Shown here: in pieces, positions 1-64,000 of the stretch
Numbering within the stretch: the first letter of the stretch is position 1
Layout of the letters: each line of letters opens with the position of its first letter
DNA from: a virus
Lineage: Duplodnaviria; Caudoviricetes
Length of the DNA stretch: 64,000 nt
IMG/VR virus record: IMGVR_UViG_2772190778_000001
Reading direction: 5' to 3' (one strand)
Position numbers and translations under genes: made by a program
The notes under the pieces: generated by a model
Seen by the model: only the letters and a program-made list of their open reading frames with translations
Told to the model about the DNA's origin: nothing
The model's database searches: none

Positions 1-1110
1 TCACTCCACATACCGAAACCCCTGCACGGCGCGAAAGTGCCCGCCGTAGCCGGTCCCGGCGGGCTTGAGACCTTTGCGTGCCCGGGCGGCGGCGAGGGTC
101 TTCATGCTGCGCTCCTTCGATTCGGCGTAGAGGATGGCCGAGACCTGCGCCCAGAGGGGATCGCGGCGGAGCGCCGCGGCGAGGCCGGGGTGCGAGGTAT
201 GAAAGAGCATCGGCATCGGTTTGTCATAACGGTTCACGCCGCGCCGCCAGAGGGCGCAGACCTCGTTGAGAAAGCGCAGGCCCAGCCCTGCGCCCTGCCA
301 CTCGGGCATCACGACAAGGCGACAGGCGCGACCCTCGACCAGCCCCGGCCGGGTGGAGACGGCGAGATGCGCCACGGGCGCGCCGTCGACGAAGCCCACG
401 TAGTAATTCGCCGCGATCATGCGGGGCAGCTTCAGGTAGTGATGCGGCTCAAAGGCGGGCCAGAAGGAGCCGTCTGTCTGGTGAATGTCCATGGCAATGC
501 GCGGTGCCCGTCGAAGACGCCTCCAGCGGAACTCGGCCCGGCGAGTGTCGATCACCCAATCGGGCTGTAGCCAGGACACCACGTCCTCGTGACAGGTGAC
601 GGCGACGAACTGGCCTTTGCCGCGCCGCCATGCCTTGGCAAAGGCGGCCGCCCCGATCTGGGCCACGCGCCGGTCGATGGTCGAGGTGAACTCGTCGAGA
701 ATGGCAAAGCTCGGCCGCTCGGCCAGAATGCGCGCGAGCTCAGCCCGGAATTGCTCGCCGGTCGAGAGGTGGCGGAATGGCCGCAGCCAGCTCGGCACCG
801 TGCCAAGGCCCACGGCCGAGAGGGCCGCCGCCACGGCATCGAACGCGCCCTCCGGGTCAATTGCGTCGATCAGCGCGCCCTCGGGCCACGGGCGTGGATC
901 AAGCTGCGCGCCAAAGGCCGCGCGGGCGAGGGAGGATTTGCCGCTGCCCGAGGGGCCGACGATGAGGCCGATCTGCCACGGACGGGCCAAGAGATCGGCC
1001 TCGACCTCGAGGCGGAAATCCGCGTCGCCCTCGACGTTGAAGAGGCTGGAGACTCGGGCCGCGCGATAGGTGTCCGGGATGGGGCTGGCGTGGTGAATGG
1101 CGAGCTTCAT
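1..1110 (-). CDS. ABC-ATPase / GNAT acyltransferase fusion at the Mu mom position
   Basis: Walker A GPSGSGKS, signature-like LSTGE, Walker B ILDE, H-loop VTCH; C-terminal GNAT motif RLVVMPEWQGAGLG; ATG at 1110 overlaps upstream stop (ATGA). Confidence 0.85.
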   Translation of the reverse strand: MKLAIHHASPIPDTYRAARVSSLFNVEGDADFRLEVEADLLARPWQIGLIVGPSGSGKSSLARAAFGAQLDPRPWPEGALIDAIDPEGAFDAVAAALSAVGLGTVPSWLRPFRHLSTGEQFRAELARILAERPSFAILDEFTSTIDRRVAQIGAAAFAKAWRRGKGQFVAVTCHEDVVSWLQPDWVIDTRRAEFRWRRLRRAPRIAMDIHQTDGSFWPAFEPHHYLKLPRMIAANYYVGFVDGAPVAHLAVSTRPGLVEGRACRLVVMPEWQGAGLGLRFLNEVCALWRRGVNRYDKPMPMLFHTSHPGLAAALRRDPLWAQVSAILYAESKERSMKTLAAARARKGLKPAGTGYGGHFRAVQGFRYVE

Positions 1111-1289
1111 GTCACCACCACGCGGCATTTGAAGCCTTGGCGGCGCAGGCGGCCGAAGGCGTCCACTTGGGCCGCCTCGTCCTCGAGGAGGACAATGACG
1201 CCATATTGCCGCCGGTAGCGGGTGCCCTTGGGCAGGCCCGGCGCACCGGGCGGCAAGTCAGGTTTCGGGAGTGTGGTCGATCTGGCCAA
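1107..1289 (-). CDS. 60-aa protein between com and ABC-GNAT
   Basis: SD AAGGAG + TTG start; nearly identical copy at 43432-43614; coupled to the downstream gene. Confidence 0.75.
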   Translation of the reverse strand: MARSTTLPKPDLPPGAPGLPKGTRYRRQYGVIVLLEDEAAQVDAFGRLRRQGFKCRVVVT

Positions 1290-1461
1290 GTTTGGCTCCT
1301 TCTCTCTGCGCAGCGCGCTTTGGGGGAAGGGCTCTTGGCCTCAGGATATTCATCGCCCGGCAGCGCGGGCACTTGATCGAGACGCCGGATATTTGCGCGC
1401 CTCTCTCATATTTAAATAGCAAACGGCTGCAGGCGCAGCAACGCAGTTCTAGACCTTCCAA
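1258..1461 (-). CDS. com: Com-like zinc-finger translational regulator
   Basis: RCCACSRLLFK...IKCPRCRAMN (CxxC...CxxC); probable TTG start at 1461 (in P2 the upstream ATG is followed by an in-frame stop). Confidence 0.85.
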   Translation of the reverse strand: MEGLELRCCACSRLLFKYERGAQISGVSIKCPRCRAMNILRPRALPPKRAAQREGAKLGQIDHTPET

Positions 1462-1609
1462 ATCGAATCGCCTCATAAAGTCGCCGCCCCTTTGGGGCAG
1501 GGAGCGGCCATGAGGTTATGTCTGGTCGGCGGGGTTTCTGTTTGGCGACTGTGCCCCGCGTCCCCGGGCGTATCTTCCTGAACGCTCGGGGCCTCCTGTG
1601 GTTTTGGGA

Positions 1610-1972
1610 TCAGAACCGCGCGGCGAGGCCTGCGACGCCCTCTGGCACCTCCGGCCAGAGCGGATCGTCGCCCGTCTCGATAGCGCGACGGCACTCGGCC
1701 TGCATCGCGGCCACCCATGCTTTCCAGCCCTGCGCCAATTCCAGATCGCCCTCGATCAGACCGGACGCGGCCAGAGCATCCGCGCGGGGGCTGCCGCCCA
1801 AGACGGCCGCCATAAACACGATCCCGGCTTGGGCGATGTTCATCTGCGTGGTCTCTGAGCCGACAAACAAGATACGCGACCGGCAGTCGGTCTTGATCAA
1901 GGCGGCACGAGCAAAGTTGTCTGCTAGGGTCTTGGCCTCGGCGGTGACGGCTTGGGCGAAATCAATCTGCAT
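1610..1972 (-). CDS. Putative tail fibre assembly/chaperone protein
   Basis: Position after tail fibre; coupled to upstream ORF. Confidence 0.55.
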   Translation of the reverse strand: MQIDFAQAVTAEAKTLADNFARAALIKTDCRSRILFVGSETTQMNIAQAGIVFMAAVLGGSPRADALAASGLIEGDLELAQGWKAWVAAMQAECRRAIETGDDPLWPEVPEGVAGLAARF

Positions 1973-2279
1973 CGGGGGTCTCCAACTCATAGGGCGGCAG
2001 GGTCACGGGGCCGTTGCCCGTAAGGGTGAGGGGCGCGGGAAAGAGCGTTTCTTGCGGCGCGTTGGCCCCGTGCGGCAGCACGAGCGTGAGGCGCAGCGTG
2101 CCGCCCACACGCTCGACCGGGCCTGCGAACCAATCGCTTGCGATGGCCTCGCGCGGCAGGGTCGCGCCCTCGGGCAGCGGCGTGAAATCGAGCACCTCGC
2201 CATTAAGCGTGAGCGCATCGCCGGTGCGGCTTAGCGTGAGGGGCGTGTCGCGGCGGGTGGGGGAAAGGGTGATCTGCAT
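1962..2279 (-). CDS. Small tail-associated protein (fibre assembly type)
   Basis: MQITLSPTRRD...LNGEVLDF N-terminus typical of genes following phage tail fibres; SD AAGGAG. Confidence 0.6.
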   Translation of the reverse strand: MQITLSPTRRDTPLTLSRTGDALTLNGEVLDFTPLPEGATLPREAIASDWFAGPVERVGGTLRLTLVLPHGANAPQETLFPAPLTLTGNGPVTLPPYELETPDAD

Positions 2280-2290
2280 GGGTGTCTCCT

Positions 2291-3403
2291 TTAGAACCAG
2301 CGGCCGGTGGCAATCAGATCAACAGTGCGATTGGCGGCAGCTTGCGTGGTGACGGCGGTCACGGCCCAAGGGCCGGATGTAGCATTTGGAGCACTGTGCG
2401 ACGCGGCTCCAAAGGCCGAAGCGGCGTTTGGCATCGCGACCAGTTTTGGCGCGCTGGCCGAAAGGAATTCCGCCGGAAACGTCCAGTTCTGCCCGCCGCT
2501 CCGAAACCCGCCCAAATAGGCGACGTTGATCGCGAGGTTGACCGTCAACGTATGCCAGCAAATCTGTGTACCATCTGCAAAGCGCACATAATCGCCATTG
2601 GCATTGCTGCCCCGCTCGATCACGGCCCCTGTAGGGACGCCGCCGGATTGGCTCACGGTGCCGACGAGGTTGGCCCTTGTCGTGATCTCAGTCCAGGCGG
2701 ACCAGACTGGGCCAACGGTATCCGTAAGGTGCCTCACAAAAATCTGGCTGCTGACCCCAAAGGCGATTTGCAAGAAGCCGCTGGCCCCCGAAGAGGCCAA
2801 GCGTGTCATGTGCAGGACGACGCCTGCTGAACTCGGTGCGCCGGTGGTCGTGCTAGCGTAGCGATGAAAGCCGGTTGTGGTCACGGTATCCAGAGATGCT
2901 GGGGACAAGATAGAAGAGGTTTCCCCAAGGCCGTGCGCCCGGTTCAGCAGCACCCGTCCCGCTGTGGCATCGGAAGGGGAGGATTGTTCAATCGTTGTCC
3001 GTGCCAAGAGCGCGCGTGCAGCTGGGGTCAGATCTGCCAGCGCCAACGTGCCCAAGCCGGTGAAGTAAGGCATTTTGTTCGCTGCCCCTTCCAAACCGGC
3101 AAGGCTCGTGAGGTTGCCAGAGCCGAGCGCTCCGACAATCTGGTTGAGCGCCACGAGCGACCGCTCGCCCGCGTCGATCAGGCGGATCGAGTAGTTTGCC
3201 GATGCCTGTCCACCGCCGGGCCAAGCGCGGGCAAGGGTGATCGAGGTGGCGCTGTTGACCGAGGCAATCTCAACCGTGAGGCCCGCTGCGCGGAAATCGT
3301 CACCGGGCAGGATGCCGCCCGCGATCCAGTTGGTGCCCACGCCTGTGACGGTCGTGCTGCCGTTGCTGACCGAGATGGTCCCCGTGGTATAGGTCGTCGT
3401 CAT
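2291..3403 (-). CDS. Side tail fibre / receptor-binding protein
   Basis: N-terminal YTTGTISVSNGSTTVTGVGT, MPYFTG repeat, C-terminal GSNANGDYVRFADGTQICW fibre-tip motif. Confidence 0.8.
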   Translation of the reverse strand: MTTTYTTGTISVSNGSTTVTGVGTNWIAGGILPGDDFRAAGLTVEIASVNSATSITLARAWPGGGQASANYSIRLIDAGERSLVALNQIVGALGSGNLTSLAGLEGAANKMPYFTGLGTLALADLTPAARALLARTTIEQSSPSDATAGRVLLNRAHGLGETSSILSPASLDTVTTTGFHRYASTTTGAPSSAGVVLHMTRLASSGASGFLQIAFGVSSQIFVRHLTDTVGPVWSAWTEITTRANLVGTVSQSGGVPTGAVIERGSNANGDYVRFADGTQICWHTLTVNLAINVAYLGGFRSGGQNWTFPAEFLSASAPKLVAMPNAASAFGAASHSAPNATSGPWAVTAVTTQAAANRTVDLIATGRWF

Positions 3404-3432
3404 CCCTCACTCCTTTGTTGATCGGGCCGCTG

Positions 3433-6400
3433 TCATGTGAATGCCGCCGTCGCTTTTTCTTCGGCGAACATCTGCGTTCCTTGCAAAACGTAGACGCCCT
3501 TCAGGCCACCGGGATGGGACCAGTAGCGCACCTGCAATGTGTAAGTCGTGGAGGACGCCCCCGGCGTCGTGCGGTTCTTGAACATCAAGCCATCGAGAAG
3601 CTGCCTGCGCCCTACCTCGATCCGCTGCCGATAGATGAGGGTATCCGCCATCTGGACCCCGTTCCTCAGGACCCGGTATTCGACGTCCGCCCCAGCATCA
3701 TCTGGGCTGAGGGACACCGCCTGAAACCGGACGTTCAGGATCATGTGACGCTCGCTGGGCAAGTTCCGATGCGCCGCAGTCAGCGTCAGAACGTCCTCAA
3801 AGTCGGTGGTGCTGGAGATCCCGAATGGGTCTTGCAGGGTCACGGCGCTGATCGCCCCAATCGCGTCGAGTGCAATCTTGTCGGTTAGGATTGACCCGCC
3901 AAGGATCAGATCCCCGTCCAAAACGAAATCGCCCGCCACCTGTACATTGCCGTCGAGACGCAGATAGTCGCCGGACCAGCGACCGGTGATTGTCGCCCCC
4001 TCCACGGTCCCATCACTGACGCTGACCGCCTCAAAGACGTTCTGCTCGTTCAGGCGCATGACAAAGCCCGCCGCAATCCCGTCTGCAGTGGCTTCGGCAA
4101 AGGCCGTGGCCTCGGCCAGTGCGGTCAGATCGCCGTAATTGGCCGAGACGGTCTGATTGACGGCCGCAACCGCCTCCGCCTCCGTTACCTTGGCGGCCTC
4201 GACCGTGGAGACCCGCGCGAGCAGACCGGTCTCGGGGGTATTGAGAGCGCTCTCGACGGTGGTGGTGCGCGAGGCGAGGGAGGTTAGAGCGCCATCGATC
4301 TCGGAGACTTCAGCGGTTAGCAGGTCCAGCGCGTTTGCCGTCGCTAGCCCCGGAATGGCCGCCTGCACCAAGGTGACTGCCGCTGAGACGATCTGGATTT
4401 GATCCTCGGTCAGGTCGATCCGGGAATTGAGGTCCTGGGCCGCCTGCGCCACGACCTCGCGCGTTGCAATCCCGTCCAGTATTGCGCGGGCGGCTCCTTC
4501 GACGGACTGTGCGCCTGTGAGCTTGAGCCGGGAGCGCACCGCGCGGGTGGAATTGGATTGCACCCGTTCGCCGTCCTCGAGCTGTTCGGCGCGCACAGTC
4601 AGTGTGTCCACGGCATCGCCGACCAGATTGAGGCCGGTTTCGAGGTCGGCAATCTCGCCGGTCAGCGCCGTGGTCGCGTCGGTCAGCGTGGCGACGCCTG
4701 CTTCGGTCTCGGTGACGCGGGCGTTGGTCTCGGTCAGCGCCTCCGCAGTGCCCGTGGCAAGCCCCTCCAAATCGGTCAGTTCGGAACCGAGCGCCGTGAT
4801 ATCCTCGGCCAGCGCCAGCCCCTGCGCGATGCGCGCCGCGCGCTCTGCGGTCAAATCGGCGCTTGAGGCTCCGGGGGCCGGGCGGCCAATCGCCAACCAG
4901 TCAATCTCGACGCTTGCGGGCAGGTCGAGGCGGACCCGGTCCACGGTGCCAGACCACGCCAGATCGACAGTGAGGAGCGCCACATCCTCCGCCCATTCCG
5001 GCTCGGCCACGTCGACGCGGCGCGCGGCGTCAAACGCCTGCCCCGAGGCGGCCCACCAGAATTGCGCGGCCCATGCTGGAACGCCACTGCGACGAAGCCG
5101 GGCGCGCAGCTGTCGATAGGCCTGCGTGGGGATCGCAAGACCAGCTGGCGAGATCGCGCCGCTGCCCGATGCGAGCGCAAGCCAACCGTCGGAGGTGACG
5201 CTTGGGGCGGTGGTGACGCCGGTCCACCCTTCGGCGTCTGCATCCCAATACCAGACTGCGGCGGCGTCGAACTGTGTGACCGTGCCCACGGAGAGGAGCG
5301 CAATCTGATTGGCCAGCGCGTCATCGCCGTCGATCCGCGCTTGGTCGACGGTCTGGGCAAGGGCCGCAATATCGCCGGTCGTGGTCTGGAGCGTCTGGAC
5401 CGACTGCGCGATCTGCACCTGCCCGTCGGCCAGCACGGTGAGCGCTGCCGAGGCTTCGGCCCGTGCGCCCTCGATCTCCGCCACCAGTGCGGTGCGCACC
5501 TCGTCGCGCGCCAGAAAGTCCCGCGCGGCGGCCTCGAGCGCCAGTTGTGCAGAGGATTTAATGCGGTCCCGCGCGGCGCGAACGCCGCCTGCGACGGAAA
5601 GCACGTCCCCGGCGCGGGCCTGCGCCTCTGTCAGCAGCGCGCCGTCGAGCCGCGTCACATGCGGCACCTCCGGCACATCGTCCACGCCAATGGGGGCGAT
5701 CACCTGCTCGATGCGGCCGAAAAGATCGGCGACGCTCGGCGGAATTCCATCCTCGCCAAGGTGTGCTTGGGTCAGGGCAAAGGCCGCGTCGAACTGGTCG
5801 CGCAGGGCATCGCTGAGGTCGGCCGCCGCCACCCGCACATCATCCGTGGTCACCCAAATCCAGGCCGACCAGATGCCCCGGCGATTGTCGGAGAGCGCCT
5901 TGGCGCGGACGCGCAGGTTGGTGAGTGGCGGCACAGGCTGGATGGTCGCAAGGCCCCGCTCGACATCGAGCACGGTGCCGCTCCAGACCTCTTCTTCGGT
6001 CTCGCGCTTTTGGCATTCGATGGCGATCCCCTTGATGGTATCGGCGATACCCGAGGCGTCCCAGAAGACGTCGACGGCGGCATGGGCGCGGGTGCCTTCT
6101 GCGTTCGTGACAGTGCGCGCGTCGGCATCAAAGAAGGGCAGGCCTGCGTCGTTGGGCACCGGGCGGGGCAGGATCGAGCTGCGGTCGGGGATCTCGAGCG
6201 CGGCGTCGATCTCGAAATCCTCCGGATCGCGTTCGCGCAGCGAGGCCACGACGGTCAGGCGGTGCAGATCGAGCACGATCTCGGTGACTTCAAAGAGCTT
6301 GTTCGCGTAGTCGTTCCACGCGCTGGTCACCGAGACGGTGTTGAGCGGGCGCAGTCCGGCATAATCGGGCGGCAGCGGCCAAGCGTGCCGCCGCCAGCGC

Positions 6401-7713
6401 CGGTGATCTTCGAGCGCGGATTTGGCCAGCTGTCCCCCCTGCGCGGCGTTGAAGACGGCGGGCAGGTCCATCTCGAAGTTACGCACAATGCCGTCTTCGG
6501 CTTGCCATGCGGGGTTGCTGATCTGCTCAAGCGGCACGCCGTTCCAGAGCGCGCCGGGCGAGACGTATTTGGCGGTGACGCGGTTGAAGATCTCGAGCAG
6601 TTCGGGAAACGGGTCTTTGGTGGCGGCATCCGTCACCAGAAGGTCGTCGTCGGTAATGCTGGCCACAGGGATATCGGGGGCGTCGACCTGAATGTAGAAG
6701 AAGCCGCCGAACTCGGCGATCTGCCCGTTGCAGGCGGCGAGCAGCTCGTCGATCACCTCGCCGGGCGTGTCCTCGGCGAATTTGATCTCATAGCCTGCCT
6801 CGTATTTCCGGCGGTCGCCAAGGTCGACGTCGCAGGCGTTCATGCCTGGCACCCAGTTCCAGCCGGGCAGGTCTTCGGCCTCGGCCTCGCCGCCCCAGAC
6901 CGAGCCGTCATAAAGGCCAATGCCGCGAAGGATGTTGTAGATCTGGACCACCGGGTTGCGCGTGGGCTCCCAGGTGGTGGGATCGTCCCAGCGATGCGGC
7001 CCCGTGCCCCCGGCGGTGCTGTCGCGGCGCAGGTCGTAATAGGGCACGCCGTTTTCCTCAAAGCGTTGCTCCGGCGCGCCATTGGGCCAGACCTTTGAAC
7101 TCACCTCCATTGTAAGGATGGCGTAGGGAATGCCCCGCCCGATATGGGCCTCCGTCCAGGGCGTCTCGGGGTCCTCGGCATAGTTCGCAACCAGCGTCGG
7201 ATCGGCGGCGGTCTGGGTGCCGTCATAGACCTTGATCCATGCAAAATCTCGGCCGAGGTCGCGCTTGGCGATGAGCGGGAAGCCGTAGTCGGGATGCGCC
7301 TCTTCACCCAGTTCGGAATAGACGCCGTCCACCATCACGCGGCTGAAGGCGGCACCGGGCAGGCCGCCCAACTCGATCACGGTCTGGTAATACTTGTTAT
7401 TGGGGCCGTGGCTGTTGTGATAGATCAGATGCCCCTTGGTGGCGTAAAAGCCCGTGATCGTCGTTTCGCTTTCCAACTCGCCGCGTGTCGTCGCCGTGAC
7501 TTGAAGACCGAAGGCCGTGTTGCGCCCACGCCGCGCGCGGCGTTGTTGCAGGATCGATAGGCCCACACCGGCAAAGAGGCGCAGGGCAAAAAGGGCCACA
7601 GCCTTGACCGTGATCCCGGCAAAGACAGCCGCCACGGCGGCGGCCACTGGCCCGGCCGAGGCAGGGGCGGCGGAGGCGAGTACGAGTGCCATGACCCATG
7701 CGAGCAGTCTCAT
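3433..7713 (-). CDS. Central tail fibre / host-specificity protein (gpJ-like), 1426 aa
   Basis: Size, position after NlpC-like gene, N-terminal hub similar to 45226-49164, long coiled-coil region. Confidence 0.85.
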   Translation of the reverse strand: MRLLAWVMALVLASAAPASAGPVAAAVAAVFAGITVKAVALFALRLFAGVGLSILQQRRARRGRNTAFGLQVTATTRGELESETTITGFYATKGHLIYHNSHGPNNKYYQTVIELGGLPGAAFSRVMVDGVYSELGEEAHPDYGFPLIAKRDLGRDFAWIKVYDGTQTAADPTLVANYAEDPETPWTEAHIGRGIPYAILTMEVSSKVWPNGAPEQRFEENGVPYYDLRRDSTAGGTGPHRWDDPTTWEPTRNPVVQIYNILRGIGLYDGSVWGGEAEAEDLPGWNWVPGMNACDVDLGDRRKYEAGYEIKFAEDTPGEVIDELLAACNGQIAEFGGFFYIQVDAPDIPVASITDDDLLVTDAATKDPFPELLEIFNRVTAKYVSPGALWNGVPLEQISNPAWQAEDGIVRNFEMDLPAVFNAAQGGQLAKSALEDHRRWRRHAWPLPPDYAGLRPLNTVSVTSAWNDYANKLFEVTEIVLDLHRLTVVASLRERDPEDFEIDAALEIPDRSSILPRPVPNDAGLPFFDADARTVTNAEGTRAHAAVDVFWDASGIADTIKGIAIECQKRETEEEVWSGTVLDVERGLATIQPVPPLTNLRVRAKALSDNRRGIWSAWIWVTTDDVRVAAADLSDALRDQFDAAFALTQAHLGEDGIPPSVADLFGRIEQVIAPIGVDDVPEVPHVTRLDGALLTEAQARAGDVLSVAGGVRAARDRIKSSAQLALEAAARDFLARDEVRTALVAEIEGARAEASAALTVLADGQVQIAQSVQTLQTTTGDIAALAQTVDQARIDGDDALANQIALLSVGTVTQFDAAAVWYWDADAEGWTGVTTAPSVTSDGWLALASGSGAISPAGLAIPTQAYRQLRARLRRSGVPAWAAQFWWAASGQAFDAARRVDVAEPEWAEDVALLTVDLAWSGTVDRVRLDLPASVEIDWLAIGRPAPGASSADLTAERAARIAQGLALAEDITALGSELTDLEGLATGTAEALTETNARVTETEAGVATLTDATTALTGEIADLETGLNLVGDAVDTLTVRAEQLEDGERVQSNSTRAVRSRLKLTGAQSVEGAARAILDGIATREVVAQAAQDLNSRIDLTEDQIQIVSAAVTLVQAAIPGLATANALDLLTAEVSEIDGALTSLASRTTTVESALNTPETGLLARVSTVEAAKVTEAEAVAAVNQTVSANYGDLTALAEATAFAEATADGIAAGFVMRLNEQNVFEAVSVSDGTVEGATITGRWSGDYLRLDGNVQVAGDFVLDGDLILGGSILTDKIALDAIGAISAVTLQDPFGISSTTDFEDVLTLTAAHRNLPSERHMILNVRFQAVSLSPDDAGADVEYRVLRNGVQMADTLIYRQRIEVGRRQLLDGLMFKNRTTPGASSTTYTLQVRYWSHPGGLKGVYVLQGTQMFAEEKATAAFT

Positions 7714-8111
7714 GGCCGGTAAATCCTGACGGCGCGGTTGAGTGGCACCGCGCCCAAGCCCCGCAGGGGACGCAGCACATGGATATGCCCCCCGCCGACG
7801 ATGCCCATGGCCTCGTCACCCGCCTCAATTAGCACCACGACGTCGCCCGCCTGTGCCTGCATCCAGCCCGCATCCGGCAACAGGATCGAGGCCAGAACCT
7901 CGGCAGGGGAGGCAAACCCGTCCGCCAAGAGAAGCGCGCGGCCTTCTTCTAAGGTGCGATATTGCCCGCGCCATTGCGCCGCCGGATCGGTGCCGGTCAG
8001 TTCTTCAATCCAGTCGGCTGCGAACATGGCGCAGTCGGAAAGGCTCGGGCGGAAAGGCTCTGCGCGCCGGGCATCGAGGAATTTCCGAAGGAGGCGTTCG
8101 CGTGTCATCAT
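7710..8111 (-). CDS. NlpC/P60-like tail-tip protein (gpK-like)
   Basis: SDCAMFAADW Cys motif with downstream His; synteny. Confidence 0.7.
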   Translation of the reverse strand: MMTRERLLRKFLDARRAEPFRPSLSDCAMFAADWIEELTGTDPAAQWRGQYRTLEEGRALLLADGFASPAEVLASILLPDAGWMQAQAGDVVVLIEAGDEAMGIVGGGHIHVLRPLRGLGAVPLNRAVRIYRP

Positions 8112-8764
8112 TTGCGGTCGCTCGGGTCGTTTTCGCGTATGAAGGGGGGCGGCTGCTCGGTCACGACCGTCTCTTGACCCCATGGGATCGGGCGGTCGGC
8201 AATGCTGGCGGCATGTTCGCGGAAGCGGTCGGACGGGTCGCGCAGCCGCTGTGCCGCATCGGATTTGAAGAGCGGCTGGCGGAAGGTGAGTGGGCGCGTA
8301 GCCGAGGAAATCACCAGCTCTGTGCGAGACTGATCACCGAGTTTGGCCAAGGTCTCGGGTGCCGTCTCGAGCCGTCCTTTGATGACGCGCTGCGGGGTCC
8401 CGAGTGGCGCGCCGGTGTAGATATCGAGCGGCTGCGACCAGACGCGCACCCGGGCCTGTGCGGCCTGATAAACCTGCAACGCCAGCTTGGCGGCATCGGT
8501 CATGGGCGGCAGGATCACGCGGTGGCGGCGCACCTCGAGGCCGATGCCTGCGCGGATTGGCGGCACCTCGATCACATTGCCCGCACCCAGAAAGAGATGG
8601 GTTTCGCCGTCGACGGTAAAGGTCTGGTGATCGTCCCCGGTCCAGAGGCCCATGGGCACGATCTCGCCCGTGACCCGGTCGCGCGGCTCGATCAGAACGA
8701 GGATATGGGCATCGGTGCCGCTGCGCTCGGCCAGCTGGTCCATTTGGGCAAGATCAAAGCTCAT
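8108..8764 (-). CDS. Tail-tip hub protein (gpL-like position)
   Basis: Synteny; distant similarity to P2 49541-50242. Confidence 0.6.
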   Translation of the reverse strand: MSFDLAQMDQLAERSGTDAHILVLIEPRDRVTGEIVPMGLWTGDDHQTFTVDGETHLFLGAGNVIEVPPIRAGIGLEVRRHRVILPPMTDAAKLALQVYQAAQARVRVWSQPLDIYTGAPLGTPQRVIKGRLETAPETLAKLGDQSRTELVISSATRPLTFRQPLFKSDAAQRLRDPSDRFREHAASIADRPIPWGQETVVTEQPPPFIRENDPSDRK

Positions 8765-9435
8765 ACTCCGCCCCCCAGCGTTTGCTGCCAGCTGAAGCTG
8801 CCGCCTTCGGTGCGCCGTGAGCGGCCCGGCCCCGGTTTGAAACTGAGCAGCTTTGCGCGCAGTTGCGGACGCTCAAGGATCACCGAGGCCCCGACCACCA
8901 CGCCGGGGCGGATAAAGGGCGAGACCTCGAACCGGGCTGTGGCCCCGGTGCTATCCGCCGTGACTGTGGCGTTCATGATCCTGTGGACGGCGTAGCGGAC
9001 GGGGCTCGCCAGATATTGAAAACCGATCTTCTGGCCCCGGCGCAGCGTGAAGTTCGGCGGCAGGCCCTGAAGGCTCAGTTCCCGATTGCCGGGGACAAGG
9101 CTCTTGATCGTGACCGGCTGTGCGGCCCAGTTGATGCCCCCCGGATAGGCAGGGTCTTGCGGCGCAAACTGGCGGCGGTCGTAGATCATGAAGGAAGCGC
9201 CCGGCTCGAGTAGGCTTTCGATCAGCGTATCTTGGGCGGCGATCACATCAGGCTCGGATTTGCCCAACACCACTTCGCCTTGCCAGAGCCGCGTGCCGCG
9301 CCGATGCACAATGACCTCGCCCCCGGCGGTGACCGAATTGGTGCTTTCGCCGCTGAGGAAAAACGTGGCCTCCTCGATGCCCAGAAGGTCAAAGAAGGCC
9401 GAGACCGGAAGGGGCCAATCCTGTACCGCCATCAT
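8761..9435 (-). CDS. Distal tail protein (Dit/gpM-like position)
   Basis: Directly after tape measure; distant similarity to P2 50244-50912. Confidence 0.6.
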   Translation of the reverse strand: MMAVQDWPLPVSAFFDLLGIEEATFFLSGESTNSVTAGGEVIVHRRGTRLWQGEVVLGKSEPDVIAAQDTLIESLLEPGASFMIYDRRQFAPQDPAYPGGINWAAQPVTIKSLVPGNRELSLQGLPPNFTLRRGQKIGFQYLASPVRYAVHRIMNATVTADSTGATARFEVSPFIRPGVVVGASVILERPQLRAKLLSFKPGPGRSRRTEGGSFSWQQTLGGGV

Positions 9436-12236
9436 CCTCTCCCTAATGGATCGCGCCGGATCGCCTCGACCCGGCCCGGCAGTTGTTGCGCCGAGAAATC
9501 GTCAACCACCTCGATGGCCACGTCGCGCGCGCGCTCTTCGGCGACGACGCGGAAAAGCTCCGACGGCTCGATGCGCAGGCGCGTGACGCTATTGCTCTGC
9601 AGGCCTGCGCCGCCCGCCGTCCCGACTGCACCCCCCGCCTGCGCGGGCAGCGGCAGGCCGCCCCCGGCAAAGCCCGGGATGATCGCGCCTGCGTTCATGG
9701 CTTCGAGCAGCGCGCGATTGCGGGCTGTGGCCTCGGCCGTCATGATGAACTCCCCGGCGCTGACCAGCGCGGGGATCTTGTCGCCCCGGCCTGTGCCTGC
9801 GCCCAAGAGGAGGCCGGGGCGGGTGACGAGAGGATCGCCGCCAGCGGCGAAGCCGGGCAACCCGCCGTTTGCGAAGGACAGAAGCGAGCCGCCGGAGAAG
9901 AGACCAAAGAGATCGCCAAGCGCGCCGCCGCTGCCGCCCCCGCCGAAGATCCCGCCCAGAAGGCCGCTGCCGCCAAAGAGCCCGCCCAAAGGACCTGACC
10001 CGAGGATGAGCGCCTCCTTGGCCGCGCGCACGATCATGTCGCCGATGCCTTTCCAGACGTCCCGCAGGCTTTCGGCCTCGAGGAGCACGTCATCTACGGC
10101 GCGGCTGAATTCCTCCTTGCGCTCCAAGGCGACGCGCTCGTTTTCATGGGCCTCGACAAGGGCCTCTATCTCTTCGCGCTGTTTCGGTGTTGCGGCGGTG
10201 AGGCTCTCGCGTAGGCGGATCATCTCGCGTTGCACCGGGTCGCTTTCACGCAAGGCCTCGATCTCGCGCCGCTTGCTCTCGATCAGCCGGTCGAGCGCCT
10301 GTTGTTCGCGCAAGGTGGCATTGGTCGACGCGCCCCGCGCGCCGCTGGTGGACCGAGTGGGCCGGGCCAGTTCGTTGAGCCGGGCGGTCTCGCGCGCCAG
10401 TTCGACCACAGCGTCCCGGCGCGCGTTGAGGGCGTCGACCGTTGGCAGATCACCGCTGGCCTCACCTCTGATGACGGCGGTTTCCCGGTCGAACCGCGCG
10501 CCCGCCAGTGCCCCCGCACGGCCCACCGGATCGTCGCGGAACTCCGCCCGGATACGGGCGTTCTCCAGTCCGACTTCGCCTTGGGACTGCAAGTCGAACA
10601 TTGCGTCGACGGCTCCGCGCACTTCGGCTGAGAGCCGTGCTGCCTCGTCGGCCGCCGCGCGGATACTGCCCGACATGTCGCTCGTGGCGATCTCGAATGC
10701 AGCTTGAGCCGCCTCGCGCATGGCGTCTTTCGTCTCCACGCTCGCGTCTGAGGCATCGGCCTCCGCAAGTGCGGCGTCGAGGGCGAACTGAGCGCGCAGG
10801 CGTGTCACGGCCGCGCTGTCCGCGCCATGCTGTGCGATGGCCAATGCAATCGCATTCTGCTCGGTCATCGTTGAGAGCATGGCCTGCGCCGCCGCCTCGG
10901 CCTTGAGCTGCTCGCCGGTGGCTTTGGTCACCAAGTCGAGGAAGGTCAGCATTTCCTCGATCTGGCGGTTCCGCGCGGGGTCTTGGCTTTGAAGCTGGGC
11001 GACTTCGGCCAGACGTAGACGCATCTGAGCCAACGTATCGAGCCGGGCCTTTTCAGCCTCCGAAACCTCGCCCGAGGCCTTTGCGGCGGCGCTGTAGCTT
11101 TCGATCAGCGCGTCGACGGCGGCAGCTTGTTCTTCAACGGTGCCTTTGGCGGCCTCCTCTAGGGCGGCAAAATCGTTGAGAACGTCCTGGACAAGTTGAC
11201 GGCTCCCGGCGCGCATCCGCCCAAAGAGGCCGCTGAGGTCAAGCTCGGACGCCAAGGTGGAAAGTGCCTGCCCTTCGGCCACGTCGAGCCCGCCGTCGAC
11301 AGATTGCGGCAGGAGCTCGCGGTTGCGGTTGACGCGCCCAAAGTCGACGCCGGTCTCGCCCAGAAAGCTTCCAATATTGTCGCGCGTTTCACGGGCGACG
11401 GCACGCTTTTCAGCCTCGACGATCCGGTCAAGCAGATCTTGGGCGCGCTCGACGAAGCCTTCACCAAAGCGCTCGGCCAGTTCGAGCCGGGTGCCGGAGG
11501 CCTCGGCGATCTTGTCCTTCAGGCTGTCGATCCGGGTCTCCAGCGCCTCGACCGTATCTGCGAATGTCTCGCCCTCTTCAGAGGCGGACATGAACCAATT
11601 GACCACGGTCGCCGTCGCCGCCAATGCGGCGATGGTGATCAGGTTGATCGGGCTCAGCATCGACAGGACCGCGCCCCCCAAGGCCCGGAACGCGCCCGCC
11701 GCTCCGAGCGGACCGATGACTTGGGTGATCTGGGTGCCCTGTTGAATGGCCAGCGTCAGCGGGTTTTGCCCCGCCGCCAGCATGACGAACACGTCATTGC
11801 CTTGTGCGACGAGGTTGCCCATCGAGCCTGCGGCGAGGCGATTGGCACCTGCCAATTGCTGGGCCGCCATCGTGCTGCGGGCAAAATCCGCGTTCAGGCT
11901 GTCTAGGGCGGCGTCATATTGCCGCGAGGTAAGCGCGCCGACCCTTTGAGCTGCATTTAGTTGTTCGAGCGCCGTTTCGTACCGTTTACTCGCCGCGAAC
12001 AGTGGGTCGAACTGCGCGCGCAGCCGATCCTGTTCTTGGGCCAGCACATTCATGCTCTCTTCGGCGGATTTTGTCGTGCGCGCCACGATGTCCATGCCGC
12101 GCCCGATACCGACACCTTCAACTCCAAGCGCCCGAAGATCCCTTGCCGCGCCGAGCGACGCCACGGCCAAGCTCCGCATCTGCGCCTTGGCCTGTTCGGT
12201 ATCCATCAGGATTTCGCCCTGGACACGCAACGTCAT
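9432..12236 (-). CDS. Tail tape measure protein, 934 aa
   Basis: Ala-rich helical protein, GQNPLTLAIQQGTQI motif, Gly-rich C-terminus, follows chaperones. Confidence 0.9.
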   Translation of the reverse strand: MTLRVQGEILMDTEQAKAQMRSLAVASLGAARDLRALGVEGVGIGRGMDIVARTTKSAEESMNVLAQEQDRLRAQFDPLFAASKRYETALEQLNAAQRVGALTSRQYDAALDSLNADFARSTMAAQQLAGANRLAAGSMGNLVAQGNDVFVMLAAGQNPLTLAIQQGTQITQVIGPLGAAGAFRALGGAVLSMLSPINLITIAALAATATVVNWFMSASEEGETFADTVEALETRIDSLKDKIAEASGTRLELAERFGEGFVERAQDLLDRIVEAEKRAVARETRDNIGSFLGETGVDFGRVNRNRELLPQSVDGGLDVAEGQALSTLASELDLSGLFGRMRAGSRQLVQDVLNDFAALEEAAKGTVEEQAAAVDALIESYSAAAKASGEVSEAEKARLDTLAQMRLRLAEVAQLQSQDPARNRQIEEMLTFLDLVTKATGEQLKAEAAAQAMLSTMTEQNAIALAIAQHGADSAAVTRLRAQFALDAALAEADASDASVETKDAMREAAQAAFEIATSDMSGSIRAAADEAARLSAEVRGAVDAMFDLQSQGEVGLENARIRAEFRDDPVGRAGALAGARFDRETAVIRGEASGDLPTVDALNARRDAVVELARETARLNELARPTRSTSGARGASTNATLREQQALDRLIESKRREIEALRESDPVQREMIRLRESLTAATPKQREEIEALVEAHENERVALERKEEFSRAVDDVLLEAESLRDVWKGIGDMIVRAAKEALILGSGPLGGLFGGSGLLGGIFGGGGSGGALGDLFGLFSGGSLLSFANGGLPGFAAGGDPLVTRPGLLLGAGTGRGDKIPALVSAGEFIMTAEATARNRALLEAMNAGAIIPGFAGGGLPLPAQAGGAVGTAGGAGLQSNSVTRLRIEPSELFRVVAEERARDVAIEVVDDFSAQQLPGRVEAIRRDPLGRG

Positions 12237-12237
12237 C

Positions 12238-12594
12238 TCAGCTCTCCCGCATCGCGGCCACGGCCGCGCCTTCGATCACCTGCACCTCGGCCCAAAGTGC
12301 GGGCGTGACCTTGATCCCGCTCATGCGCAGGCCCGCCCGCGCGGCCGTGTAGTCAAGGCCCACCACGCGGAAGCCCGCGAGCCCGGCCGAGACGGTGCGC
12401 CATTGATTGCAGACCGCGAGAAAGGCGCGCAGCGCCGGGACATTCTGCGGCCAGACACCAGAGCCGGAGCCGGACGGATCACGATTGAGCTGGCCCGGGT
12501 CGATCCCCCAGAAGGCTGCCTCGTCATCATGGTCGCGCCCCTCGTCATCCTCGATCAGGTCGCCGCGCGCCCATGCCCGCCCGGCCCATTTCAG
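12238..12594 (-). CDS. Tail assembly chaperone -1 frameshift extension (gpGT-like, DUF1799-like)
   Basis: Open -1 frame from slippery A AAA AAC to TGA at 12238; conserved in P2. Confidence 0.75.
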   Translation of the reverse strand: MKWAGRAWARGDLIEDDEGRDHDDEAAFWGIDPGQLNRDPSGSGSGVWPQNVPALRAFLAVCNQWRTVSAGLAGFRVVGLDYTAARAGLRMSGIKVTPALWAEVQVIEGAAVAAMRES

Positions 12595-12920
12595 TTTTTT
12601 ACCCGTTTCCCCATCAGCGCTGCGTAATAGGCGTTGATCATCGCCACGCGGACGTAAGCCAGACCAATCAGCCGGTCGCGCAGCGCGTGGCTGTATGGCA
12701 GCGCGACACCTTTCTCGTCCTCGACGTCGTCAAAGCCCACCACGGCCGCCGCCAGAAACTCCCGCTCGCCGCGCGAGGTGCGCATGTCGAAGGCCTCAAT
12801 CTCCTCGTCGGGCAGCACGCGGAATGTGACCTGCATGTCTTGCAGCTCGTGGCCGCCGTTGGCGGGCACCTTGATCTCGACGCGGTGGGTGAAGGTCGGG
12901 GTCTGGTCGATCTTGAACAT
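12591..12920 (-). CDS. Tail assembly chaperone (gpG-like)
   Basis: Between tail tube and tape measure; ends in slippery heptamer; near-identical P2 copy. Confidence 0.85.
   Translation of the reverse strand: MFKIDQTPTFTHRVEIKVPANGGHELQDMQVTFRVLPDEEIEAFDMRTSRGEREFLAAAVVGFDDVEDEKGVALPYSHALRDRLIGLAYVRVAMINAYYAALMGKRVKN
12594..12600 (-). other. -1 ribosomal frameshift slippery site A AAA AAC
   Basis: GTA AAA AAC TGA; -1 frame open for 118 codons; identical at 53909-53915. Confidence 0.75.
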
Positions 12921-12968
12921 GGGGGGAACTCTCTTTCAAAGGGGCGTTGAAGGGGGCGTTGAACCGTC

Positions 12969-13904
12969 TCAGGTGAGCGTCATCGTCCACTGGTCGGCGG
13001 CGGTAGCGGTGGTGGGCAAGGGCACGAGGCGCAGCGGCCATTCCTTGCGGCCCTGTCCGTCCTCCAGCCCCTCTGGGCGCTGCATCTGGGCGCGCGGGGC
13101 CGCGATATTGACGATGTTCCCGGCCGTTTTGCCGTGCTCGATCTCGACCGCGACCTTCTCTTGGGTGGCGGCCATGGTGAACGGGTTGAAGGTGGCCAGC
13201 GCCACCGCGCGCACCCGCGCCTCGATGGTGTTTTCATGCCCGTCGAGCAGCACTTCCTCCTCGCCGATCAGGAACTGCGCCTCGATGCGGTTGGCGAGGG
13301 AGAGCTTGAAGTTGCGCATCACGAGCGGGGTCGCATCAATCGTGAAGACGGGCGTGTTGGCATCCGAGGCCGCGAGCGGGTCGGGAATGCCGGTGAAATC
13401 CGCCGTGGGCACCGCCACGTCGGCCGGGGCCACATAGAGCGCGGTGAACTCGAATTCGATATAGGGAATGCCCGAGGCCGAGACGTCAAAGGCGGCGGTA
13501 CCGCGCACGCCCACCATGGCGTAGAGCGTGCCGTCGATATTGAGATGCAGCGTCACGCTCTCGAGGTTCGAATAGACCCGGTTGTAAACCACGGAGGTGC
13601 CCACGGTCACGGTCTCGGCGCAGCCACAGGCGCGCAGGAGGCGGCCCCAGCGGGGCGCTGTCCCGGCGGTACCGGAGCCTGCCAGCTCGACCTTGAACGA
13701 GATGGTGCGGTGCAGATCGACCGGGATCGTGCCCGTTGGGCCGCCGTGCGGCGTGTCGAGATTGCGGTCGAGGTCTTGACCCTGCATCGGCGACAGGCGC
13801 ACATCGGTGGCGAGGATCGCATCGCCTCCCGTGGGGGCAGCGTCGGTGCCATAGGTGGTCTCGAGCTTTGCGAGCAGGACCTTGCGTCTCCAGAGGCGGC
13901 TCAT
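12969..13904 (-). CDS. Major tail tube protein
   Basis: RRKVLLAKLETTYGTDA N-terminus, 311 aa, synteny. Confidence 0.85.
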   Translation of the reverse strand: MSRLWRRKVLLAKLETTYGTDAAPTGGDAILATDVRLSPMQGQDLDRNLDTPHGGPTGTIPVDLHRTISFKVELAGSGTAGTAPRWGRLLRACGCAETVTVGTSVVYNRVYSNLESVTLHLNIDGTLYAMVGVRGTAAFDVSASGIPYIEFEFTALYVAPADVAVPTADFTGIPDPLAASDANTPVFTIDATPLVMRNFKLSLANRIEAQFLIGEEEVLLDGHENTIEARVRAVALATFNPFTMAATQEKVAVEIEHGKTAGNIVNIAAPRAQMQRPEGLEDGQGRKEWPLRLVPLPTTATAADQWTMTLT

Positions 13905-14020
13905 TTATCAGCGTCCTTCTTTTCGGGTTTCGGCGCGGGCGCAGGCTTGGTCCCTGCGGGTTTGAGCGCGCCCTTGTCGTCGCGGGTGTAGGACCCGCCG
14001 GAGGTGGGGAGATTGGTCAT
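13901..14020 (-). CDS. 39-aa protein between tail terminator and tube
   Basis: ATGA overlaps on both sides; conserved at 55217-55324 (MTNLPTSGGSYTRDDKGAL). Confidence 0.65.
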   Translation of the reverse strand: MTNLPTSGGSYTRDDKGALKPAGTKPAPAPKPEKKDADK

Positions 14021-14451
14021 GAGAAGATCCTCAGTTGATCGTCGATGGAGAAATCGAGCTGATAGGCGAGCACACCGGCCCCGCTGGACATGAGTTGACC
14101 ACGCTCGAACCGGAAGACGCCGACCTCGTCGCCCGGTGCCCAGCCCGCCAAGGCGCGCACCACGCGCATCAGGAACTGGTCGATCTTGTCGAGGGAGGCG
14201 GCCCCGGTGCGGTCAAAGCTCTGCGCGAAGATAACCACGCTGGTGCGGTGGGTCAGCATCTGGCTGAACACGCCTGACGCAGCATCCGGGCGGCTGCCCT
14301 GAATGCCAGAGGGAAAGACGTAAGCCGCGACCGACTGCGCGGGCAGCTTCTTGGAGCGGATCAGATCGACAAAGGCGCGCCCACCGTCGATCCGGCCGCC
14401 AAGCTCGGGCACCTCAGATGCGAGGCGGGTCATGACATCGGTGATGGTCAT
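14017..14451 (-). CDS. Tail terminator / completion protein
   Basis: Synteny; near-identical P2 copy. Confidence 0.7.
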   Translation of the reverse strand: MTITDVMTRLASEVPELGGRIDGGRAFVDLIRSKKLPAQSVAAYVFPSGIQGSRPDAASGVFSQMLTHRTSVVIFAQSFDRTGAASLDKIDQFLMRVVRALAGWAPGDEVGVFRFERGQLMSSGAGVLAYQLDFSIDDQLRIFS

Positions 14452-14951
14452 GCAAAGACCTCGCGCAGATAGGCCTCGACCGTGTCCACGATGTCGGTCT
14501 CGTCCTTGTCGTCAAAGCCGAGGAATGGCCGGGCTGGGATTTCGACCTGGTCGACCATGATGAATTGACCATTGGGCAGGGTGAAGGCGAGTTTGGCCGT
14601 GGCGTCATCGCCTGCGGCCTTGGGCTCGATGAACGCGCCGAACTGATGGGTGGGCGCGTAGGGCACGTTGGTGCCGATGCGCGCGGACTGGCTGTCGGCC
14701 TCAGTCACGATGCTGTCGCGCAGCCGTGTGCTGTCGACCAGCGTCTTGCCGCCGAACTCCCGCGCGCGGTGCGAGATGGGCCACGCGATGCCGCCCGGTC
14801 CTTCACCCTTCTCGAACCGCTCCGAGACGGAAGTTTCCAGAACCGTCCCGATGTTCTGCATCAAAGGGGTGAGGTCGGACAACTGACGCAGCCCATTGGC
14901 GATGGCGTTGTCAAAGTCGAGACTGTCGAGGCTGACGGTGAGGGTGACCAT
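14448..14951 (-). CDS. Virion morphogenesis protein (Mu gpG-like)
   Basis: GTNVPYAPTHQFG and IPARPFLG motifs. Confidence 0.85.
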   Translation of the reverse strand: MVTLTVSLDSLDFDNAIANGLRQLSDLTPLMQNIGTVLETSVSERFEKGEGPGGIAWPISHRAREFGGKTLVDSTRLRDSIVTEADSQSARIGTNVPYAPTHQFGAFIEPKAAGDDATAKLAFTLPNGQFIMVDQVEIPARPFLGFDDKDETDIVDTVEAYLREVFA

Positions 14952-14952
14952 C

Positions 14953-15378
14953 TCAGAACCCCTTGAGGCTGTCGCGGCTGAAGGTGCCCGCTGGAGCGCT
15001 GATCTGCGGAAGCTGGGGATTGCCTCGGCCGGTGTCCTCGGGCGTCTCGTCGCCAAGCGAGGCCTCGCCCTTGCGCACTTGGCGCAAAAAGGCGACGGCG
15101 GCGTCATGGCCGTCTTTCGCCCCGTCAAAGGTGGCCGCTCGCGCGCCCAGAAGCCGATACCAGGCAATCGCGGCGGCATGCACGGTGAGTGCACGCGGCG
15201 GGTTGGCCGCAGTGTATAGCCCCGCGACATAGCTCTCGACCAGGGCCACGGCATCGTCGACGGCTACTTGTAAAACGGCATTGTCGACGACGCCCGGCGT
15301 GCCATCGCGGGCGGTGATCTCGGCCAAAAAGCCCTCGCCGTAGCGGTCGATCATATCTTGTGGTGTGAGGTAAGGCAT
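14953..15378 (-). CDS. Head-tail connector (Mu gp36 / DUF1320-like)
   Basis: MPYLTPQDMIDRYG N-terminus; 141 aa like P2 copy. Confidence 0.8.
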   Translation of the reverse strand: MPYLTPQDMIDRYGEGFLAEITARDGTPGVVDNAVLQVAVDDAVALVESYVAGLYTAANPPRALTVHAAAIAWYRLLGARAATFDGAKDGHDAAVAFLRQVRKGEASLGDETPEDTGRGNPQLPQISAPAGTFSRDSLKGF

Positions 15379-15605
15379 CAGCGTGTCAGCCCCTTGACGG
15401 CCCACATGACAGCCTCTTCGATCTTGGTGCGCGCAAGCGCGAACTCGCGCCCCTGCTCGCATGAAATCTCGGTAAGAAACGCATCCCCGATATCCTTGAC
15501 GGCTGAGACCCGGCACGCCTCGGCGTCGTTCAAGGTGCGGGGGATATGGCGCACGGGGCTGTTCGCGACCCGGGCGTCATCAGTGCTTTTGAACGTCTCT
15601 GACAT
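15378..15605 (-). CDS. Acb2/Tad1-like small protein (candidate signalling-nucleotide sponge)
   Basis: RTLNDAE...VKDIG and GREFALARTKIEEAVMW resemble remembered Acb2/Tad1 hairpin motifs; SD GGAGG; TGATG coupling; absent in P2. Confidence 0.65.
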   Translation of the reverse strand: MSETFKSTDDARVANSPVRHIPRTLNDAEACRVSAVKDIGDAFLTEISCEQGREFALARTKIEEAVMWAVKGLTR

Positions 15606-15785
15606 GGGATGCGCCTCCGGCTCAGGGTGTTTCGGTGCCGGTCTCTCCCGGCTGTCACGTCCATTTCTCAGACGTTGCAGGCTCCAACTCGCGTGGGCCG
15701 CGCCTACTCGGATCGCCTCCGGCGGGGTCTGGTTGTCGCCCGATGTGCCCGTGAGGTTCGCGATTGATCCTTTCGCTCTGGAATT

Positions 15786-16142
15786 TCAGGAAGCCGCGCC
15801 TGCGGCGGCCTGCATCTCGGCCCAGACAGTGTCCCGCACGGCGGCGGTGATCTGGTCGGCAAGGCCGGGGAGCGCGTCTTGCAGCGCCTTGACCTTGGGC
15901 TTGCCGCCTTTGTCGAAGGCGTCGCCCGGCAGGGCGTTGATGGCATTGGTCAAGGCCACGCGCAGCGCGTCGTCGAGGACAGGCGGCGGCGCGGTGTCGG
16001 CCCCGCCGTCGGTCTCTTCGATTGCGCCCAAGGCCAGAAGGCGCGCGATCTGCGCCGCGCTGCCGATCTCTTGCGCGGGGTGGGTCGATCCCGCCTCAAG
16101 CCGCGAGGCCGCGATCACAGTGCGTTTGATGAGATAGCTCAT
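15786..16142 (-). CDS. Head-associated protein after capsid (gp35-like position)
   Basis: ATGA coupling; conserved in P2 56761-57117. Confidence 0.65.
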   Translation of the reverse strand: MSYLIKRTVIAASRLEAGSTHPAQEIGSAAQIARLLALGAIEETDGGADTAPPPVLDDALRVALTNAINALPGDAFDKGGKPKVKALQDALPGLADQITAAVRDTVWAEMQAAAGAAS

Positions 16143-17098
16143 GCTGCGTCCTCGATCAGATAGCCGGTGGCGGGGGCGGCGATGACCTCGCGGAGCTGCT
16201 CGCCCACGCGCAGGGTGGTGGCGCCTTTGAGGCCGACCTTGGGGTCGAAGAAACGCCCCGAGACGCGGCCGTCGAATTGCGCGGTCCAGCCCCATGCGGG
16301 GGCGGTGCCATCGGGTCCGGCCTGTGTGTTGCGGTGGATGAGGGCGATATTGCCGCCCCAGACCTTCTCGAAGGCGGCCGTCTGACCTTTGCGCGCCGAG
16401 TTGATGTAGCTGTCGCCCACGAGGATCTCGGAAAGCTCGAAGAGCTCCGCCACCGCCTCGCGGCTGGCGCGGCCCTTGTCGCCCGAGGTCCGGTTGATGG
16501 CCTTCAGGATATCGGGATGGGTCGAGAGCGCCGTCCAGGCCTTGCGCCCCATCGCGGCCACATTGGGGCGCATGATGAAGGTCGCGTCGAGAGCGGCGGA
16601 GATCACGCCGATAGGGTCAGAGGTGGGATCGGTAAACTGGCCCGCGCCCGACAGCACCACCCGCTTGTCGGCGTCATAATTGGCCGCATCTTGCACCATG
16701 GCGGCCACGCGCTTTTCGCGGTCGAGCTGGATCAGATGGGTGAGACCCTCGACGGCACGGGCCTCGGGGTCAAAGGCCGAGTTGCCAGCGGCGCGGAGTG
16801 CCCGCGCGGCATCGATGTCGCGCTGCGGCACCACGTCGTCAAGACCGTAGTCCTTGACGGAGGAGGTGCGTTCTTCGCCGGTGAACTCGACCTGTTGGAC
16901 CAGACCTTTGCGGCCCACTTCCGTGTCCGGCACGGTGAACATCTGTTCGGGCGGATAAAAGGTCCATTTGAAATCCATCCCCATGACCGGCACGCGGGGC
17001 ATCACCTGGTCGGCAATGAAGAAGATATCGGGGTTGCGGTAGTTGACGGCGATGGCGGTCAGGACCGGATCGACGACAAAGGGGGTGGGGGTGCTCAT
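16139..17098 (-). CDS. Major capsid protein
   Basis: MSTPTPFVVDPVLTAIAVNYRN N-terminus, 319 aa, follows protease and cement gene. Confidence 0.9.
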   Translation of the reverse strand: MSTPTPFVVDPVLTAIAVNYRNPDIFFIADQVMPRVPVMGMDFKWTFYPPEQMFTVPDTEVGRKGLVQQVEFTGEERTSSVKDYGLDDVVPQRDIDAARALRAAGNSAFDPEARAVEGLTHLIQLDREKRVAAMVQDAANYDADKRVVLSGAGQFTDPTSDPIGVISAALDATFIMRPNVAAMGRKAWTALSTHPDILKAINRTSGDKGRASREAVAELFELSEILVGDSYINSARKGQTAAFEKVWGGNIALIHRNTQAGPDGTAPAWGWTAQFDGRVSGRFFDPKVGLKGATTLRVGEQLREVIAAPATGYLIEDAA

Positions 17099-17117
17099 GG
17101 ATCAGCGCTCCTAAGGA

Positions 17118-17483
17118 TCAGGTGACAGAGTGACGGGCAATGGCCACGTCGATGATGTCGCCAGCCACGCCCGCCTGCAGCGCGTAGCCGACGGCGATGT
17201 TTCCGGCCCCGGCGACGGCAGCTATGCCAAGGCCCACGCCGTTCGACGCGACGGGCGCACCGGCGGCAACCGTGCCCGCAAGCTCAAGCTCGGCCGAGCC
17301 GGACATGATCACGTCCTGAAGGTCGCCCGGTTTTGCGTCGAGCTGGTCCGAGATACCAATCGCGAGATTGGTCGCGGAGGCGGCCACAAGGATGCCACCG
17401 AGTGTGCCGAATTTAACGATCCGGCGGCCGGGCACCGCCGCCTCGGCGGGATAGGATTTGATGAACAGTCCGGGATTAGCCAT
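17118..17483 (-). CDS. Capsid cement/decoration protein (DUF2190-like)
   Basis: Ala/Gly-rich, AGVAGDIIDV C-terminus; synteny. Confidence 0.75.
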   Translation of the reverse strand: MANPGLFIKSYPAEAAVPGRRIVKFGTLGGILVAASATNLAIGISDQLDAKPGDLQDVIMSGSAELELAGTVAAGAPVASNGVGLGIAAVAGAGNIAVGYALQAGVAGDIIDVAIARHSVT

Positions 17484-18561
17484 TGTCGCTCTCCATGGTT
17501 TCCTCGATCTGGCGCGCCGCCTCGGCAAAGCTCAGCGTGCGGCCCTCGGCCTCTGCGTCCTTGATCAGGCGCTTGGCGGCGGCGGTGATGTCGTCTGGCC
17601 CTTTGACCTGCGGCAGGGCATCCCCGCCCGCCCGCTCGCTGAAGTCGATCAGCGGCTTGGTCTGCTTTGAGAGCAGATCGCGGAACCACGCGCGCGGGCT
17701 GGCGCTCTTGCCTTCGGCAAAGGCCACCTCGTCTTGCGCGTCGAGGCTTTCCATGAACGCGGCCATCTCGTCCTTGAGGCCGGGGGCGATGCGCCCGTCC
17801 TTGACCAGGGCCTCGACCAGGGCGGCGTCCTCGGCGCGGCGCGTCTTGCTCAGGGCCTCGGCGAAGGCGGCTTCCTTAGCCTCAAGCGCGGCTGCGCGCG
17901 CATCGAGCGCGGCTTGGCGGTCTTCGGGGGTTTGCGTGTCCTTGCCGGACATGGCGGTCTCTCCTTTTTGGGGTTCGGCGAATGGGATTTGTGTGGTCTC
18001 GGGCGCGCCTGTGGCGTCGCGGAGTGCCTCTTGGCCTGCGGGGGTGCGTGCCCAGGACAGGACGGCGGCAATCGCGCCTTTCAGCGTGTCCGCGAAACTG
18101 GCGGCGGGCGCTCCCTCTTCCGAGAAGGCGATCTCCAAGGTCACAGCCTCGGCGTCCTCGGCGAACTCGGCCGCCTTGAGGCCCTTCACGGCGGGGGGCT
18201 GCGCGCCCAGAAAGCCCACGTGCTTCAGGTAATAGGTGCCGGGGGTCGGGTTTGCGGCAGACTGGGGAGGATAGAAGGAGGCGCTGATCCGCTTGAAGCG
18301 GCCCGCGCGCACCATCTCGGCGAAGGCAGGCTCCACCTGGTCGGGCTCGGCAAAAAGCTCCGCCCCTTCGGCGCGCAAGCGTTTGACCCAGCCGTAAGCC
18401 GGGGCATCGGTGCGAGGATGGCCCACGACAATGGGGGCCTCATGGAGGGCGGGATTATAGGCGGTGGCAATGCCCTCGACCTCGGCTTCGGAAAACTCGA
18501 AGCTCTGCCCGGAATGGGCGGTGTGGCGACCAGCGCGGAAGATGTGAAGCGGTTTTGTCAT
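17476..18561 (-). CDS. Prohead protease/scaffold (Mu gpI-like)
   Basis: EAPIVVGHP, PAYGWV, YLKHVGFLGAQPPAVKGL motifs. Confidence 0.92.
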   Translation of the reverse strand: MTKPLHIFRAGRHTAHSGQSFEFSEAEVEGIATAYNPALHEAPIVVGHPRTDAPAYGWVKRLRAEGAELFAEPDQVEPAFAEMVRAGRFKRISASFYPPQSAANPTPGTYYLKHVGFLGAQPPAVKGLKAAEFAEDAEAVTLEIAFSEEGAPAASFADTLKGAIAAVLSWARTPAGQEALRDATGAPETTQIPFAEPQKGETAMSGKDTQTPEDRQAALDARAAALEAKEAAFAEALSKTRRAEDAALVEALVKDGRIAPGLKDEMAAFMESLDAQDEVAFAEGKSASPRAWFRDLLSKQTKPLIDFSERAGGDALPQVKGPDDITAAAKRLIKDAEAEGRTLSFAEAARQIEETMESDNG

Positions 18562-18567
18562 GACCCG

Positions 18568-18610
18568 ACATTAAGCCGGGGCGACGGGCCAGATCAGATG
18601 AAGGGCTTCA
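18568..18610 (-). promoter_or_regulatory. Late promoter: dyad TGAAGGGCTTCA at about -38 to -49 plus -10 TAATGT; probably leaderless
   Basis: Motif TCAGATGAAG lies 21 nt from a TAnnnT box here, at 27012-27047 and in P2 upstream of 59536. Confidence 0.55.
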
Positions 18611-18858
18611 GGGGAAGGGGGGCGCGCTGCGCGTGCCACCTTGGGTCAGACTAGCGCCCTCTAAGGGCATGCGGCAAGCCCGGAATGCAAACGGCCCCAG
18701 AACGGCCCGCTGAGTGCGCTTCTGGCTCTGGCGGGGGTTGGGTCGCAAAATCCCCGATGGGGGTATTAAATGGGTATTTAATGAGGCGCTGAGAGGCCAT
18801 TGCGTCTGGTGGGGTCGGTTGCAGGTGCACCTGCGGGGTCAAATAACCCCAAATTGCC

Positions 18859-19080
18859 TCAGGATGCCGATTTGTCGATGAAGGACCGGAGAAGTGCGCG
18901 GCGCTCTTCGGGCGTCCTCTTGGGGCGGTCGAAATAGACCCGAAGGTCTTCGCGGCGGACCGCGACCAGCTCTTCCTTGTCCGGATCTTCGTCGGGCAAG
19001 GCTTCGGCTTCACGCAATGCGGCCTCATAGGCCTCGCGGCTCCATTCGTCGGGGGGCTCAACCAGCAACGTTCGCATCAC
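18859..19080 (-). CDS. 73-aa acidic protein after MuF (putative immunity or anti-defence partner)
   Basis: Coupled to MuF stop; diverged homolog at 59835-60053. Confidence 0.7.
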   Translation of the reverse strand: MMRTLLVEPPDEWSREAYEAALREAEALPDEDPDKEELVAVRREDLRVYFDRPKRTPEERRALLRSFIDKSAS

Positions 19081-20408
19081 GCATCTCCGTTCATGGTCCT
19101 GACAATGGCGGCGGCAACAGCCCGGGCGGTCTCTTCTATGCGTTGGCGAATTGCTCGTGTCCGCGCGCCAAGGCTCTCTTGATATAAGATCAGGCCCTGA
19201 GACTGCAAGACGTCGAGGACCGCGAGGCGCACCGCATGGTCGCGCTCTGTGTTGGTCAAGCCCGGGGCAAACTCGTCAATGAGTTCGGCCGCGACCTCCG
19301 CAAGTTCGCGCATGTTGCCACGGCTGGGCCTCAGCATCTGTGCCCGGAAAAGCGAGCCGTCGTGACCAACGGCAACGATTGATCGAACTTGGCGCTGGAA
19401 CATGACCGCCATGTCATCCGGGCTGAGCGGTGCGGAACTGGGGTGATTGTGCACGAGGCCGACACCCGTGCCGCTCTCCAGCCGCCCGATTATGGAGGAG
19501 GTCAGTCTGACGCGCTTAGGCTTACCCACGCTCCAGTCGATTTCTTCGCCGGTCCCCAGGTCGAACGCGCCAAGATGCTCACGCCCGTCGCCAAGGCCCA
19601 TGAGCCGGGCGCGCATGGCAAAGCCAAGCTCGGTCGCTGCCGCCTGGGCTGAAAGCCCGGCCGATAGCCTCGCGTGGCGCGCGCCGAGGTCAAGCCACGC
19701 ATGGCCCGGGTTGCCGTCCCACGCGGGATCGACCCCGAGTGCCGTGGCTTCGATCTCGCCGGTGCGACGGTTCAGGACCCCGCGCTCCTCCAGCTCGAAA
19801 TCCTCTGTCACCTTGAGGCCGCGCCGCTCCAGCATGCCTTGCGAGAGTTGCTGGACCGTGCAGCCGCAGCGCCAGCCGTTGGGGGGAAAGATACGAAGCC
19901 ATGCCGGGTGATCGACGGGCAGGATCACCTCGTGATAGATCGCGTGTTCCTCGCGCTTGGTGTCGCGCTGGATCTGCACGTAGCGCAGGAAGGGAAAGGC
20001 GGCCTTGGTGCGTTGGATACGCGCCCATTTACCCGCAGCATGGGCCGCGCGCATATTGGCGTCGAAGATCACCCGCAGGCGGCGCGGCGAGCCAAGCCGG
20101 ACATTCTTCATCTCGCCGGTCAGGGGATCGCGCTCCATTCCGCTGCCCCACCAGCCGAGCCGTTTCAACTCGGGCTCGAGGTCATCCATGAAGCTGCCCA
20201 TCGTGCCGCCATTGGCCAGCGCACGGTCGAGTGCCGCCCGGATCGTCTCCAGAACATCAGTCCGCATCGCCTTGGCGACAACGAAGTTGCTGGCATGTTC
20301 ATTGCGCCAGACATCGCGGAAATCAAACCGCGCATCAGGCGGGGCGAGGCCCTTGGAGCGAAAGAACGACAGCGCGTCCTCAGGGCGCAGGCGCTGCAGG
20401 TCGATCAT
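19077..20408 (-). CDS. MuF (gpF) head protein with C-terminal JAB/MPN-like domain
   Basis: MuF motif FPPNGWRCGCTV; C-terminal E...HNHPSSAPLSPDD. Confidence 0.85.
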   Translation of the reverse strand: MIDLQRLRPEDALSFFRSKGLAPPDARFDFRDVWRNEHASNFVVAKAMRTDVLETIRAALDRALANGGTMGSFMDDLEPELKRLGWWGSGMERDPLTGEMKNVRLGSPRRLRVIFDANMRAAHAAGKWARIQRTKAAFPFLRYVQIQRDTKREEHAIYHEVILPVDHPAWLRIFPPNGWRCGCTVQQLSQGMLERRGLKVTEDFELEERGVLNRRTGEIEATALGVDPAWDGNPGHAWLDLGARHARLSAGLSAQAAATELGFAMRARLMGLGDGREHLGAFDLGTGEEIDWSVGKPKRVRLTSSIIGRLESGTGVGLVHNHPSSAPLSPDDMAVMFQRQVRSIVAVGHDGSLFRAQMLRPSRGNMRELAEVAAELIDEFAPGLTNTERDHAVRLAVLDVLQSQGLILYQESLGARTRAIRQRIEETARAVAAAIVRTMNGDA

Positions 20409-21955
20409 GGGGCCAAGGACCCGGGCAGGCTGTCCGACCCATCTGGTGTTTCGCTGTCATCCACCACGGCCCCCAGCTCGCCCGCGAGACGCGCGGCGAA
20501 ACTGGCCTCGGTCAGTAGATCAGTCATCGCTTGTCCGTCGCTTGGTGCGGCCGCCAAGGCGTCGAGACGGGCGCGCAGCGCCTCAAGCGTGGTGCCCGGT
20601 GCGACGCCACCCAGAAGGGCCGCGATATCTGCGAATAGCGGCTCGGCGGCCGTCTCGGCATGGCCCTCGGCGATGATCTCCGCCGCGAGTGCATCGAGCG
20701 CGCTCTCATGGCGATGCTCGGCAAAACCGGCCTCGGGCGGGTTCTCACCAGGTTGTGTTGGGTCGGGAGGGGCCGCGCGCTCATACCCGTCGCCATAGGT
20801 CTCCTTGACACGGTCCTCGGACATGCGCCAGCCCATGCGGTGCAGCTTCTCGTCGCGGTCCACGGCGGCGGTTGTATCCTCCGGGTCTTCCATCTTGCGC
20901 CAGACCCTTGGCGGCGTTACGCCGGGGAAGTTGAACTCGGAAAGCTGCGCCACCGGCCCTTCGTTGAAGGACTGGCAGACGAGATCCGCGTCTGACTTCT
21001 TGACGGCGTCGCCCACGTCATCATGCACCTCGGCCTGCGACCGGCTGGAGCCATTGTCGGTGGTCATGGTCTGCGACAGCACGATTTTCGAGATTGCGGC
21101 ATCCATCGTGTCGTGCAGCTTCTGGTAATCCAGAGAACTGGCACCCGAGGGCGCGGACAAAAGCTCAATATCCATGCCCTCGGGGATGATGATCCCGGCC
21201 TCCGAGCGGATGGCCATCACGGCCTCGAGCAGCTTCTTCTGTTCCGCTTCGGTGGCTTGCGAGGGATACTTGCCCCGCGCGGTCGGCATGCCGAATTTGT
21301 CGAGGGCGATCAGCCAGAGCTTCAGCCCATTGCGCTTGAACCAGACCGGCCAATAGAGCCAATGCGCGAGGCCAAGCCCATAAGGCTCGTCGTCGTGATC
21401 CGCCCCGGTCGAGAACACCCAGAACTTCTCGGGCGGCATTTCCTCTCCGGTCAGCATATTGGAGAGGGTCAAAAGGCGCAGGCCGCAATTCTCGTCAAAG
21501 CGAAACCGTACCCGGTCGCGCACGCGGATTTCCTCCCAGCCCCAGAGCCGCCCGTCGCGGCGATACATCTGCTCGGCGACGGAATAGCCATAAAAGAGGC
21601 CCCAGAGCATCTTCTCGGTCAGGCGGTCGAACTTCATGGCCGAAAGCTCGTCGCGCAGCCAGTCGGCGGCGCGTTTGCCCGCCGCCGTGTCCTCGCCCGG
21701 CACCACCTCCCATTCCCGGCTGGTGACGGCCGAGATGCGCTGCGTCATGACCGATTTGACCTGCGGATCGGTCAGGATCGGCTTGTAGATGTCAAAACTG
21801 CCACCGCCGCGCGTGCGCAGGATCGGGTCCGTTGGTTCGAGCAGCGGGCCGATCCATGGCCGGGTGATATCGCGACCGTTCTGGATGCCCGAAAGCTCCA
21901 TCGGGTTGCGCAGCCGTACCGAGCGCAGCCGCATGGTGCTGGTCTTTCTAGCCAT
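20405..21955 (-). CDS. Portal protein (Mu gp29 / DUF935)
   Basis: LDKFGMP, ISKIVLSQTMTT, AEVH motifs. Confidence 0.92.
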   Translation of the reverse strand: MARKTSTMRLRSVRLRNPMELSGIQNGRDITRPWIGPLLEPTDPILRTRGGGSFDIYKPILTDPQVKSVMTQRISAVTSREWEVVPGEDTAAGKRAADWLRDELSAMKFDRLTEKMLWGLFYGYSVAEQMYRRDGRLWGWEEIRVRDRVRFRFDENCGLRLLTLSNMLTGEEMPPEKFWVFSTGADHDDEPYGLGLAHWLYWPVWFKRNGLKLWLIALDKFGMPTARGKYPSQATEAEQKKLLEAVMAIRSEAGIIIPEGMDIELLSAPSGASSLDYQKLHDTMDAAISKIVLSQTMTTDNGSSRSQAEVHDDVGDAVKKSDADLVCQSFNEGPVAQLSEFNFPGVTPPRVWRKMEDPEDTTAAVDRDEKLHRMGWRMSEDRVKETYGDGYERAAPPDPTQPGENPPEAGFAEHRHESALDALAAEIIAEGHAETAAEPLFADIAALLGGVAPGTTLEALRARLDALAAAPSDGQAMTDLLTEASFAARLAGELGAVVDDSETPDGSDSLPGSLAP

Positions 21956-23597
21956 CCGGGAACCCTCCAAAATCCAGAACTCCGCCACCTCGGGCAAAGC
22001 CCATGCGCCGCCCGCCCAAAGGGCTGATGAAGTCCTCGGCCGTCAGAGCGGTGCGCCGCCCGGTCGATTGAAACTCCATGGGCACCACGTCCTGATTGCT
22101 CGCATGCCAGGCGAGCGCGCCTGCGATGGCGCTGTCGCCATGCCGGTCGAGACCGTCCGAGCCTTTGAAGCGGAAGTTCTCGGGCACGCGAATGATGCCG
22201 TTTGTGTATTGCAGCGCCTGATGGTCGCGCAGCACGTCCTCATGGGCGGGCAGAACGATGGTGCGATCCGAGAAGGCTTCGATATAGGGCGGCATCTCCA
22301 GCTCGTACCATGCCCTCGTGAATGAGACCTCGACGATCCGCGCGCCGTAGCGTTGGGCCGCGACCTCGGCGAGATAGGCCCCGTTGCCGGTGCGGTCCAT
22401 CGCGCCCTTTTGGAAATTGGGCAGGCGGTCGAGCAGCCAGAAGAGCACGTCGCGCTGCTGGTCAAAGGGGATATTGCGCAGCTCGACAATGAGCTTGGTG
22501 CGCCGGGTGAGATCGACGCCCTGCTCGAGAATGATGATGTCGGTGGCATCGCCCGAGCGCGCAAAGTCCTCGCCCATGAAATGCGGGCGCGTTCGGTCGA
22601 GGGTTTTAAGCACCGGTTCAAGGTGGGTTTTACACCAGGCTTCAGCGGCGGCCTTGCGGACGGGTTCGTCGGCATTCTTGAAGCTGTCGGGCTGCGTCCA
22701 GCGATGGAACGGGATGCCCTGCGCCATGCAGGCCTCGATTTGGACGCGGGTCAGGGCCGCGCCTTCCATCTCGGCGGGTTCCGCATCAAGCTCTTGGCGC
22801 ATCGCGGCCTCGCGCGCGCCGTAAGCCCGGCGCACAGTGGCCTCCCACGCGGCCTCGGCCTCTGGCGTCCAGGTCTTGCCCTGCATCATGCAGACGCGTT
22901 TATAAAGCCCGTTGGCGACCGCGTCGCTGAATGTGTAGCGATGCACCGCAAAGCCGTTCTTGCCCGCGCGCGCCTCGCGGATCAGCTCGTTGAAGGCATT
23001 GAGATAACCGTTATGGGTCGAGATGATCCGGACCTTGCCGCCCCAGATCAGCATTGCGTTCACGGCGTCGATCACCTCGCGCACGTCCTTGTGGAACGCG
23101 GCCTCGTCGATCACCACGGTGCCCTGAAGGCCCCGGATATTGGCGGGGTTGGAGCTGAGCGCCTCGACGCGGAACCCGGAGGCAAAGCGCACGCGGTAGG
23201 CCGAGATGAACTTGGTGGTGCCGTCGGGCTGTTGATCCTCGAAGAGAAACTCCTCGATAGGGTGCGCCGCCCCCGCGATCACCCGCGCGAAATGCGCCAC
23301 ATAGCCAATGGCCTCGCGGCCCTTATCCTTGGTGTCGCCGATGTAAAAGCAGTTCTGCCCGCCCGCACCGCGCGCGGCGGCGGCAATGAGGGCGCAGCCC
23401 AGCATCTCGGCAAAGGTGATGCCGGTGCGGCGACCCTTCTCGCAGACCTTGAGATCGCTCTCGTCGGCCAGCCAAGAGCGTTGATGTTCCATCAGGATGC
23501 CGTCTGCCAGCGGATCGAGGCTCTCGGGGATCTCCGAGCCGCGCGGCAATTCCTCGGGGAGCGCGTCCGGGTCGCGGGTGAGGACGGGGGCGGTCAC
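21948..23597 (-). CDS. Large terminase (Mu gp28-like)
   Basis: EKGRRTGIT Walker A, VVIDEAAFH Walker B, GEDFAR nuclease, HGDSAIA. Confidence 0.92.
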   Translation of the reverse strand: MTAPVLTRDPDALPEELPRGSEIPESLDPLADGILMEHQRSWLADESDLKVCEKGRRTGITFAEMLGCALIAAAARGAGGQNCFYIGDTKDKGREAIGYVAHFARVIAGAAHPIEEFLFEDQQPDGTTKFISAYRVRFASGFRVEALSSNPANIRGLQGTVVIDEAAFHKDVREVIDAVNAMLIWGGKVRIISTHNGYLNAFNELIREARAGKNGFAVHRYTFSDAVANGLYKRVCMMQGKTWTPEAEAAWEATVRRAYGAREAAMRQELDAEPAEMEGAALTRVQIEACMAQGIPFHRWTQPDSFKNADEPVRKAAAEAWCKTHLEPVLKTLDRTRPHFMGEDFARSGDATDIIILEQGVDLTRRTKLIVELRNIPFDQQRDVLFWLLDRLPNFQKGAMDRTGNGAYLAEVAAQRYGARIVEVSFTRAWYELEMPPYIEAFSDRTIVLPAHEDVLRDHQALQYTNGIIRVPENFRFKGSDGLDRHGDSAIAGALAWHASNQDVVPMEFQSTGRRTALTAEDFISPLGGRRMGFARGGGVLDFGGFPDG

Positions 23598-23788
23598 GGC
23601 TGGCCCTGCTCGATTTGCCAACCTTTACCGGCGAGCGATTTGAACAGCAGCACTGCGATCTGAAGATCGACAGTGAGCCGGAGGCCCGGCGACGAACTTT
23701 TTTTCTGAACCGCGTCACGCATTGCAGCCGCTTCGGTTGCAACCCAGCTCCCGGTTTTGCCGTCCGGGCTTTTCCATCGAAAGGCCAT
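23594..23788 (-). CDS. Hypothetical 64-aa protein
   Basis: Coupled on both sides (TAATG, GTGA). Confidence 0.55.
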   Translation of the reverse strand: MAFRWKSPDGKTGSWVATEAAAMRDAVQKKSSSPGLRLTVDLQIAVLLFKSLAGKGWQIEQGQP

Positions 23789-24078
23789 TAGCGCCGCTCC
23801 CGTTCTTTCCTGAGCAGGCGCCAATTGTTCAGGGCCACGCCGCCGGTGATCGCGGCGAGCAGCATGATCCAGTGCTCTTGTCCCAGCCACGTGAGCAGAA
23901 TGCCAGCGGCCAGCGCCACGCCGAGTTTGACGGCCCACCAGTTGCCGGTCAGCCCCATGAGGCGGGCCATGAGCGGGTTGGCCTCGACCAGCCCGCCGCG
24001 CAGGGCCGCGCGCGTGGTCGCCACGTCGGCGAATTGCGCCAGCAGATAAACAGCCCAGATGAAAACCAGATCAGACAT
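23788..24078 (-). CDS. Small membrane protein (DUF5658-like)
   Basis: ADVATT...GLVEANPLMA motif and hydrophobic helices. Confidence 0.65.
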   Translation of the reverse strand: MSDLVFIWAVYLLAQFADVATTRAALRGGLVEANPLMARLMGLTGNWWAVKLGVALAAGILLTWLGQEHWIMLLAAITGGVALNNWRLLRKERERR

Positions 24079-24374
24079 CAGGCAACCTCCCAGTAGCCAT
24101 CGCGCAGCCAGCCATGCCAGCCGCAACGCAGTTGATTGACCGACGGTGTGAGCGTCGGCTCGGACAAGGACCCGTCCCATTCCCAGCTCGGGCTGGACGC
24201 GGGCTTGCCGCGCAGGCCGATGATGATCCGGCTCGGACCTTCGCAGCCGCAGGGGCAGTAAAACCAAAAGGACGCGGCGTCGGGGCCACCTTGGGTCAGG
24301 TCGATGTGGAAACTGCCCGGCAGCTTTTGCCGCCGGAACTCGGCCGGGTTGGGGAATTCGATGGCGCGGATCAT
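24078..24374 (-). CDS. Zn-binding protein (DUF6527-like)
   Basis: CPCGC...PTLTPS...CGWHGW...W pattern. Confidence 0.65.
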   Translation of the reverse strand: MIRAIEFPNPAEFRRQKLPGSFHIDLTQGGPDAASFWFYCPCGCEGPSRIIIGLRGKPASSPSWEWDGSLSEPTLTPSVNQLRCGWHGWLRDGYWEVA

Positions 24375-24610
24375 GGGCGCGCCTCGGCAATCCAGACCAG
24401 ATAGGGCTGATCCCGCCACCATGCGACGGTGCAGTGAAGGCCCAGATGCGTGATGCGCTCCCTGCGCCCGAACAGGAATATCCGCACACGGCGGGACAAG
24501 GGCGCGCGACGCCAGTTGTGGTCACCAACCATCACCTTCCCTCCGGTCGAGAGGTCCTTGGACGGTATTCCCGCGAGGTCATCCATTGCTGTCGGTATCA
24601 ATTCATCCAC
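24371..24610 (-). CDS. Hypothetical 79-aa protein
   Basis: Coupled to neighbours. Confidence 0.5.
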   Translation of the reverse strand: MDELIPTAMDDLAGIPSKDLSTGGKVMVGDHNWRRAPLSRRVRIFLFGRRERITHLGLHCTVAWWRDQPYLVWIAEARP

Positions 24611-25175
24611 CGCGCACCCCCAGAAACTCGCGCTTGAGCTTGTCGATGATGCCGCTGCTTAGGCCCAGCTCATCGCGGGCGCTGTCCAGTGCCTCGACGG
24701 CATTGGCGCGCTCTTCGGCGGCGATGCGGGCGCGTTCCTTGACCATCAGCTGCTCGCGGATGCCCGCGCTCGACATGATGTCCTTCATCATCTTTCCGAG
24801 GAAATGCAGCTCGCGCGGGTCGATGTCCTCGCCCTCCTTGGTCATCTGCGATTTCAGGACCTTGAAGGCCACGCTTGTCATCATCTGGAAAAGAACGCGG
24901 TGCCGGTCGGCCTCCTCCGAGAGGTCATTGTCGGCCAGCCATTGCTGCGCCCAGGCACCGGCCTCGTCCTGGAGTTTGACGAATTGCTCATACTCCTGCC
25001 CATAGGCATGCAGGGCGCTCTTGCCGATGCGCAGCTCGAGCCCGTCTTCCGCGAGGCGGAAGTTCAATTCCTCGGCCAGCTCCTCGTAGCCGTGAAAACC
25101 CTTGGCTTTCCACCAGTCATGCAGCCACTGGCGCAACTCGGGCGGCAAGAGCTCAACCTTACGGGGCGGGGGCAT
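24603..25175 (-). CDS. Small terminase (Mu gp27 / DUF3486)
   Basis: RKVELLPPELRQWL, IGKSALHAYG motifs. Confidence 0.85.
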   Translation of the reverse strand: MPPPRKVELLPPELRQWLHDWWKAKGFHGYEELAEELNFRLAEDGLELRIGKSALHAYGQEYEQFVKLQDEAGAWAQQWLADNDLSEEADRHRVLFQMMTSVAFKVLKSQMTKEGEDIDPRELHFLGKMMKDIMSSAGIREQLMVKERARIAAEERANAVEALDSARDELGLSSGIIDKLKREFLGVRGG

Positions 25176-25176
25176 G

Positions 25177-25479
25177 TCAGAGCCTCCGCGCGCTTGGACG
25201 CTGGATATCCGGATGAACGGCCTCGCCGCGCGCGACCTCGATGCCGCGCCGGGTGGCCTCGGCAATGACAAAGTCGCCATGGTCGGCGACGGTGACCATG
25301 CCCACTTCCTGCAGCCATGCCAGTTCGGTGGTCACCTGGTCGAAGGTGGAGCCCACGCCCACGCCATTGAGCACGTCGCGCAGGATCGAGGCATTGGCCG
25401 TATAGCCCGAAACCTGCTCGAGATGGCGCAGGATCGCGAGGCGGCGGTGTTTGCGCAAGGTTGCCTGATAATCGCTCAC
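25177..25479 (-). CDS. Mu gp26-like winged-helix protein
   Basis: RRLAILRHL...YTANASIL...LAWLQEVG. Confidence 0.75.
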   Translation of the reverse strand: MSDYQATLRKHRRLAILRHLEQVSGYTANASILRDVLNGVGVGSTFDQVTTELAWLQEVGMVTVADHGDFVIAEATRRGIEVARGEAVHPDIQRPSARRL

Positions 25480-25820
25480 TTCTTGCCTCCATCGAGCAGG
25501 TGTTGTTCGTGGCGGGATACGATGGCCTCCAGCCGCGCGGTGATCATGGCGTTGCCCTCCATGACGGCGGCCATCTTCTCCATCGATCCGGTTTGTCGGA
25601 CCAGCTCGAGCTGGAGCGCGTGCATGTCATCCTTGCCCGGCATGTTCTGCACCGCCTGTTCGAGCCGCGAGATGCGCGCCTCGTGTCGGTCCATGCGCTC
25701 GTGACCCGCCTCGAGCTTTTTATCGAGGTCTTTGCGGCGGGTGGCCACGAAGGTGTAGAAGGCGACCAGCATCGGGAAGATGACGCCGAGCCCTTTCCAG
25801 AAGAGGTCCCAATCCATCAT
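25476..25820 (-). CDS. DUF2730-like membrane-anchored coiled-coil protein
   Basis: N-terminal TM plus coiled coil; Mu-like lysis-region synteny. Confidence 0.7.
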   Translation of the reverse strand: MMDWDLFWKGLGVIFPMLVAFYTFVATRRKDLDKKLEAGHERMDRHEARISRLEQAVQNMPGKDDMHALQLELVRQTGSMEKMAAVMEGNAMITARLEAIVSRHEQHLLDGGKK

Positions 25821-26389
25821 GCCGTGCGCTTCCAGTCGTCGAGCGCTGGATTGTCTGTCACGTCCACGGCGGCCAAGGTGATCTCGGCATCCGGCCCTGT
25901 ATCGGCCGCCCCCGGGCTGTCGGCGCGCAGCGCCCGCAATTGGGCGACGCTGTGCGCCACTTGTGGGGCCTGTGCGATGATCCGCGCGGCCTCTTTTTGC
26001 ATCGCGGTTCCCCGGAACTTATGCAGCTCGCGCGCGCCGAAGTAGAAGGCAACAATGGCCCCCATCAGCGCCCAGAGCGGTTCGGGCACGAGGGCGAGGC
26101 CGGTCATCCGCTCCGCAAACCAGATCGGGTCGGACATGGCCGACCAGAAGAGGAAAATGCAGCCAAAGGCCATGGCCGGGCGCGGCAAGCGGTTGAGACC
26201 GTCCACGAACTGGCCCCAAAGGCCCTGCGCGCCGGTGAACTCAGCCGCCATCTGGCTCAGCGCCGCCTGCTGAAACGCGGCCTCGCGCATATCCGCCTTT
26301 TCGGCATTGGGCCGAAAGACCTCTGCCGTCTCGGCAATGACATTGCGCCCGCCGCCAAAGAGCGCGCCCAGAAATCGGATCAGCCCCAT
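25817..26389 (-). CDS. Holin (GTA-type 3TM family)
   Basis: VDGLNRLPRPAMAFG, IVAFYFGAR motifs; follows lysin. Confidence 0.8.
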   Translation of the reverse strand: MGLIRFLGALFGGGRNVIAETAEVFRPNAEKADMREAAFQQAALSQMAAEFTGAQGLWGQFVDGLNRLPRPAMAFGCIFLFWSAMSDPIWFAERMTGLALVPEPLWALMGAIVAFYFGARELHKFRGTAMQKEAARIIAQAPQVAHSVAQLRALRADSPGAADTGPDAEITLAAVDVTDNPALDDWKRTA

Positions 26390-26991
26390 GATGCCACCCT
26401 CTCTTTGAAATCTGCGTCCGTCATGCGGTAGCGCGCTGACATGAATTCCTCGGCGCGCCTGATCCAGCCGCCTTTGCCGCCTGAGCGGGCGCGTGCGAAC
26501 TTGCGGCTTGCAGGCCGCGCATCGGCGAGGCGGAAATAGTAGTTGCGCCGGGCAATCGCGTAGGCGTCGGCGATATGGGCGGGGGCCGCGTCATGGGCGG
26601 CCTCAACCGCGCGCAAGGTGGCCGGGCCAATCACGCCGTCGACAGTCGCCGGGAAACCCATTTCGGTGACGAGGCGCTGCAGGATTTTCACGGCATTGGA
26701 GCCTGCGTTGACCTGCATGTCAAAGACGCTCGCCTGCAGCGCCTCGGGCAGTTCCGCGATGCGGGGCCGCACGAAATAGTGCTCGATGAAGATCTCGACG
26801 GCGCGGGCGCGGGTCATGAGGCGCACGTCGGCCACGTCCACGTCGCCATCCCGGTCGAGATCAAGGCCCAAGCTGCGCATGGTGTGGATCGTGATGCCAA
26901 AATTGGTGGCCCCGCCGGGATCAGCGGGGTCATTCACAAAGCCGCCTTCGCGGGCGACAATCTCTTCGGCAATGGTTCGGACTGTTTGCAT
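26380..26991 (-). CDS. Endolysin, glycoside hydrolase family 108
   Basis: REGGFVNDPADPGGATNFGIT catalytic motif; C-terminal GWIRR. Confidence 0.92.
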   Translation of the reverse strand: MQTVRTIAEEIVAREGGFVNDPADPGGATNFGITIHTMRSLGLDLDRDGDVDVADVRLMTRARAVEIFIEHYFVRPRIAELPEALQASVFDMQVNAGSNAVKILQRLVTEMGFPATVDGVIGPATLRAVEAAHDAAPAHIADAYAIARRNYYFRLADARPASRKFARARSGGKGGWIRRAEEFMSARYRMTDADFKERVASWG

Positions 26992-27011
26992 GGGTGCCCC
27001 CCTTTCCCGTC

Positions 27012-27052
27012 AGGATAAAGGGGGCGGCATGGCTTATTCAGATGAAGCCTTT
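27012..27052 (-). promoter_or_regulatory. Lysis late promoter (Plys-like)
   Basis: TCAGATGAAGCCTTTC element with TATCCT box at the same spacing as before the protease gene. Confidence 0.5.
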
Positions 27053-27423
27053 CGCATGACCTGGAGGAGGGGTGGTTCTTCCTCCTCTGCCAGCTCTGCC
27101 TTGACCTGCAAAACGCGGCGGGCGGTCACGCCGAAACGGTTGGCCAGTTCATTGACCGGCGTATCCGGGGCCTCGCGCAGGGCTTGTTTGAGGCCCTCCC
27201 GGGCCTGAGCGCGCCCCGAGGGCACGTCCAGATATTCGCCAGCGTAGCGGGCGGAAATCCATCTGGCAATATCCCGGCCCGCCAGCGTCACGAGGAGGCT
27301 GTCGGCAAGGCGAGTGCCGGGCACATAAAGCCGCATGCCGCCTGCGCGAGACAGGAAACGCTCGACCGGGGCCTCGCCCAGATCGGCGCGTATCTCGTCG
27401 ATCCAAGACGGCTCACGCTCCAT
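27034..27423 (-). CDS. Mor/C-family late transcription activator
   Basis: AGGMRLYVP, YAGEYLDVP, C-terminal HTH; last early gene before lysis. Confidence 0.8.
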   Translation of the reverse strand: MEREPSWIDEIRADLGEAPVERFLSRAGGMRLYVPGTRLADSLLVTLAGRDIARWISARYAGEYLDVPSGRAQAREGLKQALREAPDTPVNELANRFGVTARRVLQVKAELAEEEEPPLLQVMRKASSE

Positions 27424-27664
27424 GGGGAGGCTTCCTGCGTCGCCGCCCCGGAGGCGGCGTGTGCTGCCGGGTCACGGTCACAACGCAACCGCCCTCGATC
27501 CTGTAGACGAACCCGCCGCTGATCACGCCGCAGGCTCCGGCCTCGAGACCTTGATCCACCACGCGCCCGATCTCGCGGCGCACCGCGTCGATATCCACGC
27601 CCTTGACCCGCTCGAGATAGCGGATCACGGCATGGTCAGAGGCGGGGTGGCGGGGCTTTTTCAC
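27413..27664 (-). CDS. Small protein with SDHAVIRYLER motif (RNase/RelE-like fold candidate)
   Basis: GTGA coupling; motif recalled from small phage proteins. Confidence 0.55.
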   Translation of the reverse strand: MKKPRHPASDHAVIRYLERVKGVDIDAVRREIGRVVDQGLEAGACGVISGGFVYRIEGGCVVTVTRQHTPPPGRRRRKPPHGA

Positions 27665-28113
27665 CGGCGGTGATCCTCCCAGTCGAAGTCGATGTTCTGC
27701 CGATGGCCCCACGTTTTGAGGGCCTGAATGACAGCGTCGATCTGTTCCCACTCGCGCAGCATGTCGACATCGGCAGGGACCGATCCCCAGACAGCGCCGA
27801 ACCGCGCGCGGATGAACTTGTTGAGCCCGGCGCGAGAAGGATCGCGCAGCGCGCCCGACTGGCCGAGCTTGCGCCAAAGCACATGGATCATGCGCAGATC
27901 GGCGCGCGGTGCGGACTTGTGGCGCGGGTTGTGGGGCTTGTCCTCGAACCCGGCTTGCTTCAGCCGGTTGACGATCAGCCGCAACTCGCCGTCGTTCATG
28001 TCGCGCAAAGACGCCTTGCCGGTGACGCTGACCTGCAAGTCGCGGCGCGCGTCCTCGTCGAGGCCCAACTGGCGGCAGGCCGCGAAGATGAGCTTGTGAA
28101 GTGCGTGGTTCAT
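27661..28113 (-). CDS. gemA: GemA (Mu gp16 / DUF1018)
   Basis: CRQLGLDEDARR...TGKASLRDM...MIHVLW...IQALK pattern. Confidence 0.8.
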   Translation of the reverse strand: MNHALHKLIFAACRQLGLDEDARRDLQVSVTGKASLRDMNDGELRLIVNRLKQAGFEDKPHNPRHKSAPRADLRMIHVLWRKLGQSGALRDPSRAGLNKFIRARFGAVWGSVPADVDMLREWEQIDAVIQALKTWGHRQNIDFDWEDHRR

Positions 28114-28526
28114 GCGGTGGCCTCCGCACTCTCGTCCGGGTACCAACAGATCAGCGCCCCGTTGAAATACTCGACGTCACCATGGGCGCGTGCCCAGAAC
28201 CCCGACATGTCCGCAATGTCCGAGAACCCGTCCTGACGCGCAAACTTGTCCAGATCCGCGACCTGCGTCCAACGTCCGGATGACCAAGTGCCAATCTCGA
28301 CCTCGACAATACTGCGCGCGCTCAGACGGATCGAGATTGGCAGCACCACCGTGCAGAACGGGTCAGGGATGATTTTCATGCAATGGCGCGTCCGCATGCC
28401 CGTGAACAGCTGGAGTTTCTCACCCGGGCGCGCATGCCGTTTGCGCGGCAGTCGGATGGTCTGGCGCTTGGTGCCCGCGAGGATCTGCGGTGCAAAGCGC
28501 TTCTGGAAGGAGTAGGCGACCATCAT
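28110..28526 (-). CDS. ASCH-domain protein
   Basis: ILAGTKRQTIR (GxKxxTxR), FARQDGF motifs. Confidence 0.8.
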   Translation of the reverse strand: MMVAYSFQKRFAPQILAGTKRQTIRLPRKRHARPGEKLQLFTGMRTRHCMKIIPDPFCTVVLPISIRLSARSIVEVEIGTWSSGRWTQVADLDKFARQDGFSDIADMSGFWARAHGDVEYFNGALICWYPDESAEATA

Positions 28527-28551
28527 GGCAACCTTTCTTGCAGGGCGCGGT

Positions 28552-28812
28552 TCATGCCAGCGTCATCCCGAGCGCTTGCGCGTACATCTCAAGAACCGCC
28601 TGTTCCTCGGCGACGTCGTTGATGTCGCGCTTGCGCAGGGCGATGATCTTGCGCATCACGGCGGTGTCGTAGCCGCGCCCTTTGGCCTCGGCCATCAGCT
28701 CTTTTTGCTGCTCCGAAAGATCCTTCTTCTCCGCTTCAAGGTGCTCCCACCGCTCGATAAACTGGCGCAACTCTTCTGCCGTGACGCGGTAATTCTGATC
28801 ATTGGTCGTCAT
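28552..28812 (-). CDS. gapR: GapR-like nucleoid-associated protein (DUF2312/UPF0335)
   Basis: ELRQFIERWEHLEAEKK...EAKGRGYDTAVMRKIIALRKRD...LEMYAQALGM. Confidence 0.88.
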   Translation of the reverse strand: MTTNDQNYRVTAEELRQFIERWEHLEAEKKDLSEQQKELMAEAKGRGYDTAVMRKIIALRKRDINDVAEEQAVLEMYAQALGMTLA

Positions 28813-28815
28813 GGG

Positions 28816-29025
28816 TCACTCCTCCTCTTCTGCGTCAACAAGCGACGTCACGCAGACGGGTTGATGGTCGATCTCGCATTCAATGGCGCGCTCGCACTCG
28901 GGGCAGGTATGACGGCCGGACCCGATATTGCCCAAATCGTGATAGCAGCCCGGGCAGGTCCAATAGTCATCCCTCCCCGCGTTGGCGCATGTGTCGGCAA
29001 AAGGCTCATAGCTCGGACGGCTCAT
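28816..29025 (-). CDS. Small Cys-rich Zn-finger protein
   Basis: CPGC...CPEC; coupled start. Confidence 0.6.
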   Translation of the reverse strand: MSRPSYEPFADTCANAGRDDYWTCPGCYHDLGNIGSGRHTCPECERAIECEIDHQPVCVTSLVDAEEEE

Positions 29026-29261
29026 AGCGCGCTCTCCAGATAGCGGGTGACCGCGCCGTGAAGCTGGGTGCGGTCCTCATCCTCGCCGGGCATGGCCTCG
29101 ATCAGGAGCCGCATGGCGTCGGCCAAGATCGAGAGCGTGTCGCCCGTCACAATGTTACCATGGGGGAACGGTCCGCCCTCCCGCGCAGCCTCGATCAAAT
29201 CGAAGGTGGCGCTGGCGGTATGTTCCGCTGCGGCGAGCAGCTTGTTGACGATCTCTTCCAT
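29022..29261 (-). CDS. Hypothetical protein
   Basis: SD GAGAG, coupled to next gene. Confidence 0.55.
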   Translation of the reverse strand: MEEIVNKLLAAAEHTASATFDLIEAAREGGPFPHGNIVTGDTLSILADAMRLLIEAMPGEDEDRTQLHGAVTRYLESAL

Positions 29262-29273
29262 CTCTCTGAACTC

Positions 29274-29453
29274 CTATTGAAGCGCTAAGACGACAAGGGC
29301 CGTGCCCAGCAGGCTGAAAAATGGTGCGGCAATGGAGGTCGCCGTCGCCTTATCTAACTCGCCCTTGTCAAGCTGCTGGCCGCACAATGCGGCGACCATC
29401 AGCGCCAGCAGACGGAAGACGACCCCGGCCATAATGATTAGAACGGCGCTCAT
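29274..29453 (-). CDS. Small membrane protein
   Basis: Two hydrophobic segments; SD GAGGG. Confidence 0.45.
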   Translation of the reverse strand: MSAVLIIMAGVVFRLLALMVAALCGQQLDKGELDKATATSIAAPFFSLLGTALVVLALQ

Positions 29454-29457
29454 CCCC

Positions 29458-30108
29458 TCACACCTTCGCAAGATCGAGAACCACCGTCTGCCACGGGGCC
29501 TCTGTGTTGGGGCGGTGCTTGACGCGCACATACGTAGCCTTGCCCACTACCCGCATGGCGTCGCGGATGGCGTCCATCGCCCGGTTCCACCGCGCGTCGG
29601 CGATGTCGAGCCGCAGGAGCATGAAGATTTCGGCGCGGTTGATCTGGCCTTCTTTGTCGGTGTTGAAGGCGCGCGTCACGATGGCCTGAATTTCCGGGCG
29701 ACTGTCAGCGGACCATTCATTGAGGCATTCGTCGATGAGGCCCTTGGCGATCTGCAACTCGGGGCCGAAGTCCACCCGGTCCTGCACTTGGACCTGCACC
29801 TGAAAGAGCCCGTCATAGGTGGTCAGCGTCTTGTTGCCCTTGGCCCCGCCGACGGTGGTCCCATACTCCTGCGCGAGGATTGCCTCGAAATCCGAAATGT
29901 CGTCGAAGGTGTGTTCCTTGAAGCGGCGGAGCTGGTCGCTGAGGGCCAGCGCATATCCGGCGATCTTGCGCACCTGTTCGTCTTGCAACTGGTCTTGCGG
30001 GCGCACGAGATCAAGCGGCACTTCGCGGCCCTTGGCGTCGACCATCTTGCGGCGGCCGTTCTCCTCTATGATGCCTGACGGCACCGGATGGGGGGTGAAT
30101 GCAGACAT
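29458..30108 (-). CDS. DUF3164 protein (positional analogue of Mu gam)
   Basis: MVDAKGREVP, GGAKGNKTL, FGPELQIAKGLIDEC, W.RAM.AI motifs. Confidence 0.8.
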   Translation of the reverse strand: MSAFTPHPVPSGIIEENGRRKMVDAKGREVPLDLVRPQDQLQDEQVRKIAGYALALSDQLRRFKEHTFDDISDFEAILAQEYGTTVGGAKGNKTLTTYDGLFQVQVQVQDRVDFGPELQIAKGLIDECLNEWSADSRPEIQAIVTRAFNTDKEGQINRAEIFMLLRLDIADARWNRAMDAIRDAMRVVGKATYVRVKHRPNTEAPWQTVVLDLAKV

Positions 30109-30109
30109 T

Positions 30110-30310
30110 TTACTCTCCTGTTGAAGGGGGTGTTGAAAGCAGGCTTGGACCCACACCATGGAGCGCGCAGACGGCGGCCATGGCGGCGATCTCGTCCATT
30201 GAGCAAAGCGTGCTGCCGCGCGGGCCAAGCAGGTCCACCTTAGCTACTCCCGAGGCTGCAAGGCGCAGCATCTCGTCGGGACTCCAGCGGCAGATTTCGG
30301 GGGCGTTCAT
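30110..30310 (-). CDS. Hypothetical early protein
   Basis: Coupled in early operon. Confidence 0.55.
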   Translation of the reverse strand: MNAPEICRWSPDEMLRLAASGVAKVDLLGPRGSTLCSMDEIAAMAAVCALHGVGPSLLSTPPSTGE

Positions 30311-30657
30311 TGTCCTGTCTCCTTGTCGTCGAGAATGGCGTCGATCAGATTGTCGCGGATCACGACGTCGAGGATGCGGACGGCGAGCGCCTTGGTTTCC
30401 ATCCCGCGCGCGATGGCATGCGGCTCGAGCGCGGCGCGGGTCTCGGCGTTGAGCCTTGTCAGCTGTGCACCTTGAGGCCCGCAGGGTTTGCCCGGCCGAA
30501 CCGGTGGAAAAGTGACCCCGTGGCGGCGCAGGTAGTGCAGCACGGAGTGGACGCGCTGCGTCGTGACCCCGAGGCGGCGCGCGATCTCTGAGGCCGGTAC
30601 CGCCTGCGCCGCAAGCTCCGTCACCGGTACATCAAGGCTGTCGTCATGCCGCGTCAT
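30307..30657 (-). CDS. HTH-containing early protein
   Basis: PASEIARRLGVTTQRVHSVL helix-turn-helix. Confidence 0.65.
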   Translation of the reverse strand: MTRHDDSLDVPVTELAAQAVPASEIARRLGVTTQRVHSVLHYLRRHGVTFPPVRPGKPCGPQGAQLTRLNAETRAALEPHAIARGMETKALAVRILDVVIRDNLIDAILDDKETGQ

Positions 30658-31018
30658 CGTCGGCCCCCTTGTGGATGGGGCAGCGATTGCAGGCGCGGTA
30701 CATGGAGACGCTGAGCGAGTTCACATTCTCGAACTGCGCCGCCTTGCCGCGCCAGCGCCGGCAGACCTGTTTGCCGATCTCGCCCAAGGCGGGGCAGTCG
30801 ACCACTTCGCGCATGAAATGCCCGCGCACGAGGTCCTCGACGATGCCGGTATCGGCGGGATAGCGGTTGCGCAGAATGTTCGACACGAGGGTCGCGCTGC
30901 GCTCCATCTTGACCGCGACCTTGTTCTGGCTGGTCTCGTCGCAGGCCCGCGCCAAGGCGGCCACCCAATCGGGCAGGTCCTCGCCCCAGAAGGTGCGGGC
31001 GGTGTCGAGCGCACTCAT
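30644..31018 (-). CDS. Early protein with HTH and Cys cluster
   Basis: SQNKVA...SATLVS HTH-like segment; CPALG...C...C..C. Confidence 0.65.
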   Translation of the reverse strand: MSALDTARTFWGEDLPDWVAALARACDETSQNKVAVKMERSATLVSNILRNRYPADTGIVEDLVRGHFMREVVDCPALGEIGKQVCRRWRGKAAQFENVNSLSVSMYRACNRCPIHKGADDDAA

Positions 31019-31545
31019 GCCGCACCGCCTTTCGCCGGGCTGAAATCGCCGGTGTTGGGATCGAGAATGCCCGCCAGGCGCACCGGCTTGGGCGCGCGCG
31101 GGCCGGTATCCTCGACAATCTGGTAAAGCGCTTCACGGCGGCCGGGAATGGCAGTCTGCCTCACTTTCAAGTGGTTTGAGGCCAAGAGTTGGCGGCAATA
31201 TGCGCGGGCCTTTTCGACAGTCACTTCGACGCCTCCAGCATTGGCATGCGCGGCAACGTCTGTCGGGTTGAAGTGGCGCAGAAGGCGCATGGCGCGCCAC
31301 ATATTGCCCTCGGGTGTTGCCTCGCCAGAGACAGGCTGGGGGCCGGGCAGGGGTAGGTGGCAGGGGCTATACCAGCGCTTGCCGTTGCGCCCGATCCGCG
31401 ACACGCGGATTTGTCCTGCATCCGCCCAGTGTCGGATATAGCGAACGGCAGTCTCGCGGCTGCAGCCAAGTCGAGAGACTTCGGCCCAGTCGAACTCCTC
31501 GAGGTTTTTAACCTCGGCCCACATCTGCGCAAAAAGATCGCTCAT
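31015..31545 (-). CDS. Tandem winged-helix protein
   Basis: Follows B; NMWRAMR motif typical of Mu-like early regions. Confidence 0.65.
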   Translation of the reverse strand: MSDLFAQMWAEVKNLEEFDWAEVSRLGCSRETAVRYIRHWADAGQIRVSRIGRNGKRWYSPCHLPLPGPQPVSGEATPEGNMWRAMRLLRHFNPTDVAAHANAGGVEVTVEKARAYCRQLLASNHLKVRQTAIPGRREALYQIVEDTGPRAPKPVRLAGILDPNTGDFSPAKGGAA

Positions 31546-32339
31546 GCCCGCGCCGCCTTTCCTGCTGGCCCAAGTGGCACAACAGTCTCAGGACTGCGCG
31601 CCGCCGCCGGGCGAAAATCATCAACCCGCCGGACGGCTGGGGGCTGCCCTGTGTCGAAGGCTCGATTAGCCCAAAGCTGGAGGTCGACAGAGCGCTGCCC
31701 TCGGCCCTTGGCCAACTCCTTGGCACGGGCGAGGTTGGTGGCTACCCGCCGCATCGAGCCGCCCGACGCTTCCACAATGGCCTCGAGCAGATCAGAGGCC
31801 ACGTCGACACCTGAAGCGTAGATCGGGACGAGTTTCTGTGCGTCCGTAAGGTTGCAGGCGAGGGCAGGTTCCCATGCGAGCTGCAAACTGTGGATGTTCT
31901 CCCAGCGGGTCAGGTCTTGTGGCAATTTTTCCTCGCCGACGAGGATCAGCGTACCTTGCGAGCCTTTGTAGATATCGCGCACCAGCTCAATCATTCGCTT
32001 TCGCAGGAGGTTCTGCGCATCGTCGATAATGAGCGGACGGTCGGTTCGTGCCAAATGCGCGGAGATCGCATCGGCCATGTGCGTGACCCGTCGCATTGGT
32101 GGCAGGCCAATCTCATGCATTATTTTTTGCACAAGGTCTGTCGGCGTCCAGTAGTCTTTCACTTCAACGAAATATGCCTGATACTCGTTGGCCGCGACCG
32201 TCACGGCGGTGGTCTTGCCCCAGCCGGAGGGTCCATAGAACGTGGCCATGCCGGGTAGGCCAAAGGCGCGGGACTGGACGCGCTCGACGAGGCCGATCAG
32301 CGCTGCGACGTTTCGCAGGGGCGCAATGGAAGGTGTCAT
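31542..32339 (-). CDS. Transposition ATPase (MuB-like)
   Basis: Walker A GPSGWGKT, Walker B LIIDDA; follows transposase. Confidence 0.92.
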   Translation of the reverse strand: MTPSIAPLRNVAALIGLVERVQSRAFGLPGMATFYGPSGWGKTTAVTVAANEYQAYFVEVKDYWTPTDLVQKIMHEIGLPPMRRVTHMADAISAHLARTDRPLIIDDAQNLLRKRMIELVRDIYKGSQGTLILVGEEKLPQDLTRWENIHSLQLAWEPALACNLTDAQKLVPIYASGVDVASDLLEAIVEASGGSMRRVATNLARAKELAKGRGQRSVDLQLWANRAFDTGQPPAVRRVDDFRPAAARSPETVVPLGPAGKAARA

Positions 32340-32357
32340 GCTGCTCTCCTTTTCTTG

Positions 32358-34481
32358 TTACTCTTGGGCACCGAAGCGGCGCTCCATGCGCAGCTGGGTG
32401 CGGTAGTCGGAACTCTGTTGGTAGTCGGCCAGCCAATCGGCCTGCGCCTGCGTCAGCGTCTCGCCCTCCGCCTGCGCGGTCTCGAGGGCGCGGGCACGCA
32501 GAAAAAGGGCCTTGGGATCGTCTTCATCGACCTCAACGGGGCGGGCGCGATGCTCGGCGAGGCGCGTCACGCGGGCCTCAAGCGCTGCTTCGCGCTCTTT
32601 CTCCTCGGCGCTCTGCGCGCGCCGCCGTTTGGGGGCGGCCTTGTGCGGCGTCACAAGCTGATGAACTTGCGCCTCGGGCAGGGGGTCGTCTGCCGCCAGC
32701 CCCGAGGCTGCGCGCACCCGGGCGGCCACCTCGGCCGCCGTCAACTCGCGCGCGGCCTTGGCCTCATCGCGCTGCGCACGCATCCATGTCTTGCGCTTTC
32801 GGTTGTGATCGCGTGCGGCCTCAACGTCGCGGAACTTGGCGTCCTTGAGACATTTGGCATGGCCGAGGTACCGGCCCGCCAGATCATAAACCTCGAGACC
32901 GGCTGTCAAATCATCCGCGTCGAACCGCGCAACCACCTTCTCGCCTGCGATCCGGTACATCCACTCTGACCAGTATTCCGTGTCGTAGAGCTTCAGAGCG
33001 CCGTTGCTGGTCTTGGCCCGCACACCCTCGGCGCGCAGGAGCCAGAGACGCAGTTGTTCGTCCGTCGCGCGCTTGATCGTGGCGCGCGCATAGCCCTCGT
33101 TGAACACCTCATTAAACGACCGTCCCATGGCCACTTCGCTGCGCCGCCCGGGGCGGGCGTTGTGATGCGCGAGTTCGTCCTCTAAGACGAGGCGGAACTC
33201 CTCGAGCGGGATGGCGCGGGTGCCGTAATCCTCGGGCTTGGCGTCCGGTTTGTTGCCGGTATAGGCCCCGTCAAAGGCGGGATGCTTGGCCACCCGGTCG
33301 CAGAGGTCGCGAAACGCGCGCTCGATGGGCTTGGATTGCCCCGAATAGGGTGTGGCCCAATGTATTTCGACGCCCAAGAGCGGAAGGAGGCCGGGAATAT
33401 CCTCGTCGGTGATCTTGAAGCGGAACCGGGTCGGCGTGCCGCCTGTCATCGCCTTGGCCGCGAACTCCCGGCCGTTGTCGATCAGAACCGACTGTGGGAT
33501 GCCATAGGTCCGGATCAGGTCGCCGGTGACCAGCTGCACCGTGTGGCTGTTCGCCGTCGGCGACAGGCGCCAAGCCAAGAGCTTGCCGGAATAGACGTCC
33601 GACCAGACCATCATCTGCGGTCGCACGGGCTTGTCGTAGCCCGGCCACGACACAAAGACGTCGAACTTGTGATAGTCGCCCTGGACGCATTCGAGCGGGG
33701 CCATGAACGCCTTGCTGCGAACCTGCGCAGGATAAAGGCGGCGCAGCGCTTCCTCGCCCTTGCGCATGAAAATCTCCGTGGGTACCGAGACGCTGGCCTT
33801 GAGCCAACGGCGCACCTGATGGAGAGGCGGCACGGCGCTGTTGCGCCGCTCTGAGGTCCAGACGCGCACGGCACGGTCATAGCAACTGGTGAGAGAGGGT
33901 TGCGACAGGCGCAGCCAGTCGCTGCGCACAAGTGACAGAAACGCAGGGTCTATGTCATCCCGCCGGGCGGGGGAGCGCCGCAGCGCGCGCCCGTCGATCA
34001 GGTAAGCCAGCCGGTCGGCCCGGGCGACGCCCTCGACCTGCCCGAGGTAATTCCAGAGGGATTTGTCAGACCGCTCCAGCTTGCGCGCGACCTCGCGCAC
34101 GGCCGCCGAGCGGGTCAGCCCGGCCCCTTCCAGCAATTCGACCTCGGCAATAGCCCCAAGCCGCGCCTCGGCCTCGGCGCGCGCCTTGTCGCCCGCCGCC
34201 GCATAGCGCTCCCATGCCTCGCCAGTCCCGGGCTTATCCGCCGGAGCCGCGACCAGACCGGCGCTGAGCCGCATCCGGGCGCGCAGAGGCAAGATGCTCC
34301 AGTGATACTCGACGCCGCCGCCGACCCCCTTACGCCGCCGGACCTTTCCGGGGTGCCGTGCCCAGCCCTCGCGCACCGCCAGATCGTTGACCTTGCGCTT
34401 TGTGCCGGGCAGGTCGGGCAATCCGGCCTCGGCCAGCTCGGCGGCAGACCACCACTCTTGCGCAGGGGCGGGTCCAGTCAT
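32358..34481 (-). CDS. DDE transposase (MuA-like), 707 aa
   Basis: N-terminal Mu HTH (WWSAAEL...LPG), DYHKFD / DNGREF / KPIERAF catalytic motifs. Confidence 0.95.
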   Translation of the reverse strand: MTGPAPAQEWWSAAELAEAGLPDLPGTKRKVNDLAVREGWARHPGKVRRRKGVGGGVEYHWSILPLRARMRLSAGLVAAPADKPGTGEAWERYAAAGDKARAEAEARLGAIAEVELLEGAGLTRSAAVREVARKLERSDKSLWNYLGQVEGVARADRLAYLIDGRALRRSPARRDDIDPAFLSLVRSDWLRLSQPSLTSCYDRAVRVWTSERRNSAVPPLHQVRRWLKASVSVPTEIFMRKGEEALRRLYPAQVRSKAFMAPLECVQGDYHKFDVFVSWPGYDKPVRPQMMVWSDVYSGKLLAWRLSPTANSHTVQLVTGDLIRTYGIPQSVLIDNGREFAAKAMTGGTPTRFRFKITDEDIPGLLPLLGVEIHWATPYSGQSKPIERAFRDLCDRVAKHPAFDGAYTGNKPDAKPEDYGTRAIPLEEFRLVLEDELAHHNARPGRRSEVAMGRSFNEVFNEGYARATIKRATDEQLRLWLLRAEGVRAKTSNGALKLYDTEYWSEWMYRIAGEKVVARFDADDLTAGLEVYDLAGRYLGHAKCLKDAKFRDVEAARDHNRKRKTWMRAQRDEAKAARELTAAEVAARVRAASGLAADDPLPEAQVHQLVTPHKAAPKRRRAQSAEEKEREAALEARVTRLAEHRARPVEVDEDDPKALFLRARALETAQAEGETLTQAQADWLADYQQSSDYRTQLRMERRFGAQE

Positions 34482-35332
34482 GCCGCGTCCCCTTGGTCAA
34501 TCTCGCCGAACAGCGCCGCAACCTCTGCGCCGCGCTCCTCGAGAAACGCCATGCGCTCCCGCTTGCCCGCACGGTCCCATGCGTCCATGAGGCGCGCGAG
34601 GGTGGCGTCTTTTGGGCTGGCCGGGGCCGGTGCCTCACCGCGCGCGGCGCGGTACGCCTCGCGTGCGGCTTTGACCGTTTTTGCCCGCCCGGCTGATAGT
34701 TCTTCTACAACGAAACCTCGTTCCTCGGCCTCGCCCATTTTGCCGATATCAATCAGGTCCATCACCTCGACCCGCTTTGGAGCGGCACGAAGGCGCTCTA
34801 TCTCTTTGCGCCGTAGGAGACTGCCTGCGCGCACGAAGTTGCGAACGTGGCGCTCGCTGAGGCCGAGATTTTCCGCAACGCTTTCGGCAAAGGATGCGAC
34901 GGAAATCATTTCCGCCGTATCCCATCGCTTGGATGCAAGGCCCGCCCCGGTCGCCGCTTTAGCCTCCGGGTGCAGCCGTTCATAGGCCGACTTGCGTTCA
35001 GCCAAAAACAACGCCAGATCGACCGGGATAAGGGGCTGACTGGCAAGGTTGCCGTCGATCTCCATCATTCTGGCTTCGGCGTCGTTGCAGCGAAAGAGAT
35101 CAACGGGGACCACCGTCTCGCCAAGTTCTTGCATCGCGGTCAAACGGTGCAGTCCCTCGACTAGATAATCGCCGTCCTTCTTACGCCGCACCCATATTTT
35201 GCCACGAAAACCGCTCTGGCGGATCGACGCCTTCAGGCTCTCGACATGCTTGCGCGACACATTCCGCAACCGGTCTTCGACCTTGATCGCTTCAATCGGC
35301 AGTTCGGTGATTGTGGAAAGGTGCTCAATCAT
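34478..35332 (-). CDS. ParB/Srx-like N-terminal domain plus HTH protein
   Basis: LKASIRQSG...LVEGLHRLTA...EIDGNL; coupled to transposase. Confidence 0.8.
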   Translation of the reverse strand: MIEHLSTITELPIEAIKVEDRLRNVSRKHVESLKASIRQSGFRGKIWVRRKKDGDYLVEGLHRLTAMQELGETVVPVDLFRCNDAEARMMEIDGNLASQPLIPVDLALFLAERKSAYERLHPEAKAATGAGLASKRWDTAEMISVASFAESVAENLGLSERHVRNFVRAGSLLRRKEIERLRAAPKRVEVMDLIDIGKMGEAEERGFVVEELSAGRAKTVKAAREAYRAARGEAPAPASPKDATLARLMDAWDRAGKRERMAFLEERGAEVAALFGEIDQGDAA

Positions 35333-35553
35333 TCTGGGGCCTTCGTCATTGTGTAGCGGCAGATCAGCCGGTCGGCTTTGCGCTCGCGGGTGCAGAGGAT
35401 CTCCGCCCCGTTGGCGCGCAATTCGGAAATGCAGCTGTTCACCGCCACCACATGCGCCCGCCGCACGATCTCGCGCGTGGTGTGCGGGCGGCCATCCTTG
35501 AGGACGGCAAGCACCCGTTGCAGGCGGGGCGAGGTGAGCGGCGCGTGATGCAT
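35329..35553 (-). CDS. Small winged-helix protein
   Basis: RVLAVLKDGRPHTTREI...ISELRANG. Confidence 0.7.
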   Translation of the reverse strand: MHHAPLTSPRLQRVLAVLKDGRPHTTREIVRRAHVVAVNSCISELRANGAEILCTRERKADRLICRYTMTKAPE

Positions 35554-35813
35554 CAGCCCACCATCTGGGCGTCGAGCCCGGCGCAATTGGTGCGGCAGTT
35601 GCCGCACATGCGGTGCCCGGGTCCCGTTGACCAGAACTCGGTGCCGCAGGTCAGGCAGGGGCGGTTGCGAGCGTGCTTGGCCTTGAGAGCCTCGTCCTGC
35701 ATTCGGTCTTGGGCGCGCAGCGCGATATCACGATTGCTGAACGCGCCGGACACGCGCTCCTTGCCACGGAAAACGGCGTAGCCGTCGCCCCATCTTTGAA
35801 CATGCAGGTCCAT
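35553..35813 (-). CDS. Small Zn-finger protein
   Basis: RPCLTCGTEFWSTGPGHRMCGNC; SD GGAGG. Confidence 0.7.
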   Translation of the reverse strand: MDLHVQRWGDGYAVFRGKERVSGAFSNRDIALRAQDRMQDEALKAKHARNRPCLTCGTEFWSTGPGHRMCGNCRTNCAGLDAQMVG

Positions 35814-35818
35814 TTCGC

Positions 35819-36007
35819 TCACCTCCCGAAACTCGCGACGGCGAAGAGCAGGACGAACAGCGCCACAGCCCCCACCACATCGCCGATGACAGAAAAAACG
35901 CCCCGGCCGGAGCAAGCAGACTGGGCACAGCCGGGGCGCAGGAGCCGCGCAGCGCACAGGCCAGCACGCGCGCGGAGACGAAACTTATGGGCAAGGCGGC
36001 GGATCAT
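35819..36007 (-). CDS. Small membrane protein
   Basis: C-terminal TM; coupled start. Confidence 0.45.
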   Translation of the reverse strand: MIRRLAHKFRLRARAGLCAARLLRPGCAQSACSGRGVFSVIGDVVGAVALFVLLFAVASFGR

Positions 36008-36216
36008 CGCGAACGCTCCCGGATGAAATCCGCCTTGCGGATCGACAGGTGATGATCCGCAGCCAAGCGGCTCAGGCGCATCAGCGGCAACGCGCAGCGC
36101 GGTTCGTCGATGTCGCGCACCAACTGCAGGGCCAGCGCGACGCGCAGCGCCTGCGGAATGGCCGCGATCTCGTCCTGCAACTGCCCGGCGTCGGGAATGA
36201 GATCGGATAACCGCAT
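36004..36216 (-). CDS. Hypothetical early protein
   Basis: TGATG coupling. Confidence 0.5.
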   Translation of the reverse strand: MRLSDLIPDAGQLQDEIAAIPQALRVALALQLVRDIDEPRCALPLMRLSRLAADHHLSIRKADFIRERSR

Positions 36217-36386
36217 CACATTGAATCCTGTGTTGAAGGGGGTGTTTCAGGGGCGGCACCTCGGCCCAGAACAGCGACGGACAGGCCTGCGGCGACCACG
36301 GCCCAGAAGATGAGGGCAAAGAGGAAGGCTATGGCGAGGCCGCTACCCGGAGGCAGGCGACGTTCGGGTGCGGGGCGCGGGCTCAT
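36216..36386 (-). CDS. 56-aa single-TM protein (below ORF-track cutoff)
   Basis: MSPRPAPERRLPPGSGLAIAFLFALIFWAVV...; coupled to next ORF. Confidence 0.55.
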   Translation of the reverse strand: MSPRPAPERRLPPGSGLAIAFLFALIFWAVVAAGLSVAVLGRGAAPETPPSTQDSM

Positions 36387-36414
36387 GCGGCACCCCCGGT
36401 TGCGCGGACGAGGC

Positions 36415-36444
36415 TCGACACCCCGCCCGCGCGCGCCCTACCAT
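36415..36444 (+). promoter_or_regulatory. sigma70-like promoter TCGACA-N18-TACCAT for antisense gene
   Basis: Read directly; followed by GGAGG and TTG at 36477. Confidence 0.5.
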
Positions 36445-36476
36445 CGTCGCTACCAACAAACCGACGGAGGGAACCC

Positions 36477-36896
36477 TTGGAAAACGAATGGATGACGCAG
36501 GACATATTCGACGGACAGCCGCTGATACTCATGCCGGTCGCGCGCTTCGCCTCAGACCTTGAATTAATCTGGAGAAGCGTCGGCACTACGCGCTTACCGC
36601 ACCCGGCACCCGACGACGTTGAATGGGAGGACATCGTCAAGCGGCTCATTCCTGACCACCCGTCATATATCGGAAGCCGAGATTGGCTCCGCTCATACTC
36701 CGAGCGGGACCGGGCGGCTCTGGGTTACACAGCCAACAGGCTTTGGCATCTGACCCAGCGGCTGGGCATTCACCCGAACGGTGCGCCTGACCCAGAATGG
36801 GTGTTGGCACATTCTGATTGGAGAGCGCGAATGAGCCTGTGTCTTGGTGCAGGAGTGATCCCATTTGCGTGGGTTCGTCTGACTGACGCTCTTTGA
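36477..36896 (+). CDS. 139-aa protein antisense to the early operon
   Basis: Own promoter-like and SD signals; lower GC. Confidence 0.65.
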   Translation: MENEWMTQDIFDGQPLILMPVARFASDLELIWRSVGTTRLPHPAPDDVEWEDIVKRLIPDHPSYIGSRDWLRSYSERDRAALGYTANRLWHLTQRLGIHPNGAPDPEWVLAHSDWRARMSLCLGAGVIPFAWVRLTDAL

Positions 36897-37092
36897 CCCG
36901 GACGGAGCGGAAGACTGGTGTCACCTCGGCACCCTGCGGGAGCCGTGACGCCTTGAACTCGCGCGCAATCCGGCGCACGGCCCCGACGTCGTAAAACTCG
37001 AAGGCCTCACAGCCAAGCTCCTCGCGCGTGGGGCGCGCAGGACGCCCAAGCTCCGGGCAGATCATCAGGGCAAGGCGGCGGCGGATGCTCAT
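36646..37092 (-). CDS. Hypothetical protein coupled to cro; 3' part overlaps antisense gene
   Basis: ATGA overlap with cro stop; MSIRRRLALMICPELG. Confidence 0.45.
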   Translation of the reverse strand: MSIRRRLALMICPELGRPARPTREELGCEAFEFYDVGAVRRIAREFKASRLPQGAEVTPVFRSVRVKERQSDEPTQMGSLLHQDTGSFALSNQNVPTPILGQAHRSGECPAAGSDAKACWLCNPEPPGPARSMSGANLGFRYMTGGQE

Positions 37093-37334
37093 GCGGCGTC
37101 CTCCTGATTGGCGGAAGGTCGAGGGATGTCGCGGGGCCATTCAAGGTCGGTGGGCCAGTTGTCAGAGAACCATTCCGCGACTTTTTGGGCGGTCTTTGTG
37201 CGGCAGTCGTAGCCCCCGATTAGCCGCAAGAAGAACTTGCCGTCGTTCACTGCGTAAACGCCTAGCGTCGAAACCTTGAGGCCAGTGTGGCTCGAATAGC
37301 TACTGGCCAGTGCCTGGATTTGTTCGGAATTCAT
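37089..37334 (-). CDS. Cro/Ner-like lytic regulator
   Basis: Divergent from repressor; STLGVYAVNDGKFFLRL...T..KVAEWFSDNWP pattern. Confidence 0.75.
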   Translation of the reverse strand: MNSEQIQALASSYSSHTGLKVSTLGVYAVNDGKFFLRLIGGYDCRTKTAQKVAEWFSDNWPTDLEWPRDIPRPSANQEDAA

Positions 37335-37347
37335 GCTCGCGCCCTTA

Positions 37348-37420
37348 TTTGGCATTTGCCCAACTATAATTTAGGGAAATGCCAAATTGCAAGCATTTTT
37401 TTATTAGGGCATTTGCCCAA
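37348..37420. promoter_or_regulatory. Three operator-like imperfect palindromes in the repressor/cro switch
   Basis: TTTGGCATTTGCCCAA (37348), TTAGGGAAATGCCAAA (37371, inverted), TAGGGCATTTGCCCAA (37405). Confidence 0.75.
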
Positions 37421-37439
37421 AATGGATTAAGGGAGCGTT

Positions 37440-38096
37440 ATGGACTTTGGATCTCTAGTGCTTGCACGGCTCGAGGAGCTGGGAGAAAATGTGAATAGCT
37501 TTGAGGCCAAGTGCGGCTGGCCTCAAGGCTACCTCCGGGCTGTTGTCAGAAACGACGAGAAGCGAACAAGGCCCAATCTGGAGCGGGCTAAGGAGATCGC
37601 CGAGGCGCTCGACCTTGACTTCTACATTGGGCCAAAGCGGGAGACCGGAACGGTCTACACCACCCAGATCGACCACGAAGATTTCGCGGCGATCCCGCGC
37701 GTCGATGCGCGGCTTGCGGCAGGGGCCGGGGCTTTAAACGGAGAAGTCAGCCTTCAGGGCGCACTTGCGTTTCGCCAGGACTGGCTGCGCGAGCGGGGCA
37801 TCTCCCCGGCACAAGCTTGCCTTCTTACCGTTGCCGGTGACAGCATGTCGCCCACTCTGCACGACGGCGACCTCGTCATGATCGACGAGCGCCGCACCAC
37901 AGTTCGAAATCGCCACGTCTACGCCTTCGTCGACGTCGACGGCAGCGCCCGCGTCAAGCGCGTCGAATTGGTACCCGACCAGCTGATCATCCTGACATCT
38001 GACAATGCCGCCCACCCGACCGAAACACGAACCGGCCCGGACATGAACCGCCTGCGCATCCTCGGCGAGATTGTCTGGTCGGCGCATGCCTGGTAG
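37440..38096 (+). CDS. CI-like repressor (HTH + S24 peptidase)
   Basis: N-terminal HTH, LAAGAG, VAGDSMSPTLHDGD (Ser), VKRV (Lys). Confidence 0.92.
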   Translation: MDFGSLVLARLEELGENVNSFEAKCGWPQGYLRAVVRNDEKRTRPNLERAKEIAEALDLDFYIGPKRETGTVYTTQIDHEDFAAIPRVDARLAAGAGALNGEVSLQGALAFRQDWLRERGISPAQACLLTVAGDSMSPTLHDGDLVMIDERRTTVRNRHVYAFVDVDGSARVKRVELVPDQLIILTSDNAAHPTETRTGPDMNRLRILGEIVWSAHAW

Positions 38097-38150
38097 GCCA
38101 ATCCCTTTAGGCACCGGCCTCGCACGAAGATCCTGAATAGGAGGTTTACG

Positions 38151-38633
38151 ATGAAAGCTCCCACTATGCCTGCCGCGCTCATCGCTACTTTTACATTGGC
38201 CTGCTTTGGCTGCGGCCCTTTTTTTAGTGTCGCCACGCCAGCTCTAGCCCAGAGCGCCGCGAGCCAACAAGAAAGTTACAGTGACATCCAGAAGCGGCTG
38301 AAGACCCAACGCCAAGAGCACCAGATGAACGAGCAACGAAGGCTCTTTAAAGAAAGACAGGATCGATTTTGTAAAGAGGTCGACCTAAGGGCGAGCCTTT
38401 CCATTTCTGCTCGGCAGTTCGGAAAGATGACCGTTGAGCAGGCGTTGGAGGAGTACGTCGGCCCAAGCTACGCTTATAACAAAGGGCAGCGCAGCGTTCA
38501 TGAGGCTATCATTTGGGACGCGTTTAGTGTTCCCGTGGCTTATCAGAACGGCTCGGTTCCTTCGCATGTTTTGAGCGACTTTACCGACAAGTGGGTTGGG
38601 TTATGCGAGCGCGGCGAGCTTGGCTGGCCCTGA
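38151..38633 (+). CDS. Exported protein downstream of repressor
   Basis: SD AGGAGG; signal peptide ending ALA; paired Cys (FC...KW..LC). Confidence 0.7.
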   Translation: MKAPTMPAALIATFTLACFGCGPFFSVATPALAQSAASQQESYSDIQKRLKTQRQEHQMNEQRRLFKERQDRFCKEVDLRASLSISARQFGKMTVEQALEEYVGPSYAYNKGQRSVHEAIIWDAFSVPVAYQNGSVPSHVLSDFTDKWVGLCERGELGWP

Positions 38634-38648
38634 TACCACGCCAAAAAA

Positions 38649-38735
38649 CGCGTCCCACTTCCCTTTGCTCTTCAGCCTAGGCCGAGAATGGCTATATTAT
38701 TGATATTAATAGATTAAACATGTAAGTGGGACGCG
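38649..38735. repeat. 12-bp perfect inverted repeat flanking an AT-rich IHF-like site
   Basis: CGCGTCCCACTT (38649-38660) and AAGTGGGACGCG (38724-38735); TATCAATAATATA on the minus strand between them. Confidence 0.65.
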
Positions 38736-38919
38736 GAATAAGAACTGGGCGGACTTGGTCCCAGTTCCGGACCCCTCAAGTGCCTTGATATGGCCTTCTG
38801 AACACCCCTGAAAGGGCCGTTTAAACCCTGTTTTAATGGGGTTTGGCCGCTTTCTGGCGCTTCCCTCGCCCGCGCCCCTCGTCAGCGCCTTTTTTGCCCT
38901 ATCGGCCCTATTTTGCCCT

Positions 38920-39104
38920 TTCACTGCAAACTTCGCGTACCGCCGAGTTGTCCGCCCGATTATCCCGCCAAAGCCCTTATTTCATTGGCCTATCCGGCAA
39001 AGTCCGGCGTCAGTTCGGTTCTTCCGGCATCACTGTAAACTAATGTGTAACCCTACAGCGTGACAGCGAAGTTTGCAGTGAATTACAGTGAAGTTTACAG
39101 CAAC
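38920..39104. repeat. Four 22-bp transposase-binding-type sites (L2, L1 inverted; R1, R2 direct)
   Basis: rev 38920-38941 GGTACGCGAAGTTTGCAGTGAA; rev 39029-39050 TTACACATTAGTTTACAGTGAT; 39061-39082 TGACAGCGAAGTTTGCAGTGAA; 39083-39104 TTACAGTGAAGTTTACAGCAAC. Confidence 0.8.
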
Positions 39105-39322
39105 GCGATTTTGGAAATGACCGAGTCGAGCGTCACTTTGGACATTAGCTCTAGCCTGGCCCTTTGATTTCGTCACGGTTTGTTCGGGATTCAGAGGTCA
39201 CGGTCAAAAGACAATTGTCGCCATTGATCTTGCGCTAAAGTGAAGCCCCCGCCCAAATCCCACTATTGCGTCAACGAACTGCTCTTCTTAGGCTACCGGT
39301 GATAGCAGCAGGTGATACCCGA

Positions 39323-40699
39323 ATGGATTATTACACAATTGGCGTGCTGGTTTGGTTTTTATCAGCACCGCTTTTTTTCATCCTCTTCCTTATTTTCAGA
39401 TCGAAGCTCCGGTCGACACGTAAGCAGATGATTGACCTTGAGGCGTCGACCCAGCGCGTTCGGGAACAGGCCGACGCAAATGTGAAGGCGTCTGACGAAA
39501 AATACAGCTGGATAACCTCGCGAGAAAAAGAAATTGAACGCTTAGAGGCCAGTGCATCGCAACTGCGCAAAGACATTGATGAGTTGCGCACCTCATACAA
39601 GGATAAGAAGTCGACTTTTGATCGGCTACGGCAAGAGGTCGCCTTATACGACGAACGGATAGCTTTCGCGGAACTTGGCGTCTATGAGCCCCATTTCGAC
39701 TTCGGAGATTCTGAGGTTTTCAGGACCGCAATCAACGAAGTCCGTGAAAAGCAGAAGGCCATGGTATCAGCCAAAATGGCGACGGCCTGTCCGACTGATT
39801 GGACCGTGGACGGTAGCAAGTCCAAGGGAGCCGCGATGATCAATCGTCAGACTCGATTGACCCTGCGCGCGTTCAACAGTGAATGCGACGCCGCAATAGC
39901 GAACGCTCGCTGGAACAACGTAAACGCCATGGAGAAGCGTATCTTGAACGCGGAGAAGCAAATCAACGCGGCCAATGCCTCTATGAACCTGACCATTCGC
40001 GGGGAGTATGTTGCTTTGAAGCTTGATGAGCTGCATCTGACCCACGAGTACCGCGAACAGCAGAAGCGCGAGAGGGACGAGCGGGCAGAAAGTGCGCGGC
40101 TGGACCGAGAGGAGAAAAAGCTCCAAGCTGAAGCCGCCGCCGCAGCCGCCGAAGAGAAAAAGTACCAAGAGATGCTTGATAAGGCACGGCAGGAAGTAGG
40201 CGTTGATGAGGAAAGAATCGTAGAACTAGAGCGCGCATTGGCTGAGGCCCACGAGAAGACAGAACGGGCAAAATCCATGGCGGAAATGACGAAGTCTGGG
40301 TATGTCTACATCATCTCGAACGTCGGTAGCTTTGGTGAAGACGTTGTCAAAATCGGATTGACCAGAAGGCTCGATCCAGACGACCGGGTGCGTGAGCTTG
40401 GAGATGCAAGCGTACCGTTTCTGTTTGACACTCATGCCATGATTTATTCTGAAGAAGCTCCGGCTCTCGAGGCCGCTTTGCATCGGGAATTTGAAGAAAG
40501 ACGTGTAAACGCCGCAAACATGCGCAAAGAGTTCTTCCGGGTTTCTCTCGAGGAGGTCGAAGAGGCGGTGAAGCGCCTTGCCACGGGCGCAGAGTTTTTC
40601 AAGGATCGCGAGGCACAGGAGTGGCACGAGACCTTGTGGCGCAGGAAGCAGCTATTGTCTGCCCAAGGAACCGCCGAGGCGTTGCCTGATAATATCTAA
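39323..40699 (+). CDS. DUF4041 / T5orf172 (GIY-YIG-like) protein with N-terminal TM
   Basis: LRAFNSECD, GYVYIISNVGSFGEDVVKIGLTRR, SVPF.FD.HA, RKEFF motifs. Confidence 0.9.
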   Translation: MDYYTIGVLVWFLSAPLFFILFLIFRSKLRSTRKQMIDLEASTQRVREQADANVKASDEKYSWITSREKEIERLEASASQLRKDIDELRTSYKDKKSTFDRLRQEVALYDERIAFAELGVYEPHFDFGDSEVFRTAINEVREKQKAMVSAKMATACPTDWTVDGSKSKGAAMINRQTRLTLRAFNSECDAAIANARWNNVNAMEKRILNAEKQINAANASMNLTIRGEYVALKLDELHLTHEYREQQKRERDERAESARLDREEKKLQAEAAAAAAEEKKYQEMLDKARQEVGVDEERIVELERALAEAHEKTERAKSMAEMTKSGYVYIISNVGSFGEDVVKIGLTRRLDPDDRVRELGDASVPFLFDTHAMIYSEEAPALEAALHREFEERRVNAANMRKEFFRVSLEEVEEAVKRLATGAEFFKDREAQEWHETLWRRKQLLSAQGTAEALPDNI

Positions 40700-40834
40700 C
40701 GAGAACCATTAAAAAAATCGAAGTCAACCGTGACCGCGTCTAAAGAAATTCCTTGAGGTATCCTAATTCGCCAACGTTCGACGGCCGAACCTCATCTTTT
40801 CAACGCCCCTTTAACACCCCGCTAAACACCTCCC

Positions 40835-40873
40835 TCACTCCACATACCGAAACCCCTGCACGGCGCGGGAATG
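40835..40873 (-). pseudogene. Remnant of the last 12 codons of the ABC-GNAT gene
   Basis: HSRAVQGFRYVE* versus HFRAVQGFRYVE*; 37-bp perfect match 40832-40868 = 42323-42359. Confidence 0.8.
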
Positions 40874-41060
40874 TCCCATATGCGCAGGAGGCGGGCTTTG
40901 CAAAGGTGGGATCTTGGCACCGAAGCCGACCTTCGTGACAGCGCAGCGAATGACGGGTCGGAGCCCATTGTGCTGGATGCTGCGTTTTGCACCAACGACT
41001 GTTTTCGCAACAACAATTGAGAAGCAGGTGCGTAACGGACAAGAAAACTCCGGAAACACA

Positions 41061-41954
41061 TTAAAAGCGGAAGTCACGTCCCTTTTTCTTTGCCTTCTGA
41101 CGAAGATCGGATACTCTTTTGCGGCTCTCTTCTGTTAATTCATTGTCAACTTCTGTGAGAGCGGCATTGATCGTTTTCTTCTCGATCAGTAACTCTTTTA
41201 GTAAATTGTTTAATGCGATATCGATTTCGTGAAAGCACGCGAAGACCGACTGATAGCATTCCGAAGCTGGATCTGAATAGTATTGATATTCAACTCCATC
41301 AACTTCAATGCTCTCCACCGTTATCTCGGGTTTATCGAGCTTTTCGAGCTCAACGCTCTCCTTCCAGGTTGCATTGTCGTAAAGAGCAGACGTAGTGCCA
41401 GGAAAAAATGTGTAAGGATTGAATTTTGCGGCATCTTCCAGCTCGAACATCAAGGCTTCGAGCTTCAGTGGAAGATTAGTGGTACTTCTGAGTTTCATGA
41501 TCTCGTAGTGGAAGTTCTTCCTAGTCAGAATATTCTCTATGAATTGCCTCTCAAAACCAAAGGGCGATGGATAGTATTCAACAAATCTAGGTATATAGTC
41601 ACCATGATCGCCTGCCCACTTTTCTTGGAAAAACGGAACTCTTGAATAAAGCTCATCTTTAATTTGGAGGACTGGAATCAACGCATTTTCCAAATCGCTT
41701 CTCATTAAAACCAAACTCTCTCTAGTCGCGGCCAAAGACTGGCGTCGGGTCTCAATGACCTGCCGAGCAGCGTACCAAATTGCAATCACGGTAAATATGG
41801 CTGCAAGGGGATTTATCCAACTTCGCAGGCAGATAACTGGGCTCTCGTCGGCAACACAGAAATAGCTATGGAGAGAAGACGCGTAAAGCCAGGCCGCAAA
41901 CAAAAGTACTACGCTGCCCAACGAAACAGCGCATAGGATGAAAAGTTGTTTCAT
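41061..41954 (-). CDS. AT-rich ORFan with two N-terminal TM helices (alternative start 41984)
   Basis: Long open frame with GC far below flanks; hydrophobic N-terminus. Confidence 0.75.
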   Translation of the reverse strand: MKQLFILCAVSLGSVVLLFAAWLYASSLHSYFCVADESPVICLRSWINPLAAIFTVIAIWYAARQVIETRRQSLAATRESLVLMRSDLENALIPVLQIKDELYSRVPFFQEKWAGDHGDYIPRFVEYYPSPFGFERQFIENILTRKNFHYEIMKLRSTTNLPLKLEALMFELEDAAKFNPYTFFPGTTSALYDNATWKESVELEKLDKPEITVESIEVDGVEYQYYSDPASECYQSVFACFHEIDIALNNLLKELLIEKKTINAALTEVDNELTEESRKRVSDLRQKAKKKGRDFRF

Positions 41955-42325
41955 ACGTTTAGAGTCCCTTTTGCCTTCCACCAACCGTTGGCCAGAGTTG
42001 CCGATGGATACTGAGACGTCAATTGCTTGGTGTGCATTCCTCTGCAGGATCGCCTCGGGCAGCCAATGCTGCCATCAACTAACTCCCCGAAGTGTCCTAG
42101 GGCTTTCAATGGATGCCGTTCACCATTGCCGGGTAGCAATTTACGAGCGGTCATTGTTCTTAACAAGATCAGCGACCTCATCGTCCGCATCCTACCAGTT
42201 CGTGGCCCCCGCGGTGAATGTCAGCTATCGCAAATTCGCGTCTGGGACCGTGGGTCCGCTTCGGGCTGACATCGGTCATTAACTAGGAACATGAGGGGCA
42301 GGTTTAACCCCCCTTAAACACCCCC

Positions 42326-43435
42326 TCACTCCACATACCGAAACCCCTGCACGGCGCGGAAATGGCCGCCATAGCCAGTCCCGGCGGGCTTCAGGCCGCG
42401 ACGCGCCCGGGCAGCGGCGAGGGTCTTCATGCTGCGTTCCTTGGACTGGGCGTAGAGGATGGCGGAGACCTGCGCCCAGAGGGGATCGCGGCGGAGCGCT
42501 GCGGCGAGGCCGGGGTGCGAGGTGTGAAAGAGCATCGGCATCGGTTTGTCGTAGCGGTTCACGCCGCGCCGCCAGAGGGCGCAGACCTCGTTGAGAAAGC
42601 GCAGGCCCAGCCCCGCGCCTTGCCACTCGGGCATGACGACAAGGCGACAGGCGCGGCCCTCGACCAGCCCCGGCCGGGTCGAGACGGCGAGATGCGCCAC
42701 GGGCGCGCCATCGACGAAACCCACGTAGTAATTGGCCGCGATCATGCGGGGCAGCTTCAGGTAGTGATGCGGCTCAAAGGCGGGCCAGAAGGAGCCGTCC
42801 GTCTGGTGAATGTCCATGGCAATGCGCGGTGCCCGTCGAAGACGCCTCCAGCGGAACTCGGCGCGGCGGGTGTCGATCACCCAATCGGGCTGTAGCCATG
42901 ACACCACGTCCTCGTGACAGGTGACGGCGACGAACTGGCCTTTGCCGCGCCGCCACGCCTTGGCAAACGCGGCGGCCCCGATCTGGGCCACGCGCCGGTC
43001 GATGGTCGAGGTGAACTCGTCGAGAATGGCAAAGCTCGGCCGCTCTGCCAGAATGCGCGCCAACTCAGCCCGGAATTGCTCGCCGGTCGAGAGATGGTGG
43101 AAGGGGCGCAGCCAGCTCGGCACGGTGCCAAGGCCCACGGCGGAGAGGGCCGCCGCGACGGCATCGAATGCGCCCTCGGGATCAATCGCGTCGATCAGCG
43201 CGCCCTCGGGCCACGGACGTGGATCAAGCTGCGCGCCAAAGGCCGCGCGGGCAAGCGAGGATTTGCCGCTGCCCGAGGGGCCGACAATGAGGCCGATCTG
43301 CCACGGCCGGGCCAAGAGATCGGCCTCGACCTCGAGGCGGAAATCCGCGTCGCCCTCGACGTTGAAGAGGCTGGAGACCCGGGCCGCGCGGTAGGTGTCC
43401 GGGATGGGGCTAGGGTGGTGGATGGCGAGCTTCAT
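42326..43435 (-). CDS. ABC-ATPase / GNAT fusion (P2 copy)
   Basis: Only a few aa differ from 1-1110; same motifs. Confidence 0.85.
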   Translation of the reverse strand: MKLAIHHPSPIPDTYRAARVSSLFNVEGDADFRLEVEADLLARPWQIGLIVGPSGSGKSSLARAAFGAQLDPRPWPEGALIDAIDPEGAFDAVAAALSAVGLGTVPSWLRPFHHLSTGEQFRAELARILAERPSFAILDEFTSTIDRRVAQIGAAAFAKAWRRGKGQFVAVTCHEDVVSWLQPDWVIDTRRAEFRWRRLRRAPRIAMDIHQTDGSFWPAFEPHHYLKLPRMIAANYYVGFVDGAPVAHLAVSTRPGLVEGRACRLVVMPEWQGAGLGLRFLNEVCALWRRGVNRYDKPMPMLFHTSHPGLAAALRRDPLWAQVSAILYAQSKERSMKTLAAARARRGLKPAGTGYGGHFRAVQGFRYVE

Positions 43436-43614
43436 GTCACCACCACGCGGCATTTGAAGCCCTGACGGCGCAGGCGGCCAAAGGCATCCACTTGGGCGGC
43501 CTCGTCCTCGAGCAGGACAATGACGCCATATTGCCGCCGGTAGCGGGTGCCCTTGGGCAGGCCCGGCGCACCGGGCGGCAGCTCAGGTTTCGGGAGGGTG
43601 GACGATCTTGCCAA
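43432..43614 (-). CDS. 60-aa protein (P2 copy)
   Basis: Near-identical to 1107-1289. Confidence 0.75.
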   Translation of the reverse strand: MARSSTLPKPELPPGAPGLPKGTRYRRQYGVIVLLEDEAAQVDAFGRLRRQGFKCRVVVT

Positions 43615-43786
43615 GTTTGGCTCCTTCTCTTAGCGCATCGCGCTTTGGGGGAAGGGCTCTTGGCCTCGGTGTGTTCATGGCCCGGCATCTTGGGCACTTG
43701 ATCGAGATGCCGGATATCCGCGCGCCTCTCGAAAACTTGAATAACAAACGGCCACATGCGCAGCAACGGGCATCTCGATCTTCCAC
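43583..43786 (-). CDS. com: Com-like zinc-finger regulator (P2 copy)
   Basis: RCCACGRLLFK...IKCPRCRAMN; GAGG + GTG start. Confidence 0.85.
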   Translation of the reverse strand: MEDRDARCCACGRLLFKFSRGARISGISIKCPRCRAMNTPRPRALPPKRDALREGAKLGKIVHPPET

Positions 43787-44361
43787 TTAGAATCACCTCA
43801 TAAGATCACCGCCCCCTTGGGGCAGGGAGCGGCCATGAGGTCTGTCTGGTCGGCGGGGTTTCTGTTTGGTGACGTGGCCCCGTGCCCTAGGGCGCGTTCC
43901 AGAAGCGCGCGCCCTAGGGTCTCTCTCTAGCGCCACAGTGGGGCCAGCGGCCGGTGTGGTTCGCCAGTTTCGCGCGGGGCAATCGGCCATTCCAGATGAA
44001 GGATTTCCGAGGGTCCCACGGCCCCTTGTGCTGTTTGAGCCCTTTGGCGCTGCCAATCTCTGAGCGGGCCGCCGGAGACACACGTATCTCGCCACGATGT
44101 GAACGGGAGTGAGGCCTTATGCGGCCCCGCGGACCTCGACCCTGACCACAGAATCGCCCATTGGTGCCGCGGCTCTCCTCCGAGCTTGGGGCGATGATTT
44201 GTTGTGTTGGTCGGCGGGGCCCTGCGTTTTGCATCCCCGTGCCTCGGGACGTGCCCTCCCTGCGTCCCGAGGCCCCCATGGAGGCAGGCCTATAAGGGTC
44301 ACCAATGGTCTGCGGCATAATCCGCCTGCATCGGGTCCATGGCCAGCAGCGCAGTCAGGAC

Positions 44362-44805
44362 TTAGCTGTCGAACTCTGCTATTTCAGCCTCGAACTGCCC
44401 GAGCGCATCGTCAGTATCCGTTACAGATTGCGACAGGCTAATGGCCTGGATCGTTTCGATCCGCGCCTTTTCCAATTGAGCGCCAATGTCTCTCCACTGG
44501 GCCGCCAGATTCAGAAACACTTGGGCCACTTCGTATGCGCTGCTGCCTGTAGATCCGACTTCTCCGGCAATAAATGGATAGTCTTGTTCCCAGCCTGCCA
44601 CCGTGTTTGGTTCGGGTGTTGCTGCGACGTACGCCAAGGCCTCGGCTTCCTTGGCCATGTAGATCATGGATTGACCCGCAATCGACGTGATGAACCTCGA
44701 CCTGATCTGATCCATTCTCTTGTTGACGGCATCCTTGGCTTTAGCCTTGCAAACGTTCAGTTCGCGCGCTTTGCTCACATCGGAGCGGGACAATATGCGT
44801 GTCAT
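44362..44805 (-). CDS. Tail fibre assembly-type protein
   Basis: RFITSIAGQSMIYMAKEAEALAY pattern; follows tail tip. Confidence 0.65.
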   Translation of the reverse strand: MTRILSRSDVSKARELNVCKAKAKDAVNKRMDQIRSRFITSIAGQSMIYMAKEAEALAYVAATPEPNTVAGWEQDYPFIAGEVGSTGSSAYEVAQVFLNLAAQWRDIGAQLEKARIETIQAISLSQSVTDTDDALGQFEAEIAEFDS

Positions 44806-45224
44806 TCAATCATTACCTCGGCAAATGTTGGAACATGGGGAAATGGTGCTTCGACCTCGACCCGGTATGTTCCGGGGTCAATAAATTCAAATGCCTCCTC
44901 GTGATCATCGGTTTCGGCAATGATTGTTGCCATGACTTCTTGACCAGTTTGATCAAATACATTGATCGTCGTTCCTTCGGAGCATGACGGAACAATTATC
45001 TTGCCATCACTTGAATAAGGTTGGGGCGACTTTGGTCTTGAAACAAGGATACCTTCGACAAGCATCATGTTACTCAGCTCATAAAGGGTCACCGGAACGG
45101 GTGTTTGAATCTCGCCGTCGCTTGGCTGATCGACCACAACCCTCATAAATCCCTCGGGTTGACCGCTGGTAGAAACTGCTTCCTGGACAATGCCCTGTTC
45201 GTTCAATTTCACAAAATATCCCAT
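44802..45224 (-). CDS. Putative tail-associated/chaperone protein, AT-rich
   Basis: SD GGAGG; coupled; low GC. Confidence 0.6.
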   Translation of the reverse strand: MGYFVKLNEQGIVQEAVSTSGQPEGFMRVVVDQPSDGEIQTPVPVTLYELSNMMLVEGILVSRPKSPQPYSSDGKIIVPSCSEGTTINVFDQTGQEVMATIIAETDDHEEAFEFIDPGTYRVEVEAPFPHVPTFAEVMIE

Positions 45225-45225
45225 G

Positions 45226-48200
45226 TTACCTCCTTACTGCCCTTAGACTAATAGCTGCGTTTCTCAGGCAGTTTTGGGTTGTTGACAAACCTCCAGTCGG
45301 AAAATCATAGGCCGTCAAAAGACGAAGCTGGACGCTGTCCGCATTGTAAATGCGATTGGTTACAAAGTGTCTTTGAGTGTAAGTTGCCCCAATACCGCCG
45401 ATAGCATAGCCACTATTGTAAAGGTTCGCCCAAGCGCTCCAAGAGCCCGCAAAGTTGATCCGTTCTTGTAACAGGAATGCGGTGTTCACAACCCGGCCAT
45501 CAAAAGCCGATGTTCCTGCTGGCCTATGTTCAAAGAAGGTACCAATTGTGTACATTGACTCTGGTGTGGCGTCTCCGGACGAAAGTGTGGTCAGGCAGTG
45601 AACTGAGTTATGTGCAACGTGCTGAGCGGCCGTGCTAAGTGCAGTTCCCCCATCAGAAACAGAGCCTTCGACAAGCGAAGATCGAACGATCAGACTGTTG
45701 AACTCGGCATTACCGTTTTTGTTGATCTGCCATCCCATAGAACCGGCAGAAAAATCATCAGATTGAAGAGCATCACCAAAGAGAGCCAGACCAGCGGCCG
45801 CGAAACTTCCAGTGTTGATATGATTGGATTGAATTTCGCCATCAACAATCAGCTTTCCAGTATTCATGCGGCGCACCATGACGCCACCTATGTAGCAGTT
45901 GGTGGTGCCGTTGTTGCCTTTGATCAGACGAATGCGCGCGAACTTGAAGCCCGCCGGAACATTGATCGCGCCCTCGACCTTCGTGATGGAGGTAGAGGAG
46001 ACGGCCCCAATATTCGCGAAGATGTAGTCGGTTCCGTTCACGCCGGAAAAGGTCGGGTTTCTGGACAACTGCAGGTCCGCATAAACGTTGCCTGTTCCGG
46101 CGACGATCCGTGCAAAATAACGGAAATAGAGGGCTTCCCCTTCACCGTTCAACTCAATCGTAAAGAGGCTGTTGGATACGGTGTAGGTCGTGCCCACCCC
46201 TTGCAAGCGCGCAAGGTTGGTGGATCCCCAGCTCGTGATGGCAGAGGTCGTGATCCAGTCGACGCCAGCAGGGTTGGACCATGCGGAATGATCATCAAAA
46301 TTGGCGTCGACATTCAGGTTGTCGAAGGACCCGATGGCCATATTCCGCGCGCGCACGGCGTTGGCCGCCAATTGATCCGCGCCAATGGCGCCTGCCGCGA
46401 TGGAGGCGGCCGTGAATTGCCCCACCACGTCGGTGCTGGCAACCGAGGCGACATAGGCCGTACCGTTCCAGCGATAGATTTTGCCGCCAAACGCGACCAG
46501 CTCAGTCGATTTGACCGTGGGCAGAGACCCCACAACCGTGACCGGCTCCAGACCCGCCGCAAAGCTCGTCGCGTCAATCAGCCCTTGAAGTGCCTCCTGA
46601 TTGATCACGTCGCCCGCCGCGCGCGCGGTGGCCGTCACCCTCGCAGACCAGCCTGATTTGTTGCCCGAGGTGTCGACCGCGCGCACCCAATAGTTCAGGG
46701 TCTGGCCCCCTGTCAGGTTCTGGCTGATAAATTGCGGCGTGGTGGTGATATAGGTCGGCACAGTGCTGACGCCCGGAGCCGTGGCCGACACCCGCTCGAC
46801 GATCTCATAGCGCGACAGATCGCTTTCGGTGTTGGCGGTCCACTTGACCCAGATGCCCTCGAACATCCCCTCGGCAGAGATGCCGCTCGGGACGGCGGGC
46901 GGTATCGTATCGACAGCCGCCGTGATGCCAACCGCTGCCGACCAAGCCGACTTGGTGCCAATCGCCGACACCGCGCGCACGCGCATCGAAAACACCGATC
47001 CCGGCACCCCATCGCGAGACCACGCAGGCCCTCCGGCCGGAAAGATCGTCTCGGTCCCGCCCGTGGTGACCCCCACCTCGTAACTGGCCGCATTCGCAAC
47101 AGCACCCCAGACTGCGGAGACCCGCGAGAGGGCGTCGGCGACCAGCACCGTTGCCAGTGCCAGCCCCGTCGGCACAGTCACGGTGGTGAGTGCGGGATCA
47201 AGATCGACGCCGGTCATGCGCAGGTCGGGCGTGGTCACGCTCAGCCATGGCGACCAGGCGGTCGGGGCATCCGCCACGTAGCGGGCGCGCACCTCGTATT
47301 CCGTGGCGGCGATCAGATCGCCGCGCACCAGCACGCGGCCACCTTCCACCGGCTTGATCCCCTCGGCGATGAGCTCCTGCGTGGCCCGGACGCGGACCTC
47401 ATAGCGCAGGTTTCGGATCGACGGGAACGCATCGTCAACCGTCCAGGTCAGCAGGATTGCCGGGCGGCGAGCATTGCCCGCATCGTCAGACAGATCAAAG
47501 GCCGCAACAGACAGCGCCACGACCGCAGGGGTGGGCGGCGTTTGCCCGTTGGTCGGCAGAGGGGCTGCGACTTCAAGCTCCGGCTTGATCGCAACGTCGC
47601 CCGCCTCGCGCTCGCGCACGGTCACGACCTGCAAGAGCGTGTCGGGTCGGTCCTCGACCTCGATCACCTCGAACATTTTGCTGGTGTAACCAAAGGTCTC
47701 GGAGGTGAAGCTGATCGAATCCAGCGGCTCAACTAGGGCAAAGGACGGCGGCAGCGTCATCTGATGGGTGCGAAACCGTCGCCCGTCCAGCAGATAGGCG
47801 TTCAAGAGTTGCTGCGCCTGCGCCTTGACGCTTACGGCTGGCAGGCCAAGGCTGGATACGCGCTGACGGCCATCCTCGGCCACCCAATCCTCATTGAGGA
47901 TCAGATCGGCGTCCCGACCTTCCCAAATGTCGTTTGGCTCAACATAGGTGCCGGTGATGCCGTTGGTCACGGTGTCGAACGCCGGGAACGGTGTCAGCAC
48001 AGACCCTTCCGTGATTACGAAATCCGCGTCGGTCACATGCAGGACCGGGGCGGCGGGCGCACCCACGCGCACCCGGAACACCCCACCAAACTCGCTCATC
48101 TGGGCAAAGCTGGCGCGGTTCATTTCCTCGATCACATCGACGGGCTCCATTTCCTCGACGTTGATCTCGAACCCGGCCACGTATTGCTTGCGCCCGCCGA

Positions 48201-49164
48201 CATCGACGTCGCACTCGTTCATGGCGGCGAACCAGTTATCAAGCGGCAAATCCTCTGCGTCGACCCGCCCGCCCCAGATATCGCCGGTGGGCAGGGTGAT
48301 GCCGCGCATAACGTTGTAATTGATCACTATCGGGTTTTCGGTCCACTCCCACGTGGTCGGATCATCCCAACGATGCGCGCCAGAGCCGCCCACGGTCGTA
48401 TCCTTGCGCGGATCATAGAGCTTGATGCCCTGCACCTCGAAACGCACCGAGGGCAGGCCCTGATAGATCTCGGGATCAAGCGCGAACTCCAGCACAGCAT
48501 AGGCCGTGCCGCGCAGGACGTGATCGGTTGTCCAAGGGCGATCAACGTGGTGTTCGTAATAGTGCACCAGAGGCTCGGCGGCGGTGGTCTGGGTGCCGTC
48601 ATAGAACCACAGCCACGCGGTCGGATCGGTATCATCCTGCCGGAACGCTGTCAGGATGCGGCGGCCAGACCCGGTAAACACTTCATTGAATGGCCCCGCG
48701 CTATCTGCGGGCGCTTCGATGTCGGAGTATTTCCCGTTGATCACGATCCGCCCGGTCAGGCCAGTGACGGGAACATTCGAGACCTCAAGAATGTAAGTCA
48801 GGATGCCGTTGTTCTTGAACCGGGAATAGGCGGGTGCGACCGCGTGACCCTCGACGGCGTAGGTGCCCACCACGAACTTGGCGGGCGTGACATCGCCGGT
48901 GGTGGTCTGCTCTGTCTGGATGCCCTGGCCGTTCACCTTCGGCTTCTTGGCGAAGGCTTGGCTCAGCAGCGACAGGCCCGCGCCGACGATGATCCGCGTC
49001 GCAAAAGCCCCGAGCGCGCCGAACCCGGCCGCAATTGCAGCAAAGGTGCCAGCTCCCGCGCTCGATGCGGCCAGAGCGATGGCAATCGCAGACGAAATCG
49101 GCTCGGCCAAAGCTCCGCTCGGCGCTGCGATGAATGCCGCGAGGATCGCAAAGAAGAGGATCAT
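45226..49164 (-). CDS. Central tail fibre (gpJ-like) with Fn3-like and carbohydrate-binding-like domains, 1312 aa
   Basis: Hub N-terminus; Fn3-like YWVRAVDTSGNKSGWS; AT-rich variable C-terminus. Confidence 0.85.
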   Translation of the reverse strand: MILFFAILAAFIAAPSGALAEPISSAIAIALAASSAGAGTFAAIAAGFGALGAFATRIIVGAGLSLLSQAFAKKPKVNGQGIQTEQTTTGDVTPAKFVVGTYAVEGHAVAPAYSRFKNNGILTYILEVSNVPVTGLTGRIVINGKYSDIEAPADSAGPFNEVFTGSGRRILTAFRQDDTDPTAWLWFYDGTQTTAAEPLVHYYEHHVDRPWTTDHVLRGTAYAVLEFALDPEIYQGLPSVRFEVQGIKLYDPRKDTTVGGSGAHRWDDPTTWEWTENPIVINYNVMRGITLPTGDIWGGRVDAEDLPLDNWFAAMNECDVDVGGRKQYVAGFEINVEEMEPVDVIEEMNRASFAQMSEFGGVFRVRVGAPAAPVLHVTDADFVITEGSVLTPFPAFDTVTNGITGTYVEPNDIWEGRDADLILNEDWVAEDGRQRVSSLGLPAVSVKAQAQQLLNAYLLDGRRFRTHQMTLPPSFALVEPLDSISFTSETFGYTSKMFEVIEVEDRPDTLLQVVTVREREAGDVAIKPELEVAAPLPTNGQTPPTPAVVALSVAAFDLSDDAGNARRPAILLTWTVDDAFPSIRNLRYEVRVRATQELIAEGIKPVEGGRVLVRGDLIAATEYEVRARYVADAPTAWSPWLSVTTPDLRMTGVDLDPALTTVTVPTGLALATVLVADALSRVSAVWGAVANAASYEVGVTTGGTETIFPAGGPAWSRDGVPGSVFSMRVRAVSAIGTKSAWSAAVGITAAVDTIPPAVPSGISAEGMFEGIWVKWTANTESDLSRYEIVERVSATAPGVSTVPTYITTTPQFISQNLTGGQTLNYWVRAVDTSGNKSGWSARVTATARAAGDVINQEALQGLIDATSFAAGLEPVTVVGSLPTVKSTELVAFGGKIYRWNGTAYVASVASTDVVGQFTAASIAAGAIGADQLAANAVRARNMAIGSFDNLNVDANFDDHSAWSNPAGVDWITTSAITSWGSTNLARLQGVGTTYTVSNSLFTIELNGEGEALYFRYFARIVAGTGNVYADLQLSRNPTFSGVNGTDYIFANIGAVSSTSITKVEGAINVPAGFKFARIRLIKGNNGTTNCYIGGVMVRRMNTGKLIVDGEIQSNHINTGSFAAAGLALFGDALQSDDFSAGSMGWQINKNGNAEFNSLIVRSSLVEGSVSDGGTALSTAAQHVAHNSVHCLTTLSSGDATPESMYTIGTFFEHRPAGTSAFDGRVVNTAFLLQERINFAGSWSAWANLYNSGYAIGGIGATYTQRHFVTNRIYNADSVQLRLLTAYDFPTGGLSTTQNCLRNAAISLRAVRR

Positions 49165-49544
49165 ATCTGGAAGGCCCTCTCCGCTTTGAGGCGGGACAGA
49201 TGCCCCAGCCCGTCAGGCCGCAGCACGAACACGCGGTCACTGGCAAAGATGCCCATGGCGCTGCCCTCGCACACCGCCAGATCGCCGACCTGTGCCATGG
49301 CGGGCGGGATCTCCGGGAAGAGGCTCGCGATGTAATCGACATGGCTGGCAAAGCCGTCTTGGGCCATCACGCGGGTGAGGCCTGCCATGCTGCGATAGCG
49401 CCCGCGCCACCGCTCGCCGTGATCGACGCCGGTCGCGACCTTCACCCACCCGGCCACATACATGCCGCAGTCGTGGCTGCCGGGCCGAAACCGCTTGGCC
49501 CGCACGGCGTCGAGATAATCGATCAATCGTATTGCCCGGCTCAT
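49161..49544 (-). CDS. NlpC/P60-like tail-tip protein
   Basis: HDCGMYVAGW motif; synteny. Confidence 0.7.
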   Translation of the reverse strand: MSRAIRLIDYLDAVRAKRFRPGSHDCGMYVAGWVKVATGVDHGERWRGRYRSMAGLTRVMAQDGFASHVDYIASLFPEIPPAMAQVGDLAVCEGSAMGIFASDRVFVLRPDGLGHLSRLKAERAFQI

Positions 49545-50242
49545 CCGCGATTGTCTCCGCTGCCCGAAAAGCCGCCTGTGCGGTCATCTGCCGTTGGCGT
49601 GGCAGGCACGGTTGCCGTCGGCGGCGGTGTTCCGTTCTGTGATTTGCCAGCCCCCCAGAACACCGGCACCGCACCGGAGACGGCCGCATATTCCCGGCCC
49701 CGATCCGCCGGGTTGATGCGCCGTTGTGCCGAGTCCGATTTCTTGAGGGCTAGCGTGCGGGTCAGGGCGCGGGCGGCGCTGGCCACGGTCATTTCGATTT
49801 CGGCGCTCTGGCCCTCGGCCGCGCGCGGCAAGGGCATCTCCTCGACCGACCCCTTGATCACGCGCACAGGCACGCCCACCTGCACGGCCTTGACCGGATC
49901 GAAGAACACGCGATGCACCTCAACGGGTGCGCCAAGCAGATGATAGGTGTTCAACAGGTTCAGAACCGTGGCCGGGATGCCCGAAAACCGGATCGTGTGC
50001 ATGCGCACGTTCAGACCCACCTCGCCCCGGATCGGATCAAGCCCCAGCAGCGACCCGGCAGCGGCATAGCTGCGCGCCTCTGCGCCCACCGTGAACTGGC
50101 GCACATCGAGGCCGTTCCAAAACCCTGCCGCCTCGATCAGTCCCGTGTCGCGTCGCCGGGGCTGGACCCAGACCAGATGCCGGGTAATGACGCCGGTGAG
50201 GCTGGCGAGCATGGCCTCCGTGGCGGTGCCGTAGTCGCGCAT
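49541..50242 (-). CDS. Tail-tip hub protein
   Basis: Synteny; start MRDYG. Confidence 0.6.
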   Translation of the reverse strand: MRDYGTATEAMLASLTGVITRHLVWVQPRRRDTGLIEAAGFWNGLDVRQFTVGAEARSYAAAGSLLGLDPIRGEVGLNVRMHTIRFSGIPATVLNLLNTYHLLGAPVEVHRVFFDPVKAVQVGVPVRVIKGSVEEMPLPRAAEGQSAEIEMTVASAARALTRTLALKKSDSAQRRINPADRGREYAAVSGAVPVFWGAGKSQNGTPPPTATVPATPTADDRTGGFSGSGDNRG

Positions 50243-50243
50243 C

Positions 50244-50912
50244 TCAAACCCCCACGATCTGCACGAAAGAAAACTGCGCGCCTTCGGCCCTGCCAGAGCG
50301 ATGCGCGCCGTAGGCCGGATTTGGTTCAAGCCGCGCCTTGATCACGGGCTTGATCAGCGTCACGGGGTCACTGACGACAACGCCGGGCTGAATGGGCGGC
50401 GTCACCTGAAGCCAGTCGGTCGTGCCGAGCGGGCCCGACTGAATATCGCTCACAACGCGGTGCAGGGCATAGCGGGTGGGGTTGCTGCCATATTGCCAGC
50501 CAATGAAATCGCCGCCGCGAAGCCAGTATTGGCTCGGCATGCCTTGCAGCTTGACCATCCGCGCATCGTTCGCGTCGAGCTGCGCAATCGTTGGCGTGGC
50601 CGCGCCGAGGATTGTCCCGGCCGGATCATCTGCCGGGTGCGTCTTGACCGGATCATGAACGAGAAACGATGCGCCCGGGGTATTGAGCACGGACAAGAGC
50701 GCGTCGATCCGGGCTGCGTCCGAGCGGTTGTTGGTGGGGGGAAGAGAAAACGATCCGCGCCAGTTGCTCTCGCCTGTCTGGGCAGGGAGCGGCACACCGC
50801 CCGCCGTGCGGTCGATCTGCATGGGCGTGTTGATATAAAATTCCGAGACCGAGATTTTCAATCTGGCCTGAAACTCCGCGAATGAAAGCGGGAATGCGAG
50901 CGGGTCTGCCAT
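50244..50912 (-). CDS. Distal tail protein
   Basis: After tape measure. Confidence 0.6.
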   Translation of the reverse strand: MADPLAFPLSFAEFQARLKISVSEFYINTPMQIDRTAGGVPLPAQTGESNWRGSFSLPPTNNRSDAARIDALLSVLNTPGASFLVHDPVKTHPADDPAGTILGAATPTIAQLDANDARMVKLQGMPSQYWLRGGDFIGWQYGSNPTRYALHRVVSDIQSGPLGTTDWLQVTPPIQPGVVVSDPVTLIKPVIKARLEPNPAYGAHRSGRAEGAQFSFVQIVGV

Positions 50913-53551
50913 TAGCCGCGCCTCTTGGGGTCTTTGTTGATCCGGTCGACGGCTTGCGGCAGGCCGTCGCGCATGAATTGCTTTATGCCCATCTTCGTGA
51001 CTTCAATCGCCATGTCGCGCGCGCGCTCTTCGATCACGGCGTGGAAAAGCTCGGATGGCTCGATGCGCAGGCGCGTAACGCCATTGCCCTGCGCGCCCGC
51101 ACCGCCCGCCGCCGAGGCAGCACCCCCGGCCCGCGCGGCCAAGGGCAGGCCGCCTCCGGCGAAGCCCGGGATGATGGCCCCGGCATTCATGGCCTCGAGC
51201 AGCGTGCGGTTGCGGGCTGTAGCCTCGGCCGTCATGATGAATTCCCCGGCGCTGACCAGAGCGGGGATCTTGTCGCCCCGGCCCGTGCCCGCACCCAAAA
51301 GGATGCCAGGGCGGCTGACGAGAGGATCGCCGCCGCTGGCAAAGCCGGGCAGGGCGGCGGCGGGCAGGCCGCCGTTTGCGAAGGGCAGGGACGAGCTGCC
51401 GGAAAAGAGGCCAAAGAGACCGCCGAGCGCGCCGCCATTGCCGCCGCCGAAGATCCCGCTCAGGAATCCTCCGCCGCCGCTGCCGCCAAAGAGGCCCGAG
51501 AGTGGACCGGTGCCGAGGATCAGAGCTTCCTTGGCCGCGCGGATGATCATGTCGCCAATGCCCTCCCAGACATCCCGCAGGCTTTCGGCCTCGAGCAGTA
51601 CGTCGTCGACGGAGCGGCCGAATTCCTCCTTGCGCTCCAAGGCCACGCGCTCGTTTTCATGGGCCGCGATAAGGGCCTCGATCTCTTCGCGCTGCTTTGG
51701 CGTCGCGGCGGTCAGGCGTTCGCGCAGGCGGATCAACTCGCGCTGCACCGGGTCGCTCTCGCGCAGGGCCTCGATCTCGCGCCGCTTGCTCTCGATCAGG
51801 CGGTCGAGCGCCTGCTGTTCGCGCAGGGTCTCGTTGGTCGATCCGCCCCGCGCGCCGCTGGTGGAGCGCACGGGCCGGGCGAGTTCATTGAGACGCGCGG
51901 TTTCCCGGGCCAGTTCGACCACGGCGTCCCGGCGCGCGTTGAGGGCGTCGACCGTCGCCAGATCCCCGCTGGCCTCGCCCCTTATGACGGCGGTTTCCCG
52001 GTCGAACCGCGCCCCTGCCAAGGCTCCGGCGCGGCCAATCGGATCGTCGCGGAACTCTGCCCGGATGCGGGCGTTCTCAAGCCCCACTTCGCCCTGGGAC
52101 TGTAGGTCAGCCATCGCGTCGACCGCGCCGCGCACTTCGGCCGCAAGGCGCGAGGCTTCGTCGGCGGCCGCGCGGATGCCGCCGGAAATGTCGCTCGTGG
52201 CGATCTCGAATGCGGCTTGTGCCGCCTCGCGCAGGGCGTCTTTGGTCTCCACGCTTGCGTCCGAGGCATCGGCCTCCGCAAGTGCGGCATTGAGGGCGAA
52301 CTGGGCGCGCAGGCGTGTCACGGCGGCGCTGTCCGCGCCATGCTGTGCGATGGCCTCTGCAATCGCATTCTGCTCAAGCATCGTCGAGAGCAAGGCCTGC
52401 GCGGCGGCCTCGGCCTTCAATTGCTCGCCGGTGGCCTTGGTTACCAGTTCGAGGAAGGCAAGCATTTCCTCATTCTGGCGGTTTTGCGCCGGGTCTTGGG
52501 ATTGAAGCTCGGCGACCTCGGCCAGCCGAAGGCGCATCTGATCCAGCGTGTCGAGGCGCGCCTGCTCCGCCTCCGAGATCTCGCCCGAGGCCTCTGCCGC
52601 GCGCGTGTAGCTTTCGATCAACGCGTCAACGGCGGCGGCTTGTTCTTCGACCGTGCCTTGGGCCGCTTCTTGTAACCCGACGAGGTCGGCCAGAACGTCA
52701 TTGATCAGGCTTCGGCTCTCTCGGCGCGCACGGCCGAAGAAGATGTTACCCAGGTCGAATTCCTGCGCAAGCCGCACTTGGTCGCCGCTGTCCGGGCGGG
52801 GCAGGTTGATATTGCCCTCTTCAAGAAAGCTGGTGATCCCAGCCGCCGCCTCACGCTGCGCCGCGCGCTTTTCGGCCTCGACGATCCGATCGAGGATGTT
52901 TTGCGCGCGCTCGACGAAGCCTTCGCCGAAGCGCTCGGCCAATTCGAGGCGCGTGGCCGAGGCCTCCGTGATCTTGTCGCGCAGGCTGTCGATGCGGGTC
53001 TCGAGCGCCTCGACGGTATCGGCAAAACTCTCGCCCTCGTCAGAAGCGGAGGTGAACCAGTTGACCAAGGCCGCCGTTGCCGCCAGCGCGCCGATGGTGA
53101 TCAGATTGATCGGGCTCAGCATCGACAAGACAGCGCCGCGTAAGGCCCGGAACGCCCCCGCAGCCCCAAGCGGCCCGATCACCTGAGTGATTTGCGTGCC
53201 CTGCTGAATGGCGAGCTGAAATGGGTTTTGTCCCGCAGCCAGCATGACAAGCACATCATTGCCCTGCGAGACGAGATTGCCCATCGATCCGGCGGCGAGG
53301 CGGGTTGCGCCGGACAATTTCTGGGTTGCAGCAGCGTTGACATCCGCGGCGGCGCTGGCCGTCGTGAGACCCGTCGCCGAGGTCCGCGCTGCGGTCCCGA
53401 GTTGCCCCACCCCGCGCGCGGCCGCAGCACCTTGGGTGCCCACGCCGCGAATGTCTTGAGCCGCCCCCTTGGCGGCGGTGCCGGTGGCCTGCAGCTCCGC
53501 CTTCGCCTGATCGGCGTCCATCAGGATTTCGCCCTGGACACGCAATGTCAT
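50912..53551 (-). CDS. Tail tape measure protein, 879 aa
   Basis: Mosaic homolog of 9432-12236. Confidence 0.9.
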   Translation of the reverse strand: MTLRVQGEILMDADQAKAELQATGTAAKGAAQDIRGVGTQGAAAARGVGQLGTAARTSATGLTTASAAADVNAAATQKLSGATRLAAGSMGNLVSQGNDVLVMLAAGQNPFQLAIQQGTQITQVIGPLGAAGAFRALRGAVLSMLSPINLITIGALAATAALVNWFTSASDEGESFADTVEALETRIDSLRDKITEASATRLELAERFGEGFVERAQNILDRIVEAEKRAAQREAAAGITSFLEEGNINLPRPDSGDQVRLAQEFDLGNIFFGRARRESRSLINDVLADLVGLQEAAQGTVEEQAAAVDALIESYTRAAEASGEISEAEQARLDTLDQMRLRLAEVAELQSQDPAQNRQNEEMLAFLELVTKATGEQLKAEAAAQALLSTMLEQNAIAEAIAQHGADSAAVTRLRAQFALNAALAEADASDASVETKDALREAAQAAFEIATSDISGGIRAAADEASRLAAEVRGAVDAMADLQSQGEVGLENARIRAEFRDDPIGRAGALAGARFDRETAVIRGEASGDLATVDALNARRDAVVELARETARLNELARPVRSTSGARGGSTNETLREQQALDRLIESKRREIEALRESDPVQRELIRLRERLTAATPKQREEIEALIAAHENERVALERKEEFGRSVDDVLLEAESLRDVWEGIGDMIIRAAKEALILGTGPLSGLFGGSGGGGFLSGIFGGGNGGALGGLFGLFSGSSSLPFANGGLPAAALPGFASGGDPLVSRPGILLGAGTGRGDKIPALVSAGEFIMTAEATARNRTLLEAMNAGAIIPGFAGGGLPLAARAGGAASAAGGAGAQGNGVTRLRIEPSELFHAVIEERARDMAIEVTKMGIKQFMRDGLPQAVDRINKDPKRRG

Positions 53552-53552
53552 C

Positions 53553-53909
53553 TCAGCTCTCCCGCATCGCGGCCACGGCCGCGCCTTCGATCACCTGCAC
53601 CTCGGCCCAAAGCTCGGGCGTGATCCGGACGCCGCTCATGCGCAGCCCCGCCCGTGCGGCCGTGTAGTCGAGGCCCACCACGCGGAACCCTGCGAGCCCG
53701 GCCGAGACGGTGCGCCACTGGTTGCAGACCGCGAGGAAGGCGCGCACGGCAGGGACATTCTGCGGCCAAACGCCAGAGCCGGGGCCGGACGGATCACGAC
53801 TGAGCTGGCCCGGGTCGATCCCCCAGAAGGCTGCCTCGTCGTCATGGTCGCGCCCCTCGTCATCGCCGATCAGGTCGCCGCGCGCCCATGCCCGCCCGGC
53901 CCATTTCAG
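53553..53909 (-). CDS. Tail assembly chaperone -1 frameshift extension
   Basis: Same slippery site and open -1 frame as P1. Confidence 0.75.
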   Translation of the reverse strand: MKWAGRAWARGDLIGDDEGRDHDDEAAFWGIDPGQLSRDPSGPGSGVWPQNVPAVRAFLAVCNQWRTVSAGLAGFRVVGLDYTAARAGLRMSGVRITPELWAEVQVIEGAAVAAMRES

Positions 53910-54235
53910 TTTTTTACCCGCTTCCCCATGATCGCCGCGTAATAGGCGTTGATCATCGCCACGCGGACGTAAGCCAGACCAATCAACCGGTCGCGCAGGG
54001 CGTGGCTGTAGGGCAGCTTCGCGCCTTTCTCGTCCTCGACGTCGTCAAAGTCTTGAACCACGGCCCCCAGAAACTCCCGCTCGCCGCGCGCGGTGCGCAT
54101 GTCGAAGCCTTCGACCTCCGCGTCGGGCAGCACACGGAAGGTGACCTGCATATCCTGCACCTCGTGGCCGCCGTCGGAGGGCACCTTGATCTCCACGCGG
54201 TGCGTGAAGGTCGGGGTTTGGTCGATCTTGAACAT
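53906..54235 (-). CDS. Tail assembly chaperone
   Basis: Homolog of 12591-12920. Confidence 0.85.
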   Translation of the reverse strand: MFKIDQTPTFTHRVEIKVPSDGGHEVQDMQVTFRVLPDAEVEGFDMRTARGEREFLGAVVQDFDDVEDEKGAKLPYSHALRDRLIGLAYVRVAMINAYYAAIMGKRVKN

Positions 54236-54284
54236 GGGCGTGATCTCTCTTTCAAAGGGGTGTTGAAGGGGGCGTTGAACTGGC

Positions 54285-55220
54285 TCAGGTGAGGGTCATC
54301 ACCCACTGGTCGGCGGCGGTGGCGGTGGTGGGCAGCGGCACGAGGCGCAGCGGCCATTCCTTGCGACCCTGTCCATCCTCGAGACCTTCGGGGCGCTGCA
54401 TCTGCGCATTGGGGGCCGCGATGTTGACGATGTTTCCGGCGGCCTTGCCGTGCTCGATCTCGACGGGCACCTTGGCTTGGGTGGCGGCCATGGCGAAGGG
54501 ATCGAACGCGGCCAGCGCCACGGCCCGCACCCGCGCCTCGATGGTGTTCTCGTGCCCGTCGAGGATCACTTCCTCCTCGCCGATCAGAAACTGCGGCTCG
54601 ATGCGGTTGGCGAGGGTCAGCTTGAAACTGCGCATCACCAGCGCGGTGCCGCCAATTGTGAAGACCGGCGTGTTGGTGGTGGAGGCGGCCAGCGGATCGG
54701 GAATGCCGGTGAAATCCGCCGTGGGCACCGCCACGTCGGCCGGGGCCACGTAGAGCGCGGTGAACTCGAACTCGATATAGGGAATGCCCGAGGCCGAGAC
54801 GTCAAAGGCGGCGGTACCCCGCACGCCCACCATGGCATAGAGCGTGCCGCCGATATTGAGGTGTAGCGTGACGCTCTCGAGGTTCGAATAGACGCGGTTG
54901 TAGACCACGGAGGTGCCCGGCGTCACGGTCTCGGCGCTACCACAAGCGCGCAGGAGGCATCCCCAACGGGGCGCGGTCCCGGCTGTGCCGGAGCCTGCCA
55001 GTTCGACCTTGAACGAGATCGTGCGGTGCAGATCGACCGGGATCGTGCCGGTGGGGCCGCCATGAGGCGTGTCGAGATTGCGGTCGAGGTCCTGACCCTG
55101 CATGGGCGACAGGCGCACATCGTTGGCGAGGATTGCGTCGCCGCCGGTGGGGGCAGCATCGGTGCCATAGGTGGCCTCGAGCTTCGCGAGCAAGACCTTG
55201 CGTCTCCAGAGCAGGCTCAT
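54285..55220 (-). CDS. Major tail tube protein
   Basis: Homolog of 12969-13904. Confidence 0.85.
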   Translation of the reverse strand: MSLLWRRKVLLAKLEATYGTDAAPTGGDAILANDVRLSPMQGQDLDRNLDTPHGGPTGTIPVDLHRTISFKVELAGSGTAGTAPRWGCLLRACGSAETVTPGTSVVYNRVYSNLESVTLHLNIGGTLYAMVGVRGTAAFDVSASGIPYIEFEFTALYVAPADVAVPTADFTGIPDPLAASTTNTPVFTIGGTALVMRSFKLTLANRIEPQFLIGEEEVILDGHENTIEARVRAVALAAFDPFAMAATQAKVPVEIEHGKAAGNIVNIAAPNAQMQRPEGLEDGQGRKEWPLRLVPLPTTATAADQWVMTLT

Positions 55221-55324
55221 TTCTCGGCATCCTTTTTCTGGGGTTTCGGGGTGGGCGCGGCCCGCTTCAGCGCGCCCTTGTCGTCGCGGGTGTAAGACCC
55301 GCCGGAGGTGGGGAGATTGGTCAT
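55217..55324 (-). CDS. 35-aa protein
   Basis: Homolog of 13901-14020. Confidence 0.65.
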   Translation of the reverse strand: MTNLPTSGGSYTRDDKGALKRAAPTPKPQKKDAEK

Positions 55325-55755
55325 GTGAAGATCCTCAGTTGATCGTCGATGGAGAAATCGAGCTGATAGGCGAGCACACCGGCCCCGCTGGACACGAGAT
55401 GCCCGCGTTCGAACCGGAAGACGCCGACCTCGTCGCCCGGTGCCCAGCCCGCCAAGGCGCGCACCACGCGCATCAGGAACTGGTCGATCTTGTCGAGGGA
55501 GGCGGCCCCGGTGCGGTCAAAGCTCTGCGCGAAGATCACCACGCTCGTGCGGTGGGTCAGCATCTGGCTGAAGACGCCCGAGGCGGCGTCGGGGCGGCTG
55601 CCCTGAATGCCGGAGGGAAAGACATAGGCCGCGACCGATTGCGCGGGCAGCTTCTTGGAGCGGATCAGATCGACAAAGGCGCGGCCCCCGTCGATACGAC
55701 CGCCAAGCTCGGGCACCTGCGCCTCGATCCGGGTCATGACATCGTTGATGGTCAT
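55321..55755 (-). CDS. Tail terminator / completion protein
   Basis: Homolog of 14017-14451. Confidence 0.7.
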   Translation of the reverse strand: MTINDVMTRIEAQVPELGGRIDGGRAFVDLIRSKKLPAQSVAAYVFPSGIQGSRPDAASGVFSQMLTHRTSVVIFAQSFDRTGAASLDKIDQFLMRVVRALAGWAPGDEVGVFRFERGHLVSSGAGVLAYQLDFSIDDQLRIFT

Positions 55756-56249
55756 GCGAAGACCTCGCGCAGATAGGCCTCGACGGTGCCCGCGATGTCG
55801 GTCTCGTCCTTGTCGTCAAAGCCCAGAAAGGGCCGGGCCGGGATTTCGACCTGGTCGACCATGATGAATTGGCCATTGGGGAGGGTGAAGGCCAGCTTTG
55901 CGGCGGCGTCCGCGCCGGTCGGCTCGATGAAGGCTCCGAACTGATGCGTGGCGGCATAGGGCACATTGGTGCCGATGCGCGCGGAAAAGCTATCGGCCTC
56001 TGTCACGATGCTGTCGCGCAGGCGTGTGCTGTCGACCAGCGTCTTGCCGCCGGATTCGCGCGCGCGATGCGAGATGGGCCAAACGATGCCGCCCGGACCT
56101 TCACTCTTCTCGAACCGCTCGGAGACGGAGGTTTCCAGAACGGTGCCGATGCGGCGCATCAAAGGGGTGAGGTCGGACAAATAGCGCAGGCCATTGGCGA
56201 CGGCGCTGTCAAAGTCGAGACTGTCGAGGCTGACGGTGAGGGTGACCAT
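55752..56249 (-). CDS. Virion morphogenesis protein (gpG-like)
   Basis: GTNVPYAATHQFG, IPARPFLG. Confidence 0.85.
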   Translation of the reverse strand: MVTLTVSLDSLDFDSAVANGLRYLSDLTPLMRRIGTVLETSVSERFEKSEGPGGIVWPISHRARESGGKTLVDSTRLRDSIVTEADSFSARIGTNVPYAATHQFGAFIEPTGADAAAKLAFTLPNGQFIMVDQVEIPARPFLGFDDKDETDIAGTVEAYLREVFA

Positions 56250-56250
56250 C

Positions 56251-56676
56251 TCAGAACCCCTTGAGGCTGTCGCGGCTGAAGGTGGCCTGCGGCGCGCTGA
56301 TCTGCGGCAGCTGTGGATTGCCGGGGCCGGTATCGGCGGGCGTCTCGTCGCCGAGCGAGGCCTCGCCCCGGCGCACCTCGCGCAAGAAGCTGAGGGCGGC
56401 GTCATAGCCTTCCTTGGCCCCGTCATAGGCGGCGGCCCGCGCGCCCAAGAGGCGATGCCAGGCAATCGCGGCGGCGTGCATCGTGAGCGCGCGCGGGGGG
56501 GTGTCTGCGTTGTAAAGCCCCGCGACATAGCTTTCGGTGACCGACACGGCATCGTCGATGGCCACTTGCAGAACGCCCATATCCACGACGCCGGGCGCTG
56601 CGCCCTGTGCCGTGATCTCAGCCAAAAAGCCCTCGCCGTAGCGGTCGATCATATCCTGTGCGCTGAGATAGGGCAT
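56251..56676 (-). CDS. Head-tail connector (gp36/DUF1320-like)
   Basis: Homolog of 14953-15378. Confidence 0.8.
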   Translation of the reverse strand: MPYLSAQDMIDRYGEGFLAEITAQGAAPGVVDMGVLQVAIDDAVSVTESYVAGLYNADTPPRALTMHAAAIAWHRLLGARAAAYDGAKEGYDAALSFLREVRRGEASLGDETPADTGPGNPQLPQISAPQATFSRDSLKGF

Positions 56677-56760
56677 GTCCGCCTCCGGCTTGGGTGTAGG
56701 GGTGCCGGTCTCTCCCGGCTGTCACGCCTGATCCTTGGCGGCGTCCCCTTGGGGGTATTC

Positions 56761-57117
56761 TCAGGAACCCGCGCCAGCGGCGGCCTGCATCTCGGCCCAG
56801 ACCGCATCCCGCACACCGGCGGTGATCTGGTCGCCGAGGCCCGGGGCTGCGTCCTGCAACGCCTTGACGCGTGGCTTGCCGCTCTTGTCGAAGGCGTCGC
56901 CCGGCAGGGCTTTGACGGCCTCGCTCAAGGCCACGCGCAGCGCGTCGTCGAGGACAGGCGGCGGCGCGGTGTCAGCCCCTCCGTCAGTCTCTTCGATTGC
57001 GCCCAGGGCCAGAAGGCGCGCGATCTGCGCCGCGCTGCCGATCTCTTGCGCGGGGTGGGTCGATCCCGCCTCAAGCCGCGAGGCCGCGATCACGGTGCGT
57101 TTGATGAGATAGCTCAT
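56761..57117 (-). CDS. Head-associated protein (gp35-like position)
   Basis: Homolog of 15786-16142. Confidence 0.65.
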   Translation of the reverse strand: MSYLIKRTVIAASRLEAGSTHPAQEIGSAAQIARLLALGAIEETDGGADTAPPPVLDDALRVALSEAVKALPGDAFDKSGKPRVKALQDAAPGLGDQITAGVRDAVWAEMQAAAGAGS

Positions 57118-58073
57118 GCTGCGTCCTCGATCAGATACCCGGTGGCGGGGGCGGCGATGACTTCGCGGAGCTGCTCGCCCACACGCAGGGTGGTGGCGCC
57201 TTTAAGGCCCACTTTGGGATCGAAGAAACGCCCCGAGACGCGGCCGTCGAATTGCGCGGTCCAGCCCCAAGCAGGGGCGGTACCATCCGGACCGGCCTGT
57301 GTGTTGCGGTGGAGGAGGGCGATATTGCCGCCCCAGACCTTCTCGAAGGCCGCCGTCTGACCCTTGCGGGCGGCGTTGATATAGCTGTCGCCCACGAGGA
57401 TTTCCGACAGCTCGAAGAGCTCGGCCACAGCCTCGCGGCTGGCGCGGCCCTTGTCGCCCGAGGTTCGGTTGATCGCCTTCAGGATATCGGGATGGGTCGA
57501 GAGCGCGGTCCAGGCCTTGCGTCCCATGGCGGCCACGTTGGGGCGCATGATGAAGGTGGCATCAAGGGCGGCAGAGATCACACCGATGGGGTCGGACGCA
57601 GAATCGGAGAACTGACCCGCGCCGGACAGCACCACCTTCTTGTCCGCGTCATAATTGGCCGCATCCTGCACCATGGCGGCCACGCGCTTTTCGCGGTCGA
57701 GCTGGATCAGATGGGTAAGGCCCTCTACGGCGCGCGCCTCGGGATCGAAGGCCGAGTTGCCAGCGGCGCGGAGCGCCCGGGCGGCCTCGATGTCACGCTG
57801 CGGCACCACGTCGTCGAGACCGTAGTCCTTGACCGAGGAGGTCTTTTCTTCGCCGGTGAACTCGACCTGTTGGACCAGACCTTTGCGGCCCACTTCCGTA
57901 TTGGGCACGGTGAACATCTGTTCAGGCGGATAATAGGTCCATTTGAAATCCATCCCCATGACCGGCACGCGCGGCATGACCTGATCGGCGATGAAGGAGA
58001 TATCGGGGTTGCGGTAGTTGACGGCGATGGCGGTCAGAACCGGATCGACGACAAAGGGGGTGGGGGTGCTCAT
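57114..58073 (-). CDS. Major capsid protein
   Basis: Near-identical to 16139-17098. Confidence 0.9.
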   Translation of the reverse strand: MSTPTPFVVDPVLTAIAVNYRNPDISFIADQVMPRVPVMGMDFKWTYYPPEQMFTVPNTEVGRKGLVQQVEFTGEEKTSSVKDYGLDDVVPQRDIEAARALRAAGNSAFDPEARAVEGLTHLIQLDREKRVAAMVQDAANYDADKKVVLSGAGQFSDSASDPIGVISAALDATFIMRPNVAAMGRKAWTALSTHPDILKAINRTSGDKGRASREAVAELFELSEILVGDSYINAARKGQTAAFEKVWGGNIALLHRNTQAGPDGTAPAWGWTAQFDGRVSGRFFDPKVGLKGATTLRVGEQLREVIAAPATGYLIEDAA

Positions 58074-58092
58074 GGATCAGCGCTCCTAAAGA

Positions 58093-58458
58093 TCAGGTGA
58101 CGGAGTGACGGGCAATCGCCACGTCGATGATGTCGCCAGCCACGCCCGCCTGCAGCGCGTAGCCGACGGCGATGTTTCCGGCCCCGGCAGCGGCGGCGAC
58201 GCCAAGGCCCGAGGCGTCCGACGCGATGGGCGCACCGGCGGCAACCGTGCCCGCAAGCTCGAGCTCGGCCGAGCCGGACATGATCACGTCCTGAAGGTCG
58301 CCCGGCTTTGCGTCGAGCTGGTCCGAGATGCCAATCGCGAGATTGGTCGCGGCGGCGGCCACGAGGATGCCGCCCGCCGCACCGAACTTGACGATCCGGC
58401 GACCGGGCACCGCCGCTTCGGCGGTGTAGGATTTGATGAACGCTCCGGGGTTAGGCAT
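58093..58458 (-). CDS. Capsid cement protein (DUF2190-like)
   Basis: Homolog of 17118-17483. Confidence 0.75.
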   Translation of the reverse strand: MPNPGAFIKSYTAEAAVPGRRIVKFGAAGGILVAAAATNLAIGISDQLDAKPGDLQDVIMSGSAELELAGTVAAGAPIASDASGLGVAAAAGAGNIAVGYALQAGVAGDIIDVAIARHSVT

Positions 58459-59536
58459 TGTCGGCCTCCATGGTTTCCTCGATCTGGCGCGCAGCCTCGG
58501 CAAAGCTCAGCGTGCGGCCCTCGGCCTCTGCGTCCTTGATCAGGCGCTTGGCGGCGGCGGTGATGTCGTCTGACCCTTTGACCTGCGGCGGGGTGGCACC
58601 GCCCGCCCGCTCGCTGAAGTCGATCAGCGGCTTGGTCTGCTTTGAGAGCAGATCGCGGAACCACGCGCGCGGGCTGGCGCTCTTGCCTTCGGCAAAGGCC
58701 ACCTCGTCTTGCGCGTCGAGGCTTTCCATGAACGCGGCAAGCTCGTCCTTGAGGCCGGGTGCGATGCGGCCGTCCTTGACCAGGGCCTCGACCAGGGCGG
58801 CATCCTCGGCGCGGCGCGTCTTGTTCAGGGCCTCGGCGAAGGCGGCTTCCTTCGCGTCGAGTTCGGCCGCGCGCGCATCGAGCGCGGCTTGGCGGTCTTC
58901 GGGGGTTTGCGTGTCCTTGCCGGACATGGCGGTCTCTCCTTTTTGGGGTTCGGCGAATGGGGTTTGCGCGGTCTCAGGCGCGCCTGCGGCGTCGCGGAGC
59001 GCCTCTTGGCCTGCGGGGGTGCGTGCCCAGGACAGGACGGCGGCAATCGCGCCTTTCAGGGCGTCCGCGAAACTGGCGGCGGGCGCGTCCTCTTCCGAGA
59101 AGGCGATCTCGAGGGTCACGACCTCGGCGTCCTCGGCGAACTCGGCCGCCTTGAGGCCCTTCACGGCGGGGGGCTGTGCGCCCAGAAACCCCACATGCTT
59201 CAGGTAATAGGTGCCGGGGGTCGGGTTCGCGGCGGATTGAGGAGGATAGAACGAGGCGCTGATCCGCTTGAAGCGGCCCGCGCGCACCATCTCGGCGAAG
59301 GCAGGCTCCACCTGGTCAGGCTCTGCAAAAAGCTCGGCCCCGTCGGCGCGCAAGCGTTTGACCCAGCCATAGGCCGGGGCATCGGTGCGAGGATGGCCCA
59401 CGACAATGGGGGCCTCATGGAGGGCGGGATCATAGGCGGCGGCGATGCCCTCGACCTCGGCTTCGGAAAACTCGAAGCTCTGCCCGGATTGGGCGGTGTG
59501 GCGGCCAGCGCGGAAGATGTGAAGCGGTTTTGTCAT
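58451..59536 (-). CDS. Prohead protease/scaffold (gpI-like)
   Basis: Homolog of 17476-18561. Confidence 0.92.
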   Translation of the reverse strand: MTKPLHIFRAGRHTAQSGQSFEFSEAEVEGIAAAYDPALHEAPIVVGHPRTDAPAYGWVKRLRADGAELFAEPDQVEPAFAEMVRAGRFKRISASFYPPQSAANPTPGTYYLKHVGFLGAQPPAVKGLKAAEFAEDAEVVTLEIAFSEEDAPAASFADALKGAIAAVLSWARTPAGQEALRDAAGAPETAQTPFAEPQKGETAMSGKDTQTPEDRQAALDARAAELDAKEAAFAEALNKTRRAEDAALVEALVKDGRIAPGLKDELAAFMESLDAQDEVAFAEGKSASPRAWFRDLLSKQTKPLIDFSERAGGATPPQVKGSDDITAAAKRLIKDAEAEGRTLSFAEAARQIEETMEADNA

Positions 59537-59834
59537 GACCCGACATTAAGCCGGGGCGACGGGCCAGATCAGATGAAGGGCTTCAGGGGAAAGGGTGGGG
59601 CGCTGCGCGTGCCGCCTTGGGTGAGACTAGCGCCCTCTGAGGGCAGGCGGCAAGCCCGGAATGCAAACGGCCCCAGAACGGCCCGCTGAGTGCGCTTCCG
59701 GCTCTGGCGGGGGTTGGGTCGCAAAATCGCCGAGGGGGGTATTAAATGGGTATTTAATGAGGCGCTGAGAGGCCATTGCGTCTGGCGGGGTCGGTTGCAG
59801 GTGCGCCCGCGCGGTCAAACAGCCCCAAATTGCC

Positions 59835-60053
59835 TCAGGATGCCGGTTTGTCGATGAAGGACCGGAGGAGTGCGCGGCGCTCTTCGGGGGTGCGCCGGGG
59901 GGAGGGGCCGAACATGATTTCTAGCTGTTTTTTGCGCGCGGCGACAATCTCGGCTTTGTCCGGATCGTCGTCGGGCAGAGCCTCGGCGTCGCGCAGCGCG
60001 TCTTCGTAATCCTGGCGCGAGGAGCCTTGGGGTTCGGTCAAGAGATAAGCCAA
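59835..60053 (-). CDS. 72-aa acidic protein after MuF
   Basis: Diverged homolog of 18859-19080. Confidence 0.7.
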   Translation of the reverse strand: MAYLLTEPQGSSRQDYEDALRDAEALPDDDPDKAEIVAARKKQLEIMFGPSPRRTPEERRALLRSFIDKPAS

Positions 60054-60056
60054 GTC

Positions 60057-61382
60057 TCACTCCTCCAGCATCTCGGTGATTGCGCGGACAACCTCTGCAA
60101 CCGGGCCTCCCACTCTCTGGCGAACTTCAAGGGCGCGCGCACCGGGGCTGTCCGAATATAGGATCAGCCCTTGCGCGCGCAACACCTCGAGAACAATCAG
60201 GCGGATCGCAGTATCTCGGTCCGCCCGGTCCAGATCCGGCGCGATCTCGTCGAGCATTTCCCCCGCGACGTCCTGAAACCCCACGACGTTAACCCGCGCG
60301 GACGACAGACGCACGGCCCTGTAGAGCGACCCGTCATGGCCCACCGCCAGAATGGAGGTGACGCGCCGCTCGAACATCGTGGCGAGGTCTTGCGGGCTGA
60401 GAGGCGCAGAACTGGGATGATTGTGCACAAGGCCAATCTCTTGCCCGTCGCGCAGGCGTTGCGTGACCTCCGGCCCGAGGCGCACCCGGTCAGCACCCCC
60501 CACGCTCCAGTCGATTTCCTCGCCAGTCCGCAGATTGAACGCGCCAAGATGCTCGCGCCCGTCGCCAAGGCCCATAAGCCGGGCGCGCATGGCAAAGCCA
60601 AGCTCGGTTGCCGCCGCCGGGGCGGAAAGCCCGGTCGATATCCCTGCATGGCGCGCGCCGAGGTCAAGCCAAGCATGGCCCGCGTTGCTATCCCATGCCG
60701 GATCGACCCCAAGCGCCGTGGGTTCAATCTCGCCGGTGCGACGGTTCAAGACCCCGCGCTCCTCCAGCTCGAAATCCTCTGTCACCTTCAGGCCGCCCCG
60801 GTCGATCATGCCTTGGGAGAGTTGCTGGACCGTGCAGCCGCACCGCCAGCCGTTGGGGGGAAAGATACGAAGCCATGCCGGGTGATCGACGGGCAGGATC
60901 AGGTCGTGATAGCGCGCGTGGTCCTCGCGCTTGGTGTCGCGCTGGATCTGGACGTAGCGCAGGAAGGGGAAGGCCGCCTTGGTGCGTTGAATGCGTGCCC
61001 ATTTGCCCGCAGCATGGGCTGCGCGCATATTGGCGTCGAAGATCACCCGCAGGCGGCGGGGCGAGCCAAGCTGGACGTTCTTCAACTCGCCGGTCAGGGG
61101 ATCGCGCTCTGTGGCGCTGCCCCACCAGCCAAGCCGTTTCAACTCGGGCTCGAGGTCATCCATGAAGCTGCTGAGCGTGCCGCCATTGGCCAGCGCCCGG
61201 TCGAGCGCCCCACGGATCGTCTCGAGCACGTCAGTTCGCATCGCCTTGGCGACAACGAAATTGCTGGCGTGCTCATTGCGCCAGACGTCGCGGAAATCGA
61301 ACCGCGCATCGGGCGGGGCGAGGCCTTTGGAGCGAAAGAAGGACAGCGCATCCTCGGGGCGCAGGCGCTGCAGGTCGATCAT
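60057..61382 (-). CDS. MuF with C-terminal JAB-like domain
   Basis: HNHPSSAPLSPQD; N-terminus near-identical to P1, C-terminus diverged. Confidence 0.85.
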   Translation of the reverse strand: MIDLQRLRPEDALSFFRSKGLAPPDARFDFRDVWRNEHASNFVVAKAMRTDVLETIRGALDRALANGGTLSSFMDDLEPELKRLGWWGSATERDPLTGELKNVQLGSPRRLRVIFDANMRAAHAAGKWARIQRTKAAFPFLRYVQIQRDTKREDHARYHDLILPVDHPAWLRIFPPNGWRCGCTVQQLSQGMIDRGGLKVTEDFELEERGVLNRRTGEIEPTALGVDPAWDSNAGHAWLDLGARHAGISTGLSAPAAATELGFAMRARLMGLGDGREHLGAFNLRTGEEIDWSVGGADRVRLGPEVTQRLRDGQEIGLVHNHPSSAPLSPQDLATMFERRVTSILAVGHDGSLYRAVRLSSARVNVVGFQDVAGEMLDEIAPDLDRADRDTAIRLIVLEVLRAQGLILYSDSPGARALEVRQRVGGPVAEVVRAITEMLEE

Positions 61383-62929
61383 GGGGCCACGGAGCCGGGC
61401 AGGGTGTCCGACCCATCTGTTGCCTCGCTGTCGTCCACCACGGCCCCCAGTTCACCCGCCAGACGCGCGGCAAAACTGGCCTCGGTCAGCAGATCAGTCA
61501 TCGCTTGTCCGTCGCTCGGTGCGGCCGCCAAGGCGTCGAGACGGGCGCGCAGCGCCTCAAGCGTGGTGCCCGGTGCGATGCTGCCCAGAAGGGCCGCGAT
61601 ATCTGCGAATAGCGGCTCGACGGCCGTCTCGGCATGACCCTCCGCGATGATCTCGGCCGCAAGCCTGTCGAGCGCGCTCTCATGGCGATGCTCGGCGAAA
61701 CCGGCCTCGGGCGGGTTCTCACCAGGTGGGGTAGGGTCGGGAGGTGCTGTGCGCTCATAGCCGTCACCATAGATTTCCTTTACGCGATCCTCAGTCATCT
61801 GCCAGCCGATGCGATGCAGCTTCTCATCGCGGTCGACGGCGGCGGTTGTATCCTCCGGGTCTTCCATCTTGCGCCAGACCCTCGGCGGCGCAACACCGGG
61901 AAAGTTGAATTCACACAATCGTGCGACAGGCCCCTCGTTGAAGGATTGGCAGACGAGATCGGCATCGGATTTCTTGACCGCGTCGCCCACGTCGTCATGC
62001 ACCTCGGCCTGAGACCGGCTGGAGCCATTGTCGGTGGTCATGGTCTGCGACAGCACGATTTTCGAGATGGCGGCATCCATCGTGTCGTGCAGCTTCTGGT
62101 AATCAAGAGAGCTGGCACCTGCGGGTGCAGATAAAAGCTCGATATCCATGCCCTCGGGGATGATGATCCCGGCCTCCGAGCGGATGGCCAGAACCGCCTC
62201 GAGCAGGGTCTTTTGCTCTTCCTCCGTCGCCTGCGCGGGATATTTGCCGCGCGCGGTCGGCATGCCGAATTTGTCGAGGGCGATGAGCCAGAGCTTCAGA
62301 CCGTTGCGCTTGAACCAGACCGGCCAATAGAGCCAATGCGCGAGACCCAGCCCGTAAGGCTCGTCGTCGTGATCAGCCCCTGTCGAGAAGACCCAGAACT
62401 TCTCGGGCGGCATTTCCTCGCCGGTCAGCATGTTTGAGAGGGTCAAAAGGCGCAACCCGCAATCCTCGTCAAAGCGAAACCGCACCCGGTCGCGCACGCG
62501 GATTTCTTCCCAGCCCCAGAGCCGCCCGTCGCGCCGATACATCTGTTCGGCGACGGAATAGCCATAGAAGAGGCCCCAGAGCATTTTCTCGGTCAGGCGG
62601 TCGAATTTCAGGCCCGCGAGTTCCTCCCGCAGCCAGTCGGCCGCGCGCTTGCCTGCCGCCGTGTCCTCGCCCGGTACCACCTCCCATTCCCGGCTGGTCA
62701 CGGCCGAGATGCGTTGCGTCATCACCGATTTGACCTGCGGGTCTGTCAGGATGGGCTTGTAGATGTCGAAACTGCCGCCGCCCCGTGTGCGCAGGATCGG
62801 ATCTGTCGGCTCGAGCAGCGGGCCGATCCACGGACGGGTGATGTCACGCCCGCCCTGAATGCCCGCGAGCTCCATCGGGTTGCGCATCCGCACCGACCGC
62901 AGCCGCATGGTGCTGGTCTTTCTCGCCAT
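61379..62929 (-). CDS. Portal protein (gp29/DUF935)
   Basis: Homolog of 20405-21955. Confidence 0.92.
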   Translation of the reverse strand: MARKTSTMRLRSVRMRNPMELAGIQGGRDITRPWIGPLLEPTDPILRTRGGGSFDIYKPILTDPQVKSVMTQRISAVTSREWEVVPGEDTAAGKRAADWLREELAGLKFDRLTEKMLWGLFYGYSVAEQMYRRDGRLWGWEEIRVRDRVRFRFDEDCGLRLLTLSNMLTGEEMPPEKFWVFSTGADHDDEPYGLGLAHWLYWPVWFKRNGLKLWLIALDKFGMPTARGKYPAQATEEEQKTLLEAVLAIRSEAGIIIPEGMDIELLSAPAGASSLDYQKLHDTMDAAISKIVLSQTMTTDNGSSRSQAEVHDDVGDAVKKSDADLVCQSFNEGPVARLCEFNFPGVAPPRVWRKMEDPEDTTAAVDRDEKLHRIGWQMTEDRVKEIYGDGYERTAPPDPTPPGENPPEAGFAEHRHESALDRLAAEIIAEGHAETAVEPLFADIAALLGSIAPGTTLEALRARLDALAAAPSDGQAMTDLLTEASFAARLAGELGAVVDDSEATDGSDTLPGSVAP

Positions 62930-62930
62930 C

Positions 62931-64000
62931 TCAGAATCCTCCGAAATCCAAGCCACCCCGGCCCCGGGCAAAGCCCATGCGCCGCCCGCCCAAGGGGCTG
63001 GTGAAGTCTTGAGCCGTCAAAGCGGTGCGCGGCCCGGTCGATTGAAACTCCATCGGCACCACGTCCTGATTGCTCGCATACCAGGCGAGCGCGCCTGCAA
63101 TGGCGCTGTCGCCGTGCCGGTCGAGCCCGTCTGAGCCCTTGAAGCGGAAATTCTCGGGCACGCGGATGATGCCGTTTGTGTATTGCAGCGCCTGGTGGTC
63201 GCGCAGCACGTCCTCATGGGCGGGCAGAACGATGGTGCGATCCGAGAAAGCCTCGATATAGGGGGGCATCTCGAGCTCGTACCATTGGCGCGTGAAGGAG
63301 ACTTCGACGATCCGCTCGCCGTAGCGTTGGGCCGCGACCTCGGCGAGATAGGCCCCATTGCCGGTGCGGTCCATCGCGCCCTTGTAGAAATTAGGCAGCC
63401 GGTCGAGCAGCCAGAAGAGCACATCACGCTGCTGATCGAAGGGGATGTTGCGCAGCTCGACAATGAGCTTGGTGCGCCGCGTGAGATCGACGCCCTGCTC
63501 GAGAATGATGATGTCGGTGGCGTCGCCTGAGCGCGCAAAGTCCTCGCCCATGAAATGCGGGCGGGTTGGGTCGAGGGTTTTAAGCACCGGTTCAAGGTGG
63601 GTTTTACACCAGGCTTCAGCAGCGGCCTTGCGCACGGGTTCGTCGGCGTTCTTGAAGCTGTCGGGCTGCGTCCAGCGATGGAACGGGATGCCCTTGGCCA
63701 TGCAGGCCTCGATCTGCACGCGGGTGAGGGCCGCGCCTTCCATCTCGGCCGGTTCCGCATCAAGCTCCTGGCGCATGGCGGCCTCGCGCGCGCCGTAAGC
63801 GCGGCGCACGGTGGCCTCCCACGCGGCCTCGGCTTCCGGCGTCCAGGTCTTGCCCTGCATCATGCAGACGCGTTTATAGAGCCCGTTGGCGACCGCGTCG
63901 CCGAAGGTGTAGCGATGCACCGCAAAGCCGTTCTTGCCCGCGCGCGCCTCGCGGATGAGTTCGTTGAAGGCGTTGAGATAGCCGTTATGGGTCGAGATGA
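62931..64000 (-). CDS. Large terminase, 5'-truncated by window edge
   Basis: Homolog of 21948-23597. Confidence 0.92.
   Translation of the reverse strand, partial: ISTHNGYLNAFNELIREARAGKNGFAVHRYTFGDAVANGLYKRVCMMQGKTWTPEAEAAWEATVRRAYGAREAAMRQELDAEPAEMEGAALTRVQIEACMAKGIPFHRWTQPDSFKNADEPVRKAAAEAWCKTHLEPVLKTLDPTRPHFMGEDFARSGDATDIIILEQGVDLTRRTKLIVELRNIPFDQQRDVLFWLLDRLPNFYKGAMDRTGNGAYLAEVAAQRYGERIVEVSFTRQWYELEMPPYIEAFSDRTIVLPAHEDVLRDHQALQYTNGIIRVPENFRFKGSDGLDRHGDSAIAGALAWYASNQDVVPMEFQSTGPRTALTAQDFTSPLGGRRMGFARGRGGLDFGGF

Follow-up and report, generated by a model that had tools for sequence, protein, structure and literature searches.

The DNA analyzed here (the window: 64,000 nt, positions 3609563-3673562 of contig C1 in genome G000) contains a point at which the left end of one Mu-like prophage, P1, is fused directly to the right end of another, P2, whose outermost bases are missing. 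The locus raises the question of how two such ends came to be joined, and whether the joining is peculiar to this genome.

Prophages and terminal sites at the junction

The genome was searched with the junction sequence to map the ends, and three right ends and three left ends were found, all in the same orientation. P1 (minus strand, C1 3607962-3648619, 40,658 bp) extends from window position -1600 to 39057; most of it (1..39057) is within the window, the first position of which is 1,600 bp downstream of the right end of P1. P2 (minus strand, C1 3648620-3690594, 41,975 bp) follows immediately, occupying 39058..64000 and continuing to 81032, with its four terminal bases split off. The third element, P3 (C1 3690603-3696405, window coordinates 81041-86843, beyond the window; L006:104-5906), is a Mu-ended remnant of 5,803 bp that is phage-like only at about 59 bp of the right end and about 200 bp of the left end. 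No phage genes were found in its interior, which encodes an ECF sigma factor with DUF6596 and ORFs without a Pfam match. An internal repeat of 380 bp (83% identity) is also present in P3.

The predicted transposase of P1 (707 aa, minus strand, 32358..34481) is of the MuA type with a DDE domain (Pfam DDE_2, 3e-45; HTH_Tnp_Mu_2, HTH_Tnp_Mu_1 and Mu-transpos_C). It adjoins a MuB-like AAA+ ATPase (265 aa, minus strand, 31542..32339), matched by generic AAA+ profiles (AAA_22, 1.8e-16, and AAA) and not by a MuB-specific model. A repressor with an S24 (LexA-like) domain (218 aa, plus strand, 37440..38096; Peptidase_S24) is encoded near the left end, and the structural ORFs are long and intact. The phage closest to P1 is Thiobacimonas phage vB_ThpS-P1, the transposases sharing 62.5% of amino acids.

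The MuA, MuB and repressor genes of P2 lie beyond the window and are intact. The P2 transposase, also of 707 aa, is 91% identical to that of P1, and the ATPases are 79% identical, while the repressors can be aligned only from residue 44 on (67% identity). Since the N-terminal DNA-binding parts of the repressors differ, the two phages probably differ in immunity, as judged from the alignment. Their DNA is 82-93% identical where it can be aligned, and each phage has its own cargo, so P1 and P2 are two phages and not a duplicated assembly.

Around the right end of P2 (window 38000-46000) the GC content is 0.50-0.53, compared with 0.65 elsewhere. This region encodes a 477-aa protein with DUF4041 and T5orf172/MUG113 domains (plus strand, 39266-40699) and a 307-aa ORF without a Pfam match; P1 has neither, and these right-end-proximal genes of P2 are probably accessory or defense cargo. 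At the opposite end, the approximately 5.6 kb between the repressor and the left end of P2 contain a 1,067-aa ORF directly after the repressor (plus strand, L005:11372-14575, beyond the window), also absent from P1. An exact 11-nt copy of a right-end tip, TGTAGCGTGAC, is found inside a P2 coding region at 54862-54872 and carries no insertion.

At the junction, two putative transposase sites of the P1 left end face two of the P2 right end. The outer P1 site, L2 (minus strand, 38918..38939), contains a perfect inverted 17-nt match to R1 of P2 (38920-38936 versus 39066-39082, by sequence comparison within the window), and the inner one, L1 (minus strand, 39029..39050), is an inverted match to R2 (39033-39050 complementary to 39083-39100 at 78%), with a gap of about 90 nt between L2 and L1. 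The motif CTGTAAA..TGT of L1 is conserved among related left ends. The P2 sites R1 (39063-39082) and R2 (39085-39104; together 39063..39104, plus strand) are direct repeats 22 bp apart, with 88% identity between 39063-39078 and 39085-39100. In the whole 4.38-Mb genome the R1 core, allowing up to two mismatches, occurs in the three right ends, in L2 and in three other places, and because of this rarity the match between the sites is not a chance one. R1 is identical in P1, P2 and P3, both P2 sites are identical to those of P3, and the three right ends have 55-59 bp in common (90-98% identity).

Only twelve nucleotides separate L1 from R1. The first seven, CCCTACA (39051-39057), are the left terminus of P1 (5'-TGTAGGG on the minus strand), which is also found at the left end of P2 and in relatives. 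The remaining five, GCGTG (39058..39062, plus strand), are positions 5-9 of the P2 right end and, at the same time, one of the two copies of the 5-bp duplication that P1 generated at its target. The preceding TGTA, present in the intact right ends of P1 and P3, is absent here. The preliminary description, made from the window alone, had already recognized L2 and L1 facing abutting R1 and R2, the P1 end at 39057 with the terminus TGTAGGG, and a P2 right end clipped by 3-4 nt; the sites and the terminus are where it placed them, and comparison with P1 and P3 sets the loss at four nucleotides.

Origin of the junction

Directly outside the right end of P1, at C1 3607953-3607961 (window -1609 to -1601), the sequence reads TGTA GCGTG. 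This 9-mer joined to the window from 39063 onward rebuilds a right end identical over 51 nt to that of P3. Across the insertion, the flank ends in TGTAGCGTG, P1 runs from TGTAGCGTGACAGCG to CCCTACA, and P2 follows as GCGTGACAGCG; at the outer boundary TGT TGTAGCGTG is followed by the P1 right end, TGTAGCGTGACAGCGAAG, and at the inner one CCCTACA is followed by GCGTGACAGCGAAG of P2. The 9-mer comprises the missing TGTA and a second GCGTG, and hence P1 was inserted by transposition into bases 5-9 of the P2 right end, with a 5-bp duplication. Exactly this sequence beside the outer end of P1 had been predicted in the preliminary description under transposition into the P2 tip.

Its second proposal, that an end-joined circle of P1 entered by a single homologous crossover with P2, so that the junction is the circle junction minus four bases, does not predict a reciprocal fragment of TGTA and a second GCGTG outside the right end of P1, and was rejected on this account. 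P1 and P2 do have kilobases in common at 84-93% identity, which makes recombination possible, but a circle would join the two ends of one phage, while at the junction the left end of P1 meets a right end of P2 that leads into DNA found only in P2. Target duplications confirmed in three further genomes (see below) also speak against this origin, which we consider very improbable.

Still less credence is given to an assembly error, in which similar prophages would have been wrongly joined at the common 59-bp end repeats. The right ends of P1, P2 and P3 are alike over 55-59 bp (90-98%), and a draft Phaeobacter assembly breaks at just such a junction. However, the G000 assembly consists of three contigs and is 100% complete, both flanks of the junction are unique within read length, and a reciprocal 9-mer 40 kb away is not something an assembler would invent. 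The same architecture is seen in independent assemblies from other genera; together with the unique flanks, this led us to discard misassembly as practically negligible.

The insertion has consequences for P2, which now reads TACA where its terminal TGTA stood, so that the transferred strand would end in TA and not in CA. In Mu the terminal CA is required for cleavage and strand transfer. On this analysis P2 is probably crippled and unable to transpose by itself, and it is reasonable to infer that it depends on the outer end of P1. The right end of P1 and the left end of P2 could move a composite of 82,633 bp, too long for one phage head; the size agrees with the approximately 80 kb suggested before.

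The P1 insertion is one layer at a site with older ones. To the left of the split P2 tip, host sequence ending in CCAG is followed by TGTTGCGTGAC, two TGT, TGTAGCGTGAC and another TGT, and only then by TGTAGCGTG; thus tip pieces of TGT, 9 nt and 11 nt (below, scars) lie outside the outermost right end. The outermost piece has the variant TGTTGCG; in a different genome (L035), a related phage has this variant as its tip. On the other side, the left end of P2 is followed by GTGAC TGT and then by the intact right end of P3. Inspection of both outer termini, recommended in the preliminary description, thus gave the expected TGTA GCGTG upstream of the window, while P2 proved to be flanked on both sides by GTGACTGT, i.e. 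by eight identical bases and not five. With GTGACTGT on both flanks, P2 sits within an 11-nt copy of a right-end tip and not in host DNA; the eight-base flank requires an extra assumption and counts against the explanation preferred below. The host flanks are 86 bp apart at the empty site of a relative (G007), and so all 89.4 kb present between them in G000 are inserted DNA. For the oldest target duplication of the array, AGCAT after the left end of P3, no counterpart was found on the left side. About 930 bp with a GAD-like/Tdi1-like gene separate the P3 left end from the conserved host flank.

Recurrence of end-targeted insertions

Related junctions were collected by sequence similarity from 400 genomes of the family, by one genome scan and by two scans of viral contigs; 147 genomes of the genus, searched in addition, yielded further arrays. 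Between left and right ends, Citreimonas salinaria DSM 26880 has TTGT (duplication TTGTT), Roseovarius sp. 217 has GCGTG (duplication GCGTG), and Tritonibacter scottomollicae DSM 25328 has TT and a 14-nt scar (duplication TTTGT). The duplication was confirmed in all three, which are the other genomes where the junction was compared with the outer right end. In Phaeobacter sp. B1627 the spacer is GCGTG TGT, at a contig end. About eleven IMG/VR contigs of 33-82 kb (most of them 73-82 kb) have ACTGT between the ends, and one contains two such junctions 44.7 kb apart. All junctions are head to tail. In a Roseovarius MAG (ET02-08; L096 / L054, C1 about 399002) the spacer is absent: a left end is joined directly to an intact right end, and the sequence at the outer end contains no matching duplication. 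This junction is of the kind that a joined circle would leave; it may be an assembly effect or a different kind of event.

For a tally, 31 right ends were picked by similarity alone. Six have the left end of another phage at most 12 nt away and 14 carry tip scars; one has TGT repeats only, one is ambiguous, and nine are clean. Junctions or tip scars are thus present within 46 nt of 20 right ends out of 31, while TGTAGC occurs in 0.9% of 46-nt windows of the same loci; counts across related genomes are not independent, and many Roseovarius arrays lie at one host locus and possibly have a common ancestry. Scar lengths vary from 1 to 17 nt, with 3, 9 and 11 nt the commonest. The resident right-end terminus is the target far more often than expected by chance.

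Mu-type phages insert near-randomly, and P1 could have chanced on the P2 tip, the lysogen surviving because the site was harmless. The lineage also has clean primary insertions with ordinary duplications (CGGGG in G469, ACCCT in G551), which show that its phages can insert elsewhere too. Against such an absence of preference, the chance of hitting a 30-bp window in a 4.4-Mb genome is about 7 per million, compared with 20 marked right ends in 31; moreover, several arrays record many successive insertions, and plenty of harmless intergenic DNA is available elsewhere. Random insertion is therefore highly improbable as an explanation.

In at least nine Roseovarius genomes, ends or arrays of the lineage are located in one intergenic region, with differing boundaries. 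The region (left of C1 3607920 and right of C1 3697361; loci L097, L098, L099, L103, L109, L116, L117, L119) is bordered on one side by an acyl-CoA dehydrogenase-like gene and on the other by a conserved convergent gene. It may be a landing pad of ancient origin or a hot spot, or the pattern may result from spread via flank homology. This clustering favors another alternative, in which the junction was made by transposition in a different host and imported with P1 by homologous recombination through headful-packaged host/prophage flanks, so that arrays would spread from strain to strain of Roseovarius at a single locus and new insertions into ends would play no part. In Mu-type phages both virion ends carry host DNA, and the 75 nt beside the array are identical in G000 and Roseovarius sp. 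217, while the flanks overall are 82-89% identical. However, the scar series and boundaries vary by genome, and junctions with other duplications at other loci and in other genera mean that many independent end insertions would still be required. In addition, host DNA of more than 1 kb is reported to be lacking at the virion termini of vB_ThpS-P1 (PMC5488378). We consider import unlikely, though less so than the alternatives above.

Some scars recur: TGTAGCGTT was found in four or five unrelated genomes, and the record of vB_ThpS-P1 itself (KT381864) has it as a 9-nt tip scar outside the right end. Some scars could therefore travel with the phage, which counts against the preferred explanation. 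Several further features were observed near the ends. Just outside right-end arrays there are ATGATTTCCCAT-like repeats with a spacing of about 20 bp (L060 in Tritonibacter, L033 in G431, L067:1-61 in KT381864); they occur in three unrelated genomes and may be the end of another mobile element. At L119 and L101 (G459:C21 219092-221284), beside a full prophage, there is a pair of right ends pointing toward each other at a distance of about 2 kb, and a 17-nt piece resembling a left-end tip, TGTAGGTTTACAAACTT, precedes the right-end scars of the G459 array; the arrangement has the appearance of an inversion or of insertion into a left end. The statement that only right ends are targeted has to be softened by two possible left-tip scars (G459 and G475).

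As a small control, Mu itself was considered in Escherichia coli, where its right end is present in six of 5,426 complete genomes. In these six genomes, which represent only four independent sites, no tip repeats were found, and each right end abuts a broken host gene.

Proposed mechanism and comparison with known systems

The explanation that we hold to be very likely, on the sequence evidence above, is ordinary MuA-type transposition into the tip of the resident P2 right end, this terminus being a preferred landing site in the lineage and the arrays and scars following from the preference. P1, a Mu-like transposable siphophage, inserted into the related resident P2 by MuA-type DDE transposition with a 5-bp staggered cut. 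The P2 tip was thereby split, TGTA and GCGTG staying outside the right end of P1, 40.66 kb off, and GCGTG with the rest of P2 following the left end of P1. Phages of this lineage (Roseobacter-group relatives of vB_ThpS-P1) appear to prefer a resident right-end terminus, over a stretch reaching about 8 nt outward and about 17 nt inward, and successive end insertions would build head-to-tail arrays.

Scars would arise when an inserted phage is lost again. An insertion at offset p would leave tip bases 1 to p+4 of the resident outside the newcomer. Should recombination between the two right ends then remove the newcomer, or should two homologous phages collapse into one, the tip piece presumably stays as a scar; where the arrival is further out, the same kind of deletion would take scars and host bases with it. 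The model would account for the 9-nt and 11-nt pieces, and for the TGT pieces only if insertions at p = -1 or occasional cleavage at the outer CA are assumed.

As for the choice of the terminus, we would guess that the near-identical R1/R2 of the resident are recognized by the transposase of the newcomer, which would draw the transpososome to the adjoining terminus, since the transposases are 91% identical and R1 is the same in P1, P2 and P3. A rigid model of transposase sitting on R1 agrees poorly with insertions inside R1 (17-nt scars) and with those in scars as much as about 25 nt away from it. The single orientation could result from the geometry of the complex or from selection removing long inverted repeats. 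A preference for the 7-mer GCGTGAC alone was considered and is unlikely: the genome has 1,227 copies of it, the tip copy at window position 54862 is untouched, and the clean insertions are in unrelated 5-mers.

A bolder reading, tentative yet quite possible, is that a resident right end, even an orphan or defective one, serves as a dedicated attachment site for incoming phages of the lineage. The arrival would disable a competitor by removing its terminal TG, spare host genes, and be losable later by recombination between the direct-repeat ends; remnant right ends at one Roseovarius site would then be landing pads older than speciation. If this is true, loss through the repeated ends would be a curing route that Mu-type phages otherwise lack. 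The clipping of the resident terminus by the newcomer points to competition between phages, and the reading would account for tandem arrays, mosaic phages and orphan ends in marine Roseobacter genomes. Mu is the textbook case of a transposon avoiding its own ends, so a lineage that homes to the end of a resident would demonstrate that the choice of target can be reversed in this family, and would give a tractable system for asking how.

The published description of vB_ThpS-P1 is silent on ends, insertion sites and tandem arrays (PMC5488378). This phage (KT381864) resembles the elements studied here in having the best transposase match, the same gene order and the same right end, TGTAGCGTGACAGCGAAGTTTGCAG; P1 and P2 are distinct from it as phages and carry other cargo. 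A literature search, with subscription journals mostly outside its coverage, gave no account of Mu-like phages inserting into resident ends, and we regard the novelty of the behavior as provisional.

On all the sequence features compared, these elements are Mu-like transposable phages. The likeness to Mu includes a MuA-family DDE transposase with Mu-type DNA-binding and C-terminal domains, an adjoining ATPase (by its generic AAA+ match), TG...CA termini (TGTAGCG..., ...CCCTACA), and several repeats per end that, by sequence, are of the transposase-binding type, with L1 and L2 spaced and R1 and R2 abutting. Target duplications are of 5 bp (GCGTG for P1; TTGTT, GCGTG, TTTGT, CGGGG and ACCCT in relatives), P2 with its eight identical flanking bases being the exception. 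The MuA identity is only about 33%, and the phages of this lineage are siphoviruses with a ParB-like gene. The main difference lies in target immunity. In Mu, DNA near the ends is the least used target, whereas here the resident right-end terminus is favored, the left end of another phage or scars lying within 46 nt of 20 of the 31 right ends. This failure of target immunity departs from Mu behavior and is compatible with membership in the Mu-like family. In Pseudomonas phage Ab30, only 0.4% of events are reported to escape target immunity, and end domains of 900 bp and 700 bp to be among the coldest for insertion (PMC5977238).

In behavior only, the junctions resemble the products of insertion sequences, since an element that inserts into or beside the end of a copy already present leaves abutted ends a few bases apart. 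IS30 and IS21 use their own terminal repeats as targets, and head-to-tail (IS)2 dimers result. Their transposase families are unrelated to the enzyme found here, which is of the MuA type, and they are 1-2 kb long, compared with 40-kb viruses; furthermore, abutted IS ends are a reactive intermediate of one element, whereas here two phages are joined with a normal 5-bp duplication.

Tn7-like elements stacked at attTn7 and tandem lambdoid prophages at one attB offer a further parallel: successive arrivals in one orientation, the newest beside a fixed landmark, and old members decaying to remnants. Those stacks depend on a TnsD selector or a site-specific integrase and on host sequence. In the present arrays it is the end of the preceding element that serves as landmark, and insertion is the work of a transposase, an enzyme credited with little site preference.
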